Assembly (NCBI GenBank): GCA_021799535.1 | Contig: JAJZAH010000001.1 | Coordinates: 119,797 to 183,796 of the forward strand | Reading direction: 5' to 3' | Length of the DNA stretch: 64,000 nucleotides | Origin: Nanobdellota archaeon | Lineage (GTDB): Archaea > Nanobdellota > Nanobdellia > Pacearchaeales > GW2011-AR1 | Made by a program: the position numbers and the translations under genes | The notes under the pieces: model-generated | The model's database searches: none | Told to the model about the DNA's origin: nothing | The model's input: only the letters and a program-made list of their open reading frames with translations | Part shown: piece after piece, positions 1 through 64,000 of the stretch | Layout of the letters: every line of letters starts with the position of its first letter | Position numbering within the stretch: position 1 is the stretch's first letter

Positions 1-245
1 ACTTTTATGAATAAAATAAAACAAGGATGTCTGCCCTAATTTGAATGGGCTCTCTCCAGCTTCGGCTGGTTTGAAAAGCTGGCTTTATGCCGGCTAAAAG
101 GGTTGGCTTTTTTGACCAGTCCTCTGAAGAAGTTCTTCAGGAATGCCAAGATTATTGGCTGGAAAGGCCAATAGCAAAATATTGACCTTTCCGTTATATC
201 TATTAGTACATAAAAAACTTTAAAGATAGAATTTTTCTACAAGAC

Positions 246-1451
246 ATGCTCCTTGAAATGGTGCTCTTTCTTCTTGCAGGGATGGCAACAGGAATTCTTG
301 CTGGATTAATCCCGGGAATACATACAAACCTCATTGGAGCAATATTAGTTTCAGGAACGCTTTCATTATTGATAGGGATTAATCCAATTTACCTTGTAAT
401 ATTTATAGTGGCTATGTCCATATCACAAGTTTTCATTGATTTCATACCTTCAATATTCCTGGGAGCCCCAGAAGATGGAACAGAATTATCCGTGCTACCG
501 GGCCATGAAATGCTTAAAGAGGGGGAGGGGTTAAAAGCGGCTAACCTTGCGTTCATTGGAGGACTCGGAGGAATATTCTTGTTCTTTCTGTTGATCCCTC
601 CCCTTTATTTTGGCTCAAAGATTATCGGAAACCTGCCGGGGATAGTAATTGCTTTAGGTCTTATGGGAGTTTCATTAAATATGATTTTGTCCGAACAAAA
701 AAAAGCTTCCGCAATTTTAACATTTATTCTGTCAGGTGCTCTGGGGTTGACAGCATCAGGACTTGAAATAAATGAACCCCTGCTACCTCTATTAACTGGA
801 TTATTTGGATCTGCAGGATTATTTTTTAGCATAAATCAAAAAACAAAAGTAGAGAAACAAAAAGATGATGAAGGAAGCATCCAGGAGGGAATTAAAGAAT
901 CAAAAAGGGCACTTGTATGGTCTGCGATGTTCTCTCCTCTTAGCCTTTTCCTTCCGGCATTGAGCAGCGGGCAGATAGCAATAGTAAGCAATCAGTTTGC
1001 AAAATCTGAAAAGAAGCAGTTTCTACTCATGCTCGGAGCAATAACCATGCTTTCTATGTGCTTATCATTTTTGGGACTTTTTCTAATTTCAAAAACAAGA
1101 ACAGGGTCAGCAGCCGCCATAATGTCCCTCGTCGGAACGCCGGACCTTAAGACTTTCATACTCATTTCAATCACAATTTTAATATCAGGGGTTTTATCAT
1201 TCCTCATAGCAAAAAAAGTTTCCAAAAAATTCATAGCAACGCTTGAAAAAGTGGACTACTCTAAGGTCTCAATCGCAACAATAATTCTCATTGGTATTGT
1301 GACATTCTTCGTATCAGGGATTCTTGGATTAGTCATACTTGCAATGTCTACTGCGACAGGGATTTACTGCATAAAGCTAGGGGTAAAAAGGACAAACATG
1401 ATGGGGAGTCTAATTCTCCCAACAATTCTTTTCTACCTCAAAATGGCTTAA
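246..1451 (+). CDS. TctA/DUF112-family polytopic membrane protein (putative transporter)
   Basis: 401 aa, strongly hydrophobic with multiple TM segments. N-terminal GILAGLIPGIHTNLIGAIL resembles the G-x-LPGxG signature of the TctA/DUF112 family. Confidence 0.45.
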   Translation: MLLEMVLFLLAGMATGILAGLIPGIHTNLIGAILVSGTLSLLIGINPIYLVIFIVAMSISQVFIDFIPSIFLGAPEDGTELSVLPGHEMLKEGEGLKAANLAFIGGLGGIFLFFLLIPPLYFGSKIIGNLPGIVIALGLMGVSLNMILSEQKKASAILTFILSGALGLTASGLEINEPLLPLLTGLFGSAGLFFSINQKTKVEKQKDDEGSIQEGIKESKRALVWSAMFSPLSLFLPALSSGQIAIVSNQFAKSEKKQFLLMLGAITMLSMCLSFLGLFLISKTRTGSAAAIMSLVGTPDLKTFILISITILISGVLSFLIAKKVSKKFIATLEKVDYSKVSIATIILIGIVTFFVSGILGLVILAMSTATGIYCIKLGVKRTNMMGSLILPTILFYLKMA

Positions 1452-4400
1452 ATAAACTCAGAGAGCCCAGACTGCTTTTCTAATTCCCTCCCAAATATAC
1501 TATCAATATACCCTTTTATTAGGAGAAGGTTTTGCTGTAAGTAAGAACTCAAGTTATATTTTTTTGCCAAGGAGAGGGCTGGTTCAAGGTACTTTTTTAT
1601 TCCTCCTTCGTTTATTGTGAAGATTATCTTCCCTCCGCAAGTCGGGCACTTCCCATCAAGAGGGGGACGCCTCATTATTTCATTACACTGAACACATCTG
1701 AAAGACTGCATCGAGAAACTTCTAAGATTACCTCTAAGATCCCTTATGAAATGCCTGTTGATAACAAGCCTCGCGGTGTCCGCGGTGTCTACGGCCCTGA
1801 TTTTTTCCACCAAAGCCATCTGGTGATCCACTTTATCGATCATACTTTCAAGAAGTTTATAGGATGAACAAACAACTCCGTCGTTAATATTTTTCGTATT
1901 ATGAGTGAACCCCAAATTCCTAAATGGATCCCTCCCCTCTCTTAAGATCTTCTTTACTGTGAGGAGATCTACTTTGGATGAGTGGACTTTTTCTTCCGCG
2001 AGGCGGTATAATTCAAGAGGATACTCTCTTACGGCTTCAAAATCAAGAATTTGATCATCAACTTCTCCCGCATCAATCTTAGAATTCAGCACCAAAGGAG
2101 CATCTTGATTACCTCCTCTATGACTTGGCAAGAACTTCCTTGAAAAGTTAATCAGAACATCTCCCAAGAGCATTATGGCCGCCTCGTCACCGTCACAGTC
2201 TCTTCTTATGGCAGCGTGCATATATGGACTTGCAAGAAGCCCGAGAGTATTGGAAAACCCTATAAAACGACAAACGACACCTGCACAGTTATGCGGAGCC
2301 ATGCAGACACCAAGAGTCCCAATCAGATCTTCACGGGTTTTAACATTATAATAAGAGGGAAGATTATAAACTTTAACAAGGAGGTCATCTATGAAGTTGC
2401 AGATTTTAATGAAAACATCTTCCCCTTTTTCATCAGGAGTTTCCGAAGAGCTCGGTATCAAAATATCATGCGGCATCAATTCAACGATCTGATCTTCAGT
2501 CACAAGAGGCCTCCCGTATATGTCCTCATCATAACCTAACTCATTTAGCTTTTTTACGCTGGCACCGATCTCTTTTGGTCTGAAAGAAACCAGGGGAAGT
2601 TCAGTTGCATCCATTCTTATAGTTCCATCTTTGTTGACTTGTAGACCATACTTTGACCTGAGCATACCCTTAACAAGATTCTCGGGAATTTTCGATTCAG
2701 AGCTCAACCCCCTTATACCTTTTATCAACGAAGGGAGAGTATCTTTTATTAACCCAAGAACATCTTTGGCCTTGTTAAAATAATGGTTTATATCTATCTT
2801 TTGAGGGCAGTATTGAAGGCCTTCTTTCTGGGAGTATTCCGACTTGCTTTCAAAGGATTTTTCTTTTATGTCAGAGAAATAATATTTTTTCTTTGTCCTC
2901 TGCCCGCAATTTTCACATACTCTATAAATAGTTTCAATTGCACAATTCTCACAGTAGAATACAGGAAAAGAGCTTTTTACATACCCAACAGAACAAGCCG
3001 CCTCAACACTCCTCAACCTCCCACCCTCTTCACCGACGGGGAACAAGACGTTCGGACTCCCTGTAAGCTTTCTAACCTTTGCCTTTTCTGGTCTTCCCAT
3101 CCTGGTTCCGATAAATTCCCCAGATTTGTCTTTTATCCTAAATTTGGAAAAAGAATTGACCATTTCTAAAACCGCCTTGGTAGAATCAAAGTTTTTTGGA
3201 ATCATTTCATTAAGGAAAGTTTTTCCAGAAAAAACCTCCGGAGAAATTCCAAAATTTGCAAGTAACGCCCGACTCGCAACTTTGTCAACAACTACTGTTT
3301 CAATTGCGACATTGTGGGGGACCCCCAAAAGCTCAAGAGCCCGTTTCCCAAGGGAAAATTTTTCTCTGTCTCCTTTAGACCAGGGAAAAACCAGTTCCGA
3401 ATCAACCCAAGAAGACTTAAGCCAGGATAAAAGCCCAAAAAATTCCTCCTTGGAAATTTCCTTCCAGTAGAAGATATACTTTGGATGTAACGGAACATCG
3501 TACTCTTTACTAAAAAATAGTGCATCGTCAAAAGAAACGTGGTAATAATCCAAGTCACCTTCAAAACCCTTTTCTTTAAGCTCTTTGAACCACCACTCTT
3601 CGACATATCCTGGTGTGATTAGGTTAGAATTCCTATTTAAGAGATCTGAAAAAGGAAAAAGAATATCGCCAAGATAAATGATCTCTTCGACATCTTTGTA
3701 AATATCTCTTGCTTTGTCTTTATTATCCAGCTGGATAACACTCCCGTTTTTTAATTTCACGATCGGACCTTCTATCTCATCACAAGTCGTGACAGCACAA
3801 CCTTTCGTCGGTTTCTCGATTTTAAGCTGAGTCCCTATTGCTATGAAATTATCTGTTATAGACATGGTTGCAGGGTGCACTGAGACGGCACTAAAGCCCG
3901 AAGAACGGCCACGCCCATATCTAAATCTGAATCCTCCAGAACGCGAAGGATGTCCAAAAACAGGTCTTCCCGCAACAAGGTCTTTTATATAAGTCGGAGA
4001 ATTATGACTTTCATCTTTTCCAAGAGTCCTCTTTTCATGGATCTCAATATATTCTTTTAGAAAATCAAACCCTGAAGATTTTATCCCGTTCTTTTTCGCT
4101 TGATTAAGCAATCGAAAGCCTTTTGCGGCTTTCTGGGCGAGACCTTCCGCCATAACAAGGCAAAATCCGCTTCTCAAAAAATTCGTGTTGACTCTTTCAA
4201 GGTTTTTATAATTTGAAACTTCCAGTCTCTCCGAGGGTTCTCCTGCAACCTGAAAAGGCATGTTCTTCGCAAGAAAGAGGGTTTCTTCTTCAGTAGGCAT
4301 ATATTGGAGATTTGTAATCCTTTCGTGAAAATCAGAAAGCTCCGCCCAAACCCTTTTTACCTCCTTCTCTGTCGGATCATATTTGGCAAAGCCAAATCTC

Positions 4401-4909
4401 TCCCTCATGAAATCAATGAGCATTAAAGCGATGCATGAAGCAGTGGTTCCTGCAGACCTTATTGGGCCTGAAAAGTTGGCAAGAATATAGTCTTTTCCAT
4501 CCCTAGTTTTTCCAATTTCAAGACCTGTATAGCCCTCTATAGGGCTTGAAACAACCCCTAAAGTAATATAAGCAAGACCAACCCTTATCCCAGCGTCCAT
4601 GGCTTCCAAAACGGCAGGAAATTTGCAAAATTTCTGATCTGAAACCTCCTCAGCAATCTTAAAAACGACTGTGGGGTCAAGCTTGCCATATTCCTTTTCC
4701 AGATCAAGAATCCTTTCTGCAATCCCTGATTTATTCATCTGAGGGTAAATTGTAGAGATAAGACCCACAACCTTTTCCGCCATACTGGTAGCAAGAGGAA
4801 TTTCAACAGAATCTACGGGATCAAGGCCTTTCGCACGGGCAAGATTAGCAATAGAGTAAACTTCATCAATTTTCTGTTTCAAATCCTTAAAATAATTTCC
4901 TGTATTCAT
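1448..4909 (-). CDS. DNA polymerase II (PolD) large subunit DP2
   Basis: 1153 aa. C-terminal Cys clusters CPTCGGKI and CVQCNEIMRRPP (zinc fingers). Size and overall pattern are typical of archaeal DP2, and the gene sits next to the DP1 and orc1/cdc6 genes. Confidence 0.8.
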   Translation of the reverse strand: MNTGNYFKDLKQKIDEVYSIANLARAKGLDPVDSVEIPLATSMAEKVVGLISTIYPQMNKSGIAERILDLEKEYGKLDPTVVFKIAEEVSDQKFCKFPAVLEAMDAGIRVGLAYITLGVVSSPIEGYTGLEIGKTRDGKDYILANFSGPIRSAGTTASCIALMLIDFMRERFGFAKYDPTEKEVKRVWAELSDFHERITNLQYMPTEEETLFLAKNMPFQVAGEPSERLEVSNYKNLERVNTNFLRSGFCLVMAEGLAQKAAKGFRLLNQAKKNGIKSSGFDFLKEYIEIHEKRTLGKDESHNSPTYIKDLVAGRPVFGHPSRSGGFRFRYGRGRSSGFSAVSVHPATMSITDNFIAIGTQLKIEKPTKGCAVTTCDEIEGPIVKLKNGSVIQLDNKDKARDIYKDVEEIIYLGDILFPFSDLLNRNSNLITPGYVEEWWFKELKEKGFEGDLDYYHVSFDDALFFSKEYDVPLHPKYIFYWKEISKEEFFGLLSWLKSSWVDSELVFPWSKGDREKFSLGKRALELLGVPHNVAIETVVVDKVASRALLANFGISPEVFSGKTFLNEMIPKNFDSTKAVLEMVNSFSKFRIKDKSGEFIGTRMGRPEKAKVRKLTGSPNVLFPVGEEGGRLRSVEAACSVGYVKSSFPVFYCENCAIETIYRVCENCGQRTKKKYYFSDIKEKSFESKSEYSQKEGLQYCPQKIDINHYFNKAKDVLGLIKDTLPSLIKGIRGLSSESKIPENLVKGMLRSKYGLQVNKDGTIRMDATELPLVSFRPKEIGASVKKLNELGYDEDIYGRPLVTEDQIVELMPHDILIPSSSETPDEKGEDVFIKICNFIDDLLVKVYNLPSYYNVKTREDLIGTLGVCMAPHNCAGVVCRFIGFSNTLGLLASPYMHAAIRRDCDGDEAAIMLLGDVLINFSRKFLPSHRGGNQDAPLVLNSKIDAGEVDDQILDFEAVREYPLELYRLAEEKVHSSKVDLLTVKKILREGRDPFRNLGFTHNTKNINDGVVCSSYKLLESMIDKVDHQMALVEKIRAVDTADTARLVINRHFIRDLRGNLRSFSMQSFRCVQCNEIMRRPPLDGKCPTCGGKIIFTINEGGIKKYLEPALSLAKKYNLSSYLQQNLLLIKGYIDSIFGRELEKQSGLSEFI

Positions 4910-5766
4910 CCTCTCCCCATTAACTTTTTCATATACAGCGCTCCTCCATCCTGGCTATCCCTGGATTCAGAAATCAAGGTAGGGGTCATTTTAAATTCTT
5001 TTATAACTGGAAGAAAATGTTCAAATTTTGGGAGATATTCTTCTTCAAAGTAAGCCCTATGCTTCTTTTCACCTTTGCTGTTAAATTCAACAGGATAAAA
5101 ATGACAATGAACCTTCTTTAGTTTTTTCATGCCAATCTGTTTTTTCACTTTCAGAAGAAGACTTTTGAAGTCCTTCGCCGAATTAAGTATCCCTCCTCTT
5201 GAATGTATATGCCCAAAATCAAGGCATGGCTCGCATCCGGTTCTCCTGCATATCTCAAGAATCTCATCAAGACTTCCAACTTGGGAAAATTTTCCCATAG
5301 TTTCGGGGAGGATTTTCACAGGACCCTTGTATCTCTTTTTAACCTCTTTTATTCCTTTGACAATTCTATCTATAGGATTGCCGGAGTTATGGAATCCCGG
5401 ATGGAAAATAATTTTCTCTGCCCCCATTATTTCTGCGAGATTTAACGTCTTGACCATCTCTTTAACGGAGTTCTCAAAAACACCTTCTTTTTCAGAAGTA
5501 AAAACTATATAATAAGGCGTATGAACTGAGAGAGCGATACCTAGTTCTTTTGCCTTCTTCCCAATTTGCTCTGCAACTTCGGGGGCCGTTTTAGCGCCAT
5601 AAGTCATCAGATACTCATAAGCATTAAGCCCTATTGAGCTTACCCACTCAACAGCATTCACCCTCTTCTTTCCGAGCTTCGATTTAAAAAAATTCGGGGG
5701 GGTTCCACTCGTCCCGTAATGTGTCTCAAGTGTTTCCATTTTCCTCTTTAGACTTATTTTCATCAT
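4906..5766 (-). CDS. nfo: Endonuclease IV (AP endonuclease family 2, TIM barrel)
   Basis: Motifs SVHTPYYIVF, IIFHPGFH, ILPETMG and CLDFGHIHSRGG parallel E. coli Nfo LPHDSYLINL, LNFHPGSH, VIENTAG and CIDTCHAFAAG. Overlaps both neighbouring genes by a few codons. Confidence 0.65.
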   Translation of the reverse strand: MMKISLKRKMETLETHYGTSGTPPNFFKSKLGKKRVNAVEWVSSIGLNAYEYLMTYGAKTAPEVAEQIGKKAKELGIALSVHTPYYIVFTSEKEGVFENSVKEMVKTLNLAEIMGAEKIIFHPGFHNSGNPIDRIVKGIKEVKKRYKGPVKILPETMGKFSQVGSLDEILEICRRTGCEPCLDFGHIHSRGGILNSAKDFKSLLLKVKKQIGMKKLKKVHCHFYPVEFNSKGEKKHRAYFEEEYLPKFEHFLPVIKEFKMTPTLISESRDSQDGGALYMKKLMGRG

Positions 5767-7351
5767 GATACAATTTCACCTTATCCTCGCCGGTTTCAAA
5801 ATCAAGAATCTTTATCTGCCTAGTTTTTAGATTTATCATGGGAACCTTGCAGTGATCAGGAGTATTACCAAACTTTTCCTGATAAGGAGTAAGACCTTCC
5901 CAACTCGACGCTGAAACAATTAGAATATTATTAAAGTACGCAACCCCACTCTTATGTGTGTGACCAGAGAGAAATATATCTGGTGTGTCTTTAATGACTA
6001 AAGGATCACTTTCAAGAGGGAGATATTGCGCTGAGGTATGAGTTGGCGCAAGATGCCGATTTTTAAGAAGGTACTTCATGATTTTCTCCGGCTGATTCAT
6101 AGCTTTCTCTGATATGAGGGAAGGAATAACATTCGCATAAAAAGGAAAAGAAAAGCCATGATAGATCAAAACATTAAACCCGTCAAAAGTATTACTCTTC
6201 CCGATATTTACTGTTGAAGGGTTGCTTACTAGTATTGCATTTTCCAATTCATAAACAGGCCAAGCATATTTTTCATCAAGAGGGGGTTGCGGCTCGGCAA
6301 GTCTGACACCATCATGATTCCCGGGAGAAATTATTATAGTAATGTCTTTTCTTATTTGACCAAGAAGGTCGGCAATCCCCCGAAATTGCGCTTCAAGGTC
6401 GATGATTTTCAAATCTGGTTCTTGATCAGGGTAGTTACCGATCCCAGTGACAAGATCGCCTGCAATGAAGAGATATTTTATATTTTTCACTTCGGGTGTC
6501 CCTTGAACCTTCCCATTAAGATAATCTATAAATTTCAGAAAATCCTTCTCGAGGAAATTTTTGCTGCCATAATGTATATCTCCAAGGAAAAGAGCATATT
6601 CCTCAGCATCGGACCTTTTGCGTTCGGGAAGAGTTGCTTCAGGAAAGAGTATCTTATTTGCAAAAAGGATTTCCTTATTACCGGTTCCCTGAAAGCCCAA
6701 AACAGAATCCAAAGTAATCTCGTCAGCATCCTTAACCAGGTCTTCCTTACCAGAGCTCACAAGAACTTTCATTTTACCTGTGAGATCCTCTATTTCAAAG
6801 ATTAAGTTCTTATTTTTCGTGACTTGCTTGTCTGAAACGATTCCTATGACCGAAAATTTTTGCTTTTCGCCAGAGATTTTGCTTATTGAAACAAGATTCT
6901 CAAGCTCAGGACAGTTTTGGAGCAAATCTTTCATAGATTCATACCTGCCTCGAAAATGATTCACAAAATCCTTGACTTCAGGCTTCTTATCTGATTGGTA
7001 AAATGAATAGAGAACTTTTACCTTCCTTTGAGAAGAGGAAAGATTTTCCCTGCTCCTTTTTTGCTGTTCTTTTATGTAAATAGACTCATCAGAGAGATCT
7101 AATTTTGAGTAAAGATCCTCTCTCTCAGGGTCTTCTTTTGGAAAAAATTCACTGGCAAATTTACCCACCTTATCAGAATTTTTTTTTATCAGAGAGAGGG
7201 TTATAAATCTCTTTCCAAGAGTAACCTTAACTTTATCAAGAAAAGCCTCAAGAAGCGAGACATTTTGAAAGGAAGAGAAAGCATTCAGGAGAGCTGCATC
7301 TAGGAGAATGTTCTTTTTTATACAAATTTTCTGAATTTCTTCCTGCTCCAT
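5726..7351 (-). CDS. DNA polymerase II (PolD) small subunit DP1, calcineurin-like phosphoesterase
   Basis: 541 aa. Phosphoesterase motifs GDIHYGS, FIAGDLV, GNHD and GHTH. Adjacent to cdc6 and DP2. Confidence 0.8.
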   Translation of the reverse strand: MEQEEIQKICIKKNILLDAALLNAFSSFQNVSLLEAFLDKVKVTLGKRFITLSLIKKNSDKVGKFASEFFPKEDPEREDLYSKLDLSDESIYIKEQQKRSRENLSSSQRKVKVLYSFYQSDKKPEVKDFVNHFRGRYESMKDLLQNCPELENLVSISKISGEKQKFSVIGIVSDKQVTKNKNLIFEIEDLTGKMKVLVSSGKEDLVKDADEITLDSVLGFQGTGNKEILFANKILFPEATLPERKRSDAEEYALFLGDIHYGSKNFLEKDFLKFIDYLNGKVQGTPEVKNIKYLFIAGDLVTGIGNYPDQEPDLKIIDLEAQFRGIADLLGQIRKDITIIISPGNHDGVRLAEPQPPLDEKYAWPVYELENAILVSNPSTVNIGKSNTFDGFNVLIYHGFSFPFYANVIPSLISEKAMNQPEKIMKYLLKNRHLAPTHTSAQYLPLESDPLVIKDTPDIFLSGHTHKSGVAYFNNILIVSASSWEGLTPYQEKFGNTPDHCKVPMINLKTRQIKILDFETGEDKVKLYHDENKSKEENGNT

Positions 7352-7365
7352 CTTTTAAATTTCAA

Positions 7366-8583
7366 TCAGGAATAGACCATATTTTCCCTGATAATTTCTT
7401 TAGCTTTATTCAAGACGGGTCCTGAAAGAATGAGTTTAATTTCTCTCATCCTTCCCCCTCTGCCTTTTGAAATGACCCTGACATTTATAATTCCAAGCAT
7501 ATCAAATTCCTGGATTATATCTCCCACTCTTCTTTGAGTAAGGGGTTCGATCTTATAGAGGGTGCAAAATCTCTGATAATTGGAATAAACATCCCCTGTA
7601 AACAAAGGGATTCCTTCTTTTTCTTCAGAAAGGAGAATGATTGAATTAAGAACCATTTGGAATTGCTTTGGATGATTAGTAATAACGTCAAGAATTTTGT
7701 CTCTCTCAATTTTACTTTTTGCTTCATCTATATGCTTCAAAGTGACTCTCTTTTCCCCTTCTCTTTCCGCAAGCTCCCCCGCCACCCTTAAAAGGTCAAG
7801 AGCTCTCCTTGCATCCCCTGATTCTCTCGCAGCATAGGCAGCGCACTTGGCAATTACACCACTGCCAAGAACATTGTCCTTAAAAGCACCTTCAACCCTT
7901 TTAGCAAGAATGTCCTGAATTTGAACTGCATTATAAGGAGAAAAGACAATTTCTTCTTCAGAGAGTGAACTCTTGACTCTTGGATCAATATTTTCAAGGA
8001 AAGTAAGATCATTTGAAATGCCCACAAGAGATATTTGGGATTTTGAAAGCTCAAAATTCAGCCTAGTAAGGTTATATAAAAAGTTATTTGAGATTTTCTT
8101 GACTAATTGGTCAATTTCATCAAGGATTAAAATAACCAACTGTTTTCTCTGTTCTATTAATTCAATGAATCTACTGTAAACTGCCTGCGTTGGAAGCCCT
8201 GTGGCAGGAATTTCACCCCCCAGCTGCCTTATAATTTCAGCAAGAATTCTATATTCTGTATCAGCAACTTGCTTTAATTTACAATTAAGATATTGTATCT
8301 TTAACTCAAAACCAGAATCGCTATTTTTCTGCATCCTTTTCTCAAGAGCCTCCTGCACTTTGAGGATAGAAAGAGTCTTTCCTGTTCCAGTATTGCCATA
8401 AAGAAAAAGGTTACTTGTTTTCTCTCCTCTTAAGACAGGTGCAAGAATAGAAGCAATTTGCTTTATTTCTTTTTCACGGTGAGGAATTTCCTCAGGCATA
8501 TAATTAGACTGCAGGAGAAATTTATCTTTAAAGATATTATTCTCGTCAAAAGAATCAAAGATTTCATCAAGATCATCTGCCAT
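7366..8583 (-). CDS. cdc6: Orc1/Cdc6 replication initiator (AAA+)
   Basis: Walker A LYGNTGTGKT, Walker B ILDEID, C-terminal winged helix. Archaeal Orc1 length of 405 aa. Confidence 0.85.
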   Translation of the reverse strand: MADDLDEIFDSFDENNIFKDKFLLQSNYMPEEIPHREKEIKQIASILAPVLRGEKTSNLFLYGNTGTGKTLSILKVQEALEKRMQKNSDSGFELKIQYLNCKLKQVADTEYRILAEIIRQLGGEIPATGLPTQAVYSRFIELIEQRKQLVILILDEIDQLVKKISNNFLYNLTRLNFELSKSQISLVGISNDLTFLENIDPRVKSSLSEEEIVFSPYNAVQIQDILAKRVEGAFKDNVLGSGVIAKCAAYAARESGDARRALDLLRVAGELAEREGEKRVTLKHIDEAKSKIERDKILDVITNHPKQFQMVLNSIILLSEEKEGIPLFTGDVYSNYQRFCTLYKIEPLTQRRVGDIIQEFDMLGIINVRVISKGRGGRMREIKLILSGPVLNKAKEIIRENMVYS

Positions 8584-8635
8584 TTTTTCACCTTGGGTTT
8601 TACTAATGGAAGGCTCAAAAAAGAGACACGTTTAT

Positions 8636-8647
8636 TTCCTATGGAAA
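8636..8647. repeat. ORB-like element TTCCTATGGAAA
   Basis: Palindromic core matching the TCCAnnGGAAA core of archaeal origin recognition boxes. A second copy lies 19 bp downstream and a third at 9161. Confidence 0.45.
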
Positions 8648-8665
8648 ATCTCTTGTCTGAGTAAA

Positions 8666-8677
8666 TTCCAACGGAAA
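8666..8677. repeat. ORB-like element TTCCAACGGAAA
   Basis: See 8636. Confidence 0.45.
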
Positions 8678-9160
8678 AAAATGAAAACATTATATAAAAG
8701 ATTATGACTACTAAAAAAGAAAGACACCTTAATTTCTAATGGAGAACAATTATTTTTGCCCTCTTTAACATAAAAGTCTAACACAAAAGATCGAATTCTT
8801 TTTAAGAGAACCTTTTTACAAAGTTCTTTGAACTTTTGAACCAACAAAAGCCTATTAAAAATCTATTAATTCCATAATTAATTAGTTAATTAATTAAAAT
8901 TCAATTCCCCTTGGATCAACCTTTATTATTTATTATATTAGCCTTCCAAGATTCTTTCAGAAAGAGACTTACAGAATAAATTTACATAAATTTTTTCTTT
9001 TAATATATATAATTGATAATTTTCTTTTGATTTAAAGTGAGGGTTTAATTGAAGAAATTATTGAAAATATAACAATTCTTTTTTGATTTATATAATTAAT
9101 AATATAAAATTTTTTAAATGAAGTAAAAAAACAAGAAATCAGATCCTTAAAAAATAATAT

Positions 9161-9172
9161 TTCCAAAGGAAA
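9161..9172. repeat. ORB-like element TTCCAAAGGAAA
   Basis: See 8636. Lies on the far side of the AT-rich candidate DUE. Confidence 0.45.
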
Positions 9173-9395
9173 TAATGGTGTCAGGTTCTCTGCCACCTCT
9201 TTTGTATATAAAATATAATATTTGATTTCTAAATAATTCTTATTTATATATCTTTAATTTAATTTTAAAGTAATGATAGTATGAAGAAAAGACCCCCGAA
9301 TAAATTTCTTTTAAAGTCTTCTTTCAACAAACCTCAAAAAGAATATTATTCTTTAATTTAGATAACTTTATAAATAAATTATTTCTAACAAAGGT

Positions 9396-9656
9396 ATGCA
9401 AACGGAAAAGATTGTATTCAACTCCATTCTTGGAAAAATGATTGTAACTAAAGAGGGGAAAAGGCTTGGTTTTGTAAAGGATGTGACTTTTGAAACGAGG
9501 TCAGGAGAGTTAATTAACCTTGTAGTCAAAGACTCTACTGTGTATGTAAAAAATCTAAATCTTGAAATGTCTGAATCAAATGAGTTGCTTATTCCATATT
9601 CTTCTATAATTGCCATAGGGGATTTTGTAGTTGTTTCTGAAGAAGACCTTATATAA
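9396..9656 (+). CDS. PRC-barrel domain protein
   Basis: 86 aa, with the pattern ILGKMIVTKEGKRLGFVKDVTFETRSGELINLVV typical of archaeal PRC barrels. Confidence 0.45.
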   Translation: MQTEKIVFNSILGKMIVTKEGKRLGFVKDVTFETRSGELINLVVKDSTVYVKNLNLEMSESNELLIPYSSIIAIGDFVVVSEEDLI

Positions 9657-9665
9657 TTAAAATAT

Positions 9666-10133
9666 ATGCAAATCTTTAAAAAGAGAAGCTTTTTAACCAT
9701 TATAATGATGGAATTTGTGGGATTTGCCTTCACAAAAATTTATGCTGAGAGGTTTTTTGAGAATACGGATAAGTCGAAGATTGAAACCTCTCTTAATCTG
9801 ACTTCTATAGAGGAAATTTTCCCAAAAGCTGATTCCAAGAAAGATTCTATTTTGAAAGTTTCTTTTAAATATGAAATTAATTATTCAGAAGGAGTTGCCA
9901 AAATTGAAATTCAAGGTAACCTTTTCATATCTTTAGAGAAGTCTTTTGCAGAGGAGATTTTAAAAAAGTGGGAAAAGAAAAATTTAAGTGACTCTTTTAA
10001 ACTGCCCGTCTTTAATACCATAATGCATAAATCAAATATAAAATCGCTTCAGATTGAAGATGAACTGGGTCTTCTTCCTCATTTTCAGTTGCCTTCTTTG
10101 AGCCTCTCGAAAAAAGATGAGCTCCATAATTAA
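9666..10133 (+). CDS. Hypothetical protein
   Basis: 155-aa ORF with an N-terminal hydrophobic segment and no recognisable motif. Confidence 0.3.
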   Translation: MQIFKKRSFLTIIMMEFVGFAFTKIYAERFFENTDKSKIETSLNLTSIEEIFPKADSKKDSILKVSFKYEINYSEGVAKIEIQGNLFISLEKSFAEEILKKWEKKNLSDSFKLPVFNTIMHKSNIKSLQIEDELGLLPHFQLPSLSLSKKDELHN

Positions 10134-10162
10134 TTTATAAATCTCTTTCTCTTGTTCTTTCT

Positions 10163-10432
10163 ATGAAGATTTCGAAAGAGAAAAGGGATAAGGTTTCAGA
10201 ACAGATTCTTGCTTTTCTCTTTCAGAAGAATCCTCAGCCCCAATTTACTTCTTACGTTGCTCAAGATATCGCAAGAGATGAGGAATTTACAAAAAAACTC
10301 CTTTTCTCTTTAAAAGGGAAGGAGTTAGTAATTGAGATAAAAAGGAATGCCAGTGGCTTAGAATATCTTCGGAGATCTCGATGGAAGCTTTCTCCAAAAG
10401 CTTATGAATTTTACGCAAGAAAACAAAAGTAA
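10163..10432 (+). CDS. Small basic protein, possible winged-helix DNA binder
   Basis: 89 aa, K/R-rich with a helix-turn-helix-like central segment. Confidence 0.3.
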   Translation: MKISKEKRDKVSEQILAFLFQKNPQPQFTSYVAQDIARDEEFTKKLLFSLKGKELVIEIKRNASGLEYLRRSRWKLSPKAYEFYARKQK

Positions 10433-10467
10433 TCTTCATTTTACAGTATCTCAATTCTTTTAAACTC

Positions 10468-11190
10468 TTGAGCTCCTTCTTTTTTATGGATGAATTAAAG
10501 GAGGCTTTTAGGAAGATTAAAGGTGATCTTTTGCATCTTAAAGAAGAGGTTTCATTTTTAAAAAAGGATCTTCAGAAAACTCAAGAAGGAGTAATTGAAA
10601 TTGGCAGAGCTATGATTTCTCTTGACAGGGAGATTTCTCTTTTAAAGTCAATTCAGACAGAAAAACCTTTTTTAAAGGCACAAGATTCTCTAAGTCCAAT
10701 AGATACGTCTCTTTTTACGCCTCAAAAACCTCAAATTTCGACTATTTCCAAAGGAAATGATGGGGTTCAGACAGACAGACAGACAAACCAACAAACAGAC
10801 AAACAGATAGAAAAGGGCCTTTTTATATCTTCGAAAACCTCCAAGGTAACTTCAGATTCTTTTAAAACAGCATCAGAGCTTCTTGAATCTTTAGACTCTT
10901 TAAAGAAAGAGATAAGGTTAAAATTCAAACGGCTGACTGAACAGGAACTTATTACTTTCTCGACGATATACCAAATTGAGGAAGAAAGGGGCTTTTGCGA
11001 TTATAAATCTCTTTCAGGATCTCTGAAAATCTCTGAAAGTTCGGTGAGAGATTATGTACGTCGACTTCTTCTCAAGGAAATCCCTATTGAAAAGTCAAAA
11101 GTAAACAATAAAGAAGTACACCTTTTTATCTCACCAAATCTTAAAAAAATAGCCTCCTTAAGTACTATTCTAAGACTTGTAGATCTGTAG
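10468..11190 (+). CDS. Coiled-coil / low-complexity QTD-linker / C-terminal wHTH protein (paralog A)
   Basis: N-terminal heptad-rich helix (DLLHLKEEVSFLKKDLQKTQE), QTDRQTNQQTDKQ low-complexity stretch, and a C-terminal HTH-like segment ITFSTIYQIEEERGF...SVRDYVRRL. Same architecture as the 11298..11936 gene. Confidence 0.4.
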   Translation: MSSFFFMDELKEAFRKIKGDLLHLKEEVSFLKKDLQKTQEGVIEIGRAMISLDREISLLKSIQTEKPFLKAQDSLSPIDTSLFTPQKPQISTISKGNDGVQTDRQTNQQTDKQIEKGLFISSKTSKVTSDSFKTASELLESLDSLKKEIRLKFKRLTEQELITFSTIYQIEEERGFCDYKSLSGSLKISESSVRDYVRRLLLKEIPIEKSKVNNKEVHLFISPNLKKIASLSTILRLVDL

Positions 11191-11297
11191 CCTTTATCTC
11201 AACCTTGCTGTTCTAGAAAGTTATTCGGTATACAAAATCACTCTTTTAACTCTCACATTCCTTTTAAGACCTCTATTTTTCAACTTTTTTATCTATT

Positions 11298-11936
11298 TTA
11301 ACTCTCTTTTTTCTGGTTTTCTCCCCCTTTTTTTTCACTTTTTACTCTCACTTTCTGTTTTTTTAGTAGTTTTTCTTTCATATTTTCTGGAATATATATC
11401 CTTTTTTTGCCATTTTTTTCAATAATTTCTTCAATTAAACCCTCACTTTTTGACTTTATTGCGTTTATTTGCCCTCTTATTGTTGCTTTTTCTTTATTTA
11501 ACATAGCTGCGAGATCTTCATAACTTAATTTCATGTCAGTATTTAAAAGTATAAACAACATAGCCCTCTCAGTTATTGAAAAATTGTCTAAATTTGGCGT
11601 TTGAACATCTGTTTGAACATCTGTTTGAACAGGGAAAACAGCTGTTTGTTTGCTCAACACTCTTTGATCTGTTTTAAACAGTCTGTTTGAACGGCTGTTT
11701 ATGTTTAAAACAGGCACTGAAGAAAGGATTTTCTTCAACTCCTCCAGATCTTCTTTTAGCGTCGACAATTCCTCCTTAATGGAATTTATGTCTTGTTTAT
11801 GAGCTTTTTTTTCCGAATCTAAGTGTTTAATCCATTCACCAACAGAAAGAATGTCTTTTTTAACTGATTCAAAACCAATTTTAGTTTCTTTTTTTATCTC
11901 CTCAATCTTCTTTTTTGATCCAAAATCCCAGAACAT
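11298..11936 (-). CDS. Coiled-coil / QTD-linker / C-terminal wHTH protein (paralog B)
   Basis: N-terminal coiled coil (INSIKEELSTLKEDLEELKK), QTDVQTDVQT repeat, and a C-terminal HTH-like segment ITERAMLFILLNTDMKLSYEDLAAMLNKEKATIRGQ. Convergent with paralog A. Confidence 0.4.
   Translation of the reverse strand: MFWDFGSKKKIEEIKKETKIGFESVKKDILSVGEWIKHLDSEKKAHKQDINSIKEELSTLKEDLEELKKILSSVPVLNINSRSNRLFKTDQRVLSKQTAVFPVQTDVQTDVQTPNLDNFSITERAMLFILLNTDMKLSYEDLAAMLNKEKATIRGQINAIKSKSEGLIEEIIEKNGKKRIYIPENMKEKLLKKQKVRVKSEKKGGENQKKES
11636..11647. repeat. Palindromic motif AAACAGCTGTTT
   Basis: Perfect 12-bp palindrome inside the paralog B coding region. Related copies are AACGGCTGTTT at 11690-11700, AAACAGCTGTC at 12053-12063, and AAACAGCCGTTT at 12082-12093 and 12104-12116 in the upstream intergenic region. 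Confidence 0.5.
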
Positions 11937-12081
11937 AAAGATTTAAACATAATTTTATTTAAAAATCTTTTCTTTTTCGTCGGAAAAAATAGTATTTTTT
12001 TGCTATTTTGCCTTCTTTTTTGTATTCCTTTTGCGATTTTTTGGTCCCACTTAAACAGCTGTCTTGTAATTTTTTGTGTGA

Positions 12082-12116
12082 AAACAGCCGTTTAAACAAC
12101 TATAAACAGCCGTTTT
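12082..12116. promoter_or_regulatory. Two direct copies of AAACAGCCGTTT, 22 bp apart, upstream of the minus-strand paralog B
   Basis: Seen directly in the sequence. Candidate operator for the wHTH protein. Confidence 0.35.
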
Positions 12117-12321
12117 CTCTCAATGTTTTTTGTAGGTTTCTTTGATTCCCTCGACAATTCTTGCTCATCTTTCGGCCCTCCTGTTTTTATTTTTGTAATT
12201 TTTAAAAGCAATCAAATGTTTTTCTTAACTTAGGAATCCTTAGTTAAAGGAATTCTTTGACCCTTTCGTCTCCTAGAAGGGATGGATGATTAGCTTGCTT
12301 CATTTTTTATTTAACCTTGAA

Positions 12322-12334
12322 ATAATTCGTATAA
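12322..12334. repeat. Motif ATAATTCGTATAA (copy 1)
   Basis: The 13-nt motif AtAaTTCGyAyAA recurs at 12405-12417, 12478-12490, 12706-12718 (with an inverted partner TTATGCGAAC at 12725-12734) and at 21578-21590 just upstream of the xerA-like gene. Confidence 0.5.
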
Positions 12335-12404
12335 CTCTAAGGACCCCATTTTATTCCTGAGAGGTTTGAATACTCTTATCTTTTTTTAATCATTCAATTT
12401 TAAA

Positions 12405-12417
12405 ATAATTCGCATAA
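12405..12417. repeat. Motif ATAATTCGCATAA (copy 2)
   Basis: See 12322. Confidence 0.5.
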
Positions 12418-12477
12418 TCTATGAATTTAACTTTTTTCTTAACCCTCCTGAAAAATTTTTTATAATTTCTCTAATAA

Positions 12478-12490
12478 ATAATTCGTACAA
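12478..12490. repeat. Motif ATAATTCGTACAA (copy 3)
   Basis: See 12322. Confidence 0.5.
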
Positions 12491-12705
12491 TCAAGATTGG
12501 GATTTTTTTGAGAATCCAATCTTTTTTTATTGATCTCTATCTCTCTTAATTTTATTCTTAAGAAGTTCTTATAATCTCTAATCTGATTAAATTACTTTTG
12601 TTAAGGGTTTTGTTTGACTTTTTTCTTAACCCTTTTCCCTTTTAATTTTAAAGTAATTTTTCCCTTTTTTATATTTAAAGCGCTGGAAAAAGTGCTTTCT
12701 TCTGA

Positions 12706-12734
12706 ATAGTTCGTACAAGGTATATTATGCGAAC
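12706..12734. repeat. Motif ATAGTTCGTACAA with inverted partner TTATGCGAAC (copy 4)
   Basis: See 12322. Forms an imperfect inverted repeat GTTCGTACAAGGTATATTATGCGAAC. Confidence 0.45.
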
Positions 12735-13049
12735 TTGCAAGAATTCCTTTTTATGCAGGATATTGTATCTTCAAGAATTTCTTTTGGAAAAATCCCCTTC
12801 TTCTCTGCGTCTTTGGAATTTTCAAGGTAAAAAATGAAAAAGTGAGAGTTAAAAATCCCAATTTTTCTTGATTAAAGGAACCTTGGTGAAAGAAACTCCA
12901 AAAATCTTCATGAGAGGAATTATTCTATTTACCGAATAAATCCTCAAAAAATTTCTATTTTGGCTTTTGAATTTGAGTAGCTTTTTTAGAAATATTTAAA
13001 ACCCTTTTTTTCATTTTTACTTCACTTAAACTTTACTTTTTCGAGAGTT

Positions 13050-15854
13050 ATGAAAGAAATAATTATAAAAGGTGCAAGGGAGCATAATCTGAAAAATGTT
13101 AGTCTCTCAATTCCCAAAGAGAAGTTAGTAGTTTTGACTGGTCTTTCTGGTTCAGGAAAATCAACACTTGCTTTTGATACACTTTATGCAGAAGGACAAA
13201 GGAGATATGTAGAGTCTCTCTCTTCTTATGCTAGGCAATTTCTTGGGGTAATGGATAAACCAGATGTGGACTCGATTGAAGGGTTAAGCCCTGCTATCTC
13301 TATCGAGCAGAAAACGACATCGAAAAATCCCCGTTCGACCGTTGGGACGGTGACTGAAATTTACGATTATCTTAGACTCCTTTATGCGAGGGTTGGAGTC
13401 CCTTATTGTCCCGAACATAATGAACCGATAATTTCCCAGACTCCCGAAGAGATTGCAAGAAGGATAAGGGAAGAATTTAAGGGTGAGGTCTCTATTTTCT
13501 CTCCGGTTGTCAGACAAAAGAAGGGAACTTACGAGAAGCTTTTGTTGGATTATAACAAAGAAGGGTATTCAAAGGTCCGTGTTGATGGGAAAATTATGAG
13601 GACTGATGAGAAGATTAATCTTGAAAGGTACAAAATGCATGATATAGACTTGTTTATTGATAAACTAAATCCTTTTGATTCTTTCAGGGTGACGGAAGCA
13701 GTGGAAAGTGCCCTTAATTCTTCTGGAGGACTTTTAATCGTGGAAGGATCCGATAAAAAAGAAAAGACTTTTTCAAGCAATCTCGCTTGCCCGAAGTGCG
13801 GTCTTTCATTTGAGGAGTTACAGCCAAGGATGTTTTCTTTTAATTCCCCCTTCGGAGCATGTGAAGAATGCCATGGTTTAGGTGTAAAAATTGAATTTGA
13901 CCCGGACCTTATAATCCTAGATAAATCCAAGTCAATAATTGACGGGGCCATAAAAGTTTATGGTAAGATGGAGAGTTCATGGAGACGACAGCAACTCGCA
14001 GTGGTCGGGAAAAATTTTGGTTTTAGCCTCTTCACCCCAATAAAAGACCTTACAAAAAAACAGCTTGACGCCCTCTTTTATGGCTCATCGAAAAAAATAA
14101 AGGGGAGATGGGTCGGAGGGGCCGATATGCATTTTGACAACGGTTGGGAAGGTCTTATACCTCAGTCCGAAAGGCTTTTCAAGGAAACCCAGTCTGAGTA
14201 CCGGAAGAAAGAACTTGAGAAATTTATGAGCTCGTCTGTTTGCCAGAGTTGCCATGGGAAAAGGCTTAAAGACAAGGTCTTGGCAGTGAAGGTTGGAAGA
14301 AGATCAATAATAGAAGTTACTGATTTATCTGTAAGGGATGCATTGGGTTTTTTTAGAAGTCTGGCTCTTTCGGATAAGGACGAGCTAATTGCCCGCCAGA
14401 TATTAAAAGAAATAAAATCAAGGTTGGAATTCCTTGAGAATGTGGGACTTGGATATCTCACTCTTTCAAGAAGTTCAGGCACACTTTCAGGAGGCGAAGG
14501 GCAAAGGATAAGACTTGCGACGCAAATTGGTTCTAATCTAACAGGAGTCCTATATGTCCTTGATGAGCCTTCTATTGGGCTCCATCAACGAGACAATAAG
14601 AAGCTTATCGAGACATTATATAAACTCAGGGATTTGGGGAATACGCTTGTTGTTGTGGAGCACGACGAAGACACAATCCGAGGAGCAGATTACGTGGTAG
14701 ATATAGGGCCCGGTGCAGGAATCCATGGGGGAAAGATTGTTGCTCAAGGCTCCCCAGAAGAGATAGAAAAAAATAAAAATTCCCTTACAGGTCAGTATCT
14801 TTCAGGCAAAGAAGAGATTCTTATCCCAAAAAAAAGGAGAGAAAAAGGATCGCCGATTAAAGTTAAAGGTGCGCAGGAGCACAATCTTAAAAACATTGAT
14901 ATTGAGATTCCTACACAGTGTCTTAATCTTGTCACAGGTGTTTCCGGTTCAGGAAAATCCACTTTGGTAAATGAGATTATCTATAAAGGGCTTTCAAAAA
15001 AACTTAACTCTTCAGGTGAAACCCCCGGGAAGCACAAAGAGATATATCTGGAAGCCTTCTTGGATAAAGTTCTTATCATTGATCAATCCCCAATTGGAAA
15101 GACTCCAAGAAGTAATCCTGCAACTTACATAAAAGTTTTCGATGAGATAAGAGAGGTTTTCTCACAGACTAAAGAGGCTAAACTGAAAGGTTACAAGATC
15201 GGGAGGTTCTCCTTTAATGTGAAAGGAGGGAGATGCGAAAAATGCAAAGGTGATGGGACCATAAAAATAGAGATGAATTTCCTCCCAGATGTTTATGTAG
15301 AATGCGAAGAGTGCCATGGGAAAAGATACAATCGTGAAACTCTTGAAGTAAAATACAAGGATAAATCAATAGCAGATGTCTTAGATATGTCCACTGAAGA
15401 AGCTCTGGATTTTTTTCAATTTATCCCTTCTGTAAGGCGAAAGCTTGAAACTCTTGTTAAAGTTGGCCTTGGGTATATTAAATTGGGCCAGAGCTCAGTT
15501 ACCTTATCAGGCGGAGAAAGCCAAAGGATAAAATTGACAAAAGAGCTTGGGAAAAGATCAACAGGAAAAACTTTATATATTCTTGACGAGCCAACAACCG
15601 GGTTACATTTTCACGATGTCAAGAAGCTTATTGAAGTTGTCCAGGAGCTTGTGGACAAAGGGAATACAATGATCATAATTGAACACAACCTTGACGTAAT
15701 AAAGTGTGCGGACAACATTGTCGATCTTGGGCCTGAAGGAGGAGATGAAGGCGGAGAGGTTGTTGTGACGGGGACTCCCGAGGAAGTCGCTAAGTGCGAT
15801 AAGTCATGGACAGGAAAGTATTTGAAAGAAGTTTTGAGGAAGGGAAATCACTAA
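13050..15854 (+). CDS. uvrA: Excinuclease ABC subunit A (UvrA)
   Basis: 934 aa. Two ABC modules (GLSGSGKST and GVSGSGKST Walker A; LSGGEGQR and LSGGESQR signatures) and zinc-finger Cys pairs. Confidence 0.9.
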
Positions 15855-15884
15855 GTTTATAATTTTCTTTCGCTTCCTACGATT

Positions 15885-17462
15885 ATGAAACCATCTGAAA
15901 TGTCAATTTTGCCGTCGGATCCCGGGTGTTACTTGTATAAGGACAGATTTGGAAAAGTGATTTATATCGGGAAAGCTAAAAATCTCAGAAAAAGAGTTTC
16001 TTCTTATTTTTTTAATAAGAATCATGATTCAAAGACCAGAGCATTAATAAAAAATATATCTGATATAGATTTTATAGTCACAAACTCTGAAGTCGAGGCT
16101 TTCCTTCTTGAGAATAACCTTATAAAAAAATATACCCCGAGGTATAATATAAATCTGAAAGATTCAAAGTCTTATCCTATAATTGAGATAACCCACGATT
16201 CGTTTCCAAGGCTTGTCTCTTCGAGAAGCGAGAAAATAAAGAATGAGAAAGACAGCCGTGGGGTCTTTGGGCCTTTTACTTCAGGAAAGACAAGGGATTA
16301 TCTTCTTTCGACTTTGAACCGTGCATTCAAATTAAGAACCTGCAGGAAGCTCCCAAAAAGAAAGTGTATAAGGTACGATTTGGGCTTGTGTTCCGCTCCG
16401 TGCATAGGGAAAATTTCAAAAGAAGATTATACCGAGAGTGTGGAAAAAGCCAGGATGGTGCTGCGGGGAAAAACCTCGGAACTCCTTTCAAAGTTGAAGG
16501 ATTTGATGAAAAAATATTCTGATGATGAGGAATATGAAAAAGCCATTAAACTGAGAGAAGAGATTTCCTCTTTGAAATCACTTGGAGAGAGGCAAAATGT
16601 CGAGAGGAATAAGAGGTACGATGAGGATATCATAAACTTTATAATCAAATCTGGAAAGATTTATCTTCTCCTTTTTAATTCCCATCACGGAATCTTGGAG
16701 AATAAGCAGTCTTATGAATTTAATTATAGTGGAGATTTTCTGGAAGAGTTTCTTCTAATGTACTATGACGAGAATCCGATCCCAAAAAAGGTGATCCTCC
16801 CAGAAGAAGTTTCCGAATCATTCCAGAATTTTCTCTCATCAAAAAAAGGATCCCTTGTTGATATGATCGTTCCACAAAAAGGGGAGCTCAAATCTCTTCT
16901 TGAACTGGTAAAGAAAAATGTCGAGATACAGTTCTTCGGAAATTTAGAAAGAGTCAAGGCTCTTCAAAAAATATTGTCTCTTCCTTCCCCTCCCTATGTT
17001 ATAGAATGCTTTGATATCTCTCATCTTTCTGGAACGGAGGTTGTCGCTTCTATGGTTCAGTTCAGAAATGGCCAACCAGACAAGTCAAATTATAGAAAGT
17101 TCAAGATAAGATCTTTTAAAGGAAATGATGATTTCAAAGCCATGAATGAGGTTGTGAAAAGAAGGTACTCAAGACTCAAAAGAGAAAAAGAGCCGATGCC
17201 GGATCTGGTGGTTATTGATGGGGGGACGGGACAGTTGAATTCCTCAATAAAAGCCCTTGAAGAAATTAATGTTAAGCTTCAGATAATCTCCCTTGCCAAA
17301 AAACTTGAAGAGGTCTACATTCCAGGAAATTCGGTTCCGTTGAGGTTTGATGATAAAAATAAGGGGCTTTTGCTTCTTAGGGCAATCCGTGATGAAGCAC
17401 ACAGATTTGTAATTACTTTCCAACGCCTAAGAAGGAGCAAGAGGCTCTTTGGAAAAGAATGA
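15885..17462 (+). CDS. uvrC: Excinuclease ABC subunit C (UvrC)
   Basis: N-terminal GIY-YIG (GCYLYKDRFGKVIYIGKAKNLRKRVSSYF), a UvrBC-interaction region and an Endo V-like domain. At 525 aa it is shorter than bacterial UvrC, and the C-terminal HhH appears reduced. Confidence 0.8.
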   Translation: MKPSEMSILPSDPGCYLYKDRFGKVIYIGKAKNLRKRVSSYFFNKNHDSKTRALIKNISDIDFIVTNSEVEAFLLENNLIKKYTPRYNINLKDSKSYPIIEITHDSFPRLVSSRSEKIKNEKDSRGVFGPFTSGKTRDYLLSTLNRAFKLRTCRKLPKRKCIRYDLGLCSAPCIGKISKEDYTESVEKARMVLRGKTSELLSKLKDLMKKYSDDEEYEKAIKLREEISSLKSLGERQNVERNKRYDEDIINFIIKSGKIYLLLFNSHHGILENKQSYEFNYSGDFLEEFLLMYYDENPIPKKVILPEEVSESFQNFLSSKKGSLVDMIVPQKGELKSLLELVKKNVEIQFFGNLERVKALQKILSLPSPPYVIECFDISHLSGTEVVASMVQFRNGQPDKSNYRKFKIRSFKGNDDFKAMNEVVKRRYSRLKREKEPMPDLVVIDGGTGQLNSSIKALEEINVKLQIISLAKKLEEVYIPGNSVPLRFDDKNKGLLLLRAIRDEAHRFVITFQRLRRSKRLFGKE

Positions 17463-17501
17463 GCCCATAAATCTTTTAACTCTATCATTTTTAGTTTTTT
17501 T

Positions 17502-19448
17502 ATGGAAAGAAGACGATTTGAACTCATATCCAAAAACAAGCCAGCAGGTTCACAGCCAGAAGCAATAAAAGAATTGTCAGAGGGTATAAAACGTGGTGTC
17601 AAGATGCAGACTCTTTTGGGTGTGACAGGCTCCGGGAAAACCTTCACGATTGCAAATGTTATCAATCATGTTCAAATGCCTACTCTAGTGATTGCTCACA
17701 ACAAAACTCTGGCAGCCCAATTGTATGAAGAATTAAAAATGCTTTTTCCAAAAAATAAAGTGGAATATTTTGTTTCATATTACGACTATTACCAGCCGGA
17801 ATCTTACATTCCCACCACTGATCAATATATTGAGAAGGACGCTGCGATAAATTCGCGGCTTGATCAGATGAGGCTTGCAGCCACATCCTCGATTCTTGCA
17901 AGAAGTGATACTATTGTAGTTGCTTCGGTCTCGTGCATATATGGACTCGGAAATCCCGAAAATTATCTTGGGTTCAGGTTTTCTGTTGAGAAAGGTGAGA
18001 AAATCGAGCGAAAAGAGCTATTGAAAAAGCTGCTTGATTCCCAATACGAGAGAAATGATATGGAACTTGAGTGGGGACGTTTCAGAGTGAAAGGAAACAC
18101 CGTAGACTTGATCCCTACGGATTTTGAAAACATAATTCGAATTGAGATATTGGATGGAGCTATAGAGAGGATTGCTGAACTTGACAGGATAACAGGAGAA
18201 AAAGTTGAGACTTGGGATCATTTCACAATTTACCCAGCAAAGCACTTTGTTGTTCCAGAAGAGGAATTTGAAGAGGTGGAAAAATCAATACTTGAAGAGC
18301 TTGAAAAGGATCTTCCAAGTTTGGGTCAGCTTGAGGCTCACAGGTTAAAACAAAGGACAATGTATGATCTTGAGATGATAAAAGAAACTGGCTATTGCAA
18401 AGGCATTGAAAATTATTCAAGGCACTTTGATAAGAGGGCTCCTGGTGAGAAGCCTTACTGCCTTTTGGATTATTTTAGGGGGGAATTCCTTATCGTTATA
18501 GATGAGAGCCACCAGACAATCCCGCAGCTTCACGGGATGTATCGGGGAGATTTGTCAAGGAAGAAAAATCTTGTTGATTACGGATTCAGGCTTGAAAGTG
18601 CTTATGATAACCGTCCTCTGCGTTTTGAAGAGTTTGAAGAATACCTTAAGGGGAATAAAGCCATCTTTGTTTCGGCCACTCCAGCTTTTTATGAAAGAGA
18701 ACATTCTTCAAAGGTTGTCGAGCAGATCATAAGGCCGACGGGTCTTCTAGATCCCGAAGTCGAAATAAGGGAAGGAAGAACTCAAGTAAAGGATGTTACC
18801 GCTGAAATCCAAAAGGTTGTTAAAAAGGGAAATCGAGTTCTTGTGACGACTCTCACAAAGAAACTAGCTGAAGAACTGACTGATTATCTTGCGGAGCAGG
18901 GAATTAAAGCAAGATACCTTCATTCAGAGATTGATACTCTTGAAAGGACAGAGATAATAAGGGAGTTGAGGCTGGGGGAATTTGATGTTTTGATTGGGAT
19001 AAATCTTTTGAGGGAGGGTTTGGATATTCCTGAAGTCGGTTTTGTGGGAATTCTTGACGCAGATAAAGAGGGCTTTCTAAGAAATGACAAATCCCTTATA
19101 CAAACGATTGGCCGTGCGGCAAGAAATTCTGAGTCCAAGGTCATACTTTATGCTGATGAGCTTACGGAGTCTATTCAGATTGCTGTAGCAGAGACGCAAA
19201 GAAGAAGGGCTCTCCAGATGAAGTTCAATGAGGAAAATCATATAATCCCTAAGACTATAATTAAACCGATAAAAGAAAAGGAAGTTGAAGTGAGTGATAC
19301 GAAATATATCCCTAAAAAAGAGATTCCTAATTTAATCATCGAACTGGACAAAACCATGAAAGTCGCTGCAGAGAAACTTGACTTTGAGACTGCTATAAAG
19401 CTGAGGAATAAAATAAAAAGTCTTCAGGAAAGAATTGGGAAAAAATAA
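17502..19448 (+). CDS. uvrB: Excinuclease ABC subunit B (UvrB)
   Basis: SF2 helicase motifs: GVTGSGKT, Walker B DESH, and the C-terminal UvrB/UvrC interaction helix (KLDFETAIKLRNKIKSLQE). Confidence 0.9.
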   Translation: MERRRFELISKNKPAGSQPEAIKELSEGIKRGVKMQTLLGVTGSGKTFTIANVINHVQMPTLVIAHNKTLAAQLYEELKMLFPKNKVEYFVSYYDYYQPESYIPTTDQYIEKDAAINSRLDQMRLAATSSILARSDTIVVASVSCIYGLGNPENYLGFRFSVEKGEKIERKELLKKLLDSQYERNDMELEWGRFRVKGNTVDLIPTDFENIIRIEILDGAIERIAELDRITGEKVETWDHFTIYPAKHFVVPEEEFEEVEKSILEELEKDLPSLGQLEAHRLKQRTMYDLEMIKETGYCKGIENYSRHFDKRAPGEKPYCLLDYFRGEFLIVIDESHQTIPQLHGMYRGDLSRKKNLVDYGFRLESAYDNRPLRFEEFEEYLKGNKAIFVSATPAFYEREHSSKVVEQIIRPTGLLDPEVEIREGRTQVKDVTAEIQKVVKKGNRVLVTTLTKKLAEELTDYLAEQGIKARYLHSEIDTLERTEIIRELRLGEFDVLIGINLLREGLDIPEVGFVGILDADKEGFLRNDKSLIQTIGRAARNSESKVILYADELTESIQIAVAETQRRRALQMKFNEENHIIPKTIIKPIKEKEVEVSDTKYIPKKEIPNLIIELDKTMKVAAEKLDFETAIKLRNKIKSLQERIGKK

Positions 19449-19463
19449 GCTTATAAATAAAAT

Positions 19464-19835
19464 TTGTGTGATCTTAATATGAAAAATTTGGCTCCGGAGA
19501 TAATGCGCAAAAGGATATTAATTGAAGGATTTTATGATCTTGAAGTTAATGAGAAGGTTATCAAAGATTTTTACAGTGAAATAACCTCAAAACTTTCCCT
19601 GAGAGTTTATGGCGAACCGATAATCCATGCAACAAGCGGTCAGGGAAAAGAGATTAACGAGGGGTATGACGCATTCGTTCCATTAATTGATTCGGGTATT
19701 TATCTTGGGGTCTGGGCCAATAAGAGTTTTCTTTCTCTGATTCTTTACACCTGTAAAGACTTTGACAGTAACAAAGCAGTTGAAATAACTAAGAGATTTT
19801 GGAAAATTAAAAAAATTGCACGAAAGGTTTTCTAA
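19464..19835 (+). CDS. S-adenosylmethionine decarboxylase-like (SpeH/class 1 pyruvoyl proenzyme family) protein
   Basis: 123 aa. SLILYTCKD matches the conserved SIDVYTCGD of SpeH. PLIDSGIYLGVW aligns to the ISESHLTIHSFPE self-cleavage region, with DSG in place of ESH. Confidence 0.45.
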   Translation: MCDLNMKNLAPEIMRKRILIEGFYDLEVNEKVIKDFYSEITSKLSLRVYGEPIIHATSGQGKEINEGYDAFVPLIDSGIYLGVWANKSFLSLILYTCKDFDSNKAVEITKRFWKIKKIARKVF

Positions 19836-19837
19836 AT

Positions 19838-20056
19838 TTACCCTCCAATTTCGTCTCTTAGTACAACTTTGTACTTCCTATCAAATTGCCTCTGCTTTAG
19901 CATGTTTATCGTCCCTTCGATTGTAAGAGCTACTCCTGCGAGGAGCCAGAACCAGTCAGAGCTGATGCTGATTATCTTGAGGAGCTTTAAGAGAGTTCCT
20001 AAAACTAGCAGGAAGCCGAATAGTACTAGCATGATGTAACTGAAAAGGTTTTTCAT
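19838..20056 (-). CDS. Small membrane protein
   Basis: 72 aa with two hydrophobic helices. Confidence 0.25.
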   Translation of the reverse strand: MKNLFSYIMLVLFGFLLVLGTLLKLLKIISISSDWFWLLAGVALTIEGTINMLKQRQFDRKYKVVLRDEIGG

Positions 20057-20057
20057 C

Positions 20058-20669
20058 TTAAAATAAAGTTCCCCTTACCAAAAGGTATGATCCTGTTAGG
20101 AATATAAATCCCCCGATTATCCTGTTTATCCGGTCTATTGTTCTTTGTTTTATCTTCATTCTGTTCTCTATTACGATCCAATTGAGGAAAGCGACGCCTG
20201 CAAATGATCCTATAGTTGTGAATAAAGCAAGCAGAAGGGACAAAAAGTAATTTCCGGATATTTGGCTCATGCCAAGAAGTGCGTAAAGTGCAATAAAGGA
20301 GAATATTACAAAGGGGCTTGCAAGCGCCACCGTCAAGCCGGAAAAGAACTCTTTTTTATTGTTTCCATTTCCGTTTTTTATAGAGATGCTTGCCCCAATT
20401 TCTTTTAATCCAACTCCAATCAGAAATAGTCCCCCGATTATTTGTATGAGCGCTTCATTACCGATCAGGAAATTTGATATTGCATTTATCCCAAAACTTG
20501 CAGCAAGTGCAAAAATTCCGTCTGCAGTTGATGCTCCAAAACCTGTGAAGTATCCTCCATACTTTCTCTCTGAAAGGCTTCTTTTTATACAAAGGGCCCC
20601 CACAGGTCCGAAGGGAATTCCAGAGGTGAGCCCCACAATAAATCCGGCAACAATTATCCAAAGAATCAT
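20058..20669 (-). CDS. LysE/RhtB-type amino-acid exporter family protein
   Basis: 203 aa with six predicted TM segments. N-terminal IPFGPVGALCI resembles the PGP motif of the LysE family. Confidence 0.45.
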   Translation of the reverse strand: MILWIIVAGFIVGLTSGIPFGPVGALCIKRSLSERKYGGYFTGFGASTADGIFALAASFGINAISNFLIGNEALIQIIGGLFLIGVGLKEIGASISIKNGNGNNKKEFFSGLTVALASPFVIFSFIALYALLGMSQISGNYFLSLLLALFTTIGSFAGVAFLNWIVIENRMKIKQRTIDRINRIIGGFIFLTGSYLLVRGTLF

Positions 20670-20670
20670 T

Positions 20671-20991
20671 TTATTGAATTGGCTGAGAATTGTTTAAATT
20701 CTTCTGGAGATAGGTGCTTTCGATATAAAATTCTTCAGGGGACCCGATGAAACTTTTTTCTGAAAAGATTTCGTTATAGACCCCATTCTGAGAGGAAATG
20801 CTTCTAGTTTCTTCTATATCATATAAAATCCCATTTTTATATGAAATCCTTGAGCTTTTCTCATAAATCCCGAAATTTCTCCTCACCTGGATTTCCTCGG
20901 AAGAGCTATAAAGTAAGTTTATTATCAGGATTAAAAGTAGGATTAACAAAATCCCTGCGGCAATAAACTCAATCTGTTTTTTCCTTTCCAT
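20671..20991 (-). CDS. Hypothetical membrane-anchored protein
   Basis: N-terminal TM helix followed by a soluble domain. Confidence 0.3.
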   Translation of the reverse strand: MERKKQIEFIAAGILLILLLILIINLLYSSSEEIQVRRNFGIYEKSSRISYKNGILYDIEETRSISSQNGVYNEIFSEKSFIGSPEEFYIESTYLQKNLNNSQPIQ

Positions 20992-21214
20992 TTCTCACAA
21001 AAACTCTTTTACCTTAACTTTAGGTTACTGAAGATATATAAATCTTTTATTTCCTTTAAAGAACATGAATAAACTTGTCGTTGCAAATTCAGTTTTGGGT
21101 CTTTCTTTTTTAGTTCTAGCTTTTACTGTTAGTTGGCTTTTTTTTGCCGGTGCGGTCATTTTCATGGTCATTAATCAAAAAATATTAACAAAAAATAAAT
21201 CTTAAGGGATTTGA

Positions 21215-21484
21215 TTACTCCCCGTTCTCAATCTCTCTTGGTTTTGCCTCACTTACTGTGAGCGGTCTCCCTTCAGCATCTTTGCCATTCATCTCTGCGA
21301 TGGCCTTGTCTGCATCGGCGTCGTTCACAAACGTGACAAATCCAAAACCTTTTGATCTGTTTCTATTGAACTTGTCAAGTATCACTGTTGCAAATTCAAC
21401 TTCTCCAAATTTAGAAAAAAGTTCCCTCAACTCTTTTCCCTTATATTTGAAAGGTAAGTTTCCAACGTAAACTTTCTTACTCAT
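21215..21484 (-). CDS. RRM-domain (RNP-1/RNP-2) RNA-binding protein
   Basis: RNP-2 KVYVGNL and RNP-1 KGFGFVTF motifs. 89 aa, single RRM. Confidence 0.7.
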   Translation of the reverse strand: MSKKVYVGNLPFKYKGKELRELFSKFGEVEFATVILDKFNRNRSKGFGFVTFVNDADADKAIAEMNGKDAEGRPLTVSEAKPREIENGE

Positions 21485-21611
21485 TTTACCTCCCGTGCTT
21501 TAATTCTCGAGAACTCTCGATTACGTATGAATGTTTTTACATTATTTAAATCTATCAATTGAAAAATTATTTAAATAAAGTTCGTATAATCCTATTGGGT
21601 TAAGGGGTTAT

Positions 21612-22451
21612 ATGAACAGAGAAGAATTTTTGAAAAAACTTGAGGTAGAACTGAAGATTGCTAAAAACTCAGAGCACACCCTGAAAAATTATCTCCATTG
21701 CAATATCCTTTTTTTGGATTTTATAAAAAAGGATCCGGATCAAGTGATGGAAGATGATATAAAACTTTATGTCGCGCAGAATCTCGCTGACAAATCGGCA
21801 ATATCGATAATCATATTTCTTGCGGCCCTGAAATTTTCAACTTCACTGATCCTTAAGCGAGATCTGACTGCAAACATCCGTCGTCCGAGGAGAGAAAAGC
21901 GAATTCCGGCAGTCCTCACAAAAAAAGAGGTCCTGGGTATTTTTGATGCACTCAATACTAAAAAATCCCGTCTTATGATTTCCTTGATGTATGCCGCCGG
22001 AATGCGGGTGTCCGAAGTTGCTTCACTTAAAGTGGGCAGCCTTAATTTTGAAGATAAAACGGGGATAATCAAGCAAGCTAAGGGCAGAAAAGATCGGATC
22101 TTCAACATTCCCCGGTTTCTTTTCGGGAAGTTGAAAAAATATTCGGAAAAACAGGAGTCAGCAGGGGAGGAGTACTTATTTCCTGGAAGGAACGGAAAAA
22201 AGATGTCTTCGAGAAATCTCCAGAAAATAGTCAAACTTGCGGCGAAGAAAGCAGGCGTGAAAAAAGATGTGCATTGTCATACTTTAAGGCATTCCTTTGC
22301 GACCCATCTGCTCGAAGAAGGAACTGATATCCGTTTTATACAACAGCTTTTGGGGCATAGTTCGATCTCGACAACAGAACTTTATACGCATATTTCCACG
22401 GAGTCGATAAAAAAAATAAAAAGCCCTATCGATACTTTAGAAAATGAATGA
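21612..22451 (+). CDS. xerA: Tyrosine recombinase, XerA-like (phage-integrase family)
   Basis: Catalytic region HTLRHSFATHLLEEGTDIRFIQQLLGHSSISTTELYTHI carries the R..HxxR..Y residues. At 279 aa it is archaeal XerA-sized. Confidence 0.75.
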   Translation: MNREEFLKKLEVELKIAKNSEHTLKNYLHCNILFLDFIKKDPDQVMEDDIKLYVAQNLADKSAISIIIFLAALKFSTSLILKRDLTANIRRPRREKRIPAVLTKKEVLGIFDALNTKKSRLMISLMYAAGMRVSEVASLKVGSLNFEDKTGIIKQAKGRKDRIFNIPRFLFGKLKKYSEKQESAGEEYLFPGRNGKKMSSRNLQKIVKLAAKKAGVKKDVHCHTLRHSFATHLLEEGTDIRFIQQLLGHSSISTTELYTHISTESIKKIKSPIDTLENE

Positions 22452-22869
22452 ATTTGAATCGCTAAAAAAGGAAAATGAAAGGCTCAGGAAGGAACTTGAA
22501 TCTTTAAAAGAAGAGAAAGAAAGATTGAAAAGAGGGATGGAAGCAAAGGCAAGAGAAGGTCATATTGTCTCAAGGGCCCCATTTGGTTATAAGGTCATGG
22601 GCGGGAGCCTTGTGAAAACTGAGAATTCTTCCGTAGTTGAAAGTATTTTCTTAGATTTTCAAAGGGAAGAGGTGAGTCTGAATAATCTTGCAAAGAAATA
22701 TGGTTTTTCTGTGAATGGCATAAAAAAAATTTTAAGGAATTTTACTTATCTTGGAAAGATCAAGTTTGACGGTGAAGTGCATAGTGGGAATCATGAACCT
22801 TTAGTTTCCTCTACGCTTTTCAACCATGTGCAGGATAAATTAGAAAGAAAGGGTATAAAAAATAATTAA
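22444..22869 (+). CDS. Recombinase-domain protein (large serine recombinase remnant lacking the catalytic resolvase domain)
   Basis: REGHIVSRAPFGYKV...SIFLDFQREEVSLNNLAKKYGF...ILRNFTYLGKIKFDGEVHSGNHEPLVSSTLFNHVQ matches the Recombinase (PF07508-type) domain of large serine recombinases. The N-terminus is a coiled coil only, with no Ser nucleophile domain. It overlaps the end of xerA. Confidence 0.5.
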   Translation: MNEFESLKKENERLRKELESLKEEKERLKRGMEAKAREGHIVSRAPFGYKVMGGSLVKTENSSVVESIFLDFQREEVSLNNLAKKYGFSVNGIKKILRNFTYLGKIKFDGEVHSGNHEPLVSSTLFNHVQDKLERKGIKNN

Positions 22870-23219
22870 TTGCCAGAATTTTTCCATGGAAACCCCTTGG
22901 GTGTGACAAAGTACTTTGTTTCTCTTGGCTTGTGTCTCTCGAAGTGATTTTGAGAATTTGCTTTATCGCTGCCCAAGGCAGGATAACTAAGAACAGTATA
23001 AACTATGCCAAATATACTTTCTTCCACTCTGGATATTCTTTCATATCTTTCAGATTCCCCGAAAAGGTCTTCTCTTCCTATCGTCTCAAAATATTCTCTA
23101 ATCTCCATTAACATCTTCCCATCTAGTAATTGATCTCTTTTTGACAGCCGGGAATCTTTCTCTTTATACCTTACAGAAAATTTTACATCTTCAAATTCAT
23201 CATCGAAATATTTTCCCAC
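22866..23219 (-). CDS. Hypothetical acidic protein
   Basis: 117-aa ORF occupying the position where rpoN/rpoK would normally follow rps9. Confidence 0.3.
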   Translation of the reverse strand: MGKYFDDEFEDVKFSVRYKEKDSRLSKRDQLLDGKMLMEIREYFETIGREDLFGESERYERISRVEESIFGIVYTVLSYPALGSDKANSQNHFERHKPRETKYFVTPKGFPWKNSGN

Positions 23220-23269
23220 TTTACTTTTTGAAAAAGAGATTATTTAAATTTAACCAAAATTAAGGAAAG

Positions 23270-23674
23270 TTATCTGTAAGAAGTCTGTCTTTTGGCCCTT
23301 GCTTTTGAATCTCCGGGCTTCCTTGTTTCTTTCCTTCTTACGTCAGCCACTAGAAGGCTTCTGTCATAATCCAAGTAAGCTTGTTTCAGTTCAGATGATT
23401 TAGTAAAATTCACAATTGCTTTTGCAGCTGCGAGCCTTGCCGCATCTATCTGGCCTTTGTTTCCCCCGCCTTGTGCGGTTATTTTTATATCAAAATTGGC
23501 TTTTCCAATAATGTTCTCGGCTATTCTTAAGGGCTCCTCAATCTTCAGTTTGTCGAAAAGTTCAAGGTTTCCGTAGTCTCTCCCATTAAAAGTCATCTTT
23601 CCTGACCCATCTGAGATTTCGGCCCTTGCGACAGCTTCTTTTCTTTTTCCTGATGAATAACCTTTTATTGCCAT
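23270..23674 (-). CDS. rps9: Ribosomal protein uS9
   Basis: 134 aa with the C-terminal basic tail ARAKRQTSYR typical of S9. Confidence 0.8.
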   Translation of the reverse strand: MAIKGYSSGKRKEAVARAEISDGSGKMTFNGRDYGNLELFDKLKIEEPLRIAENIIGKANFDIKITAQGGGNKGQIDAARLAAAKAIVNFTKSSELKQAYLDYDRSLLVADVRRKETRKPGDSKARAKRQTSYR

Positions 23675-23675
23675 C

Positions 23676-24068
23676 TTATTTTGTGAACTCTTTTACTTTA
23701 GAGTACTTGCCCTTTTTTGAAGTTGGGATCTTGAAAGATTTTGAGTTTTCAAACTCTTTTGGAATATTATTGTAACACTTGACTCTTTTTAGAGCTTCCC
23801 GCCCTCTTCCTGCCCTTGTATCGGGCAGCATGCCTCTTACGGCGCGTTTTACTATTTTCTCTGAAGTTGCTGGGTGTTTTGGCCCTTTTTGACTGCTCCC
23901 GATTCTCCCTCTTTTCTCATCGAAAATTTTTTTCGTTGCGCCGAAATTTCCAGTTATTATCACTTCACTGCAGTTTATAACTGAAATCTCCTCGCCTTTG
24001 AGAGCTTCTTTTGCCGCAAAGCTTGCGAGTCTTCCAAGGGGCGTGCCTCTCCCGTCCACGACTTTCAT
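23676..24068 (-). CDS. rpl13: Ribosomal protein uL13
   Basis: VVDGRGTPLGRLAS...VINCSEVIITG matches the L13 N-terminal signature. Confidence 0.8.
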   Translation of the reverse strand: MKVVDGRGTPLGRLASFAAKEALKGEEISVINCSEVIITGNFGATKKIFDEKRGRIGSSQKGPKHPATSEKIVKRAVRGMLPDTRAGRGREALKRVKCYNNIPKEFENSKSFKIPTSKKGKYSKVKEFTK

Positions 24069-24427
24069 TTTATTATTGTAACTCCTTTTGCATTTTTGTT
24101 TGATCTTATCTCCTCAATTATGGTTTTAACCTCACACCCGGCTTTCATGAGTTTTTCTTTTGCCTTTTTGGAAAATCCTAGGGCAACAACTTTCATTTTC
24201 TTATTTACCTCACCGTCCCCGAGGATCTTGCCGCATACAACCACGGAGTCAAGATTAGAATTGCTCAAGGATGCCAGGTTGATATCTTTTCTTTTCTTTC
24301 TTGGTCCGGACAATGCTCCCGCAACCTCCTTCCATTCTGGGCTTTTCTTCGCAAGGATGATTGTTTCAACCAACTCTGAATTGGTCTTTTTCCTCAGTTG
24401 TTCCTCAATTTTTGTCTTTGACTTCAT
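24065..24427 (-). CDS. rpl18e: Ribosomal protein eL18 (L18e)
   Basis: 120-aa basic protein immediately upstream of rpl13-rps9, as in the conserved archaeal operon. Confidence 0.6.
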   Translation of the reverse strand: MKSKTKIEEQLRKKTNSELVETIILAKKSPEWKEVAGALSGPRKKRKDINLASLSNSNLDSVVVCGKILGDGEVNKKMKVVALGFSKKAKEKLMKAGCEVKTIIEEIRSNKNAKGVTIIK

Positions 24428-24648
24428 TTTATTTTAACGAGAAATTCTTCCCGCTATGCGCTTTTTACTCGCAGGTAAAACTTTGAAACGAGCTTGTTTT
24501 ATAAACTTTTCCTTAAGCTTTAAATATTGCTTGATCCTAAAATTTCCGTTTACTTCACTGAATAGCTAAGCCCCCGGCTTCGCTATCCTGACTGTAAACA
24601 TATGTGTCGAAAAGTTCAGAAATGAACTAACCGCTGCATTTTGACCTT

Positions 24649-24731
24649 GTGGGTGTGCCGGAGTGGTCAAACGGGACGGACTCAAGATCCGTTAGCTTAT
24701 GCTTTCCTAGGTTCGAATCCTAGCATCCACA
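24649..24731 (+). tRNA. tRNA-Leu (anticodon CAA), class II with long variable arm
   Basis: Folded by hand: acceptor GTGGGTG/CATCCAC, anticodon stem ACGGA/TCCGT with loop CTCAAGA, variable arm TAGCTTATGCTTTC, T arm CTAGG-TTCGAAT-CCTAG, discriminator A. CCA is not encoded. Confidence 0.7.
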
Positions 24732-24811
24732 TATTTCTCGCCTCTTTCAAATCTTTTCTATAAGTCCATTCTTCCGCTCTGGCAAATTTACCTTTTAACA
24801 GTCATAACAAA

Positions 24812-25318
24812 ATGGAAAAGTTTATAAGTAACTGGTTAGTGGTAAAACACATGGAGATGGAAAATAAGTGGGTGACGAAGGGTAATTTTTCTGACCTGCA
24901 GGACTGGAAAAATCCCGAAATATCCTCAGAAAGCGAAAATTCCGATGTTTTTGGAAGTTTTAAGGTTGAAGCCCTGAAAAAATCTGTGGAGGAAATACAT
25001 GAAATGATCCTCAGTAGGGAAAGGCTTAGTAGGAAGATACATGAAGAAGGGGAATCTCTCAAGTCTGAAATAAAAGGTTATCTTGCGGAAAATGAAAGGA
25101 TGCAAATTGCTCCCTCAGATCCTTCGAGGGAAAAAGACAGTCTCAGGCATAAGAAAATTGAGATTTCCGAGCTGCAGATGAATGAGAAAATAAGCTGCTG
25201 GAAGGATGTGGCACTGCTTAAAAAAGAACTAAGGGAATATGAGCGTGAACTTTTAGAGAAGGAAGAAAGGGCAAAGGCATTCCAAAAAATCTTAAATGGA
25301 GATGAAAATGGAATCTAA
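24812..25318 (+). CDS. Hypothetical coiled-coil protein
   Basis: 168 aa, E/K-rich heptad pattern. First gene downstream of the tRNA-Leu. Confidence 0.3.
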   Translation: MEKFISNWLVVKHMEMENKWVTKGNFSDLQDWKNPEISSESENSDVFGSFKVEALKKSVEEIHEMILSRERLSRKIHEEGESLKSEIKGYLAENERMQIAPSDPSREKDSLRHKKIEISELQMNEKISCWKDVALLKKELREYERELLEKEERAKAFQKILNGDENGI

Positions 25319-25598
25319 TTATGTCCAAAAGCCGGTTTCTGAGGAATATCTAAAGGGCATAGCCCAAGAATATTTGGAAGGAGAGCTGAAGAGCTATTCA
25401 GATTTGTTTTCTAGGTATTATTGCCATGATCAAACAAAGGCAGAATCCCTTAACGGGAAGGGGTATTATTTAGAGGGTTATGCACTTGCTATTAAAACTC
25501 TCGAAGGGAGAGAAATGAAATACGTCGGCACGAGGAAGGGATACTTGGTGGATATATCTCTTTTGCCTGAAAAACTGGAGGACCTGTCGGTCAATTAG
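25296..25598 (+). CDS. Hypothetical protein
   Basis: 100-aa ORF on the same strand as its neighbours, overlapping them by a few codons. Confidence 0.25.
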   Translation: MEMKMESNYVQKPVSEEYLKGIAQEYLEGELKSYSDLFSRYYCHDQTKAESLNGKGYYLEGYALAIKTLEGREMKYVGTRKGYLVDISLLPEKLEDLSVN

Positions 25599-25940
25599 AT
25601 GATTAAAGAAGAGAAAGGTTCTTTATTATATTTTCCCGGGACTTGGTTTTATGAAATTGGGAATTTCCGGGATGTTATAAAAAACACCCTCCCTGAAAAT
25701 TTTAACTTAATCCTCTTCTTATCAGGAAAGCTCTTCTCGGAGAGTTTTTCGGCAGATTCAAGGTCTTCTGAAAGAATTAATTACAGAAACTATTTTGAGC
25801 TGGCAGTAAATAGTGCTTACTATGAGCTTATGATAAATAGAATGAAAAGTGAAGGGACTAAGTATATCCTCGCTAAGGGAATTTTTTCGGTCCCGATTTC
25901 AACTTTGCCAAATAAAATGGAGGAGCTTTCAAGGAGTTAA
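25599..25940 (+). CDS. Hypothetical protein
   Basis: 113-aa ORF. Confidence 0.25.
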   Translation: MIKEEKGSLLYFPGTWFYEIGNFRDVIKNTLPENFNLILFLSGKLFSESFSADSRSSERINYRNYFELAVNSAYYELMINRMKSEGTKYILAKGIFSVPISTLPNKMEELSRS

Positions 25941-26463
25941 GATGAGGCCGACCATTTTACCGGGAGAATTTGGAATTGCTTTAGTGGACCTTCAGGATTA
26001 TTTCCTCTACAAAGTGACGGAGTTTGAAGGCAAGTCCGCTTCAGAGTGTCTGTTGGGAAATGCCCTTTCGGTTGTGGAATTTGGAGTAAGACATAGTCTC
26101 CCGATCTATCTTGTAAGGGATTTTAATCTTGGGGATATTAATCCGGAGATTACCGTTTTGCTCGAGAGTTATGGCCCTAAAGCAAATATAGAAAAGGATT
26201 CAGCTGATGGATTCGACGGAACTAATTTTGAAAGGGAGATTAACCGTTATTTTGTCAAAAACCTTCTTTATGCGGGTATTTCAAAGACCGGATGCATGAA
26301 AGCCACAATAAGTTCTGGGATCTCTCATGGATATAACTCCTTTACTTCTCCGGACCTGATGAATCGCAAAGGAGAAATAAATGATTGGTATAAAACTAAT
26401 ACGAACTTTTTCAGGGATCACAAAAAATTAATCTCCTTTTTAGAGAAGAAGGTGTTAAAATAA
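25941..26463 (+). CDS. Isochorismatase-family cysteine hydrolase (copy 1)
   Basis: The internal start MRPTILPGEFGIALVDLQDYF is preferred over the track start at 25849, which overlaps the previous gene by 90 nt. Catalytic-triad candidates are D in VDLQDYF, K in IEKDSADGF and C in GISKTGCM. Confidence 0.5.
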
Positions 26464-26464
26464 A

Positions 26465-26971
26465 ATGGGAAAAATAATGCTCCGAGGAAAATATGGAATT
26501 GTAATAGTGGATATGCAGCCAGCTTTTCTTGATGGATGCAGCAACGCTGAAAAGTCATGTCTTATTTCAAATGTAAATGCACTAGTCAAATTCGGAAAAA
26601 GCAAGAGTCTCCCGATTTGGGCCCTTGAGATGTCGAGTGTGGGAAAAACTGTCTTAGAAGTGCGCTCAGGTCTGGAAGGGTACTTTGGAGTAAATTTTGT
26701 GTCGAAAAAGTTTGCAAGTGGTTTTAAGCATACATCTCTTGATGGTTCTTTGAAAGGTTTTTCAGTGAGAAATTTAGTATATGCGGGATTGTGCAAGGGG
26801 GTTTGTGTAAAGGAAACGATTGCTGATGGGGAGGCAAGGTATTCTCCTTTTATCTCTCTGGATCTTACAGGTGTAGATGATTCAGAAAACAGATGGTATG
26901 AATCTCATACAAATTATTTTCCCACTTACAGAGAACTGGTTGCATTTCTGGATAAGGAGGTTTCGAGATAA
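26465..26971 (+). CDS. Isochorismatase-family cysteine hydrolase (copy 2, tandem paralog)
   Basis: GIVIVDMQPAFL, KKFASGF and GLCKGVCV. The C-terminus RWYESHTNYFPTYRELVAFLDKEV parallels copy 1 (DWYKTNTNFFRDHKKLISFLEKKV). Confidence 0.5.
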   Translation: MGKIMLRGKYGIVIVDMQPAFLDGCSNAEKSCLISNVNALVKFGKSKSLPIWALEMSSVGKTVLEVRSGLEGYFGVNFVSKKFASGFKHTSLDGSLKGFSVRNLVYAGLCKGVCVKETIADGEARYSPFISLDLTGVDDSENRWYESHTNYFPTYRELVAFLDKEVSR

Positions 26972-26973
26972 AA

Positions 26974-27564
26974 ATGGAAAAAGAAAGATTAAACTTACTT
27001 GGAAAACTCGTCAAAGGAAAGGAACTCACTTTGGATGAGGCAAAGGTTTTAGGAAGTGTTTCAATGGCAGATTCTTGCTTCCCATTTAGGTATGTGGTAA
27101 GGGGGGATAACCGTCTTGGAGCTTGGGGGTATGTTTTTCCCGTGATTTTTAATTTGCAGAATCTTGCTGCAAAATTAAACAATTATCATTTTAGTTCGGA
27201 TTTCCCAAAGAAGGAATTTGAAATGCATAGCTTAGCTTACAAATTAGAAGTTTCAACAGTTCGTCCCGAAGGCCTTTTTAATGTTTATAATGTTCATGAT
27301 AAATCCTTTTGGGTTGCTGAAGTGATGGAAAGAATTCATGGGAAAACCTTTGCTGAACTAAATTGTAAATCAGAAGGCAGGAGTTTATATTATCTTAATT
27401 GTTTGAACAAAAAGAAGGATGTTATCAAAAAAAATGCGGAAAAAACTTTTGAAATACATGATTATCAAGACAGAAATGTTCTTTTTGAGCCTTCTACCCA
27501 GAAGGTTTATTTAATCGATCTAGAGTCTTGGACACCTAAGCAATCGTCGGAGGTTTCTCATTAA
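26974..27564 (+). CDS. Hypothetical protein with protein-kinase-like catalytic-loop motif
   Basis: HDYQDRNVLF...KVYLIDLE resembles the HxDxxxxN catalytic loop plus the DFG-equivalent of atypical kinases (Kdo kinase/RIO/Bud32-like). At 196 aa it is too short for a full eukaryotic-type kinase. Confidence 0.3.
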   Translation: MEKERLNLLGKLVKGKELTLDEAKVLGSVSMADSCFPFRYVVRGDNRLGAWGYVFPVIFNLQNLAAKLNNYHFSSDFPKKEFEMHSLAYKLEVSTVRPEGLFNVYNVHDKSFWVAEVMERIHGKTFAELNCKSEGRSLYYLNCLNKKKDVIKKNAEKTFEIHDYQDRNVLFEPSTQKVYLIDLESWTPKQSSEVSH

Positions 27565-27565
27565 A

Positions 27566-29500
27566 ATGCAAACCCGTATATCCGTAGAAGACCTTGCAAG
27601 GAAACTTAAGCCTATATTGGGGTCAAAAGTTGATGAGCTTTACTTCAGGTACATAAATAGCGAAGATAGTGATGAGAAAAATGAAATATTTCAGATTCTT
27701 TCTTCTTTTTATCAAAAATATCTTTCGAAGCTCCTTGACAGGAATTTCTCGTTAGAGCCCCCTGCGGACGGCACATTGTCCGGGGAATACCCCCTTGCGA
27801 AAGTAAATTATGCAGAAAAGGAGTTATTTGACTTTTCTCTCAGAGAAAACGACTGGCCGAGGCATGTTTGCATAACTGGGATGAGCGGGAGCGGTAAAAC
27901 TACTCTTGCATTGGGGATCCTTAAGAACTTTGTCAGCAGGAAAAAGCCTTTCATGGTCTTCGATTGGAAGAAAAGTTTCAGGCCTCTTATCGAAGTAAAC
28001 CCTTCCGTGATGTGTTTTACTGTTGGGAATAGTCAGGTGAGCAATTTTTTCAAGACAAACATAAACAGACCTCCAAAAGGTGTGAGCCCCAGGGAATGGA
28101 TAAATGCTCTGTGTGATCTCCTGGCAGAAAGTTTCAATGTTTCTTTTGGAGTCCATAAAATTCTTCTTGAAACTCTCGATGAAATTTTTGAAGGTTGGGG
28201 GGTTTACCAAGGATCAGAATTATATCCTAATTGGGAACATGTAAAGAAGATGCTTGAGATAAAAGCCAGGGACTCTAAAGGGAGAGAGACCGGATGGTAT
28301 GAGAGTGCCCTTAGGATAGCGACTGTCCTGACGTTCGGAGATTTTGGAAAAGTGATTAATTATGATGGCAAGAAGAGCATTTCAATAGAGGACCTTTTTG
28401 ACAAAGAGGTTATTTTTGAACTGAACTCTCTCTCAAATATAGAAAAGAAATTTTTTTGCGAGTATCTCCTGACTTATATCTTTAAACTTAAGAAAGCGGG
28501 AGATGAAAAATCTGATGGCTCTTTCAAGAATGCGATTTTGGTTGATGAAGCTCACAATATTTTCCTTAAAAAAGAGACGAGTTTCATGACTGAATCTGTG
28601 ACGGACATGATTTATAGAGAGATGCGTGAATATGGGACAAGTCTGATCTGCCTTGACCAACATATTTCCAAGTTGAGTGATACAGTTGTCGGAAATAGTG
28701 CTTGTCATATCGCTTTCCAGCAGCAGTTGCCTCAAGATGTTGAAGAAGTAAGCTCTTTGATGAGGTTGAGGGACAAGGCTGAAATTTTCAATGACCTCAA
28801 AGTTGGATCTGCGATAGTGAAGCTCTCCGAGCGTTACACTTCTCCCTTTATGATCAATGTACCCTTTGATAGTTTAAGAATTTCTTCTCTCCCTTCCTCT
28901 AAGATAAAAAGCAAAATGGAGTTTGTCGCGAGTGTTGCTGAGGTCGAAAAAAATGATTCAGAGTTCAAGGAAAAGATAATCTTTGATGAAGAACCCAAGC
29001 CTGAAACTGCTGAAAAACCTGTCTTGATGACTGAAAAGACCAAGAAAGAAGAAGTAATCATAGGGGATTCTTTCTCAGAAGTCCAGAATGTCCTTTATAA
29101 TTTTGCTTTAAAGAAAATTTCGGAAGGCTCAAGTTTTTCCGAAGTAGAGAAGCTTTTGGATTCAGGAGCCTATTTTGGCCGTTATACAAGAAGAGATGTT
29201 CTTTTGGTTATGAATAAGCTCTTTGCAGAGAAACTGGAGACCCGAAAGACAGTTCCTGGGATTTTTTCTGACAAAAAAATCATCGAGGGCATTGGTTTAT
29301 CTACTGAAGAAAAATCCTTGATTGAATTTTTGAAAGCAAATCCGAGCCATGATCTTGCAACAGTCGAGCTTTACAGGCATGTTGGTCTCTCATCGAGAAA
29401 AGGAAATATTATAAAGGGCAAGCTTCTTGAAAAAGGAATGATCACTCAAAACGAAGAGAGAAACAGCAAAGGATGGAGAAAACTGATAAGGCTCTCTTGA
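27566..29500 (+). CDS. HerA/FtsK-superfamily (DUF87-like) P-loop ATPase with C-terminal winged helix
   Basis: Walker A GMSGSGKTT followed by FMVFDWKKSF (HerA-like), Walker B ILVDEAHNIF, and a C-terminal wHTH-like tail (KANPSHDLATVELYRHVGLSSRKGNIIKGKLLEKGMI). Confidence 0.5.
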   Translation: MQTRISVEDLARKLKPILGSKVDELYFRYINSEDSDEKNEIFQILSSFYQKYLSKLLDRNFSLEPPADGTLSGEYPLAKVNYAEKELFDFSLRENDWPRHVCITGMSGSGKTTLALGILKNFVSRKKPFMVFDWKKSFRPLIEVNPSVMCFTVGNSQVSNFFKTNINRPPKGVSPREWINALCDLLAESFNVSFGVHKILLETLDEIFEGWGVYQGSELYPNWEHVKKMLEIKARDSKGRETGWYESALRIATVLTFGDFGKVINYDGKKSISIEDLFDKEVIFELNSLSNIEKKFFCEYLLTYIFKLKKAGDEKSDGSFKNAILVDEAHNIFLKKETSFMTESVTDMIYREMREYGTSLICLDQHISKLSDTVVGNSACHIAFQQQLPQDVEEVSSLMRLRDKAEIFNDLKVGSAIVKLSERYTSPFMINVPFDSLRISSLPSSKIKSKMEFVASVAEVEKNDSEFKEKIIFDEEPKPETAEKPVLMTEKTKKEEVIIGDSFSEVQNVLYNFALKKISEGSSFSEVEKLLDSGAYFGRYTRRDVLLVMNKLFAEKLETRKTVPGIFSDKKIIEGIGLSTEEKSLIEFLKANPSHDLATVELYRHVGLSSRKGNIIKGKLLEKGMITQNEERNSKGWRKLIRLS

Positions 29501-29848
29501 TTCATATTCAAAACTTTAACACCCAAAAACCAAAAAAACAAATCACATAAAAGCCGTTGAAAAAATCAATACTCTCAAAAGTCTTGATTTAAGGTTTTTA
29601 CTATGCTTTGAAAAATCCTTTCGGGCCGAAAAAGGCTTGTAAGAAAATGAAAAACCTCGGGAATGGAAATTCCGGGAGAAATCTTGCCTAATTTTCAATA
29701 GGGGCATCTTTGAAATACCTCTGAAATACCTTTATTCAATTTTTTTACCAAACTCAATTTTCGTGAAATACCCAAATTCCTTAGAGAAGAATTTGAAAAT
29801 TTTTTTCTAACTAACTTAACCAAAACTTAAACTATAAGGAGGTCCAAA

Positions 29849-30439
29849 ATGAAAACGCTTAGTTGTATTCTTTTGACAGTTCTTTTCACTGTTTCAGCAA
29901 ATGCACAGGGCTGGAGACTCAATACTGTATCAGCCCAAACAGGAAAGACTCCGCTTTCAGACGGGATTGACATATCTGCCACGGTTTCTGATAGTTCTGG
30001 AAACTCCATGCTTCTTGACTTTAGTCCTGTTCAGGGAGAGATGTTATTCTTCCATTCAGTCATAAAGAACCTCTCGTTCGGGCCAACCGTGGGCTTTTTC
30101 AAAAACGTTGCATGGATTGCCCCTGTCGCTTCGGCAGATTTCTTTGACGGTCACTTCACTTTGCTTGTATGGATCGGATGGAGCTTTGGAAATCCTGAAC
30201 TTGGAAACACCTCTCCCAAACTCCGCTTCTGCTTTAATTATGAACAAGCGACAGTCAATGTAGGTTCTTATGATTTCTACTATGCTTTGCTTGGGTACCA
30301 GAAATTTCTGCCTGAGAATATTTTCGGAATCAATAAATCCTTCAGTCTGACGGATCACTTCGCGGCTTATGGTGGCGTCGGTTACATGGAGCAGGCAGAA
30401 GAGTTCCTATGGTCTTCAGGCATAAAATATTCCTTCTAA
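29849..30439 (+). CDS. Secreted beta-barrel-like protein resembling bacterial outer-membrane beta-barrels
   Basis: Signal peptide MKTLSCILLTVLFTVSANA|QG. Alternating hydrophobic dyad-repeat strands (HFTLLVWIGWSFG, LRFCFNYEQ, YDFYYALLGY, FAAYGGVGYM). C-terminal ...GIKYSF ends in an aromatic residue like bacterial OMPs. Shine-Dalgarno AAGGAGG lies 7 nt upstream. Confidence 0.4.
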   Translation: MKTLSCILLTVLFTVSANAQGWRLNTVSAQTGKTPLSDGIDISATVSDSSGNSMLLDFSPVQGEMLFFHSVIKNLSFGPTVGFFKNVAWIAPVASADFFDGHFTLLVWIGWSFGNPELGNTSPKLRFCFNYEQATVNVGSYDFYYALLGYQKFLPENIFGINKSFSLTDHFAAYGGVGYMEQAEEFLWSSGIKYSF

Positions 30440-30515
30440 ATCAAATTTCAGGGGGCTCTGCTTTGTCTGATTGTTTGCGGGTAAAGCAACCCCCTCCTTT
30501 GAAAGGAGATCCAAA

Positions 30516-32795
30516 ATGAAACAGCTATTTTTTCTTTTACTTGTGGGATTTGTCCTTTCTTCTTGCTCGGGGAAAAGCAATCCTGTCAATTCAGAGCCTA
30601 AGCCTCCGTCGACTAAGGATTTTACTCCAAAGCAGGAGGCAGTTCAAGTTACACAAAGCCAGACCAATTCTGTCCAAGATTTATCTCCCGGGTCCATTCT
30701 ATTTTCTTCTTTGCCTCATGGGATTAAGCCCGGAAGCATAATCTATTCAGATGGTTATTCTTCAAAAGCCCCAAAAGGTTTCCTAAGAAAAGTCAATTCT
30801 ATCTCGGGAAATTCGGTGAGCACTTCACAAGCCTCACTTGAGGATGCCTTTAGTAAGGCTGATTTCGGGTTTGTTATCAACCCTTCATCGATGAAGAAAG
30901 TAAACTCTGGGTCTGTCAGAGTGGGATCAACATCCTCCACGAATGTAATTTACAATCTTGATTACCTTGTTTATGATGTAGATAAGAACGCTTCAACAAC
31001 GGATGACCAGATAAGGATTCAAGGTTCAATCTCAATTGACGGGTCGATTACGGGGAAAGTAAAATTCCCTCCCTTTAACATGAGCGCGGATTTCGGGATA
31101 AACAGCGTCCTTGATTTGAACCTCGTTGCAACCGGAGAATTGAACTATTCTTCAGAAAAAACTCTTTTCACAGCAGAGGGGGCTCCTGTAATTGTAAGTG
31201 GCATTGTTATTACCCCTGAAGTTTCCTTGGTGTTTCTCCCGGAGATTTCCGTCAAAGGAAAAGCGTCTGCAGGGATAAGAGATAATGTTGCTTTCACCTC
31301 TTCTGTCTCTTATGATGCAGTATGGAAGAATACAAACAGCCTGGTGAACAGCTTTTCCGCCAAGCCTGTGCAGGTGGAGGTCAATGGCGAACTGAAAGGG
31401 ACTCTCTTCTTTAAATTCACTGTTTATCTCTATGAGGTTGTTGGGCCTGGAGTTGAAATTGGTCCATATGCCCGATTAAGCGTTGATATAAATCAAAACC
31501 CTTGGTGGAAGCTGTATGCGGGAGCTCATGGAAAATTAGTCATAAATTCCAGGGGAATTGCTTCTTCAATCGGAGATTATTCTTTTGACCTCTTCAACGC
31601 GGAGAAACTTGTCAGCCAGTCTCAAGGAGATTTCCCTTTTCTGAATCATCCGCCTTCACTTTCAAATTTCTTTCCTCCAAATGGATCATCTGGGATGAGC
31701 GGAGATGTTAACCTCAGCTGGTCCGGTTCAGATCAGGATGGCGACCACCTGACTTACTCTCTTATCTGGGGGGTTGGAACAAATTCCCCGGAAAGGGTGG
31801 ATGGTTTAGTCGAAAATCATTATACTCTTGAAGATCTTCCGGCAGGCTCTTCAGTATTCTGGAAGGTGATTGCTTTTGACAAGAGTGATTCAACGGCTGG
31901 ACCGATAAATTCTTTCACAACAGCAGCGTCTTCAGTCAGTTACGCCCCGGTCAATCCGAGTCCGGCAAATGGCAGTTCAGGGATTGTGCTCCCTGTAAAT
32001 CTCACTTGGGAATGCAATGACCCAAGCACACCTCTCACCTATGACCTCTATTTTGGGACAGATACGACAAATATGTTCATACGAAGCGGCCTGGCTCAAA
32101 ATTCTTACACTTTAGACATAGGTGCTCCTCAGGGAACAAAGGAATACTGGAAAGTGTCTGTTCGTGACTTCCGGGGAAACAAATTCGACGGTCCTTGCTG
32201 GTCTTTCATTGTTGGGGATGCTGATGGAGATTCGGGAGGGAATGATACTTTAGTTATTCAGCCAGGAACATCTGACGGGCAGGACGTATGGATAAAGCAC
32301 GTTATCTGGTCTGACGGACATGAAACCTATTCCGCTTACCCAGACCATGATTCCTTAACAGTCGAATATGACAATCCAAGTTGGTTACAGGAATCAGAGT
32401 CCCTAATACGCTTTGACTTGTCGGGGATTCAGGCAGGCTCAAAGATTGTTTTAGCTCAGTTGAACTTGTATGGACTCGTCGGAAACAATTCCTCTACTGA
32501 TATGCCTGTTATCTCGTTTGGAAGAGCTGAGGCGGCATGGGATGAACAGACCGTGACATGGTTGACAAAGCCCGGCTGTTCAAATACTTTGGATTACACT
32601 TCCTCGACAAACTATGGGGGTTTTCGTTGGCACAAGATCGATGTCACTTCTATAGTTCAGGAATGGGTAAACGGCAGTTCCAACTACGGCTTTGTTTTAA
32701 TGACTTCCCAAAACGAGTGCAGATCATGGTTCTTTAGCAGTGATGTTCCTGATGTATCGAAGCATCCTGTACTCATAGTAGTTTATCAGAAATAG
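30516..32795 (+). CDS. Lipoprotein with two FN3/PKD-like repeats and a C-terminal DNRLRE-type domain
   Basis: Start taken at MKQLFFLLLVGFVLSSCSG (lipobox LSSC; SD AAGGAGA upstream). Two ~95-aa repeats begin PPNGSSGMSGDVNLSW and PANGSSGIVLPVNLTW. The C-terminal region carries IRFDLSGI, AWDEQTVTWLTKP, VQEWVNGSSNYGFVLM and FSSDVPDVSKHPVLIVVY, consistent with the DNRLRE secreted-domain consensus. Confidence 0.5.
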   Translation: MKQLFFLLLVGFVLSSCSGKSNPVNSEPKPPSTKDFTPKQEAVQVTQSQTNSVQDLSPGSILFSSLPHGIKPGSIIYSDGYSSKAPKGFLRKVNSISGNSVSTSQASLEDAFSKADFGFVINPSSMKKVNSGSVRVGSTSSTNVIYNLDYLVYDVDKNASTTDDQIRIQGSISIDGSITGKVKFPPFNMSADFGINSVLDLNLVATGELNYSSEKTLFTAEGAPVIVSGIVITPEVSLVFLPEISVKGKASAGIRDNVAFTSSVSYDAVWKNTNSLVNSFSAKPVQVEVNGELKGTLFFKFTVYLYEVVGPGVEIGPYARLSVDINQNPWWKLYAGAHGKLVINSRGIASSIGDYSFDLFNAEKLVSQSQGDFPFLNHPPSLSNFFPPNGSSGMSGDVNLSWSGSDQDGDHLTYSLIWGVGTNSPERVDGLVENHYTLEDLPAGSSVFWKVIAFDKSDSTAGPINSFTTAASSVSYAPVNPSPANGSSGIVLPVNLTWECNDPSTPLTYDLYFGTDTTNMFIRSGLAQNSYTLDIGAPQGTKEYWKVSVRDFRGNKFDGPCWSFIVGDADGDSGGNDTLVIQPGTSDGQDVWIKHVIWSDGHETYSAYPDHDSLTVEYDNPSWLQESESLIRFDLSGIQAGSKIVLAQLNLYGLVGNNSSTDMPVISFGRAEAAWDEQTVTWLTKPGCSNTLDYTSSTNYGGFRWHKIDVTSIVQEWVNGSSNYGFVLMTSQNECRSWFFSSDVPDVSKHPVLIVVYQK

Positions 32796-32927
32796 CTAAC
32801 AGAAAGGAAAATCTCATGAACGCGACTCGCGGACCTTGAAGGTCATTCTTCACAGACCTTTTTCAAACTTTCAATAGCATTTCAGCCAACAGTTCACGAA
32901 ACCATCTTAATATGAAAGGGTACTACA

Positions 32928-33704
32928 ATGATGCGTACTATGCCTGTCAGTCAGAATCAAGTCGAAACATTAACAAAAGAAATCCTGAAATCTTTCTTCT
33001 CGCTTTCCCCATTCAAGGAAAGGACGAAAGAGTACAACTCCGGCGCTCTTGATGGATACTCTAAATGGACAAGGGAGAGTAAGTTGCGTCTTGCGGAGCT
33101 TTTCTTTCCCGGAATGGATATGATCGAGCCGTTCAGCCTGAAACTGGATATCCGCTTCTCTGACAAAATCGGCTTCTCTAGCCTTTTTGTCCCTGAGAGC
33201 CTTCTCACCGGTTTCGAGGAGGGACATTTGAAGAGGATAGAAGAAGAGAAATCAAAGATCATGAGCGCCATCGAAGAGAAGAAGAAAGACTTCACTGAAA
33301 GAGTGAAGGGGGTCAAGAGGCTCACTGTCAGACTCAAACAGGAAGCTGAGTCAGGAAAGCAGGCTTCTCTTGTCACGACACTCGGCGAGTTCTCCGCTTA
33401 TGTCGACTGGTCGGGAAACGTGTCCATGTCCAATCTAATCGGAACCGCGCGGGGAATAATAGAAGTAGCTGAAGATAACATGGAAAGATTCTCTGAGGAA
33501 AGAGAGGGTTCACTGGAAATCATCTGGAATCTTTCTGAAGCTATTTCCCAGGTTAAGATGAAACCCGTTCTCTTTGAGTGGAATGGGAAGCCAGTCGCGA
33601 ACGTCTTCATGCCGAAAATCCTGCCTATGGACCAGGTCTACAAAGACAGCATCGACCTGGAGTTGATAGCGAGTGAATTGATCAGAATCTACAAGAAGCA
33701 CTAG
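32928..33704 (+). CDS. Hypothetical protein in a compositionally distinct (higher-GC) segment
   Basis: 258 aa. Codon usage is visibly richer in G/C-ending codons (ctg, gcc, gtc, gac, ttc, atc) than the surrounding genes. Confidence 0.3.
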   Translation: MMRTMPVSQNQVETLTKEILKSFFSLSPFKERTKEYNSGALDGYSKWTRESKLRLAELFFPGMDMIEPFSLKLDIRFSDKIGFSSLFVPESLLTGFEEGHLKRIEEEKSKIMSAIEEKKKDFTERVKGVKRLTVRLKQEAESGKQASLVTTLGEFSAYVDWSGNVSMSNLIGTARGIIEVAEDNMERFSEEREGSLEIIWNLSEAISQVKMKPVLFEWNGKPVANVFMPKILPMDQVYKDSIDLELIASELIRIYKKH

Positions 33705-33843
33705 CTCCCCTTCGTACTTCGTATCTATAATTCAAAATCCCTTTGAAAGGATTAGAAATGACTACAATAAGATCTCCCTGCAAAACTTTTGTATTCGAAA
33801 AATCGTATTTCCCAAAACAGTAATTTTCGAGAAAGGAGAAGAT

Positions 33844-34113
33844 ATGTTAAGCGAAAATATCACGTCAAAACTTATGGAAGTGTCGAGTAAAAGTGGCCGT
33901 CACAACTTTACGAACCTGCTCAAAATAATGAAGTGTATTGACGAGCAGAAGACTCCAACCAAGAAAGTGATAAGCAATCTTACCGGGATGTGTCCTGAGA
34001 AAGTCAAAGACTGCGCTCGCTTTCTCGAAGAGAAAGGGTTCATAAAGACTCGACAAGCAAAAGGCGGAGGAACCCATTACTCTTTTCCTCAAATTGGTGA
34101 TCCTCTCCTGTAG
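33844..34113 (+). CDS. Small winged-helix DNA-binding protein
   Basis: 89 aa. ISNLTGMCPEKVKDCARFLEEKGFIKTRQAKGGGTHYSF reads as helix-turn-helix plus beta wing. Preceded by an SD. Confidence 0.4.
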   Translation: MLSENITSKLMEVSSKSGRHNFTNLLKIMKCIDEQKTPTKKVISNLTGMCPEKVKDCARFLEEKGFIKTRQAKGGGTHYSFPQIGDPLL

Positions 34114-34165
34114 AATGCAATAATGTGATGCAGCAGCACAATAACTAAAATTCGAAGGAGAAAAT

Positions 34166-34369
34166 ATGTTTGGACCAACTGTCTCAGGCTCCCGTGAGAA
34201 AATCCTTTTGTTCCTGAAAAAGAAGAGCTGCACACTCGGTGAAATTCGCAAAGGGACAAAACTCTGTAAAAAAACAATAAGTAAGAACCTGAAATTTCTC
34301 CTCAAAGAAGGGGTAATACAGAAAAGGACCTCGAAATTTGGGAAGAAGTATTTTTTAAAATCCGAATAA
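34166..34369 (+). CDS. Small winged-helix DNA-binding protein (paralog-like)
   Basis: 67 aa. LGEIRKGTKLCKKTISKNLKFLLKEGVIQKRTSKFGKKYFLK. Preceded by an SD. Confidence 0.4.
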   Translation: MFGPTVSGSREKILLFLKKKSCTLGEIRKGTKLCKKTISKNLKFLLKEGVIQKRTSKFGKKYFLKSE

Positions 34370-34408
34370 TCTAAAGGAGGGTAACATGATAAGAGGACCT
34401 TAAGATTC

Positions 34409-34804
34409 ATGACGCTTTTAAAATTCAAAAATCACAAGGAGAAAAAAATGGAAACCAGAGTCATAAAAAAACTTCTTTTCTTATCTTCGTTGTTGAGTTT
34501 ATTCTATCTGATATTCTTCGGGGCAGATGATCCGGCCTTTTCAGCATGGGTTGTTTTCATCTGCTCAACTTCTTTTGTGCTTGGATGGAACTTCGATAAG
34601 ATAGGAAAAGGAGGTTTCGGAGAGTGGGTGATGGAAATCATCATCTTTGTGTACTTTTTTTATCTAACCCGAAGCTGGTCACATTCCATAACTGGAAAGA
34701 ATCTTGGATGGGCTCTCTTTGCCGTAGGCATCGCTTATCTTTTTGCAGAGTCGTTCGGGTTCTTCCTTGCCAGGACAATTTTCGTCAATGGGAAAAATTA
34801 TTGA
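34409..34804 (+). CDS. Small membrane protein
   Basis: 131 aa with three or four TM helices. Confidence 0.3.
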   Translation: MTLLKFKNHKEKKMETRVIKKLLFLSSLLSLFYLIFFGADDPAFSAWVVFICSTSFVLGWNFDKIGKGGFGEWVMEIIIFVYFFYLTRSWSHSITGKNLGWALFAVGIAYLFAESFGFFLARTIFVNGKNY

Positions 34805-35045
34805 AAGGAAAAATAGGTGGAGCCTAAGAAAGGAGAATGTCAAGTTTCTACGAAAATCTCTGCTTTTCCTTGCTATCCTGATGCTCATTGTTCTGTCTGC
34901 GCTTTTCTTCACCTCTTTTGCTTTTCTGCCAATGCTTGTCTGACAATCTTTTGGGCAGTGACCTCCTTTGGATTGGTTCTAATTAATCTCATTGCAAGGA
35001 TGTTTGGGCAATGAGGCTTCACGGAAAAGAGCCGCCCTTTTTTCT

Positions 35046-35089
35046 CCCGCTTTTCTTGGGCGGCTCTTTTCTTTTCCGAATCCTTTCAA
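35046..35089. terminator. Perfect 12-bp inverted repeat AAAGAGCCGCCC(N20)GGGCGGCTCTTT followed by a T-run
   Basis: GC-rich stem read directly from the sequence, in an otherwise AT-rich spacer between the island genes and rpoD. Confidence 0.35.
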
Positions 35090-35112
35090 AAATCTCCCTC
35101 TCTAAGAATAAT

Positions 35113-35236
35113 ATTTTTTTTGCAAAATTTCCCTCCTAAAGACCTTGATCTTCTGTATCAAACTTATTTTTTTTGCAATTTTTTGTACCCAAAACAGATT
35201 TTTCGTTGGAAAATATTTTTTTTTGGAAAATTTTTT
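35113..35236. repeat. Three degenerate direct repeats TTTTTTTTGCAA(A)ATTTT(TTG)
   Basis: Copies at 35113-35129, 35166-35184 and 35215-35236, plus a CCGCAGCGCATCTGCGG hairpin at ~35258-35274, immediately downstream of rpoD. Confidence 0.35.
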
Positions 35237-35302
35237 GTAAAATAATCTGTTAAGGGGTCCGCAGCGCATCTGCGGTAGAAATATAAATTAAATCCAAAAT
35301 GG

Positions 35303-36010
35303 TTATTTTATTTTTTTTGATATATTTTTTAATTCTTTTTCAAGTGCCTCAATAGACTTCCTGAAAATTTCTTCCACTTTCATCTGTCCGAAGGATTCTA
35401 CTGTGAACAGGAATTCTCCTGTTTCTGTAATCTCAACTTTCTTTTTTTTCCTATGTGTGAGGCCTTCGCAAAAATCTAATATTGTTTTACTCCCGTCATC
35501 TTTCAGGACAATTTTGTTCCCTTTCTCTTTTATCTCCGCTTGAGGAAATGCGTTTCTTATCTCCTTCTCAAGGTCTTTGTCAAGGCTTATCTCAGCCACG
35601 TCTCTGTAGAAAATTATCCCAGGTGAAAATTTTGCATGTTCTTTTCCTATTCCCATTCTGGTTTTTCCTTTAATCTTAAGTTCCTGACCTGGGCTAAGAA
35701 GCGTTAGCGGAATGTTATTGTGAACCAACTCGAATTCCCCTTTTATTTCCCCCGAGTATACTGTCTCTTTTTTTGAGTCGATTTTGAATTTTAATACAGT
35801 GTCCTCTTTCCACGATTTGTCCATTTTTATTGGAACCATTCCTATCCTGTGGGCTAATGTTTCATCGTAAAGTGCGGAATCATTTCTTGATATCTCAACT
35901 TCATCCACTGCCATCGTCGGTACAAGCCCGGTGCTCCTTCTTATTGCGTTTGCAAGGCTCTCATTAGTTTTTACTTTGAAACTTGCTTTCATATCAGAAC
36001 TTTTTTCCAT
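35303..36010 (-). CDS. rpoD: DNA-directed RNA polymerase subunit D (Rpo3)
   Basis: N-terminal NAIRRSTGLVPTMAVDEVEI and LAHRIGMVPIK match the Rpo3/RpoA-like dimerisation domain. Follows rps11 as in the conserved operon. Confidence 0.75.
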   Translation of the reverse strand: MEKSSDMKASFKVKTNESLANAIRRSTGLVPTMAVDEVEISRNDSALYDETLAHRIGMVPIKMDKSWKEDTVLKFKIDSKKETVYSGEIKGEFELVHNNIPLTLLSPGQELKIKGKTRMGIGKEHAKFSPGIIFYRDVAEISLDKDLEKEIRNAFPQAEIKEKGNKIVLKDDGSKTILDFCEGLTHRKKKKVEITETGEFLFTVESFGQMKVEEIFRKSIEALEKELKNISKKIK

Positions 36011-36041
36011 TATTTTTTTCTGTGAAAAAGCTATTTAAGAC

Positions 36042-36575
36042 TTATGGTCTCCTGCCTCTCCTCCCCCCTTTCTGCTTTGGTCCGCCTCTTGGCATTCTTG
36101 TGGTGTCTAAAATGTTAATTATCTTAAAGCCATCTCTCGTCAGGCTTTTTATTATGCTGTGTGCTCCTGGTCCTGGTGCAGGGTTTCTTGTTTTTGCCCT
36201 TATCCTGACATAGAAAGATTTTATTCCCAAATCTTTCACTTCTTCCGTGATTCTTTTTGCTATAAACATTGCTATAGTGGGGTTTGCTTTAAGCCTGTCA
36301 TGTTTTGTTATCATGCCGCCGGTAATCTTTGAGATGGTTCTTCCTGACATATCTGTGACATGGACGAGAGTATTGTTGAAAGAAGTGTAGATATTTATGA
36401 CGGCTTCGGATTCTTTGCTTACCGTCGCTTTTGCAGAATGATCTTCTTCCCTTGTTTCTTCTGAAATCTCTGTCTCTTCGGGCGGTTCATTGTTTTCATC
36501 AGAATTCTCTTCCTGGATTGGCTCGGGTTCTCCGACCTCTTCCATTGCCTTTTCCTCTGGCTTTTTCTTTGGCAT
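36042..36575 (-). CDS. rps11: Ribosomal protein uS11 with acidic N-terminal extension
   Basis: S11 core NIYTSFNNTLVHVTDMSGRTISKITGGM. Confidence 0.8.
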   Translation of the reverse strand: MPKKKPEEKAMEEVGEPEPIQEENSDENNEPPEETEISEETREEDHSAKATVSKESEAVINIYTSFNNTLVHVTDMSGRTISKITGGMITKHDRLKANPTIAMFIAKRITEEVKDLGIKSFYVRIRAKTRNPAPGPGAHSIIKSLTRDGFKIINILDTTRMPRGGPKQKGGRRGRRP

Positions 36576-36576
36576 T

Positions 36577-37041
36577 TTACTCAGTTGCCTCCTTTATCTT
36601 CCCCTTTTTTGTTATTTTATTTTCATAGCTCACTGGAACAATATAAGAAGGGCTATCCACCACCGCTCCGTTTACAAGTACTTTTTTGTGTGTGATCATC
36701 TGTCTCGCAGTTTTTATCGTCGGAGCTAAGCCCTTTCTTAAAACAATGGTCTGGAGTCTTCTTTCAAGATAATCAGTCTTATTCAAGCCCAAGACGTCTG
36801 AGATGGATGAAACTTTAAGGCCTACTTTTTGGAGTCTTGAGAAAAGCACATTCTTATCTTCAGGTAAGGCTTTAATGAGTTTCTTCGCCTTTTGTCTCAT
36901 CACAGCAACTTTGGCATCAGCTTTCCATATCTCTCTTTTATTTTTGAGTCCGTATTTTTCTCTTATTACCCCTTCCTCTTCTATCCTTGCTTTGTCAAAA
37001 GGTCTTTTTGGTCTTGAGTATCTCTTATGTTTTCTCTTCAT
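36577..37041 (-). CDS. rps4: Ribosomal protein uS4
   Basis: 154 aa with an S4 RNA-binding domain, in the position between rps13 and rps11. Confidence 0.75.
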   Translation of the reverse strand: MKRKHKRYSRPKRPFDKARIEEEGVIREKYGLKNKREIWKADAKVAVMRQKAKKLIKALPEDKNVLFSRLQKVGLKVSSISDVLGLNKTDYLERRLQTIVLRKGLAPTIKTARQMITHKKVLVNGAVVDSPSYIVPVSYENKITKKGKIKEATE

Positions 37042-37042
37042 T

Positions 37043-37546
37043 TTACTTCTCCTTCTTTACCTCCGCTTTAGCCCCTTTCTTTTGTATTCCTGATCCTCTT
37101 CTTCTGTTTTTCCTGAAATGCGACCTTGTCCTCTGGCCCCTCAATGGGAGTCCAAGCGCGTGCCTGAGACCTCTGTAACTTTTTATTTTCTTGAGTCTTT
37201 TTATATCAAACTCGTTTTTTAGCTCAAGATCGACTCCGATGAGATGCTTGTCTTCTCCGGTCTCAAGGTCCTTTCTCCTGTTGAATATGAAATTTGGTAC
37301 TTTCGGACTCTTTATGAATTCACTTATTTTTTTTATTTCCGAGTCTGAGAGCTCGCCTATTTTTTTTGTCTTCGGAATTCCTAGAACTTGGCATGTCGCG
37401 TTTGAAACTGCCCATGAAACTCCTTTTATCTTTGTGAGTCCCGGATAAATTTTCATTCCGCCTTCTATATCTTTTGATAGAATTCTTACTATCCTTTCTT
37501 CGTTTTTCGCTTGCATAGGTTTTTGAATTGCTGGTTTCTCTTCCAT
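37043..37546 (-). CDS. rps13: Ribosomal protein uS13
   Basis: 167 aa with S13 motifs IEGGMKIYPGLTKIKGV and GLRHALGLPLRGQRTRS. Confidence 0.8.
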   Translation of the reverse strand: MEEKPAIQKPMQAKNEERIVRILSKDIEGGMKIYPGLTKIKGVSWAVSNATCQVLGIPKTKKIGELSDSEIKKISEFIKSPKVPNFIFNRRKDLETGEDKHLIGVDLELKNEFDIKRLKKIKSYRGLRHALGLPLRGQRTRSHFRKNRRRGSGIQKKGAKAEVKKEK

Positions 37547-37547
37547 C

Positions 37548-38081
37548 TTATTGTGTGAACAGGTTGTACTTCTCCATCTCTGTCAGTTCCTGAAATATCC
37601 TTTTCTCGACGGCTTTTTCAGGATCCGGGAGGTTGGGTATTCTTTCTTTCATTTCTTTGAAAGATTCAAAAGGTTTCTCTTCCCTTTGCTTTAAAATTTC
37701 CATCATGTGCTTTTTTCCCATTCCTGGCAAAAGCTCTATCTGGTGGAGTCTTTTGTTTATTGCGGGGGCTTCATTAAAAAACTTAACTATTTTCGCTTCG
37801 TTTTCTTTTACTCTTTTCGAGACTGTTTCCTGAAGTTCCCTTTTCGCGGTTTCTGTAAGCTTTTCCCTTTTGAGCCTCCCAAGGATATAATAAACCTTAT
37901 CTCTTTTGCCTTCACCTATGTAAAGGTCCTCTCCAATATCTATACTTACCCCGCGTCGTGGAGCGAGCTCAAGGAGTGTGAAATTCTCTTTGCCTATTGC
38001 CTGAACAATGGGCATCATCTTCCCTTCCAAAGGATAGCCGTTTGGTAAGTAGTCTAATACTGTCGCATAATCTTCTCTCAT
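37548..38081 (-). CDS. Conserved archaeal HhH-containing nucleic-acid-binding protein (DUF655/COG1491-like)
   Basis: 177 aa. Helix-hairpin-helix LLPGMGKKHMMEIL. Conserved position next to rpoF-rpl21e. Confidence 0.35.
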   Translation of the reverse strand: MREDYATVLDYLPNGYPLEGKMMPIVQAIGKENFTLLELAPRRGVSIDIGEDLYIGEGKRDKVYYILGRLKREKLTETAKRELQETVSKRVKENEAKIVKFFNEAPAINKRLHQIELLPGMGKKHMMEILKQREEKPFESFKEMKERIPNLPDPEKAVEKRIFQELTEMEKYNLFTQ

Positions 38082-38086
38082 CTTCT

Positions 38087-38377
38087 TTATTGTTTTTCTT
38101 TAATTGCTGTGAGTATTGCATCTTTCTCCTCGTCATCCAGGTTAGAGTCAGGGAGTATCTTCTGGATTTCTTCTTTTTCTTCAGGCACAAAGTCAATTAT
38201 CTTTGAAATGTGCTTTTCATTTAATTTAATTAAATTCAAACCTTCAAGCTTTTTCCTCAACGGTTCGGCCTCTTTTTCGTCCATCTTTGTGAATTTCTTC
38301 ACAAATGCCTTTGCTTCCTGATCTTTTATGTATCTCAGGGATTCTGCCATGCTTAGAGGGGCCATATTCTTTATCAT
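38087..38377 (-). CDS. rpoF: RNA polymerase subunit Rpo4/F
   Basis: 96 aa. KKFTKMDEKEAEPLRKKLEGLNLIKLNEKHISKIIDFVPEEKEEIQKIL matches the Rpo4 HRDC-like pattern. Adjacent to rpl21e as in many archaea. Confidence 0.5.
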   Translation of the reverse strand: MIKNMAPLSMAESLRYIKDQEAKAFVKKFTKMDEKEAEPLRKKLEGLNLIKLNEKHISKIIDFVPEEKEEIQKILPDSNLDDEEKDAILTAIKEKQ

Positions 38378-38640
38378 TTTTGGTTTTCAAGTCCTATTTT
38401 TCTCAGGTGGACTGGCGCGATTATGAATTCTTTTTCCATTGTCTGGTCTTTTATTTTGACAATGTAGCTTCTCCCTCTTTTACCAGTAACAACTCCTGTC
38501 CTTCCCTGCAATCTTTCAGGAAAACTTGAAGTGACCGAGACTTCCTTATTTACTGCAACCCTGTCGTCGTTTTCAAATTTCTGGAAGTACTCACTGAATT
38601 TGATTTTCCCTCTATGTCTTATGTCTTTTCTTCCTGTCAT
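38374..38640 (-). CDS. rpl21e: Ribosomal protein eL21 (L21e)
   Basis: 88 aa. PERLQGRTGVVTGKRGRSYIV resembles the L21e core. Confidence 0.65.
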   Translation of the reverse strand: MTGRKDIRHRGKIKFSEYFQKFENDDRVAVNKEVSVTSSFPERLQGRTGVVTGKRGRSYIVKIKDQTMEKEFIIAPVHLRKIGLENQK

Positions 38641-38695
38641 AACTATTGAGAAAAGTACTTCATTTAAAAACCTATCTCTTTGTAAGAACCGAAAG

Positions 38696-38848
38696 TTATA
38701 TGTCTCCTACTTCCCTTGAAGATTCCATTTTTTCGAGAATCGTGTTGAACATCTTATCTCCCCACACTCTTCTCCCGCAGGATTCGCAGAAGTCTATCAC
38801 GCTTTCTTCAGAAATCTCTTTCTGGCAATAAAGGCATTTTTTTGTCAT
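38696..38848 (-). CDS. Small zinc-ribbon protein (not in the ORF track, <60 aa)
   Basis: Hand-translated as MTKKCLYCQKEISEESVIDFCESCGRRVWGDKMFNTILEKMESSREVGDI: two CxxC pairs in 50 aa. Confidence 0.25.
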   Translation of the reverse strand: MTKKCLYCQKEISEESVIDFCESCGRRVWGDKMFNTILEKMESSREVGDI

Positions 38849-38952
38849 AAAATTTCCTCTTTTGGATTAGTTAGAAATTTTCATTTTTAAAGATTTATAT
38901 CCACAGAAATCACATGTGATTTCTTAACAGTAAGTTTTAAAAACTAACATTT

Positions 38953-39162
38953 GTGAAGATTAATATGATAATTCCAGTGAGATGTTTTTCGTGCGGAAAA
39001 CCAATAGGACATCTGTGGGAAGAATATAAAAAAAGGGTTTCGCAGGGTGAGAATTCAAAGAAAGTCCTCGACGAATTGGGCCTTGAAAAGTTTTGCTGCA
39101 GGTCAGTCTTTTTGGGACAGGCAGACAACCTTGAGCTTATAGGGAAATTCAAAAAAAGTTAA
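38953..39162 (+). CDS. rpoN: RNA polymerase subunit N (Rpo10)
   Basis: MIIPVRCFSCGKPIGHLWEEY...CCR is the Rpo10 zinc-bundle signature. Confidence 0.8.
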   Translation: MKINMIIPVRCFSCGKPIGHLWEEYKKRVSQGENSKKVLDELGLEKFCCRSVFLGQADNLELIGKFKKS

Positions 39163-39307
39163 TCAAATCTATTTTTAAAATCCCGTTGAATATGAATCTT
39201 TTGATTGATTTTGAAACTATTCTTTAGTTTATTCACAACCTTTCCCGGGAGCTATGAAAAACTTTTCTTTGATGCACTCCCTCGATTATGTACAAAGCAC
39301 AAAAACA

Positions 39308-39399
39308 TGCGCGGACCGGGACTCGAACCCGGGTCAACTGGTCGCTTCGCGAATGCATTGCTTGGAAGCCAGTTATACTAACCGCTATACTATCCACGC
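39308..39399 (-). tRNA. tRNA-Gly (anticodon TCC) with a 20-nt intron in the anticodon loop
   Basis: The reverse complement folds as acceptor GCGTGGA/TCCGCGC, D arm GTAT..GTAT, anticodon stem ACTGG/CCAGT enclosing CTTCCAA plus a 20-nt insertion at the canonical 37/38 position, and T arm CCGGG-TTCGAGT-CCCGG. Confidence 0.6.
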
Positions 39400-39462
39400 T
39401 CACAATTAGATTCAGGATTTATTTAATAAATCTTTTTGTTCTGGATAATGAGAAATTAAAAG

Positions 39463-39538
39463 CGCCCGGGGCAGGATTTGAACCTGCGACTTCCACCTTA
39501 GGAGGGTGGCACTCTAATCCAGGCTGAGTTACCCAGGC
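39463..39538 (-). tRNA. tRNA-Arg (anticodon CCT)
   Basis: The reverse complement folds as acceptor GCCTGGG/CCCGGGC, D stem ACTC/GAGT, anticodon stem CCACC/GGTGG with loop CTCCTAA, and T arm GCAGG-TTCAAAT-CCTGC. Confidence 0.7.
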
Positions 39539-39573
39539 ATTTAACTTTTAGAGAATAACTTTTTAAATAACTT

Positions 39574-40326
39574 TTGCATTCCACCACGATGGAAAAGAGG
39601 GTGAGGAATGTCCCCGGGATTGTGCTTTCTATTCTTGGTATTCTTACCTTGGGATTTTTGATTGCATTTGTTTATATGTCTTTCAATGGTGCAGATCACA
39701 GTCAAATGTATGACCAGAGGATAAAAAGCGGAAGCATAAAAAATCCGATTGAGATGTTTGCCCTCCAGCCTGTGCCGTTGAATTTGTCGGGATATGAAGA
39801 GATCAAGTTAAACACTTCGGACGGTGAGAAATCAATATTTGTAAATCCGCGGGACCTTAACATGAGTGGGCTGACAGCAGCAGAAGTAGAAAGATCGCTG
39901 ATAAACTATGCTTTCATAATCCTCAAAGTTTATAATCTCCACAATATCCCTTTTACTTCTATAACTCCTCAGATACAAGTAATCATAGATTCTAATTCTT
40001 ATTATGCGGAAGTGTCGGATGGGAATATCATAATTCATGATGGCGCAGCGCCAAACCCGGATATAATTGTGAGAACAACTTCCAAAGAGATTGTCAAGAT
40101 GATTGCGGACTATAATTACGCGCGGAAATCAATCTTGAATGGGAAAACAAAAATCACAATCGTTGCAAACAAATTTGTCTTGCTCTCAAAAGGTTATTTG
40201 GAAGTTTATCTTGACTTATTCTCAACTGCAGGTTCATATGGGATAAATGCAAATGAGTCTCTTTCGAGGCTGAATCTTACTTATCCCGAAAATTCCAATT
40301 CTTCTCTCGGCAATGCAAGTTATTGA
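39574..40326 (+). CDS. Membrane-anchored hypothetical protein
   Basis: N-terminal TM helix (PGIVLSILGILTLGFLIAFVYM) followed by a soluble domain of 250 aa. Confidence 0.3.
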   Translation: MHSTTMEKRVRNVPGIVLSILGILTLGFLIAFVYMSFNGADHSQMYDQRIKSGSIKNPIEMFALQPVPLNLSGYEEIKLNTSDGEKSIFVNPRDLNMSGLTAAEVERSLINYAFIILKVYNLHNIPFTSITPQIQVIIDSNSYYAEVSDGNIIIHDGAAPNPDIIVRTTSKEIVKMIADYNYARKSILNGKTKITIVANKFVLLSKGYLEVYLDLFSTAGSYGINANESLSRLNLTYPENSNSSLGNASY

Positions 40327-40328
40327 TA

Positions 40329-40411
40329 TGCGAGGACTAGGATTCGAACCTAGGTAAGGATAAACCACAAGAGCCTTAATCTTGCCCGTTTGACCACTCC
40401 GGCATCCCCGC
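40329..40411 (-). tRNA. tRNA-Leu (class II); anticodon reads AAG as folded, which is atypical
   Basis: The reverse complement GCGGGGATGCCGGAGTGGTCAAACGGGCAAGATTAAGGCTCTTGTGG...CCTAGGTTCGAATCCTAGTCCTCGCA is highly similar to the tRNA-Leu(CAA) at 24649. The anticodon stem CAAGA/TCTTG leaves loop TTAAGGC, giving 34-36 = AAG. Confidence 0.55.
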
Positions 40412-40576
40412 ATGATTAACGAGTGCTGGTCGCGCCATTTTGTTTAGCATCGTCCGACACTTCATTATTTAGATGACGGTGAGTTCTTTTTGAACTTTCC
40501 GGCATCCCCGCGTATATATTCTTTCTATAAATTAAGGGTATAAAAAGTTTTATAAACCATGCGCATCTTCAAAAAA

Positions 40577-40693
40577 CTGAAGACGGCCATAGTAGGTTGG
40601 AAACACCTGTTCCCTTTCCGAACACAGAAGTTAAGCTTCCTACGTTATTGGCTTTAGTGTCCGACAAGATGCGAAACCATTAAGTCGTCTTTC
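40577..40693 (+). rRNA. rrf: 5S ribosomal RNA
   Basis: GGCCATAGTAGGTTGGAAACACCTGTTCCCTTTCCGAACACAGAAGTTAAGC carries the 5S signature CCGAAC...GAAGTTAAGC. The 5' GAAGACGG pairs with 3' TCGTCTT. Ends are approximate to within 5 nt. Confidence 0.7.
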
Positions 40694-40761
40694 ATTTTTT
40701 CTTTTAATTTTTTTCTTATTTTTTTAATAACCTTTATATATCGAAAACTTTTCAAAGTTTA

Positions 40762-41856
40762 ATGGAAGAAGGAAAAGGTGGGGCTCCAAATGAGCCCGTT
40801 CCGTCTGAATCTGAATTGAAGCCTGCGGAGGTGCCAAAGCCCGCAGAACAGGTGAAAAAATCAGATGAAGCTTCAAGACCGGCTCAAGTTCCAAAAAAAT
40901 CCTTCTTTAAGCTTTCAAAAAAGCTTAAGCGCAAGTCTTTTGAATCAGACCCAAAAAATAACTGGCATGACAGGCATTACAAGCTTTTGTTTCTTATACC
41001 TCTATTAATGATAGCCTTTTGTTTTGTTTATATAGCCGTCTTCTATCACAATACAGGCGATTTCATAAGGAAAGACATCTCTTTAACCGGCGGGACTTCT
41101 ATCACGATCTATGAGAGCAATGTCTCTTCTTCAAAACTTTCGGGAGATCTTTCAGGTAAACTGCCGAATCTTGATGTGACAAGCATCTATAATTTCGGAA
41201 CAAGCACCCAAAAGGCGATAATAGTAGACACCACCGCAAATTGGGGCGCCGCGCAAGAAGTTCTTGAGAACTATCTAGGTTATAGTCTCACTCAGGGGAA
41301 GAATGTCGATGTTGAATTCACAGGTTCGACTTTGAGCAATAGTTTTTACGACCAGATTATTATAGCTATCCTTGTCGCTTTTGTGTTCATGTCTGTTGTC
41401 ATCTTCATACTTTTTAGGACTTTTGTTCCGTCCATGTCAGTAATCCTTTCTGCCTTTGCGGATATTTTCATGGCCCTTGTGACAGTTGATATTCTGGGAA
41501 TAAAAGTCTCGACCGCCGGCATTGTCGCTTTCTTAATGCTTATAGGATATTCTGTTGATACAGATATTCTCCTTACTACAAGGATGCTAAAAAGGACTGA
41601 AGGGACACTTGATCAGAGGATTTTCGGTGCTTTCAAAACAGGGATGACTATGACTCTCACGTCGATTTTTTCGATAGGTTTCGCACTCCTGATTGTGCAG
41701 TCGTTTTCCGTCGTCCTCGCGCAGATATTTGAAATTCTTATTATAGGGCTTTTCTTTGATATGCTCAATACTTGGATCACAAATGTCGCTATTCTGAAGC
41801 TTTATCTTGAAAGGAAGGCCAAGAAGAAGGGGGTGAAAAATGAAGCTGACATTTAG
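40762..41856 (+). CDS. secF: Protein-export membrane protein SecF (with K/P-rich N-terminal extension)
   Basis: C-terminal six-TM SecD/F module (VAFVFMSVVIFILFRTF, LMLIGYSVDTDILL). The shorter partner gene, directly upstream of secD. Confidence 0.6.
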   Translation: MEEGKGGAPNEPVPSESELKPAEVPKPAEQVKKSDEASRPAQVPKKSFFKLSKKLKRKSFESDPKNNWHDRHYKLLFLIPLLMIAFCFVYIAVFYHNTGDFIRKDISLTGGTSITIYESNVSSSKLSGDLSGKLPNLDVTSIYNFGTSTQKAIIVDTTANWGAAQEVLENYLGYSLTQGKNVDVEFTGSTLSNSFYDQIIIAILVAFVFMSVVIFILFRTFVPSMSVILSAFADIFMALVTVDILGIKVSTAGIVAFLMLIGYSVDTDILLTTRMLKRTEGTLDQRIFGAFKTGMTMTLTSIFSIGFALLIVQSFSVVLAQIFEILIIGLFFDMLNTWITNVAILKLYLERKAKKKGVKNEADI

Positions 41857-43366
41857 GATTTGGCTTCTGATTGCGCTTTTTTTTATCTCGATACTTTTTA
41901 TATTCGGAGTTCCTCCGAAAATTTTTGAGTCAGGGGTTGTTGTTACAAGTGTAGGGGTAAACTCAACTTTGGCAAATCAGGGACTAAAACAGGGGGATGT
42001 AATAACAGCGATAAATGGGCAGAGCGTCTCCAATCTTGAAGACTACTCCAAAATAATGGCTGGTGCTTTTGTTCCGGGGCAAAATGCAAAACTTGTGATA
42101 GACTCAAGCTCAGGAGAGTATACTTTTTATGGGAGCAATTTATCGGATCTGGAAGTCGCCGCAATTTCCCCTACAAATATTCAGCTTGGGCTTGATCTTG
42201 CAGGGGGTGCGAGAGCTCTTGTGAAGGCTCAAAACGTCACCTTGAATCAAAGTGATTTAAACACACTTGTGCAGATTACTCAAAACAGGCTCAACACTTT
42301 CGGGCTTACGGATATGCAGGTTTCTCCTGTAAGTGATCTTTCAGGGAATAATTATATGCTCATCGAGATTGCAGGTGCGACTCCTGCAGATTTGCAGTCT
42401 TTAATCTCTCAGCAGGGAAAATTTGAAGCAAAAATAGACAACACGACGGTTTTCGAAGGAGGGAAAAGGGATATTGCTTCTGTTGGGAGAAGCGCGCAAG
42501 ACGCAGTTGTTGAGTCATGCAGTCCTGGAGGAAGCGGATATGTTTGCCCCTTTTATTTCAATATCGTGCTCAGCCCTGATGCTGCGCAGAGGCAAGCGAA
42601 TATAACTGCCAATATTCCTGTTCAGGGGGGGTACTTGACAAAGAAACTTGACTTGTATCTCGATGGTAAATTAGTCGACAGTCTTCAGATAAGCGAAGGG
42701 CTCAGAGGAAGGGTTACAACCCAGATTCAGATTTCAGGGTCAGGCACAGGGGCGACGGAAAGTTCAGCTTTGGCCGACGCACAGGACCAGATGAAAAAAC
42801 TTCAAACGATACTTATGACAGGCAGTCTTCCATATAAACTTGAGATTGTCCAGCTAGACACACTTTCCCCTCTTTTGGGGCAAGAGTTCATAAGTTTCAT
42901 CCTGCTTGCAGGTCTTGTTGCAATACTTTGTGTTTCATTAATAGTCTTTATAAGATACAGAAGGTGGAAATCTTCTCTTGCCCTGATTGCATCAACTGTA
43001 TCCGAGGTTGTTATAATCCTCGGTATAGCTGCATTCATACAATGGAACCTCGATTTGCCGTCAATAGCAGGGATCCTCGCAACTATAGGAACAGGTATTG
43101 ATGACCTTATTGTCCTTATGGATGAAGCTGGTTTAAGTGTCGCGCTCAATCTTAAACAAAAACTGAAAAGAGCATTCTCAATAATCATGGGGTCCTATTT
43201 CACTGTCTTTGTTTCGCTTCTTCCTCTTATGTGGGCAGGAGCAGGACTTCTTAAGGGATTTGCCATAACAACAATAATTGGGATTTCAGTGGGGGTATTT
43301 ATCACGAGACCCGCATTTGCGGATTTACTCAGAATCTCAAAAGAAAGATCCGAAAAAAATCAGTGA
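41840..43366 (+). CDS. secD: Protein-export membrane protein SecD
   Basis: GLDLAGGARALV (SecD GLDLRGG motif), a large periplasmic head, and a C-terminal six-TM module. Confidence 0.65.
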   Translation: MKLTFRIWLLIALFFISILFIFGVPPKIFESGVVVTSVGVNSTLANQGLKQGDVITAINGQSVSNLEDYSKIMAGAFVPGQNAKLVIDSSSGEYTFYGSNLSDLEVAAISPTNIQLGLDLAGGARALVKAQNVTLNQSDLNTLVQITQNRLNTFGLTDMQVSPVSDLSGNNYMLIEIAGATPADLQSLISQQGKFEAKIDNTTVFEGGKRDIASVGRSAQDAVVESCSPGGSGYVCPFYFNIVLSPDAAQRQANITANIPVQGGYLTKKLDLYLDGKLVDSLQISEGLRGRVTTQIQISGSGTGATESSALADAQDQMKKLQTILMTGSLPYKLEIVQLDTLSPLLGQEFISFILLAGLVAILCVSLIVFIRYRRWKSSLALIASTVSEVVIILGIAAFIQWNLDLPSIAGILATIGTGIDDLIVLMDEAGLSVALNLKQKLKRAFSIIMGSYFTVFVSLLPLMWAGAGLLKGFAITTIIGISVGVFITRPAFADLLRISKERSEKNQ

Positions 43367-43375
43367 TAACAGAAG

Positions 43376-43834
43376 ATGCTTCCGAAAAATCATGCACTTT
43401 TTGGATTCATTCTTTCCCTTGCTGCCCTCTCACTTTTCCCGTCGTGGGTAGATCTTGCAGGCGCTGCGATAATCTTTTTTTCAAGTTTCCTTATAGATTT
43501 TGATCATTATCTTTATTATATTTATAAAAATAGGAATTTTGATCCGGTAAGAGCTTACAATTGGTTCAGAAAAAAAGGAGAGGAGCTTTTCAAGCTACCC
43601 AAAGAAGAAAGGAAGAAATATTTTGTTGCTCCTTATATTTTCCACGGACTTGAATGGGTGCTATTATTTATCCTGCTGGGGTTGTTTGTATCCTCTTACT
43701 TTATTTTCATCGCCGTCGGAATGGTTATCCATCTCGTCCTTGACTGGATAGCTGCATTGAAAGAGTACGGAAGGTTCCTTAAATTTTCAGTAATAGTTGA
43801 TTTGGTCAATGAGAGAAGCTTGAAGCAGATATAA
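43376..43834 (+). CDS. Hypothetical integral membrane protein
   Basis: 152 aa with four TM helices. Confidence 0.3.
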   Translation: MLPKNHALFGFILSLAALSLFPSWVDLAGAAIIFFSSFLIDFDHYLYYIYKNRNFDPVRAYNWFRKKGEELFKLPKEERKKYFVAPYIFHGLEWVLLFILLGLFVSSYFIFIAVGMVIHLVLDWIAALKEYGRFLKFSVIVDLVNERSLKQI

Positions 43835-43882
43835 AGACTAGTAATAAACAAGTTTTAAAAACGGTTTATTCTTGGTAGCTTA

Positions 43883-46800
43883 ATGGATTCGGAAGAAAAC
43901 AAAAGCAATGCTGAAACCGGGAACCTAGATAACAAGGATAATCGTCTTGGCAACATGCAATCTTTGCCGGATGCGAATAAAGAAGCAAATAAATTCTCTC
44001 TCGAAAGTCACGATCATAAATCTGAAAACTCAGCTGATGCAGGGAAGGAAGAATATACAAAACCTGTTGAATCTTCCAGGTCACACATAGAAAAAAGGTC
44101 TCGCAAAGAGCATAAAAAAGAGGATTCTTCGTCGGAAAAAGAAGATAACGAAGTGATAAACCTCAATTTTAACTGGAGCTTTTTGAAAAACAGGAAATTT
44201 CAGTGGGGGCTTGTTGTAGTACTTTTTGCGATCCTTGCAATTTTATCTGTGGGTATGAGGCTCTCCAACCTTCCTTTGTTGGTTGATCACACTACAGGCA
44301 ATTATACTCTAGCTGACCCTGATGCGATGTATTGGCTTAGGCTTGAAGGGCGTCTTGTGTCCGGAGGAAATATTTCCGGAATAGATACAATGAGAAACCC
44401 GGGGTTAAATGTTACATTTACCCATGACTTAGTTGTTTACGCGGTCGTCGGAGCTTATAAGGTTCTCCATGCTTTCAATAGTGCGATAACTTACCAATTT
44501 GTTGATACTATCTATCCTGCTTATGCTTTTCTTATCGCTCTTGCTATTTTCTTTTTCTTAATTTATTATCTCACAAAATCAAAGACAGCTTCCATCATCG
44601 GAAGTATTTTCTTAGCTTACTCTCCAGCTTTCTTATTCAGGACAGTAACAGGTGTTTCAGGCCATGAAGCTCTTGGAACGATGTTTCTTTTTGCCGTTTT
44701 CCTTGTATTTATAATCAGTCTCAAAGAGATTGGAAAAGATAAAATTAAAGCTTCAATATGGGGAATTGTCACAGGGATCTTTATAACTTTAACTTATGCT
44801 TCATGGAACGGGACTGCAAACTTCATGTTCCTTATTCTACCTATTGCATTATTTTTATATTACATTTTTAATCTGAGAAATGAACCAAATGGGAAAGTTA
44901 ATTTCATTTTGTATTATATTATCTTCTTAGTTGTTTCGTTAATTACAACTTTATTTGTGCATTATACTCCCTCTTATTTGTATTCATTTTTCTTTATTGC
45001 ATCAGGAGTCCTTGTTCCTGCTATCCTTGTATTCTCAATCATTGACTATTCTTTTGATTTTTTCAAAAATAAGTTTTTTGTGAAAGTTGAGAAGTCCAAA
45101 TTTAGACTTTTGATTTCAGCGGCCTTAACTCTTCTCTTTGGAGTAATTGTCTTGGCAATCCTGAGGGGGGAAGGCTTTGGAATATTTGCAGACCTGTATG
45201 CAAGACTCATCCACCCCTTAAACCAGGCAAGGGTAGCACTAACGGTTGCTTATTACGCTCAGCCTTACCTTACAGATTTCCAGTCTCAGATAATACTTTC
45301 TTTCTTCTGGCTTTTCATTTTGGGAAGTGCTCTTCTTTTAGTTGAATTTACAAAAAGTATAAAATCTCAAAAAGAAAGATTCTATTTATCTATTATTGGG
45401 ATAGCTTCCATTATTGCTGTTCTTTTCAGCAGATATTCCTCTACAAGTATTCTTGATGGTGTAAACTTCTTGAGTCAGCTTGTTTACTTCCTAGGCTTTA
45501 TCGGCCTCCTAGGCAGTCTTGTATTTATCTATCTAAGAAGCAAAGAAAAGATTGACACAAATTTACTTTTTCTCTATTCTTGGATGATTGTAATGCTTGT
45601 AACAATAAGGGCAGCTCAAAGGACGATCTTTCTTGTTGCTCCTTTTATAGCGATTATGGGTGCTTATCTGATTTTAAGGTCATTGCAGGGAATAAAAGGT
45701 TCCAAAAAGGAAGGTATGAAATATCTTTATGGAATTGTTCTTGCTCTTGCCATAGTTCTTTCTTTTGCTTATATGTTCGGAAATCCCTTTTCAGCAAATG
45801 CTCCCGGAGCTTATTACATTTCAAATGTTCAGGCAGCGAGCACGGGGCCTCTGATGGACAATTACTGGCAGAATGCAATGGCTTGGGTAAGAAATAATAC
45901 TGCACCTGACAGTATTTTCCTGAGCTGGTGGGATTATGGTTATCTCATTCAGACAGCGGGTCTTAGAACCACTGTTCTTGACGGGGGAAACTTCAATGCT
46001 TATTGGGATTATATGATGGGAAGATATGTTTTGACAACGCCGACGCCTGATACGGCTTTAAGTTTCATGAAGACGCATAATGTCTCTTACTTTCTTATGG
46101 ACCCTACAGATATAGGGAAGTACTCAGCTTATTCATCAATAGGTGATTCTCAAAATGTCTCTGACAGATCTTCTTATCTTCAGACTTTTGTTTCAAATCC
46201 TTCTCAGACTCAGGAAACTAATAATGGGACTACAAGAATCTATCAGGGAGGCTTCCCTCTTGATGAAGACTTGATCCTGAACTCTTCGAGTGGCCCTATA
46301 CTTCTGCCTTCAGGTAATGCTGGTCTCGGAGCTATTTTGATCCATGAATCGAACAGTTCGTATTACCAACCTCAGGGAATCTACATTTACAATAACCAAC
46401 AATATGATGCTCCTATAAGGTATATGTACGTGGACGGGAGGCTCCTTGATTTCCATTCAGGCGTCAATGCCACTGTTTATGTTTATCCTAGCGTCTATAA
46501 TGGCCAGTTTGACCTGCACGGTGCTGCTATGTACTTGTCAGAGAAGACCCAAAATAGCCTTGTTGCTGAAATTTATCTTATGAATGACCCAAGACATGAA
46601 TACCCTGAGTTGAGCCTTGTACAGCAGCAAGGGGCATACCCCTTCAATTTTTATTATGGCGGATTCCAAGGGCCTGTCAGGATATGGTATGTCAATGAAA
46701 GTGCCATCTCTGATGCCGGAATACTCTCACAGCCCGCTTTCATGGCCCCATCAGGGGTTTACGGTGCTGATGACAATCTTCCTTTCACGAAGAGTGAGCT

Positions 46801-46903
46801 TGAAAGAGCGGGCTCCTTGAGCTCTTCTGTTCCCGTTAATTCATCATCTAATGCCTCAATGATCCCTTATTTTAATTCTTCCCTTGTAAATCAAGGTGCA
46901 TAG
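43883..46903 (+). CDS. aglB: Archaeal oligosaccharyltransferase AglB (STT3 family)
   Basis: 1006 aa, about 13 TM helices, and the diagnostic WWDYGY motif (SWWDYGYLIQ) in the C-terminal soluble domain. Confidence 0.8.
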   Translation: MDSEENKSNAETGNLDNKDNRLGNMQSLPDANKEANKFSLESHDHKSENSADAGKEEYTKPVESSRSHIEKRSRKEHKKEDSSSEKEDNEVINLNFNWSFLKNRKFQWGLVVVLFAILAILSVGMRLSNLPLLVDHTTGNYTLADPDAMYWLRLEGRLVSGGNISGIDTMRNPGLNVTFTHDLVVYAVVGAYKVLHAFNSAITYQFVDTIYPAYAFLIALAIFFFLIYYLTKSKTASIIGSIFLAYSPAFLFRTVTGVSGHEALGTMFLFAVFLVFIISLKEIGKDKIKASIWGIVTGIFITLTYASWNGTANFMFLILPIALFLYYIFNLRNEPNGKVNFILYYIIFLVVSLITTLFVHYTPSYLYSFFFIASGVLVPAILVFSIIDYSFDFFKNKFFVKVEKSKFRLLISAALTLLFGVIVLAILRGEGFGIFADLYARLIHPLNQARVALTVAYYAQPYLTDFQSQIILSFFWLFILGSALLLVEFTKSIKSQKERFYLSIIGIASIIAVLFSRYSSTSILDGVNFLSQLVYFLGFIGLLGSLVFIYLRSKEKIDTNLLFLYSWMIVMLVTIRAAQRTIFLVAPFIAIMGAYLILRSLQGIKGSKKEGMKYLYGIVLALAIVLSFAYMFGNPFSANAPGAYYISNVQAASTGPLMDNYWQNAMAWVRNNTAPDSIFLSWWDYGYLIQTAGLRTTVLDGGNFNAYWDYMMGRYVLTTPTPDTALSFMKTHNVSYFLMDPTDIGKYSAYSSIGDSQNVSDRSSYLQTFVSNPSQTQETNNGTTRIYQGGFPLDEDLILNSSSGPILLPSGNAGLGAILIHESNSSYYQPQGIYIYNNQQYDAPIRYMYVDGRLLDFHSGVNATVYVYPSVYNGQFDLHGAAMYLSEKTQNSLVAEIYLMNDPRHEYPELSLVQQQGAYPFNFYYGGFQGPVRIWYVNESAISDAGILSQPAFMAPSGVYGADDNLPFTKSELERAGSLSSSVPVNSSSNASMIPYFNSSLVNQGA

Positions 46904-46944
46904 CAATTAACAATTCTTTTAAACTCAAAAGCCTCTCTGAACGT

Positions 46945-48087
46945 ATGGAAAAAGATGTGTTTATGAATTATCCCAAGATAGCTATAATTCTCGGAACAAG
47001 AGCCGAGTTGATAAAGACTTTTCCAGTCATGCTTGAATTTCAAAAAAGGAAGATTCCTTATTATTTTATACACACGGGACAGCATAATCTTCAAAATTTG
47101 TGTGAGATGTTTGGCGTGAAAAAACCTGATGTGACTTTGACCAAGGAGTCTAACAAATCTTCTAAATTCAATTCAAACCAGTTCAAAGCAATAAGGTGGA
47201 ATATTGACCTACTTTTCAGGATAAGAAAGGAGCTTAAACGTATGGGGGATCTCGATTTTGTTTTATACCATGGAGATACTATGACTACAGCTACCGCTTC
47301 GATCGCGACTTCGAGAATACTTAATCCGTTCAAAAAATATAAAAATGTCCATTTGGAAGCAGGACTTAGGAGTTTTGACAATTTCGAACCCTTTCCAGAG
47401 GAGATCTCAAGGAGAATTGCAGGGAAGGTTTCAGATGTGCTCTTTGCAGTTTCAAGTCTTGCGAAGTCAAATTTGAAAAAAAGAAGAGCGAAAGTGATTC
47501 ACGTTGGAAATACAATTTTGGATTCTGCAATCATTGCTTTGGAGATTGCAAAAAAAGATAAAGTAAAAATTCTCTCAAAAAAGCCTTTTGCGCTTATAAC
47601 TATTCACAGACATGAAAATCTTAAATCAAAAGAGAGGATGGAAAAGATTATTGAAATCCTTTCTTCAATTCCAATAACTTCCTATTTTGCTATGCATGAT
47701 AATACTGAAAGCAAATTAAAGGAGTTTGGTCTGTACGAAAAGCTTATAGAAAATAAAAGTTTAAAGATTATGCCCTCAATGGATTATCCTTCTTTCATTG
47801 CACAGATGGAAAAATGTTCTTTGGTTGTATGTGACGGGGGCTCAATGCAGGAAGAAAGTTTAATTTTCAAAAAACCATGCGTGGTTTTGAGAATGAAAAC
47901 TGAAAGGCAGGAAGGGCTTAAAACAAACTTTCAATTCTTGAGCAAACTTGATGTTGATAAAACAAGAGGAAAAATAAAAGACTATCTCTCGCCGAAGTTC
48001 CGGATAAAACCTTTTAAGAATCCTTATGGTGAAGAAGGAGTAAGCAGAAGAATAGTCGATAAGCTTCTTGCTCTGGAAAGAAGATGA
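46945..48087 (+). CDS. wecB: UDP-N-acetylglucosamine 2-epimerase (non-hydrolysing)
   Basis: Motifs HTGQHNL and HLEAGLRSF. Confidence 0.65.
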   Translation: MEKDVFMNYPKIAIILGTRAELIKTFPVMLEFQKRKIPYYFIHTGQHNLQNLCEMFGVKKPDVTLTKESNKSSKFNSNQFKAIRWNIDLLFRIRKELKRMGDLDFVLYHGDTMTTATASIATSRILNPFKKYKNVHLEAGLRSFDNFEPFPEEISRRIAGKVSDVLFAVSSLAKSNLKKRRAKVIHVGNTILDSAIIALEIAKKDKVKILSKKPFALITIHRHENLKSKERMEKIIEILSSIPITSYFAMHDNTESKLKEFGLYEKLIENKSLKIMPSMDYPSFIAQMEKCSLVVCDGGSMQEESLIFKKPCVVLRMKTERQEGLKTNFQFLSKLDVDKTRGKIKDYLSPKFRIKPFKNPYGEEGVSRRIVDKLLALERR

Positions 48088-49157
48088 AAGTTTATTTGCA
48101 ATACCCTTGGAAGTTTCCCGACTCACCGTATTATAAATCCTTGATAGAAAATCCTCCGGATGATGTTGAATTTGAAAACACTTCAAATCAAAAAGGGGTT
48201 ATCACAAATAAAAAATTTTTTTGGATTTCTAATTTTTTGAAAAGAAACATAAGGAGGTTCGCAAATACTTTCAGGCTCACAACCCCTAACGCTCATCTTA
48301 CTCATCCAGGAAATTATGATTTAATCCATTGTGCTCATTGTCTTTCAAAAAATTCCGATAAACCATGGATTGCCGACATAGAAAGCCCATGGCAGCTTTA
48401 TATCGGGAAAAAGACCATATCTGCTAAGAAGAAAGTCGAAGAAATATTGTCTCATAAAAATTGCGAGAAAATTCTTCCTTGGACTCAAGCAACTCTGGAC
48501 GAACTTGTTGGTGATTTTCCGAAGCTGGCAGATAAAATGGAAGTTTTGTATCCTGCAATACCCGAGAAAAAGTTTAATAAAAGAAAGAAAAAAGAAATTA
48601 ATCTTATCTTTTCCGGGAGATATTTTTTTCATAAAGGCGGACTTCATGCCCTTGAAGCTATTGATGAGCTTACAAAGAAATATAAGCATGTTTATGGGAT
48701 AATCAACTCTGAGGTGCCTACTGAAATAATAAAAAAATATTCTAATAATAAAAAGCTCAAGTTTTATCCGCTTATGCCTCAGGAAAAATTATTTGATCTT
48801 TATTCCCAATCTGATATAATGATATATCCCGGATATTCAGACAGTTTCGGATTCGCATATCTTGAAGCAATGAGCTTTGGGATACCCGTCGTGACTGTTG
48901 ATGGTTATGCAAGAAAAGAAATCATTGAAGATGGGAAGACGGGGTTTATAATTCAAAGGAAGTCCAATTTAAATCCTAACCAATCTGATGAGGAAATTTC
49001 AAGGCAGATATCAGAAAAAACTTCTTTGCTTATAAAAAACGGGAAATTCATGAATGCAATGTCTAAAAATTGCCTGAAAGAAATAAAAAGCGGAAAGTTC
49101 TCTATAAAAGTGAGGAACGAAAAGCTGAAGAAAATTTATATGGGGGCTATAAAATGA
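48084..49157 (+). CDS. Glycosyltransferase, GT4 (group 1) family
   Basis: EAMSFGIPVVTVDGYARKEIIEDGKTGFI is the GT-B C-terminal E-x7-E region. Confidence 0.6.
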   Translation: MKVYLQYPWKFPDSPYYKSLIENPPDDVEFENTSNQKGVITNKKFFWISNFLKRNIRRFANTFRLTTPNAHLTHPGNYDLIHCAHCLSKNSDKPWIADIESPWQLYIGKKTISAKKKVEEILSHKNCEKILPWTQATLDELVGDFPKLADKMEVLYPAIPEKKFNKRKKKEINLIFSGRYFFHKGGLHALEAIDELTKKYKHVYGIINSEVPTEIIKKYSNNKKLKFYPLMPQEKLFDLYSQSDIMIYPGYSDSFGFAYLEAMSFGIPVVTVDGYARKEIIEDGKTGFIIQRKSNLNPNQSDEEISRQISEKTSLLIKNGKFMNAMSKNCLKEIKSGKFSIKVRNEKLKKIYMGAIK

Positions 49158-50026
49158 AAATTTCAATTATTTCAACTGTAAAAAATGAAGGAAAAACTAT
49201 AAATAAACTTTTGAAGTCGCTTTCAAATCAGTCTGTTTATCCCTCTGAATTTATCTTTGTAAACGATTCTTCAAAAGATGATACAAAAATAAAAATTCAG
49301 AGATATAAAAAAAAGTTAAGGAATTTAAAGATAATTGATGTTTCAACATCAAGTATTTCTTGTAATAGAAATATTGGCGTAAAAAACTCTAAGGGAGATT
49401 GGATTATCTCAATAGATGGGGGGTGCTATATTGGAAAAGATTACGTTAAAGATTTAATCTCTTGTTTTAATAAAAATCCAGATAAAATCTTATTTGGCGC
49501 TCTTACAAGAATTCCCTATAAAAGTTCATTTGAACATTGTTATTCTATCTTGATAGAACGGAAATTAACAAAAGGCTATTTACCCAAAGGACATGCACTC
49601 TTTTTTAAAAAAGAGCTTTGGGAAAATCTTAAAGGATTTAATGAAAAATTAAAAACGGCAGAGGATACAGATTTTGTAATAAGAGCAAAAAACAAGGGTT
49701 ATCCGTTAGTAATATGTGGCAAAGCAGTAGTGTTTTGGAAACCAAGAGGAAATTTGAAAGAAGTTTTCTCCCAATTTTATAGATATGGCATGGGGGATAG
49801 AAACGCTTTTGGAATAAAAAATCTCCCTTTAAAATCAAAGTTGAACCTTATTATTACTCTTCTTTTTCCATTGTCTTTAGTCCATGCTTTAATGATCTCT
49901 TTTAAGAATCTCTATAAACTTAAATCTATCTTTTCATTAGGAACAATTTTTTTGATAGATCTAACAAAAATATTCTCTTATTCTATAGGGGTATTATCTT
50001 CCAAATTAATAAATAAAAATTTATAA
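49154..50026 (+). CDS. Glycosyltransferase, GT2 family
   Basis: Start moved to MKISIISTVKNEG, because the track start at 49070 overlaps the upstream gene. GT-A N-terminal pattern with a DxD-like ISIDGG, and C-terminal TM helices. Confidence 0.5.
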   Translation: MKISIISTVKNEGKTINKLLKSLSNQSVYPSEFIFVNDSSKDDTKIKIQRYKKKLRNLKIIDVSTSSISCNRNIGVKNSKGDWIISIDGGCYIGKDYVKDLISCFNKNPDKILFGALTRIPYKSSFEHCYSILIERKLTKGYLPKGHALFFKKELWENLKGFNEKLKTAEDTDFVIRAKNKGYPLVICGKAVVFWKPRGNLKEVFSQFYRYGMGDRNAFGIKNLPLKSKLNLIITLLFPLSLVHALMISFKNLYKLKSIFSLGTIFLIDLTKIFSYSIGVLSSKLINKNL

Positions 50027-50036
50027 ACTAGTTTTT

Positions 50037-51302
50037 GTGAATAGATTGATGAATGAAATAAAAAAAATCGAAAAATGTAGGAGTTGTGGCTCCGAACAGT
50101 TAGTTCAAATAATTAGCTTTGGAAATCAATATGTAACAAATTTCGTGGATAAAGATAATTCTGGGCAGGTAAAATGCCCTCTTGACCTTATGATCTGTGA
50201 AAAGTGTAAACTCGTTCAATTAAGGCATAATGCTCCTCCAGAGTCTATGTGGGATGAACAGTATTGGTATAAATCAGGAATAAGCTCAACAATAAGGGAA
50301 GATTTAAGGAATATTGTTGAGTCTTCTAAAAAACTCATTGCTCTTCGGAAAGGTGATCTTGTTGTAGACATTGGATGCAATGACGGAACGCTTTTAAGTT
50401 TCTATGAAAATAACCCTTTGAACCTTGTAGGTTTTGAACCTTCAAAGAACGTAGCAGACGATGCAAGAGCAAAAGGATTTAAAGTAATAAATAATTTTTT
50501 TAACTACTTTGATTACAGAAAAAATTTTGGTGAAAAAAAAGCAAAGATAATCACTGCAATTTCAATGTTCTATGATTTAGAGGATCCAAATAAATTCATG
50601 AAGGATATTGTTTCTTTGTTAGATGAACAGGGCCTCTTTGTAATTCAGCAGAATTATCTTTTAACTATGTTGTCAAATAATGCTTTTGATAATGTCTGCC
50701 ATGAGCATAGAGAATATTATTCCATCCTTTCCTTAAAGAATCTTTTAGACAAATTTGGACTAGAAATCTTTGATATAAAACAGAACGAGATTAATGGAGG
50801 AAGCATAAGAACTTACATAAAATTCAAAAATAATAAGAGTTTAAAAGGATTTCAGGGAAGTGCAGAGAGATTAATTGAGATAGAAAAAAAAGAGAAAGAT
50901 GTAGGTCTTGACACGCTCAAACCTTATCTCGATTTTGCTTCACGTATAGGGAAAATAAAAGAGGATCTTTTAGAATTCATAAAAAAGGAGAAGGGAGCCG
51001 GGAAAAAAATATGTGCTTATGGCGCTTCAACAAGGGGTAATGTCATTTTGCAGTATTTTGGTTTGAATGAAACTTTAATCTCATACATTGCCGATAAAAA
51101 TTCGGACAAATGGGGAAAAAAAACTGTGGGTAGTTTGATTAAAATAATCTCTCCAGAAGAATTGAGGAAGATGAATCCGGATTATATTCTTGTAATGGTC
51201 TGGCACTTTTTTGATGAAATAAAACTTCAAGAAAAAGAATACTTTGACAAGGGGGGGAAATTCATTGTCCCTCTACCGGAATTTAAAATCATTCAGAATT
51301 AA
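50037..51302 (+). CDS. SAM-dependent sugar C-methyltransferase-like protein (Zn-ribbon N-terminus plus class I MTase)
   Basis: N-terminal CRSCGS...CEKC zinc ribbon, then VVDIGCNDGTLL (MTase motif I). The architecture matches the NDP-hexose C-methyltransferase family. Confidence 0.5.
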   Translation: MNRLMNEIKKIEKCRSCGSEQLVQIISFGNQYVTNFVDKDNSGQVKCPLDLMICEKCKLVQLRHNAPPESMWDEQYWYKSGISSTIREDLRNIVESSKKLIALRKGDLVVDIGCNDGTLLSFYENNPLNLVGFEPSKNVADDARAKGFKVINNFFNYFDYRKNFGEKKAKIITAISMFYDLEDPNKFMKDIVSLLDEQGLFVIQQNYLLTMLSNNAFDNVCHEHREYYSILSLKNLLDKFGLEIFDIKQNEINGGSIRTYIKFKNNKSLKGFQGSAERLIEIEKKEKDVGLDTLKPYLDFASRIGKIKEDLLEFIKKEKGAGKKICAYGASTRGNVILQYFGLNETLISYIADKNSDKWGKKTVGSLIKIISPEELRKMNPDYILVMVWHFFDEIKLQEKEYFDKGGKFIVPLPEFKIIQN

Positions 51303-52155
51303 TCTGCTTTTTTATTAATTTTACAGCCTGTTTGATAGAAGTGGTTTTTAGTCCCAAGAAGCCGATTTTGGAGATATTTAATGTTGAGTTTTCGGGTATT
51401 TTAACTAAATTTTTTTTGTTTGTTTCTTTAATTAATGTTTTGTTCCTGATAATCTTCTCCAAAATTTTCATAAAATCTATCATCAAAACTTTATCCGGTC
51501 CAGCTACATGAAAAATTCCGCTTTTATTTTTTATTAAAGTGAGTATAATCCCAGGAATATCATCAACAAGCACGGGTTGCCTAATTTGCTTGGAATTGTT
51601 AATCTCAATTACCTCATTCTTTAAAATTTTTTGGAACACTCCGTTTGGCTTTTTTAATCCGTTGAATCCATACATCAAGTCTACACGAATAACAATACCT
51701 TTCTTTAATTTGATTATTTCATTCTCAGCCATAACTTTAGTCTTTCCATACTCATTCAGGGGGTTAGGTGTATCCTCTTCGGAATAATTGCCTTTCAACC
51801 CATCAAAAACATAAGATGAGGATATGAACACAAGAGGGATATCCATCTTGCATGCACATGCCGCAATATTTTTTGCAGTTTGATAATTTAAAGCCAAAGC
51901 CCTTTTTGGATCTTTTTCGCATTCAACTGAACTTGTAAGTCCAATTGTGTTTATTATGAAGTCTGGTTTTTCATCATTTAAAAATTGAGAAACTTCTTTA
52001 AAATCGGTAGCATCTGTCTTGGATTTTAAATCTCCATTTAGATCCCCCCCGCAAATCTTGTGACCTTTTTTTTCAAATTTTTCTTTTAATTTTGTGCCAA
52101 GAAATCCGGAAACCCCAAAAATCGCTATTTTCATTTTTTTTGGTGTTCTTTCCAA
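51289..52155 (-). CDS. NAD(P)-dependent sugar reductase/epimerase (RmlD-like dTDP-4-dehydrorhamnose reductase family)
   Basis: MKIAIFGVSGFLG Rossmann motif. 288 aa. Confidence 0.5.
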   Translation of the reverse strand: MERTPKKMKIAIFGVSGFLGTKLKEKFEKKGHKICGGDLNGDLKSKTDATDFKEVSQFLNDEKPDFIINTIGLTSSVECEKDPKRALALNYQTAKNIAACACKMDIPLVFISSSYVFDGLKGNYSEEDTPNPLNEYGKTKVMAENEIIKLKKGIVIRVDLMYGFNGLKKPNGVFQKILKNEVIEINNSKQIRQPVLVDDIPGIILTLIKNKSGIFHVAGPDKVLMIDFMKILEKIIRNKTLIKETNKKNLVKIPENSTLNISKIGFLGLKTTSIKQAVKLIKKQINSE

Positions 52156-53108
52156 TACTGGATGGTCCTCTTTAGTCCTTCATCCACAGGAACAGTTTGT
52201 TTCCACCCCAGAACTTTTTCTGCTTTTGACGGGTCCAAAACCAGATAAGGCTGGTCAGAAGAAATTGGCCTGTAAGGATACTCTGGGGGGTATTTGCCAA
52301 AATGGATTTTCTTCTCTGAAAAGTCAAGCATTTTTGCAATTTTGAGTGTCCAATCTTTATTTGAATAACCTTTTCCTCCTGCAATATTAAAGGCGTTTCC
52401 TTGAGCATTTTTTGTTTTCATTGCGAGGAGATACGAATTAACATGATCATCCACATACATATAATCCCTTATGGAATCAGGTGCTCCAACATAAATGTCT
52501 TTTCCATTCAACATTTGTGTAATTAAATATTCCGTAAAAAATCCGGAGTCATACTTTCTTCCGAAGGTATTTGAATTCCTTAATATAACCCCATTAAAAT
52601 TATACACTTTGAAAAGCATTCTCATGTAAAGGTCCATCGCTGCCTTGGCAACTGCATAAGGGCTCGATGGTTCTAATTTCAAGTCTTCTTTAAACGGGTT
52701 TTCATTTTGTATCCCATAAACTTCTGCCGTTGAAGCAACAATAAGCCTTACTTTTTCAGGCCCATATAATTCCATTAGTGATTCTGCGATATTAACCGTT
52801 CCTAAATAATTCGAAAACTGGAATTCCATGGGGTGTTCAAAGCTGAGTCTTACAGGTGAAAGCGCCCCAAGGTGCATTACTACATCGGGATTTATCTTCT
52901 TTAGTGAATTTCTTACGGAGGCATAATCCTTAAAATCGCATGTGACAATTTTTACCTTATCCCTTATATCTTCTATTGACTTGAAATCTCTTCCAATCAC
53001 ATGCCTTACGAGGCCATAAACTTCGTAGCCTTCTTGGACAAGCCTGTGAGCCAACTCAGATCCTATAAATCCGGTTATGCCTGTTATCAGCACTTTCATA
53101 TCCTCCAA
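52131..53108 (-). CDS. NAD-dependent nucleotide-sugar epimerase/dehydratase (extended SDR)
   Basis: VLITGITGFIGSEL and YAVAKAAMD (YxxxK). Confidence 0.65.
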   Translation of the reverse strand: MEDMKVLITGITGFIGSELAHRLVQEGYEVYGLVRHVIGRDFKSIEDIRDKVKIVTCDFKDYASVRNSLKKINPDVVMHLGALSPVRLSFEHPMEFQFSNYLGTVNIAESLMELYGPEKVRLIVASTAEVYGIQNENPFKEDLKLEPSSPYAVAKAAMDLYMRMLFKVYNFNGVILRNSNTFGRKYDSGFFTEYLITQMLNGKDIYVGAPDSIRDYMYVDDHVNSYLLAMKTKNAQGNAFNIAGGKGYSNKDWTLKIAKMLDFSEKKIHFGKYPPEYPYRPISSDQPYLVLDPSKAEKVLGWKQTVPVDEGLKRTIQYWKEHQKK

Positions 53109-53149
53109 AAAGGGAGAATATTTATAAATATGTCGTCTTTGAAAAAAGT

Positions 53150-53860
53150 ATGATTTTAAAAACTGCGGTAGTCATTGCCGGAGGGAAAGGTACAAGGTTA
53201 GAAGAGAAATCATTGGAAATTCCAAAACCACTCATTCCCGTTTATGGTGTTCCTTTATTGGAAAGGATTCTTAAATGGCTTAAGAAAAATGGTATTGAAA
53301 AGGTGGTAATAGGTGTTGCTTACAAAAAGGAGATGGTAAAAAATTATTTTGGTGATGGATCTAAGTTGGGATTAAAAATTATTTATACTGAGCATGATGA
53401 AAATGGTGGAACCGAAGATGCTTTCAAAGCTGCGATTGAAAAATCAGGCATAACTGATGAAAATTTCTATGCTATGAACGGAGATCAGATAACGGATCTA
53501 CATCTTGAAGGACTGACTAATTATCATTTACAAAGAGGCTCTATTGCGACTATTGTTTCAATAAAATTAAGAACGAATTACGGAATAATTAAAGTTGATA
53601 ATAATGGAAAGATAATGGAATTTCAGGAGAAGCATGAAGTTCCCGGGGTTTTGATGAATTCTGGGATTTACATTTTAAATCACAAAATAAAGGATTACCT
53701 TTCCGGGGGAAACATTGAAGAGAATGCTTTTAGGAAACTGATCAAGGATAATCTAATCTCAAGTTTTTATTATGACGGTATGTGGTTTACAGTTAATGAC
53801 AAAAAGCAACTAAAGCAAGCTGAAGAAATATTTAAGGAGTATAATAATCTTCTTGAATGA
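53150..53860 (+). CDS. Sugar-phosphate nucleotidyltransferase
   Basis: AVVIAGGKGTRLEE is the G-x-G-T-R-L signature. Confidence 0.65.
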   Translation: MILKTAVVIAGGKGTRLEEKSLEIPKPLIPVYGVPLLERILKWLKKNGIEKVVIGVAYKKEMVKNYFGDGSKLGLKIIYTEHDENGGTEDAFKAAIEKSGITDENFYAMNGDQITDLHLEGLTNYHLQRGSIATIVSIKLRTNYGIIKVDNNGKIMEFQEKHEVPGVLMNSGIYILNHKIKDYLSGGNIEENAFRKLIKDNLISSFYYDGMWFTVNDKKQLKQAEEIFKEYNNLLE

Positions 53861-53862
53861 GC

Positions 53863-55038
53863 CTAACTTGTGGATGCTGCTTTTTTAAACAACATTTCTG
53901 CTTCGTCAGATATCTTTTTCCAATTAAAAAATTCTTTTGCTCTCTTCAAGGAATTCTTAGACAGCTTCTCCCTCAATCTTTTGTTTTTTATCAATTTTTC
54001 CATCTTTTGTGAAATATCTTTCACATTTCCGGGGGTTGCTAAAAGTCCGCAGTTACCTACTGTATCGGGGGATGCATCTTTATTGGATGCTACAATAGGC
54101 AATCCCGCAGCCATTGCTTCCAAATAAACAATCCCAAAATGGTTTCCTAAAATGGGAGTATGGACAAAGATGTCTGCGGCATTATAATATTCAATTAGAT
54201 CATCTCCGAACACATTTAATATAAAAAATTTATTTTCCAAATTAAGCCGCTTTATCAGGCTATTCAATCTTGTCTTTTCTTCACCGTCTCCACAGATAAT
54301 GAATCTTGCATTTGGTGATTCCTCGGAGACCTTTTTTGATGCTTTTACAAAGCTAGTGAGATCTTTTGATTTAACTAATCTTGCAACATTTAAGATAATT
54401 GTATTTCTGAATCCGTATTTTTTTCTTATTTTCATTACTTTTCTTTTATCTGGATTTTGAAATTTATGCTGATCTACCCCAATTGTGATAAGTTTAGGTT
54501 CAAAATTATGTACTTCTTTGCATTTTTCTTTTATAAATTCAGATATTGCAAAAACAAACTTTACTTTTTTTGCGCCTTCTGCTTCTATATAATCATATCC
54601 CTCTAGCGATTCAACATAAGGTATCTTTATTAATTTATTCAAAAATTTCATAGATAGGGTGTCTGTATATTTGCTTGTCCAAACAACATCAAATTTCTTG
54701 TGATTAAAAGCAATCCATAATCCGGATTTAATTATCCACTCAGTATTGCTAAATATTCTTAATATTCTTGTTAAGGTAAGATGGTTAGTCGTCTTCTTTG
54801 AGACTCCTCCTGATATTTGCTTGAACTTATTTGATCTATTTGCCTTAAGGGAGAATAAATACTTGACCTTACATAGTTTATTTGATCTTATAGACTCTAA
54901 GGGGTCTTTTTCGCCTTTTTCCGTTAAAAAAATTACCTCATTGCCATTTTTCATAAGCAATTTTGATAATTCTCGTATATGGTTTTCGGTCCCTCCATAA
55001 AAATATCCCACTTCTCTGTGGTTTACCAGGATTCTCAT
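53863..55038 (-). CDS. Glycosyltransferase, GT4 family
   Basis: EAMAAGLPIVASNKDASPDTVGNCGLL. Confidence 0.6.
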   Translation of the reverse strand: MRILVNHREVGYFYGGTENHIRELSKLLMKNGNEVIFLTEKGEKDPLESIRSNKLCKVKYLFSLKANRSNKFKQISGGVSKKTTNHLTLTRILRIFSNTEWIIKSGLWIAFNHKKFDVVWTSKYTDTLSMKFLNKLIKIPYVESLEGYDYIEAEGAKKVKFVFAISEFIKEKCKEVHNFEPKLITIGVDQHKFQNPDKRKVMKIRKKYGFRNTIILNVARLVKSKDLTSFVKASKKVSEESPNARFIICGDGEEKTRLNSLIKRLNLENKFFILNVFGDDLIEYYNAADIFVHTPILGNHFGIVYLEAMAAGLPIVASNKDASPDTVGNCGLLATPGNVKDISQKMEKLIKNKRLREKLSKNSLKRAKEFFNWKKISDEAEMLFKKAASTS

Positions 55039-55110
55039 TGATAAAGGAAAATTATATTCTTTAAAGAATTATGTATTCATTTAATCTTTCACATTTTCTC
55101 TGAAATTATC

Positions 55111-56262
55111 TTATTTTAATATTTTTTCATATAATTCTTTGTGTTTTTTTCCGACCAATGAGATATCATTTAATTTTTTAAATCTCCTAGCTTCACTTTC
55201 CATAAATTTGTGCTGTTTCAATGCTTCTTTTATCACTTTTGGATAATCTTCAACTTTTTTTGCAATTTTAATGCATCCGTAATCTCTTGCAATTTCTGAA
55301 AAATAGTCCAAATTAGAGCTTACTACTGGTTTTTCAGATCCCATTGCGTCGACAAAAATTCCGCTGGTTGTTGTTACACGATAAGGCAAGAGGATCAAGT
55401 TTGCAGCTGAGAAGTATTTCCACCATGTTGGGGATCTTGAATTGATATCTTCTTTTAAATCAAACTTTACAATTTTCTGCAAACCTTCCTGTTTAACATA
55501 CTCTTGCAGTTCTTCAATGTATCCTTTTTTTGAACCTCCGAATCCACCGACAATCATAATTGTCTTTCCAATATTTTTTGCTTGTTTTAAAATTAAATCG
55601 AACCCCTTATTTAATCCCATCGTTCCGATCATTAAGTAAACTTTTCCTTTTAGATTGAGCTCTTTTTTAGATTCAGATTTATTAAAATAAGGGGTGTCAA
55701 GTTTGGCCCCATGAGGAATAATGACAATCTTGCTTTTTTTTACACTGGAATTTTCCACCAAGCTTTCCTTTAAAAATGGTGCATGGACGATGATCTTCTC
55801 TGCGAAGAGGTTTGTAAAAATATAATTCAATGGATATGTGATCCTTCTTTTGAGAAAATTTAAAAAAGGATATGAAGAAAACAGGGGTTCATTCTTGGTA
55901 TGTACTGTATGCATTGTGATTATGATCTTTCCCCTGCTAAAAATTTTTAGTAGAGTTATAAAAGGCATAAACCAAACACCATCGACAACACCAAATAATC
56001 TATTCTCATGTTGTATATGGATTATATTATAATCTCTTAATTTTGGGATGATCTTCAGAAAAGAAGAGAATTTTCTGTTTTTATATGTAACAAGATCAAT
56101 TTGTATTTTTTGTCTCTTAATTGATTCAACCAAATCTTTTGAGTATATTGAAATTCCCTTTTCATAACTCTCATCTGGAGCTAACATTGCGACCTTCATG
56201 AATGTTGGAGTAAACTTATATTTATAAAGTGAACCATAATTATTTTTTAATGAATATCTCAT
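55111..56262 (-). CDS. Glycosyltransferase, GT4-like
   Basis: GT-B architecture, 383 aa, C-terminal nucleotide-binding half. Confidence 0.5.
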   Translation of the reverse strand: MRYSLKNNYGSLYKYKFTPTFMKVAMLAPDESYEKGISIYSKDLVESIKRQKIQIDLVTYKNRKFSSFLKIIPKLRDYNIIHIQHENRLFGVVDGVWFMPFITLLKIFSRGKIIITMHTVHTKNEPLFSSYPFLNFLKRRITYPLNYIFTNLFAEKIIVHAPFLKESLVENSSVKKSKIVIIPHGAKLDTPYFNKSESKKELNLKGKVYLMIGTMGLNKGFDLILKQAKNIGKTIMIVGGFGGSKKGYIEELQEYVKQEGLQKIVKFDLKEDINSRSPTWWKYFSAANLILLPYRVTTTSGIFVDAMGSEKPVVSSNLDYFSEIARDYGCIKIAKKVEDYPKVIKEALKQHKFMESEARRFKKLNDISLVGKKHKELYEKILK

Positions 56263-57068
56263 TATATAATGTTGCAGAAAGAGGTAAGTTGGTGAGAACG
56301 CTGGTTCATGAAGCTTATACTTTAAAAGACAAAATTACGATATTGAGCTATTATATGAGAATCGATCTCTTTTTGATTAATCGTCTAAGGAGGAAAAGCC
56401 CGTCCCCAATTCTGAAATCAAATGTTACAATCAAAAATAAGTATGGCATTTTCTTTTGTGGAAACAATAAATATTCTGTCTTTGGATTTAGTTCTCTTAA
56501 TGAGTCAAGTATCAGGGGAAGGCCCTGGATACAGGAGGGTCTTGCAATTGATATTGGAGCTAATGGGGGTATGCATACAGTTCCCTTGGCAAGAGCATTG
56601 AAAAATCGGGGAGAGGTTATTTCCATAGAGCCAGAACCAAAGAATTTTTCCATTTTGAAAAAAAACATTCTTCTGAACAAATTAAAAAACGTCATTCCTC
56701 TTAATTTAGCTTGTTCAGATTCCGAAGGAGAATCCACATTTTATTTGGATCGATCTGGGGACGGGGGGCACTCTTTAATCAAAGAGACTCCAATAAAAAA
56801 GAGTGGGGAGATTAAAGTCAAAACAGATAGATTAGATAATATTATTAAAATTTTGAATATAAAAAGAGTAGATTTAATTAAAATAGACGTAGAAGGAGCT
56901 GAATCCTTGGTCTTAAAGGGGGCAAAAAAAACTTTAAGAAAATTTCACCCCAAAATAATTTTTGAGGCATGGGATGAAGATTATCTTAACAAATCCAGGA
57001 AAGTCCTAGAACCTCTGGGATATAAAATAAAGAAAGTTTCCGATGAAAATTATCTTGCGGAAGTATAA
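56229..57068 (+). CDS. FkbM-family methyltransferase
   Basis: DIGANGGMHTVPLA and NVIPLNLACSDSEGESTFYL. The true start is probably an internal Met. Confidence 0.5.
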   Translation: MNHNYFLMNISLYNVAERGKLVRTLVHEAYTLKDKITILSYYMRIDLFLINRLRRKSPSPILKSNVTIKNKYGIFFCGNNKYSVFGFSSLNESSIRGRPWIQEGLAIDIGANGGMHTVPLARALKNRGEVISIEPEPKNFSILKKNILLNKLKNVIPLNLACSDSEGESTFYLDRSGDGGHSLIKETPIKKSGEIKVKTDRLDNIIKILNIKRVDLIKIDVEGAESLVLKGAKKTLRKFHPKIIFEAWDEDYLNKSRKVLEPLGYKIKKVSDENYLAEV

Positions 57069-57141
57069 AAGAGATCCCTTTCAAATGCATAATCTTTAAA
57101 AAGAAATCTTTATTTCTACTTTTATCGGGTGGACACAAAAA

Positions 57142-58239
57142 ATGGCACATTTTTATGAATCTGTTTTAATAGATACTATTGATGGTTTTCAATGTAAATC
57201 TTATTCAAATGAGCATCCTGATGGATATATAATTGTGAAGCCCAAATATATTCCTGGAGGAATGTTAAAAGGCGAGGGCTTAAAATATCGTTTTTTATTT
57301 GAAAAATGCTTAATAAGGTTCAATTTGTTTGCACAAAAAGATAAACTAAAGGATTATGTCAGTCAGTTCAGAAAAAAATTCCCAGATTATATATATGAAG
57401 ATAAAAATTCCAAAAACTGGTTTTTTGTTGTTCCGAAAGATAAGATAAAAGAGGTTCATGACCCAAGAAAAGGGCTCAGGGAATTAATGAAAGTCCCTGA
57501 AAGGGACTTGGACTCTTATTTAAAAAATGTGAGAGAATTGATAGATTTTTTAGAAAAAAGCGGGGTGAAGTCCGAATCTATGGGCATAACGCACTCAACT
57601 TTACTTGGGAATTATACGCCTGGTAAATCGGATATAGATATAATTATTTATGGGAAGAATAATGGCTGGAAAATACTTAATTACCTGAAAACAGCAGAAC
57701 ATGAAAAGCTTCATTGGAAGACTGATGAAGAATGGACGGAGTATTATAAGGAGCATAAGACATCAGAGTCATCACATTTTACACAAGAGGAGTATGTAAA
57801 ACATATGAGAAGGAAAAGGTACGAAGGAATGTTTGGAGGCAATGTATTTACCCTTTTCACAGTAGAAGAACCAGATGAAACTTGGTTTAAATGGGGAGAA
57901 GAAAAATATGAACCTCTTGGAACGGTTACAATAAAGGGCAAGGTTACTGATCATTACAATAGCCATGTGAGGCCTGGTTTTTACGAAATAAATAATGCAG
58001 AGATACTAAAAACGGAAGGAATAATCCCAACTGATCCTTCAATTGAAATAAAAAAGATAGTTACCTTTTCTATTCCTTTTGTTCAGCAGGCGATTAAAGG
58101 AGAAGAAATAAGTGCATGTGGGCTTCTTGAACTCGTAACTCCCAGGGTCGGAAAGAAATATTATCGTGTCGTCGTAGGTTATTTTGATGCTTACCTTAAT
58201 GAAAGGAGGGAAAAAGAATTCATAAAAGCTTTAATTTAA
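57142..58239 (+). CDS. Pol-beta-superfamily nucleotidyltransferase-fold protein (LicD/fukutin-like candidate), paralog 1
   Basis: GITHSTLLGNYTPGKSDIDIIIYG matches hG[GS]-x9-13-DhDh. Conserved N-terminal YSNEHPDGYIIVKPKYIP and C-terminal YYRVVVGYF blocks are shared with the next gene. Confidence 0.4.
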   Translation: MAHFYESVLIDTIDGFQCKSYSNEHPDGYIIVKPKYIPGGMLKGEGLKYRFLFEKCLIRFNLFAQKDKLKDYVSQFRKKFPDYIYEDKNSKNWFFVVPKDKIKEVHDPRKGLRELMKVPERDLDSYLKNVRELIDFLEKSGVKSESMGITHSTLLGNYTPGKSDIDIIIYGKNNGWKILNYLKTAEHEKLHWKTDEEWTEYYKEHKTSESSHFTQEEYVKHMRRKRYEGMFGGNVFTLFTVEEPDETWFKWGEEKYEPLGTVTIKGKVTDHYNSHVRPGFYEINNAEILKTEGIIPTDPSIEIKKIVTFSIPFVQQAIKGEEISACGLLELVTPRVGKKYYRVVVGYFDAYLNERREKEFIKALI

Positions 58240-58240
58240 G

Positions 58241-59329
58241 ATGTACTTCCCAGAGTCTTCTATTATCACAACTAAGGATGGACTTCAGTGCCTTGTATAT
58301 AGTAATGAACACCCAAATGGTCGTCTAATTGTAAAACCAAAATATATCCCTACTGATAAAATTTCGAGTGATGCCCTTCCATATAGATTTATTCTTGGAA
58401 AGAAAGTCAATAGATTGGATCTTTGGATTGATAGAGTAAGTCTGCAGAAGTATTTTAGAGACTTTGCAAAGGCTTATCCTCATTACATATTTAAAAGTGA
58501 TGTCCATAACCCGGATTTACACTTCTTTAGCGTCCCTAAAGAATACATTGACAAAATTTATTCACCCAGAGAAGGCTTAAAAGAACTTATGGCAATTCCT
58601 TACAAGGATCTTGATGAACATTTAAAGAAAGTTGTTGATCTTGTTAATTTTTTTATTAAGAGTGGGCTAAAACTTGATAATTTCGGTGTGACTTATTCAA
58701 CAATTATGGGATATTATTCTCAGAACATGTCTGATATCAACGTCGTCGTTTACGGGAAGAAAAATTTCTGGGCACTTATGGAGTTTTTAGAAAAGCATAA
58801 ACATCCAGATTTGAGGTGGAAAACTTACAATGAATGGGAGAGTTTCTATAAAAAAAGGAACAGGTATATTCTTCAGGACAAAAAGGATTATCTTGAAAGG
58901 ATGAATAATAAGAAATCTGAAGGTTTTTTCAGAGATACTCTATTTGTTGTTTTTGGAATCGAAAATCCAGATGAAACTTGGTTCAAATGGGGGGAAGAAA
59001 AATACAGGAAGATTGGAGATGCAAAATTTAAGGCGCTTGTTAATGGGAATATAAACTCTGTTGTAAGGCCCGGCTGTTATGAAGTTGAAAAATGCAGATT
59101 TATTGAAGGAGATAATTCATGTAAAAATTTAAACATAGAAAAAGTTGTTTTTTATTCAAGAGATTATTGCATGCTTGCATTTCCAGGAGAAACCATAGAG
59201 TTTAAAGGTGTCGTGGAAGAAGTTTCAAAAAAAACGGGAGAAAAGTATTATCGGGTTGTCGTGGGTTATTTCGTTTCTCATATCAACGGAAATAGAGATA
59301 ATGAATATATAAAAGTTATAAAAAAATAA
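58241..59329 (+). CDS. Pol-beta-superfamily nucleotidyltransferase-fold protein, paralog 2
   Basis: GVTYSTIMGYYSQNMSDINVVVYG, with the same N- and C-terminal blocks as paralog 1. Confidence 0.4.
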   Translation: MYFPESSIITTKDGLQCLVYSNEHPNGRLIVKPKYIPTDKISSDALPYRFILGKKVNRLDLWIDRVSLQKYFRDFAKAYPHYIFKSDVHNPDLHFFSVPKEYIDKIYSPREGLKELMAIPYKDLDEHLKKVVDLVNFFIKSGLKLDNFGVTYSTIMGYYSQNMSDINVVVYGKKNFWALMEFLEKHKHPDLRWKTYNEWESFYKKRNRYILQDKKDYLERMNNKKSEGFFRDTLFVVFGIENPDETWFKWGEEKYRKIGDAKFKALVNGNINSVVRPGCYEVEKCRFIEGDNSCKNLNIEKVVFYSRDYCMLAFPGETIEFKGVVEEVSKKTGEKYYRVVVGYFVSHINGNRDNEYIKVIKK

Positions 59330-59330
59330 G

Positions 59331-59876
59331 ATGGAAAAGGGATGTAATTTATGCGATGAATCCAAACTGGATTTGGGTGAAAAGACGCCGTATGGAGCAA
59401 AGGTAATCTATAAAAAAGATGGATGGTTTGCCACACTTTCTCCTAAGACGGGTGGTAACCCCGAAAAAGACTTTACGGTTCAATTGATGCCTATGGGTCA
59501 CTTAAATCACATTTCTGAAATTTCTAAAAGTTTAAATCTTGCTAAAAGTTATGGGATTGCTTTTTCAAAAATAAGTAAAGCTGTGACAAAGATTATGGAA
59601 TTAGAGAATCGTTCCTCTGAAAACGATGAAGGGATAATTCGAGTTGGGACTTATGGAAAGTCTAAACATCCTGAAGAGCATTTTCATATCAAGATTTTCC
59701 CTTGGACAGGTAATATTGGTCAACCATACACTGTAGATTCTACTTTTGAACATAGCAGAAGATATACCGACAAAGATGGAGAAGCTTTTATAAAAATGAA
59801 ACCCGTGGAAAAAATGATGATTAAACCAGAAAGAATGCAATATTTATCAGATAAGCTGATTTCTTTTTTAAAATGA
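59331..59876 (+). CDS. HIT-superfamily-like protein with variant H-x-H-x-K motif
   Basis: N-terminal CNLCDE, VIYKKDGWFATLSPK...FTVQLMPMGH and EEHFHIKIFP follow the HIT-family layout, but the third His of HxHxHxx is replaced by Lys. Confidence 0.4.
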   Translation: MEKGCNLCDESKLDLGEKTPYGAKVIYKKDGWFATLSPKTGGNPEKDFTVQLMPMGHLNHISEISKSLNLAKSYGIAFSKISKAVTKIMELENRSSENDEGIIRVGTYGKSKHPEEHFHIKIFPWTGNIGQPYTVDSTFEHSRRYTDKDGEAFIKMKPVEKMMIKPERMQYLSDKLISFLK

Positions 59877-60619
59877 CCTTTCATGGTTTAAATGAGATTG
59901 AAAATGATTATCAAAATATAAAGTGCAATTTTCAAAAAAAGAATAATTTGCTTGAAGCTTATAAAATAGCTGATCAAATTTTAATGCATGATAAAACAAT
60001 GAGGTCTATTTTTAAATTTCTGATTCGTTCTTTTGAAGGCAAATTAAGGAATGATAAGAAAACCCCTCTTGTTTTTCATTCTATCTATATGACAAGACTT
60101 ATGAATTTATGCGGCGGAGAGGATATAGATAGTTTGCTTATTGCCTCCCTCCATGATTTATTAGAGGATACGGATGTATCTGAAGAAGAACTTAAGCAAG
60201 AGGCATTCATGAAAAATAAAAGAGACGTCATAAACAGCTTAAAAATTTTAAAGGAAGATAAAAATCTTTCAAGAGAACCAGATGGGATCAACCTCCCTCC
60301 AAGATATCTCGAACATATCAGTAGGATTATTGGTGCAAAGAGGGAAGTTATAAATACTGAAATTCTGGATCGATTTTCAGATTTAATGGATTTGGAGTAC
60401 ATTCTTGATCTTCCTGAGAAAGAGAGGGATTTAAGACTCAGGGCAAAATTACTCAAGGTAAAAAGTTTTGTTTATAATATAATAAAAAACAGGAATGATT
60501 TCAATAAAAATTGTTTAAATCTTTTTGAATCAAAAGTTTCAGAAATTGAGTCCAAATATCATTTGAAAGGAAAAATACAGCAAGTTTCTAAAGCAAAGGG
60601 GGAACCTATTTCTTTTTGA
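59873..60619 (+). CDS. HD-domain hydrolase of the SpoT/Mesh1 ((p)ppGpp-hydrolase-like) type
   Basis: PLVFHSIYMTRLMNL...DSLLIASLHDLLEDT parallels SpoT YILHPLAVACILAEM...TLMAALLHDVIEDT (H...HDxxED). Confidence 0.55.
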   Translation: MTFHGLNEIENDYQNIKCNFQKKNNLLEAYKIADQILMHDKTMRSIFKFLIRSFEGKLRNDKKTPLVFHSIYMTRLMNLCGGEDIDSLLIASLHDLLEDTDVSEEELKQEAFMKNKRDVINSLKILKEDKNLSREPDGINLPPRYLEHISRIIGAKREVINTEILDRFSDLMDLEYILDLPEKERDLRLRAKLLKVKSFVYNIIKNRNDFNKNCLNLFESKVSEIESKYHLKGKIQQVSKAKGEPISF

Positions 60620-61406
60620 AAGAACTTTTTTGTTTATATCTCTTTTTAATCCTTTTATTTAGTTCTAGGGCATACTTATAAAGCTTGTAATCTAAGGGGT
60701 TGTCTCTATAGATCATCTCTCTTATTTTTTCGTTGGTATCAATTATTTTTTTCCTGTAAGTTGAAGATCTTTCCCATTTTACCCCTTTTATTCCCATCAA
60801 CTTGAAAAGGAATTTCGAATCTTCTTTGCTATTTTCAATTATAGCAACAAAATGGCATTTGTCCAGAAATATCTTTGCATTTTCTAAATCCTTATTTGTC
60901 TGGGAATAAGGATGAACCTTCCTGATTGAACTTTGTAAAAAATTGGACATTTTGTACCCAATCTTAATAAATTTCAAAAAAAATGCCAAAATTTTTGGAA
61001 TTTTTATATGAGACGACTCGGAGCCCTGTAATTTTAAATTGTAAAAACGAACTAGCTCATTTTTCGGTTGTGATTTATACCATTTTTCAAAAGGTACAAT
61101 TTCAGATCCCGGGTAATTCTTAAACTTTTCATTATAAAAAGAGACTATCCTTTCTGCAGGGTCCCTTAAAAAAGTGAAATATATTGGCTTTTTCCCAGAA
61201 AACTCTTGGTGTATTCCGTAATATGTTGCATGGCCAAGGATGAATCTTGCTTTTTTTTTGTCAAAATCTGGACTTTCAAATCCGTATCTGATATTTGACG
61301 GGACTATTATCTCCTCTTTTGGAACTGACTGTTTAATATAAGTTATTAAGCTTGTTCCGCCCGTCCTCGGAGCGTGTATAAATATCCATAATTTGTTGTC
61401 TTTCAT
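60606..61406 (-). CDS. Sulfotransferase-family protein
   Basis: IHAPRTGGTSL resembles the 5'-phosphosulfate-binding P-K-[ST]-G-T-T loop. Confidence 0.5.
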   Translation of the reverse strand: MKDNKLWIFIHAPRTGGTSLITYIKQSVPKEEIIVPSNIRYGFESPDFDKKKARFILGHATYYGIHQEFSGKKPIYFTFLRDPAERIVSFYNEKFKNYPGSEIVPFEKWYKSQPKNELVRFYNLKLQGSESSHIKIPKILAFFLKFIKIGYKMSNFLQSSIRKVHPYSQTNKDLENAKIFLDKCHFVAIIENSKEDSKFLFKLMGIKGVKWERSSTYRKKIIDTNEKIREMIYRDNPLDYKLYKYALELNKRIKKRYKQKSSFKKK

Positions 61407-61532
61407 CCTTTTAATGATTTTTCTGGCTTTTTATATATTCTCTTCTTCGCTTTATGATTTTGCTGATAAGTACTCCTTATTATTATCCTAAACTATAATA
61501 AATCTTATAAATTCATCCTTCTAAAATCTGAG

Positions 61533-61907
61533 ATGGATTTATGGAATTTCCTTCATGGAGAGAAAAAAGTAGTCTCGAAGTTCGAAGGGAAAGATGTTGA
61601 ATCAAAAATAAGATTTACGGATTATAACCCAAAGACAAGTGTCTTCCGTGCAGAAGGAAATGATGAATGCGGGGACTTCGAAGTTATCGGTTCTCTGAGA
61701 GATGGCACGGTAGGATTTTACAAATTTTATAAGAGATTCCCTGTTCCATCAGGGTCAAAGTCCGCAGACCTTCTCGGAGAGGGTTATAAGTCTTTTAATT
61801 ATTATGGCTCTTATGTAGAAGACTTATCAGGAAAGTATTTTTCCGGTTTATGGAAAGAAGGCAACGCTGTGATTCCTGACTGGGGCAAGTGGCAGATGGC
61901 TTTATAA
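61533..61907 (+). CDS. Hypothetical protein
   Basis: 124-aa ORF with G/Y/W-rich short repeats. Confidence 0.25.
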   Translation: MDLWNFLHGEKKVVSKFEGKDVESKIRFTDYNPKTSVFRAEGNDECGDFEVIGSLRDGTVGFYKFYKRFPVPSGSKSADLLGEGYKSFNYYGSYVEDLSGKYFSGLWKEGNAVIPDWGKWQMAL

Positions 61908-63296
61908 TTTTTCCTTCTTGCTTTTTATATATTTCCTTCTTGCAACCGCAAGTCCGCCGAAATATATAAACCTTGATATTATTGTTGCGAAGCATGCGCC
62001 AAGAACTGCGTCAAGCTGGCTGAAACGTAAACCATAAGTTATGAAGAAGAAATTCAAGATTATGTTTAAAATAGTAGTTCCTATTAAAAGCCATGCGATG
62101 ATCCCGGTCCTTTTTCTTGATATTAAATAAGTGCTGTAAAATCCAAGAAGAGGAAGGATAATGATGAGTATGCTAAACCATTGGAGGATCGGGACGGCGG
62201 TCAGGTATTCGCTTCCGTAAGATAGATCAACTATCTCTGTCGCGAAAGCATAGGCTATCAGCCCTGTTACGAGGGATATCAGGAAAGTGAAGGAGAGCGA
62301 TTTTTTGAATATCTTTTCGAGACGCTTTCCATTCGCTCTGGAGAATATGGGGAAAAGAGCGGTGGCAGCGAACCCTATCACCGCAGCTGCACTGCCAATG
62401 AGGTTGAATGCGGCGCTGTAATATGAGATGTACTCTGAACTTACGTAATGTCCGAGCATTATTGTGTCAATATACCCGAAAAACACTCCTGACAATGACA
62501 TTGTCACGAGAGGAGCCAGGAATCTTTTCAAACCTTCTGTTTCTTTCACGTTCAGGTTTTTTGATTTCACGTTCAGGAAGGCGACTTTCTTCCTTGATAC
62601 AATTGCCATGTATGAGACCCCAACCAAATAAGATAAGTTGAGTGAGAATATGACTATCCCTGTGGACTGGTCAGGTGTAGTGCCTATACTGACGACAAGA
62701 AGAGCAGCAATGGGAACAAGTATTAGTCTTGCAATCTGGAAAATCAACTCTTTTTTTGTTGGGGTTCTGAAATCATTGTTTAACTTGAATAGGTTTTCGA
62801 AAAATCCCTCGAGCCCGACAAGAGGGATATATGCGGCCCCTGTGAGGAGAGCATAAAATATTGGTTTTTCGTAATAATCTTTTGCTATGAAATATGAAAG
62901 AGCAAGGAGGACAAAAGAGCAGAGCACTATCAGGAAAACTTTCCATTTGGCCAATTTTTTCAGATATCCTTTTGCTTTTCCGGGGTTTTTTCTCGCGAGC
63001 ATTTTCGGTATGAAAGTCATCATCGCCGCTCCGACCCCAACGTCGGAAAAAGATGAGAATAAGACAATGGTTGAAAGTGCAAGACTATAAAGTCCGAAGA
63101 GATTCGGGAGTAATATCCTTGCAACTATTATTGTAAATATCAACGACCCAATCTTCATCAGGATATTCTGGGCCACCTGGTAGCTCGAATTTTTTATTGC
63201 CTGTCCTGTATCTCCTGTGAAATTTCTTTTTTTGAACCTTGAAAGAACATTCCTTATATCTTTTCTTTCACTTTTTAGGAAACTATCTGCCATCAT
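61902..63296 (-). CDS. Polysaccharide/oligosaccharide flippase (Wzx-like, MOP superfamily)
   Basis: 464 aa, about 12-14 TM helices, typical MOP flippase length and topology. Confidence 0.55.
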   Translation of the reverse strand: MMADSFLKSERKDIRNVLSRFKKRNFTGDTGQAIKNSSYQVAQNILMKIGSLIFTIIVARILLPNLFGLYSLALSTIVLFSSFSDVGVGAAMMTFIPKMLARKNPGKAKGYLKKLAKWKVFLIVLCSFVLLALSYFIAKDYYEKPIFYALLTGAAYIPLVGLEGFFENLFKLNNDFRTPTKKELIFQIARLILVPIAALLVVSIGTTPDQSTGIVIFSLNLSYLVGVSYMAIVSRKKVAFLNVKSKNLNVKETEGLKRFLAPLVTMSLSGVFFGYIDTIMLGHYVSSEYISYYSAAFNLIGSAAAVIGFAATALFPIFSRANGKRLEKIFKKSLSFTFLISLVTGLIAYAFATEIVDLSYGSEYLTAVPILQWFSILIIILPLLGFYSTYLISRKRTGIIAWLLIGTTILNIILNFFFITYGLRFSQLDAVLGACFATIISRFIYFGGLAVARRKYIKSKKEKL

Positions 63297-63329
63297 CTAT
63301 TAAGAGATATTATCTTTAAAAAACTTGAT

Positions 63330-63974
63330 TTATAAAAAAAGTATAAATCCAATGATTATCACAGCAATCTGGAAAAGATTTATCATGAGGGGTATCTCCC
63401 ATTCGTAAGCTTTGTGGGAAGGTTTTATTTTTTTCAGGAAGACTATTGCAACGTGGGTTAGGCTGTATATTTTCGGGTACATCAATTCTATGCTTCCGTC
63501 TTTTTGGACTTTTCCGAAGCTCTGCTTTTCAAGTTTTCCTCTCAGTTTAAGCACCACTTCCAGAATATAAGGTATGAAAAAGAATACTGCAATCTTTTCC
63601 ATATTTCCCATTATGGCGATCGCTCCTATTAATGCACCTATAGTGTAAGTCATTATATCTCCCGGGAATACTTTTGCGGGATATTTATTGAACAGGTAAA
63701 AAGCGATGAGGGAAGCCACCATGCAGGCAGATATCACTGTGAGCCAAAGGCTTCCTGTCACAAATGTGACCACAGAGAGCGCCCCTATTATTAATATGCC
63801 CTGGCTTGTCTCGAGGCCGTTGTACCCCCCCAGGAAATTGAAAGTCGCGGTCGTGCCTATTATTGCTATTGGAACAAGGATCAGCGGGTAGATTAATCCA
63901 AAATCTATCCCTAGTATATTTGATGTCCCTTCATTTAGTGCCATCAAAGGAATAGCCGCAAACAGGAGGAGCAA
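63330..63974 (-). CDS. UDP-HexNAc-1-phosphate transferase-like (MraY/WecA/AglH family) membrane protein; N-terminus probably beyond the window
   Basis: NFLGGYNGLE aligns to the N-x-x-D-G-x-D-G-L motif of the family. The ORF is still open at the window edge. Confidence 0.35.
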   Translation of the reverse strand: MLLLFAAIPLMALNEGTSNILGIDFGLIYPLILVPIAIIGTTATFNFLGGYNGLETSQGILIIGALSVVTFVTGSLWLTVISACMVASLIAFYLFNKYPAKVFPGDIMTYTIGALIGAIAIMGNMEKIAVFFFIPYILEVVLKLRGKLEKQSFGKVQKDGSIELMYPKIYSLTHVAIVFLKKIKPSHKAYEWEIPLMINLFQIAVIIIGFILFL

Positions 63975-64000
63975 GAGCCGGGTGGAATTTTTCAGTCCTC

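What the first reader, a model, noticed from the sequence alone, without database searches (positions are those of the whole stretch)
29701..32795. Bacterial-style envelope proteins in an archaeon: OMP-like beta-barrel (C-terminal F) and a lipobox lipoprotein with FN3 repeats + DNRLRE domain
Gene 29849 has a cleavable signal peptide (ANA|QG), amphipathic beta-strand dyad repeats and a C-terminal ...KYSF, the signature of bacterial outer-membrane beta-barrels. This is unexpected in archaea unless the organism has an outer membrane, as Altiarchaeales do (a lineage whose low GC this window is consistent with). The next gene has a textbook lipobox (LSSC), two PxNGSSG FN3-like repeats and a DNRLRE-type secreted domain. 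Both start codons share the context AAGGAG(G/A)TCCAAAATGAAA, and the upstream spacer carries three GAAATACC repeats (29711, 29723, 29767). Either a bacterial-derived cassette or part of an unusual archaeal outer envelope.
Basis: partly seen in the sequence, partly recalled or inferred. Interest (0 to 1): 0.65.

Follow-up and report, generated by a model that had tools for sequence, protein, structure and literature searches.

The report
Outer-membrane-type beta-barrel in DPANN archaeon
A tiny, probably host-dependent archaeon carries a conserved gene for a 12-stranded pore protein of the kind found in bacterial outer membranes, next to a lipid-anchored sugar-binding adhesin, although no outer membrane has been described for this group.

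Summary
With a 60-sequence alignment, AlphaFold2 models the 196-aa protein (29849-30439) at pLDDT 94.9 as 12 antiparallel strands. Its best PDB matches are all outer-membrane barrels (NanC, KdgM, OmpG, Tsx). It has a signal peptide, one hydrophobic aromatic-rich strand face and a C-terminal beta-signal-like SSGIKYSF. No Pfam, NCBIfam or PDB sequence match exists, so the family is undescribed.

The organism is not an Altiarchaeale. Its closest named relatives are Woesearchaeota, Pacearchaeota and 'Nanoarchaeota' MAGs. In six genomes or assemblies the barrel sits in one chromosomal block that splits the archaeal rpoD / tRNA-Leu-L18e operon. A HerA-like ATPase lies in the block in the five loci that reach that far. 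The archaeal copies form one clade under purifying selection, so this is not a recent cassette or mobile element.

More distant members are bacterial. One is labelled Komeilibacteria (CPR), and about 116 kb of bacterial context shows no outer-membrane gene.

The 759-aa neighbour is a lipobox lipoprotein with two Ig/FN3-like repeats and a DNRLRE/CBM96 domain. Lipoboxes are ordinary in archaea.

Best reading: an exported pore in a lipid layer outside the cytoplasmic membrane, either the host's or an unrecognised one of its own.

The parts
29711..29772 (+). Three exact TGAAATACC boxes (29711, 29722, 29764) in the spacer upstream of the barrel gene; a candidate regulator-binding array
   Evidence: One search finds 3 of the 4 exact copies in 64 kb within 62 bp. 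The boxes are conserved as TGAAATACCC x3 in L009. Similar arrays lie downstream of the ATPase gene in L010 and L011. Binding by a regulator is inferred, not shown.
29836..29854 (+). Shine-Dalgarno-like AAGGAGG, spacer and ATG AAA of the barrel gene
   Evidence: the 19-nt context occurs only here and at 30503.
29849..30439 (+). Barrel gene, 196 aa. Signal peptide is residues 1-19 (29849-29905), followed by 12 predicted beta-strands. The C-terminal beta-signal-like SSGIKYSF is at 30413-30436
   Evidence: ORF. AlphaFold2 pLDDT 94.9, pTM 0.84, 12 strands. Foldseek PDB top hits are NanC, KdgM, OmpG and Tsx. 71 family representatives. Strand-face statistics.
30450..30495 (+). Stable hairpin between the barrel stop codon and the lipoprotein start codon
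   Evidence: -24.9 kcal/mol, z -2.3. L009 has a hairpin at the same place with a different sequence (z -2.9). Its function (attenuator or RNA-stabilising element) is inferred.
30516..32795 (+). Lipoprotein gene, 759 aa. Signal peptide plus lipobox LSSC (30555-30566), followed by an unassigned N-terminal region of about 370 aa
   Evidence: gene calls of 759 aa. The Cys after the hydrophobic region is conserved in orthologs in L009 and L012. Pfam finds nothing in residues 18-390.
31674..32207 (+). Two tandem Ig/FN3-like repeats: residues 387-467 (31674-31916) and 483-564 (31962-32207)
   Evidence: 40% identity over 83 aa, E 4e-13; fn3 14.7 bits, sub-threshold. Homologs carry PF00041 and PF25788.
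32331..32780 (+). C-terminal DNRLRE / CBM96 carbohydrate-binding-type domain (residues 606-755)
   Evidence: NCBIfam NF033679 96.6 bits. Pfam PF24517 CBM96 78.3 bits.
27566..29500 (+). Context: HerA/VirB4-superfamily ATPase of 644 aa, apparently with a C-terminal winged-helix; conserved partner of the locus
   Evidence: Pfam DUF87/HerA. NCBIfam CedD, HerA and VirB4 weak hits. PDB HerA 4d2i, E 3e-4. 55-77% identity across the DPANN loci. The winged-helix is read from the sequence only. A functional link to the barrel is not shown.
24812..25318 (+). Context: 168-aa apparently coiled-coil protein, first gene of the conserved block
   Evidence: 46-71% identity in L009, L010 and L011 at the same position. 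No family hit. 'Coiled-coil' is read from the sequence only.
24065..24732 (.). Left border of the block: L18e gene (24065-24427, minus strand) and tRNA-Leu(CAA) (24648-24732, plus strand)
   Evidence: The tRNA-Leu lies next to L18e in every related locus that reaches that far.
35303..36010 (-). Right border of the block: RNA polymerase subunit D gene, followed by S11, S4 and S13

Best explanation
Gene 29849-30439 encodes a Sec-exported, single-chain, 12-stranded transmembrane beta-barrel of the bacterial outer-membrane type. All its loops are very short (2-5 residues). It belongs to an undescribed family.

The family is shared between bacteria, at least some of them CPR/Patescibacteria, and one clade of DPANN archaea of the Woesearchaeota-Pacearchaeota radiation. 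In those archaea it has been inherited vertically inside a conserved block that splits the rpoD / tRNA-Leu-L18e operon. That block also carries a HerA-like ATPase, other outer-membrane-type barrels (Pfam PF13505) in sister genomes, lipoproteins, small winged-helix regulators and small membrane proteins.

I infer that the mature protein folds into a lipid bilayer outside the archaeal cytoplasmic membrane and works as a small passive pore or conduit. The downstream lipoprotein is most likely lipid-anchored through Cys17 and presents a swappable glycan-binding module (DNRLRE/CBM96) on two Ig-like spacers. That makes it a surface adhesin.

Together they read as a cell-surface, host-contact module.

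My estimates for the fold and the membrane:
- barrel fold: about 0.9
- membrane-inserted: about 0.7

Which membrane is not resolved. I put:
- about 0.35 on the host cell's membrane
- about 0.25 on an unrecognised outer layer of the archaeon itself
- about 0.10 on some other lipid structure

Shown: the fold (at model level), the family, the taxonomic spread, the synteny and the selection. Inferred: membrane insertion, pore function, and cooperation between the two genes.
For: Fold.
- AlphaFold2 with 60 sequences: pLDDT 94.9, pTM 0.84, 12 antiparallel strands.
- Foldseek against PDB: all top hits are outer-membrane barrels. NanC has E 2e-5, KdgM TM 0.55/0.61, and OmpG, Tsx (TMq 0.61) and a designed 12-strand transmembrane barrel also match.
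- Foldseek against viral structures again returns phage-encoded outer-membrane proteins.

Sequence hallmarks.
- A-x-A signal-peptide site.
- One strand face is 66% hydrophobic, 27% aromatic and 5% charged; the other is 37%, 12% and 17%.
- The C-terminus S-S-G-I-K-Y-S-F fits the polar-x-G-x-x-hydrophobic-x-hydrophobic beta-signal pattern (pattern recalled from my own knowledge). Most family members keep a similar G-x-x-aromatic-x-aromatic or hydrophobic ending.

Family.
- 71 representatives at E<=1e-3 among 1.84 billion proteins.
- No Pfam or PDB sequence hit for any of 60 members.

Vertical inheritance.
- The barrel lies in the same block in L009, L010, L011, L012 and L022 (named MAGs: Woesearchaeota, Pacearchaeota).
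- There is exactly one copy per locus.
- The archaeal sequences form one clade in a neighbour-joining tree.
- dN is 0.115 against 0.121 for RpoD, with synonymous sites saturated.
- The gene recurs with the same neighbours in four independent samples.

More barrels in the island.
- PF13505 above its gathering score in L011 (30.0 bits) and L022 (34.9 bits); weak in L009.

Bacterial side.
- P0025 is labelled Candidatus Komeilibacteria, in the Patescibacteria group.
- Eight bacterial contexts, about 116 kb, hold no outer-membrane hallmark family. One has a T4SS pilin gene directly upstream.

Lipoprotein.
-.
- Orthologs replace the C-terminal module with Fib_succ_major.

Literature.
- Woese/Pacearchaeota-specific large proteins with murein transglycosylase domains suggest bacterial hosts (PMC8204110; PMC9723730).
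- A symbiont's barrel can be delivered into another organism's outer membrane (Chlamydia OmpA to mitochondria, PMC12890168, title and abstract).
Against: - No coordinates were available. Barrel closure, the outward orientation of the hydrophobic face and an open lumen are inferred from DSSP, fold matches and sequence statistics, not measured.
- The model rests on an alignment that is mostly bacterial.
- To my knowledge no Omp85/BamA insertase is known in archaea, and none could be looked for, because only 64 kb of this genome is held.
- No outer membrane has been described for Woese/Pacearchaeota or CPR.
- The lumen-facing side holds many hydrophobic residues (W89, W108, several L, V and F). 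The barrel could therefore bind or carry a hydrophobic ligand rather than form a water-filled pore.
- Only one bacterial member carries a taxon label.
- Barrel-lipoprotein adjacency holds in the window and L009, but in L012 the two genes are 2.7 kb apart, and no lipoprotein relative was detected in L010 or L011.
- A route from the archaeal surface into a host membrane is unknown.
Confidence: 0.6

Rival explanations
1. The archaeon is diderm. The barrel, and the PF13505 barrels in sister genomes, are resident proteins of the archaeon's own outer membrane. This is a refined form of the first reader's 'unusual archaeal outer envelope'.
For: - Several different outer-membrane-type barrels, each with a signal peptide, sit in one conserved core-genome island.
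- The barrel is single-copy, lineage-wide and under strong purifying selection.
- Double membranes are reported for some archaea, including DPANN ARMAN cells, the SM1 euryarchaeon and Ignicoccus (PMC4243693).
- All of those archaea interact closely with other organisms (same paper).
Against: - No outer-membrane biogenesis gene (Omp85, Lpt, Lol, Skp or SurA type) appears in the 64-kb window.
- To my knowledge none is known in archaea.
- The bacterial relatives appear to sit in CPR-like genomes, which the literature treats as monoderm (title of bioRxiv 10.1101/2025.01.22.634366).
- No ultrastructure exists for this lineage.
- One or two barrels per locus is far fewer than a real outer membrane would need, although the rest of the genome was not seen.
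Confidence: 0.22
2. The protein is a barrel-shaped carrier rather than a membrane pore. In this reading it is an exported, soluble or surface-attached binder of a hydrophobic ligand, for example lipids scavenged from the host, as some lipid-trapping or lipid-conducting barrels are.
For: - The putative lumen face is unusually hydrophobic for a porin (37% hydrophobic). It includes the invariant W108 and the nearly invariant glycines G32, G39, G82, G110 and G114.
- From my own knowledge, these lineages are generally thought unable to make their own lipids.
- A porin-like lipid-trapping superfamily used by a bacterial predator is known (PopA, PMC12228718).
Against: - The other face is 66% hydrophobic, 27% aromatic and only 5% charged, which would make a free monomer insoluble.
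- All strong fold matches are integral outer-membrane proteins. The soluble barrel in the list (2o62) scores poorly, with probability 0.63 and TM 0.21.
Confidence: 0.13
3. The block is a recently acquired bacterial cassette, an integrated virus or plasmid at tRNA-Leu, or an assembly chimera.
For: - The roughly 10.8-kb block is entirely on the plus strand and interrupts a minus-strand ribosomal-protein/RNA-polymerase operon next to a tRNA gene.
- G+C is 0.44 at 30-34 kb against about 0.38 around it.
- The ATPase has weak hits to terminase, Zot and VirB4 profiles.
Against: - Five other archaeal loci from different assemblies show the same arrangement. Core-gene identities (ATPase 55-60%) match those of the flanking ribosomal proteins.
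- The block contains no integrase. The nearby 279-aa recombinase is XerA-like and lies outside it.
- No att-like direct repeat was found.
- No relative of the barrel or the ATPase was found in 2.9 million viral contigs.
- The tRNA-Leu is part of the ancestral operon in all loci that reach it.
- The same contig structure was recovered from four independent samples.
Confidence: 0.03

Closest known systems
KdgM/NanC family of small 12-stranded outer-membrane porins (Pfam KdgM family; PDB 4fqe, 2wjq)
   Same: Best structural matches: E about 2e-5, TM 0.53-0.61. Both are single-chain 12-stranded barrels of about 170-215 residues with a signal peptide and a C-terminal aromatic residue.
   Different: There is no detectable sequence relationship: Pfam and the PDB profile search are empty. 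All loops are 2-5 residues, so nothing can constrict the pore. The hosts here are an archaeon and CPR-like bacteria, not proteobacteria.
Pfam PF13505 OMP_b-brl (OmpA-like / opacity-type barrels)
   Same: Same general class. Members that pass the Pfam threshold lie in the same island in sister genomes L011 and L022.
   Different: The window protein does not match PF13505 at all. The window has no PF13505 gene in this block.
Beta-barrels that act in another cell's membrane: Bdellovibrio PopA (PMC12228718); Chlamydia OmpA delivered to mitochondria (PMC12890168)
   Same: A host-dependent or predatory cell makes an outer-membrane-type barrel whose site of action is, or includes, a partner's membrane. 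This is the functional analogy for the host-directed reading.
   Different: Those producers are diderm bacteria that own an outer membrane and the BAM insertion machinery. No delivery route is known for an archaeon. The resemblance is functional, and no homology was shown.
Archaeal double membranes (Ignicoccus, SM1/Altiarchaeum, ARMAN, Methanomassiliicoccus; review PMC4243693)
   Same: They set a precedent for a second membrane in archaea that live in close association with other cells.
   Different: The review lists no porin, and no bacterial-type barrel is known to me from those membranes. From my own knowledge, the dominant Ignicoccus outer-membrane protein is not a beta-barrel. The present organism belongs to a different lineage.
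DNRLRE-domain / CBM96 secreted proteins, and archaeal lipobox lipoproteins (AliA pathway, PMC12462473)
   Same: The 759-aa protein passes the NF033679 and PF24517 thresholds. It has a canonical lipobox with a Cys conserved in orthologs.
   Different: About 370 N-terminal residues match no family. Orthologs swap the C-terminal module for Fib_succ_major. Lipidation was not tested.

Membership tests
Bacterial-type outer-membrane beta-barrel (class) | N-terminal cleavable Sec signal peptide | tested here: met
   MKTLSCILLTVLFTVSANA|QG has a positive N-terminus, a hydrophobic core and an A-x-A site. An equivalent ..AQ site is present across the family alignment. No dedicated signal-peptide predictor was available.
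Bacterial-type outer-membrane beta-barrel (class) | Even number of antiparallel strands forming a closed barrel | tested here: met
   The AlphaFold2 model has 12 strands at pLDDT 94.9. Top PDB matches are 12- to 16-stranded membrane barrels.
Bacterial-type outer-membrane beta-barrel (class) | Lipid-facing hydrophobic, aromatic-rich surface with few charges | tested here: inconclusive
   One strand face is 66% hydrophobic, 27% aromatic and 5% charged across the family. The charged positions lie at strand ends. Which face points outward could not be measured without coordinates.
Bacterial-type outer-membrane beta-barrel (class) | C-terminal beta-signal ending in an aromatic residue | tested here: met
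   The C-terminus is SSGIKYSF. Most members end G-x-x-[YFW]-x-[FL], with up to three extra residues. The motif definition is recalled from my own knowledge.
Bacterial-type outer-membrane beta-barrel (class) | Resides in an outer membrane and is inserted by an Omp85/BamA machine | not testable with these tools
   Only 64 kb of the genome is held. No such gene lies in it.
KdgM/NanC porin family | Sequence match to the family profile | tested here: not met
   No Pfam hit for any of 60 members at E<=1. No PDB sequence hit at E<=10. The similarity is structural only.
Pfam PF13505 OMP_b-brl | Score at or above the gathering threshold (28.7 bits) | tested here: not met
   The window protein has no hit. 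Neighbouring genes in L011 (30.0 bits) and L022 (34.9 bits) do pass.
DNRLRE domain / CBM96 | Score above the curated cutoffs | tested here: met
   NF033679 scores 96.6 against 34. PF24517 scores 78.3 against 26.
Lipobox lipoprotein | [LVI][ASTVI][GAS]C directly after the hydrophobic region, with a conserved Cys | tested here: met
   The motif is L14-S15-S16-C17. Orthologs have FASC (L009) and FSSC (L012), each followed by a similar (S/N)-K-x-S-(G)-NPV stretch.
Lipobox lipoprotein | Lipidation machinery (AliA in archaea) present and the protein lipidated | not testable with these tools
   AliA is reported in Euryarchaeota and DPANN (PMC12462473). It was not looked for in this genome.
Fibronectin type III domain (PF00041) | Score at or above the gathering threshold (25 bits) | tested here: inconclusive
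   14.7 bits, E 0.037. The internal duplication is clear. Homologs carry PF00041 and PF25788.
Integrated mobile element at a tRNA gene | Integrase inside the element, flanking att repeats, patchy distribution | tested here: not met
   No integrase lies in the block. No att-like repeat was found. The block is conserved in all related loci. No viral relatives were found.
   Named genomes sharing the locus are Woesearchaeota, Pacearchaeota and 'Nanoarchaeota archaeon'. RpoD is 50-83% identical to theirs. No formal marker-gene phylogeny was run.

The most novel reading that the evidence does not exclude
An undescribed family of minimal 12-stranded outer-membrane-type barrels is specific to ultra-small, host-dependent cells of both domains: CPR/Patescibacteria, and Woesearchaeota-Pacearchaeota archaea. 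It is their tool for opening, or plugging into, a lipid membrane that is not their cytoplasmic membrane. Either the barrel is planted in the host cell's envelope as a feeding or contact pore, or these supposedly single-membrane cells have an unrecognised outer lipid layer.
Probability: 0.35. Interest if true: 0.9.

Novelty: new variant of a known kind. Interest (0 to 1): 0.75.

Why it matters
From my own knowledge, outer-membrane beta-barrels are treated as a hallmark of diderm bacteria and of the organelles derived from them, and archaea are textbook examples of cells without them.

Here one such barrel is conserved, single-copy and under selection in the core genome of a large DPANN radiation. 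Recognised PF13505 barrels lie beside it in sister genomes, and its relatives sit in what look like CPR bacteria. If this holds, one of two things follows:
- These ultra-small symbionts have an envelope layer nobody has seen.
- They use bacterial-type barrels on their hosts.

Either outcome bears on an open question: how DPANN and CPR cells physically tap their hosts.

It also gives a concrete, small, expressible protein to test, by bilayer conductance, BAM dependence in E. coli, and localisation by cryo-ET with labelling.

Finally, it warns that 'outer membrane protein' calls in archaeal MAGs should not be discarded automatically as contamination.

Tried and rejected
Searches on the barrel that found nothing.
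- Pfam, NCBIfam, PHROGs and PADLOC scans of the barrel: no hit.
- Pfam scan of all 60 family members, and a PDB profile search: nothing.

Searches and jobs that under-performed or were unavailable.
- The word-indexed homology search found only the protein itself plus one relative. Even with the 60-sequence profile it returned only four proteins. The exhaustive HMMER search was what opened up the family.
- The first AlphaFold2 run, with 2 sequences, was useless: pLDDT 37.
A 4-sequence alignment worked.

Readings considered and rejected.
- Integrated provirus or plasmid at tRNA-Leu: rejected.
- Altiarchaeales: rejected.
- Extra paralogs of the barrel in the loci: none.
- The giant repetitive hits P0003 and P0045: spurious sums of many weak repeats.

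Things that could not be settled.
- Assigning the bacterial members to a phylum from context genes and from cluster names gave only one label, Komeilibacteria.
- A link between the ATPase and a Ced/T4SS-like machine is only weakly suggested and was not pursued. No VirB6-like or pilin-like gene was recognised in the window.
- Literature searches found no description of such barrels in Woese/Pacearchaeota, DPANN or Patescibacteria. The library lacks most subscription-journal papers, so absence is not proof.

Full report
OBSERVATION. The two genes are there as described. The first, 29849-30439, gives 196 aa. It starts MKTLSCILLTVLFTVSANA|QG and ends SSGIKYSF. For the second gene the mechanical ORF list starts at a TTG at 30471. 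The ATG at 30516, preceded by AAGGAGA, gives 759 aa, and gene callers in four other assemblies chose the same start. This protein begins MKQLFFLLLVGFVLSSC, so the lipobox is L-S-S-C.

The 19-nt start context AAGGAGRTCCAAAATGAAA occurs only at these two starts. It is a strong Shine-Dalgarno sequence, an A-rich spacer and Met-Lys. In the sister genome the two contexts are similar but not identical. I read it as a translation signal, not a special element.

The upstream repeat is TGAAATACC, exact at 29711, 29722 and 29764. Only one other exact copy exists in the 64 kb. All three are kept as TGAAATACCC in a genome whose barrel protein is 80% identical, while the spacer around them has diverged.

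WHAT ORGANISM. The window is an ordinary archaeal chromosome. It carries:
- PolD small and large subunits, Cdc6/Orc1, UvrABC, SecDF and AglB;
- ribosomal proteins, RNA polymerase subunit D and XerA;
- a 5S rRNA gene and four tRNA genes.

The named genomes that carry the same locus are Woesearchaeota and Pacearchaeota MAGs and an unclassified 'archaeon'. The lipoprotein's full-length relative is labelled 'Nanoarchaeota archaeon'. RpoD is 50-83% identical to theirs. The organism is therefore a DPANN archaeon of the Woesearchaeota-Pacearchaeota radiation. It is not an Altiarchaeale.

THE BARREL. No profile library recognises the protein. The word-indexed search found only the protein itself and one 80% relative. 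The exhaustive HMMER search of 1.84 billion representatives found 71 proteins at E<=1e-3. Nearly all are about 190-225 aa, with a signal peptide and a conserved set of Gly and Trp positions. None of 60 members hits any Pfam family, and their profile hits no PDB sequence. The family is therefore undescribed.

With two sequences AlphaFold2 failed (pLDDT 37). With the 60-sequence alignment it gave pLDDT 94.9 and pTM 0.84. The model has 12 antiparallel strands that start three residues after the predicted cleavage site and end at the last residue. The connections between strands are only 2-5 residues long.

Foldseek against the PDB returns only outer-membrane barrels at the top: NanC, KdgM (TM 0.55/0.61), OmpU, OmpG, BamA's barrel, Tsx (TMq 0.61), FapF and a designed 12-strand transmembrane barrel. 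The viral structure library returns phage-encoded outer-membrane proteins.

Across the family one face of the strands is 66% hydrophobic, 27% aromatic and 5% charged, with the charges at strand ends. The other face is 37%, 12% and 17%. The C-terminus S-S-G-I-K-Y-S-F fits the polar-x-G-x-x-hydrophobic-x-hydrophobic beta-signal pattern that I recall from the literature. Most members end in a similar way.

The opposite was found. I had no coordinates, so barrel closure, the outward direction of the hydrophobic face and an open lumen are inferences.

NOT A CASSETTE, NOT A MOBILE ELEMENT. The block from about 24.8 to 35.1 kb is all on the plus strand. It interrupts the minus-strand operon S13-S4-S11-RpoD | tRNA-Leu-L18e-L13-S9, which at first looked like an integration at tRNA-Leu. 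Five other loci from different assemblies show the same arrangement: L009, L010, L011, L012 and L022 (L012 does not reach the left border, and L022 ends before rpoD). Where the locus reaches that far, it runs:
- XerA, then S9, L13, L18e and tRNA-Leu;
- a roughly 150-170-aa apparently coiled-coil protein;
- a roughly 650-aa HerA-like ATPase;
- a variable run of exported and membrane proteins that always includes exactly one barrel;
- small winged-helix proteins and small membrane proteins;
- RpoD.

The ATPase is 55-60% identical between Woese- and Pacearchaeota loci, the same as S9 and L13. The barrel is 33-41% identical. Between the window and L009 the barrel has dN 0.115, against 0.121 for RpoD, with synonymous sites saturated.

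The block has no integrase, no att-like repeat and no relative in 2.9 million viral contigs. The gene recurs with the same neighbours in four independent samples. The mobile-element and chimera readings are rejected.

WHO ELSE HAS IT. In a neighbour-joining tree (no bootstraps, midpoint root) 20 sequences, the window protein plus P0002 to P0024, form one clade nested among the rest. That clade includes every member I could place in an archaeal locus.

The remaining members whose contexts I could read are bacterial. Their contigs carry DnaG, sigma-70, MurB and Lgt; MiaA; a D-Ala-D-Ala carboxypeptidase and bL27; DnaB, FtsA and FtsH; MreB, MreC and BacA. Only one carries a taxon label: Candidatus Komeilibacteria, in the Patescibacteria/Parcubacteria group.

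In about 116 kb of bacterial context I saw no outer-membrane hallmark family. Several traits fit CPR genomes as I know them: low G+C in most contigs, an intein in GyrB, a class-I LysRS, and a T4SS pilin gene directly upstream of the barrel. This is suggestive, not proof. Both CPR bacteria and DPANN archaea are regarded as single-membrane, host-dependent cells.

MORE BARRELS NEXT DOOR. In sister loci the variable island holds further exported proteins with ..AQ signal peptides and ..LKVNF-type ends. Two of them pass the Pfam threshold for PF13505, the 'outer membrane protein beta-barrel domain': 30.0 bits in L011 and 34.9 bits in L022, against a cutoff of 28.7. A third, in L009, is a weak match. 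The barrel in the window is therefore not an isolated oddity in this lineage.

THE LIPOPROTEIN. The C-terminal 150 residues are a DNRLRE/CBM96 domain. Before it lie two repeats that are 40% identical to each other. They are fn3/Ig-like only at sub-threshold level, although homologs carry PF00041 and PF25788. The first roughly 370 residues match nothing.

The Cys after the hydrophobic region is conserved in the L009 and L012 orthologs. Two orthologs keep the N-terminal three quarters of the protein but end in a Fib_succ_major domain instead of DNRLRE. Module swapping of this kind is expected of an adhesin tracking a variable ligand.

Lipobox lipoproteins and the AliA lipidation enzyme are reported as widespread in archaea, DPANN included (PMC12462473). 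This part of the finding is therefore ordinary.

HOW IT MOST LIKELY WORKS. The following steps are inferred:
1. The barrel is exported by Sec and cleaved after ANA.
2. It folds into a lipid bilayer outside the cytoplasmic membrane, where it forms a small, loop-less 12-stranded pore or conduit.
3. The lipoprotein is lipid-anchored through Cys17 and holds a glycan-binding module away from the surface on two Ig-like domains.
4. The TGAAATACC array, which also lies downstream of the ATPase gene in L010 and L011, probably binds a regulator of the island. The block's own small winged-helix proteins are candidates.
5. A hairpin between the two genes is conserved in structure but not in sequence. It may set their expression ratio.

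Which membrane is involved is unresolved. The host-directed reading draws on these points:
- published evidence that Woese/Pacearchaeota carry lineage-specific murein-degrading surface proteins and may attack bacteria (PMC8204110; PMC9723730);
- the apparent sharing of the family with CPR episymbionts;
- the variable, adhesin-rich island;
- precedents for barrels acting in a partner's membrane (PMC12228718; PMC12890168).

The own-outer-membrane reading draws on these points:
- there are several barrel types in a core-genome locus;
- double membranes have been seen in other archaea, including ARMAN (PMC4243693).

A third reading is a hydrophobic-ligand carrier. The rather hydrophobic putative lumen face, with invariant W108 and conserved glycines, keeps it alive.

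COMPARISON AND NOVELTY. The fold class is known, and the nearest structures are KdgM and NanC. Family membership fails on sequence. I found no paper describing such barrels in Woese/Pacearchaeota, DPANN or Patescibacteria, though the searchable library is incomplete. I rate the barrel a new variant of a known kind: an undescribed barrel family in lineages that are not supposed to have a membrane for it. The lipoprotein is a new member of known kinds.

Noticed in passing
window 24428-35302; also L009, L010, L011, L012, L022: A conserved block splits the archaeal S13-S4-S11-rpoD / tRNA-Leu-L18e-L13-S9 operon in Woese/Pacearchaeota. Its core is a coiled-coil-looking protein plus a roughly 650-aa HerA/VirB4-superfamily ATPase, apparently with a C-terminal winged-helix. 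The core is as conserved as ribosomal proteins (55-60% identity). Its function is unknown, and it may be unrelated to the barrel.
   Followed up: partly
L011 13278-14126; L022 12833-13702; L009 12766-13323: Further exported proteins in the same island of sister genomes match Pfam PF13505 (outer membrane protein beta-barrel domain). Two score above the gathering threshold (30.0 and 34.9 bits) and one is weak (15.8 bits). The window has no counterpart.
   Followed up: partly
L027 (Komeilibacteria contig), L026, L025, L028, L023, L021, L013, L003: Bacterial members of the barrel family sit in streamlined, mostly low-GC contexts without any outer-membrane gene. One is labelled CPR (Komeilibacteria). 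In L026 a T4SS pilin gene (PF18895) lies directly upstream. In L027 two more signal-peptide, apparently beta-rich proteins follow the barrel.
   Followed up: partly
L010 8600-8850; L011 6766-6972; window 29711-29772: Arrays of (T)GAAATA(C/A)C-like boxes lie just downstream of the ATPase gene in three divergent genomes. L011 has four copies, one of them inverted. This looks like a lineage-wide cis element of unknown binder.
   Followed up: partly
window 30450-30495; L009 10598-10640: A hairpin between the barrel and lipoprotein genes is conserved in position and stability but not in sequence (z -2.3 and -2.9).
   Followed up: partly
L010 9959-10027 and 10579-10647: The barrel and the next gene (238 aa, unrelated mature part) share an identical 23-residue signal peptide, MKKLMVLLAAVLLSSIVLKVEAQ. 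This suggests a recent duplication or conversion of the 5' end.
   Followed up: no
window 25942-26971: Two tandem isochorismatase-like paralogs (34.5% identical to each other) lie between the coiled-coil gene and the ATPase gene. No relatives of them were detected in L009, L010 or L011, so the gene content of this stretch varies between genomes.
   Followed up: partly
window 43883-64000: AglB (oligosaccharyltransferase) is followed by a long, low-GC (about 0.32) surface-glycan cluster. It includes UDP-GlcNAc 2-epimerase, several GT1, GT2 and GT4 transferases, a C-methyltransferase, RmlD- and dehydratase-type enzymes, a nucleotidyl transferase, an FkbM methyltransferase, a sulfotransferase and a Wzx-like flippase.
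   Followed up: partly
window 7366-12000: The Cdc6/Orc1 gene (7366-8583, minus strand) lies next to the most AT-rich stretch of the window (G+C 0.28 at 8-10 kb) and downstream of the PolD genes. This is a candidate replication origin.
   Followed up: no
window 39308-39399: tRNA-Gly(TCC) is 92 nt long, which suggests an intron.
   Followed up: no
window 35099-35240: Three copies of a T-rich, roughly 30-nt motif (TTATTTTTTTTGCAA...) lie about 50 nt apart in the spacer between the block and the 3' end of rpoD.
   Followed up: no
window 30001-34000: G+C is 0.44 over the barrel, lipoprotein and 258-aa genes, against about 0.38 on either side. This could reflect the composition of secreted proteins or a trace of foreign origin.
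   Followed up: no
P0074, P0077: Lipoprotein orthologs keep the N-terminal 75% of the protein but carry Fib_succ_major (PF09603) instead of DNRLRE/CBM96 at the C-terminus. The binding module has been swapped.
   Followed up: partly

Follow-up and report, generated by a model that had tools for sequence, protein, structure and literature searches.

A conserved nucleotidyltransferase and HIT gene set with a possible role in surface-glycan sulfation in DPANN archaea

Gene content and protein families of the block

The window (the whole 64-kb stretch of DNA analysed here) contains a block of five genes, at positions 57142 to 61406, inside an agl-type cell-surface glycan cluster of a DPANN archaeon. 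An earlier note on this DNA, made from the letters alone, had described a five-gene nucleotide-handling block in the agl cluster, and the block is real. Its genes are:

57142 to 58239, plus strand: NT1, a nucleotidyltransferase of the Pol-beta fold, extended by a small beta domain at the N terminus and an OB-fold domain at the C terminus
58241 to 59329, plus strand: NT2, paralogous to NT1, its active site degenerate (Y-S ... S-D-I-N)
59331 to 59876, plus strand: HIT-fold variant in which an N-terminal CxxC precedes the motif E-H-x-H-x-K (H117, H119 and K121)
59873 to 60619, plus strand: Rel/SpoT/Mesh1-type (HD_4) metal-dependent phosphohydrolase, assigned by profile and PDB matches and catalytic residues, and a putative 3'-phosphatase of 3'-phosphoadenosine 5'-phosphate (pAp)
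60606 to 61406, minus strand: PAPS-type sulfotransferase (Sulfotransfer_2, PF03567), convergent with the HD gene

NT1 has the active-site motif H-S ... S-D-I-D and shows the features of the Pol-beta superfamily, namely hG[GS]-x9-13-D-h-[DE]-h and, further downstream, a third carboxylate, carried on the alpha/beta core of that superfamily. It is conserved at 50-87% identity across several phyla. NT2 is 41% identical to NT1, and the two are paralogues, as had been proposed. No Pfam match was found for NT2, in which three substitutions (D166 to N, H151 to Y and Y126 to H) are present in all 34 paired loci. The second carboxylate expected of an active Pol-beta enzyme is therefore Asn in 34 of 34 NT2 orthologues; at this second Asp of D-x-[DE], NT1 and 110 distant relatives have Asp in 100% of cases. 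Judging by these residues, NT1 is the catalytically competent paralogue of the pair, and NT2 probably acts as a partner subunit, either altered or without catalytic activity. The LicD/fukutin-type identity first suggested for the two proteins was abandoned, as PF04991 was unmatched, the GTLLG...DDDID core is absent and no LicD/FKRP structural match was obtained. A CD-NTase/cGAS/OAS identity was also rejected: PADLOC CBASS and Pfam profiles did not match and the full-length cGAS-like fold was not found.

The MJ1086-type "predicted nucleotidyltransferase" family of methanogens, Thermoproteota and Korarchaeota shares with the DPANN proteins a three-domain architecture and a set of invariant positions (H25-P26, Y36-x-P38, G-S...S-D-I-D, E246, P278, Y281, G327 and E330). 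MJ1086-type genes are single-copy, retain the canonical G-S motif and are located in methanopterin/methanofuran clusters or fused to HPPK. In the DPANN clade, by contrast, duplication has given an active and a degenerate member, and the genes keep company with HIT and PAPS genes. The location of the MJ1086 group outside sulfur clusters counts against a sulfate-activating role for NT1 and NT2. The distant relatives adjoin CitG-like genes in cofactor-biosynthesis clusters, suggesting small-molecule phosphodiester chemistry.

The HIT-like protein has the HIT alpha+beta fold and lacks the histidine triad (H-phi-H-phi-H-phi-phi, or H-x-H-x-Q in the GalT branch). Its motif, E-H-x-H-x-K-I-F-P, is invariant, with the first two His kept and the third replaced by Lys in 30 of 30 sequences, which agrees with the variant motif noticed earlier; none of the 30 matches a Pfam HIT-clan model. 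HIT superfamily transferases (Ap4A phosphorylase Rv2613c, yeast Apa1/2, Fhit and GalT) differ in carrying the third His (Gln in GalT), and also in that the DPANN protein either forms a fusion with a degenerate NTase or is invariably its neighbour. Yeast Apa1/2 is an Ap4A phosphorylase and also an ADP-sulfurylase. Altogether, two of the three NT1-NT2-HIT protein families have no Pfam match and the third merely touches a generic domain model.

The HD protein matches Pfam HD (E 4.6e-4), HD_4 (E 0.012) and TIGR00691 (E 3.9e-5), the last two below their curated cut-offs (15.8 against 27.2 bits and 22 against 499 bits, respectively), and some of its homologues carry a precomputed PF13328 match. All 13 profile matches are RSH-type hydrolases. 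Its sequence relatives in the PDB are exclusively Rel/SpoT-type and small alarmone hydrolases; the best is the (p)ppApp hydrolase 7smg (E 3.7e-5), and Rel and Mesh1 are also matched. Residues 23-157 align with Rel_Tt, catalytic residues included, and 25 homologues all keep R59, H69, H94-D95, E98-D99 and D166-R167. This R...H...HDxxED...D(R) constellation is common to the Rel/SpoT hydrolase domain and to the small alarmone hydrolases (Mesh1 and the (p)ppApp hydrolase Aph1), enzymes that hydrolyse nucleotide phosphate esters at the 3' (or 2') position. The reported resemblance to SpoT/Mesh1 hydrolases thus holds at the level of catalytic residues and of match type, with scores that do not reach the family cut-offs. 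Unlike Rel, SpoT and Mesh1, the protein has 248 aa with extra N- and C-terminal helices.

The sulfotransferase matches PF03567 (E 3.8e-9, 37.5 bits against a cut-off of 22). Its PDB match, a heparan-sulfate 2-O-sulfotransferase, spans the 3'-phosphate-binding motif RDPAERIVSFY, and the translation contains a 5'-PSB-like HAPRTGGTS, so that score and both motifs place it in Sulfotransfer_2.

Conservation of the gene set and exchange of the phosphatase

The NT1-NT2-HIT core recurs in at least 65 species-representative DPANN genome loci (Woese-, Nano-, Aenigmat- and Iainarchaeia), and in more than 300 protein clusters. Gene order was counted over the 58 loci with at least 2.5 kb downstream. The NTases are followed by HIT in 50 loci and by a ProRS-like gene in seven (together 57 of 58), and 57 of the 58 carry a phosphatase from one of three unrelated folds. 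The position after HIT is taken by PHP in 45 loci and by HD in nine, with IMPase/CysQ-like genes in four; PHP and HD never occur together in the 58 loci. A PHP representative matches NF041577, the 3',5'-nucleoside bisphosphate phosphatase (5e-44), and in two loci (L017 and L051) an IMPase/CysQ fused to APS kinase (Inositol_P 1.7e-50 and APS_kinase 4.5e-45) replaces PHP or HD. Fusions join NT2 to HIT (P0125 and the 570-aa gene of L121), HD to NT1, and Phosphodiest to HD and NT1 (P0122). Of the NTase-NTase-HIT-HD neighbourhood that the earlier note had singled out, the first three genes are therefore kept, and HD itself is one of several occupants of the fourth place.

Here, plainly, phosphatases of three unrelated folds replace one another at a single position of the operon, which makes the SpoT/Mesh1-type HD a candidate pAp phosphatase. 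Its equivalence in position to PHP and IMPase/CysQ, together with the mutual exclusion, argues that pAp is, on balance, its substrate. Alternatively, the NTases could make a 3'-phosphorylated, cyclic or oligo nucleotide acting as a second messenger that the SpoT-like HD (or PHP) degrades. Such a system would suit a relative of small alarmone hydrolases whose best PDB match is a (p)ppApp hydrolase, as well as the HD-NT1 fusions, which follow the Rel/SpoT order of hydrolase then synthetase, and the presence of cGAS-like and OAS structures among the NTase fold matches. However, PADLOC, CD-NTase and RelA-synthetase signatures were not found, the NTase motif is the canonical GS/DxD rather than the RelA type, HD is never paired with a RelA-type synthetase, and no conserved effector or sensor gene lies nearby. 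The occurrence of HD in no more than nine of the 58 loci, its exchange for pAp-phosphatase-type PHP and IMPase/CysQ, and the adjacency of APS kinase and sulfotransferase genes, point to metabolism instead, and we regard a second-messenger function as very improbable. Scarcely more probable is RNA or tRNA end modification. On that reading the OB-fold NTases would lengthen or shorten an RNA by nucleotides, with HIT processing adenylylated or capped ends in the manner of aprataxin or DcpS and PHP serving as an RNase AM-type 5'-3' exonuclease or a 3'-phosphatase; the association with glycan genes would be incidental.

Links to PAPS metabolism

In 25 of the 58 loci an APS kinase (PF01583, E 2.9e-49) is a neighbour or a fusion partner. 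In the reverse direction, starting from DPANN APS kinase, there are five close metagenomic loci whose flanks are long enough to use, and all of them adjoin NT1/NT2. Sulfotransferase homologues adjoin NT1 in four loci (L004, L051, L052 and L121), and sulfotransferases accompany HD-type loci in the window and in L004, L052, L065, L120 and L121. These neighbours indicate that the module probably belongs to PAPS metabolism. Of the earlier interpretations, glycan decoration of the sulfo type gains support from them; the LicD and second-messenger versions do not. PAPS synthesis in the window organism is putative, since no APS kinase is present in the 64-kb window or in the nine HD-type loci (0/9, against 21/45 PHP loci; Fisher p 0.009).

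The bona fide APS kinase genes, the IMPase/CysQ-APS kinase fusions and the PAPS-type sulfotransferases imply the same pathway logic as the canonical PAPS cycle (Sat or CysDN, CysC, PAPS sulfotransferase and CysQ). The module differs from that cycle in its constant element, a Pol-beta NTase pair with a variant HIT, and in its proposed pAp phosphatase, PHP or SpoT-like HD. Neither Sat motifs (QxRNPxHxxH, GRDHAG) nor a CysN motif were found in the window or in about 1 Mb of loci. The lack of an adjacent sulfurylase is weak evidence, because more distant APS kinase loci likewise have no adjacent Sat. NT1, NT2 and HIT are unrelated in fold to ATP sulfurylase (Sat) and CysDN, and a sulfurylase role for them would be one by analogy, not by membership.

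Convergent, non-homologous pAp phosphatases have a precedent in archaeal sulfate pathways: the assimilatory pathway of Methanothermococcus thermolithotrophicus uses a non-canonical DHH-type PAP phosphatase, MtPAPP (PMC10322725). There too the enzyme comes from an unrelated phosphoesterase family and was spotted through its gene neighbourhood. That pathway serves sulfur assimilation with a canonical ATP sulfurylase (PMC10322725), whereas the DPANN module has HD, PHP or IMPase phosphatases, a glycan-decoration context and no visible sulfurylase. Surface-glycan sulfation in Halobacterium salinarum is likewise encoded inside an agl cluster, N-glycans being sulfated by the alkaline-phosphatase (AP)-superfamily sulfotransferases VNG1056C/VNG1057C (PMC11980604). 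This agrees with the presence of Phosphodiest and Sulfatase genes on the flanks of NT1 in 29 of the 58 loci; the window, in contrast, has a classical Sulfotransfer_2 enzyme and no AP-superfamily gene. This recent haloarchaeal paper does not address the sulfate donor, and a term search of passages from it found no mention of NT, HIT or HD genes (PMC11980604).

Proposed mechanism and significance

We tentatively read the block as a glycan-sulfation module of a DPANN agl-type cluster, in which HD would clear pAp and NT1, NT2 and HIT would supply activated sulfate. An activated sulfate nucleotide would be formed, first APS and then PAPS; the sulfotransferase (60606-61406) would pass sulfate to a glycan or lipid-linked sugar and release pAp; and HD would strip the 3'-phosphate to give AMP, a task that a PHP 3',5'-bisphosphate nucleotidase or IMPase/CysQ would perform in other DPANN genomes. 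The active NT1, the degenerate NT2 and the H-x-H-x-K HIT would most likely provide the nucleotide-activation step for which no canonical enzyme was seen. That this step is sulfate activation is a possibility we hold with more reserve than the module reading. It could proceed by adenylyl transfer from ATP to sulfate or, alternatively, through an adenylylated intermediate from which HIT exchanges AMP onto sulfate via His119-AMP, while K121 positions the anion. Making APS is energetically very unfavourable, and we know of no Pol-beta NTase or HIT protein that does so physiologically. The need for three proteins also counts against sulfate activation by NT1, NT2 and HIT.

The core is tied more tightly to the phosphatase (57/58) than to APS kinase (25/58), so the NT/HIT product could be a 3'-phosphorylated nucleotide rather than APS. 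A sulfation or phospho-decoration module could then exist in which NT1, NT2 and HIT either draw on a 3'-phosphorylated nucleotide donor (PAPS, CoA or a 3'-phospho-NDP-alcohol) or assemble an acceptor or head group in nucleotide-activated form by LicD/GalT-like phospho- or nucleotidyl transfer. If pAp were their direct by-product, the obligatory adjacent 3'-phosphatase would be accounted for. The HIT fold, shared with GalT-type nucleotidyl exchangers, and the cofactor-cluster setting of the distant NTase relatives are in line with this, as are the CDP-alcohol phosphatidyltransferase-like, Phosphodiest, LtaS/sulfatase-like and sugar-1-P nucleotidyltransferase genes of many loci. However, the searches gave neither a LicD signature nor structural matches to LicD/FKRP, no candidate enzyme for making such a donor recurs consistently, and the window locus has the full core and a sulfotransferase yet no CDP-alcohol or AP-superfamily genes. 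We consider this reading rather unlikely. Returning to sulfate activation, its boldest form, which we put forward as doubtful, is that the NT1/NT2 heterodimer with its OB domains and the H-x-H-x-K HIT may be a third, previously unrecognised type of sulfate-activating enzyme that replaces ATP sulfurylase in DPANN and feeds glycan sulfation; HD, on the same view, would represent a pAp 3'-phosphatase of a new class, in which the fold of alarmone hydrolases has been co-opted for the housekeeping of sulfur nucleotides.

DPANN archaea are abundant, mostly uncultured organisms with small genomes that depend on cell-surface contact with their hosts, and NT1-NT2-HIT is among their better conserved multi-gene sets. 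Given its association with PAPS enzymes and sulfotransferases, surface glycans bearing sulfate could be widespread in DPANN. NT1, NT2 and HIT offer a specific candidate for the sulfate-activation step that is missing and, more generally, a possible route by which the donor is supplied in archaeal glycan sulfation. If the core acts otherwise, it would still be a conserved enzyme system with a built-in pseudo-enzyme partner.

A five-gene block in an agl-type cluster

The five closely packed ORFs at 57142-61406 of the window are arranged as follows.

57142-58239, + strand: NT1, a Pol-beta-fold nucleotidyltransferase (NTase) with a C-terminal OB-fold domain
58241-59329, + strand: NT2, its paralogue
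59331-59876, + strand: variant HIT-fold (HIT-like) protein, 181 aa
59873-60619, + strand: Rel/SpoT/Mesh1-type HD protein, 248 aa
60606-61406, - strand: sulfotransferase, 266 aa, convergent with the HD gene

The spacing of the four co-directional genes is 1 nt, 1 nt and -4 nt, and the block described in an earlier note on this DNA is confirmed with one correction, the absence of the second active-site Asp from NT2. Its flanks encode two GT1 glycosyltransferases, an FkbM methyltransferase, a sugar-1-phosphate nucleotidyltransferase, epimerases/dehydratases, a Wzx-type flippase and a GT4 phosphosugar transferase, so its placement inside an agl-type cluster was right. Independent contigs from JGI, Logan and ENA carry the locus too. 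An ORF of 124 aa (61533-61907, + strand), situated between the genes for the sulfotransferase and the flippase, is without match in Pfam, NCBIfam or PADLOC; among the loci compared, it was seen in none but the contigs matching the window (L001 and L002).

NT1 and NT2 share 41% identity along their whole length. NT1 matches NTP_transf_2 (E = 5.6e-4), slightly below the Pfam cut-off, and the profile libraries give no match for NT2. In the 34 loci with both paralogues, the motif of NT1 is constantly H-S...S-D-I-D and that of NT2 constantly Y-S...S-D-I-N, plus Y126->H; the GS...DIDI site attributed to both proteins thus does not hold for NT2. The second Asp is 100% conserved among 110 distant NTase relatives and missing from NT2 in all pairs, which points to NT2 as an ancient partner whose active site is degenerate or altered, and not a second equivalent enzyme. 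Homologues of NT1 form more than 300 clusters, mostly 50-87% identical, and the named ones come from MAGs of Woesearchaeota, Nanoarchaeota, Aenigmatarchaeota, Pacearchaeota and Iainarchaeia. Neither NTase matched LicD, NCBIfam or PADLOC, and the suggestion that they are LicD/fukutin-type phosphotransferases is rejected, Pfam and structure comparison both being without match. PADLOC gave no match for any of the six proteins scanned; anti-phage defence or CBASS is rejected on this ground, and the idea of a second-messenger synthase/hydrolase pair does not survive.

The H-x-H-x-K motif noticed in the HIT-like protein is a feature of the whole family, in which an N-terminal CxxC, H57 and E116-H117-x-H119-x-K121 are invariant. 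Searches of Pfam, NCBIfam and PDB with the single sequence, the profile or all 30 members found nothing. In an hhalign alignment to FHIT, H119 falls at the nucleophilic His96 and K121 at His98, but neither this comparison nor that with HINT1 is significant, and they suggest the motif register only.

The HD protein matches Pfam HD (4.6e-4), HD_4 (0.012) and TIGR00691 spoT_relA (3.9e-5), and its top PDB match is the (p)ppApp hydrolase 7smg (3.7e-5), with Rel and Mesh1 ranking next. A family profile retrieves 13 PDB sequences, each of them a Rel/SpoT/Mesh1-type hydrolase (best 2.4e-5). Invariant in the family are R59, H69, H94-D95, E98-D99 and D166-R167. With 54 clusters the family is small; judging from its few named members and their neighbourhoods, it appears confined to DPANN-type archaea.

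Gene content of the module across DPANN loci

A scan of species-representative genomes yielded 65 module loci, and gene content was counted by tblastn and ORF clustering in 58 loci with at least 2.5 kb downstream. The NT1-NT2 pair is present in 52 of the 58, and the gene directly after the NTases encodes the HIT-like protein in 50 and a ProRS-like protein instead in seven. A phosphatase of one of three unrelated folds is found in 57/58 loci. It is usually a PHP protein (45 loci), whose representative matches PF02811 and, in NCBIfam, '3',5'-nucleoside bisphosphate phosphatase' (5e-44) and RNase RNM (2e-44), both below cut-off. SpoT-like HD proteins occur in nine loci and IMPase/CysQ-type proteins in four, among them L017 and L051, where APS kinase fusions replace PHP/HD. 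PHP and HD never share a locus. The HD-type loci are the window locus, L004, L043, L048, L052, L054, L058, L060, L120 and L121. Gene fusions link the parts of the module to one another: P0125 and a 570-aa gene of L121 are NT2-HIT fusions, P0121 is an HD-NT1 fusion and P0122 a Phosphodiest-HD-NT1 fusion. The last arrangement, in which a Phosphodiest domain of the alkaline-phosphatase superfamily, SpoT-like HD and NT1 follow one another within about 1090 aa, was also seen in L043, L048 and L058 (about 5760-9077).

Several other genes accompany the module. The ProRS homologue (L028, L032, L061-L064, L066 and L067) is full-length and archaeal-type, takes the HIT position after NT2 or after a single NTase, and reaches 438 and 372 bits, the TIGR00408 cut-off being 437; it may be either the housekeeping ProRS or a paralogue substituting for HIT. 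P0141, a metagenomic fragment, has it fused to the NT2 C-terminus. Upstream of NT1 in L045, L047, L049, L050, L062 and L063 is a gene for a truncated protein resembling pyruvate kinase, with an HTH at its N-terminus and otherwise only a half barrel and PK_C (196 bits; cut-off 306), possibly a metabolite-sensing regulator and not a kinase. Two small ORFs are without Pfam match: one of 86 aa with a ribbon-helix-helix-like N-terminus, upstream of Phosphodiest in ten loci (L016, L021, L030, L037, L039, L041, L042, L053, L056 and L059), and one of 97 aa, PQ-loop/semiSWEET-like with two to three TM segments, beside NT1 in five (L009, L019, L026, L046 and L053). L060 (JAGXBC010000002.1) has NT1-NT2-HD without a HIT gene in a MAG labelled 'Patescibacteria group bacterium', which may mean that the MAG is wrongly binned or labelled, or that CPR bacteria have acquired the module by transfer.

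Links to APS kinase and sulfotransferases

An APS kinase gene (PF01583, 2.9e-49) lies beside the module or is fused to one of its genes (PHP-APSK, IMPase-APSK) in 25/58 loci. In a reciprocal search with the DPANN APS kinase, NT1/NT2 was the neighbour, with or without HIT and PHP, in all five of the close metagenomic loci whose flank was usable. A motif scan for Sat/CysN signatures found none in about 1 Mb of module loci and likewise none around distant APS kinases, and is therefore a weak negative control. No HD-type locus has a nearby APS kinase (0/9, against 21/45 PHP-type loci; Fisher p = 0.009), and there is none in the 64-kb window; either these genomes encode the enzyme at another site, or the module functions in another way in its HD variant.

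The window sulfotransferase scores above the Sulfotransfer_2 threshold and has recognisable 5'-PSB and 3'-PB motifs, the latter aligning with heparan-sulfate 2-O-sulfotransferase; given this match and these PAPS-binding motifs, it should bind PAPS, a 3'-phosphorylated donor. In 13 loci the module has a classical sulfotransferase-like gene beside it, and six HD-type loci are among these (the window, L004, L052, L065, L120 and L121). Genes of the alkaline-phosphatase superfamily are also common neighbours: a Phosphodiest gene is present in 29/58 loci, mostly directly upstream of NT1, and sulfatase-like genes in about 12; a test of whether Phosphodiest genes and classical sulfotransferases exclude one another was not significant (p = 0.27). 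In Halobacterium the N-glycan sulfation enzymes are alkaline-phosphatase-superfamily proteins, and sulfation is encoded within the agl cluster (PMC11980604). By that precedent, the Phosphodiest and sulfatase-like neighbours of NT1 are plausible candidate sulfotransferases in loci without a classical one. In L120 (about 6354-9332), an HD-type locus, genes for a Sa_NUDIX-domain protein and a Metallophos phosphoesterase lie between sulfotransferase/HD and NT1, and add to the nucleotide-hydrolase genes that accompany the module.

Proposed function

One operon slot is thus common to three non-homologous phosphatases, alongside APS kinase and sulfotransferases. Enzymes of the slot are known or annotated for removing the 3'-phosphate of nucleoside 3',5'-bisphosphates or the 3'-diphosphate of alarmones. 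The simplest reading of this combination is a PAPS cycle, in which PAPS would give a sulfated acceptor and pAp, and pAp would be converted to AMP. We consider it probable that the module belongs to PAPS-linked metabolism, and with slightly less assurance favour the HD protein as a putative pAp phosphatase. What survives of the earlier functional proposal is sulfo-modification with clean-up of nucleotide by-products. Archaea offer a precedent for an unrelated phosphoesterase taking on the role of pAp phosphatase, namely MtPAPP, a DHH-type enzyme found via its position beside ATPS and APSK genes (PMC10322725). It would also fit if the reaction of NT1, NT2 and HIT itself released a 3'-phosphorylated nucleotide, since the phosphatase is a tighter partner of this core than APS kinase is (57 against 25 of 58 loci).

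Within the PAPS-cycle reading, the absence of Sat/CysN signatures from the roughly 1 Mb of loci scanned makes a putative sulfate-activating step the likeliest single role of the three proteins, though we propose it tentatively and at less than even confidence. NT1 would transfer an adenylyl group from ATP; HIT would perform or complete the transfer to sulfate via a His119-AMP intermediate, the anion being bound by K121; and NT2 would be a scaffold tethering HIT, a role suggested by the NT2-HIT fusions. Ap4A phosphorylases of the HIT/GalT branch interconvert ADP and APS, so such chemistry is not foreign to the HIT fold. APS formation is strongly endergonic, and we know of no Pol-beta or HIT enzyme for it in vivo.

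An RNA-directed function, a minority view, draws on the OB fold and TENT-like core of the NTases and on the ProRS-like substitute for, or fusion in, the HIT position. The distant relatives of NT1/NT2 (MJ1086 family) bear on the substrate. They comprise 587 clusters at E<1e-10 and are single-copy genes (MJ1086 and those of Vulcanisaeta, Korarchaeota and others), either with neighbouring MCH, FTR, MTD, Fae, CitG-like, ATP-grasp and MfnB genes or fused to HPPK. Their setting suggests that the family acts in an unassigned cofactor-biosynthesis step, and the ancestral chemistry of the superfamily was probably small-molecule (cofactor) phosphodiester formation; a small-molecule substrate, not specifically sulfate, is therefore favoured for the DPANN branch. 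L071 (the MJ1086 locus), L072, L117 and L118 are methanopterin/methanofuran C1 clusters that also hold Fwd subunits, their MfnB-like neighbour being a 4HFCP synthase-type gene, and in P0220 the relative is fused to HPPK beside a pterin-binding DUF. Literature searches on MJ1086, COG1665, DPANN sulfation and methanopterin orf22 found nothing relevant. As judged from sequence and gene context, the module represents a previously undescribed, DPANN-wide variant of a putative sulfation pathway, with an uncharacterised three-protein core.
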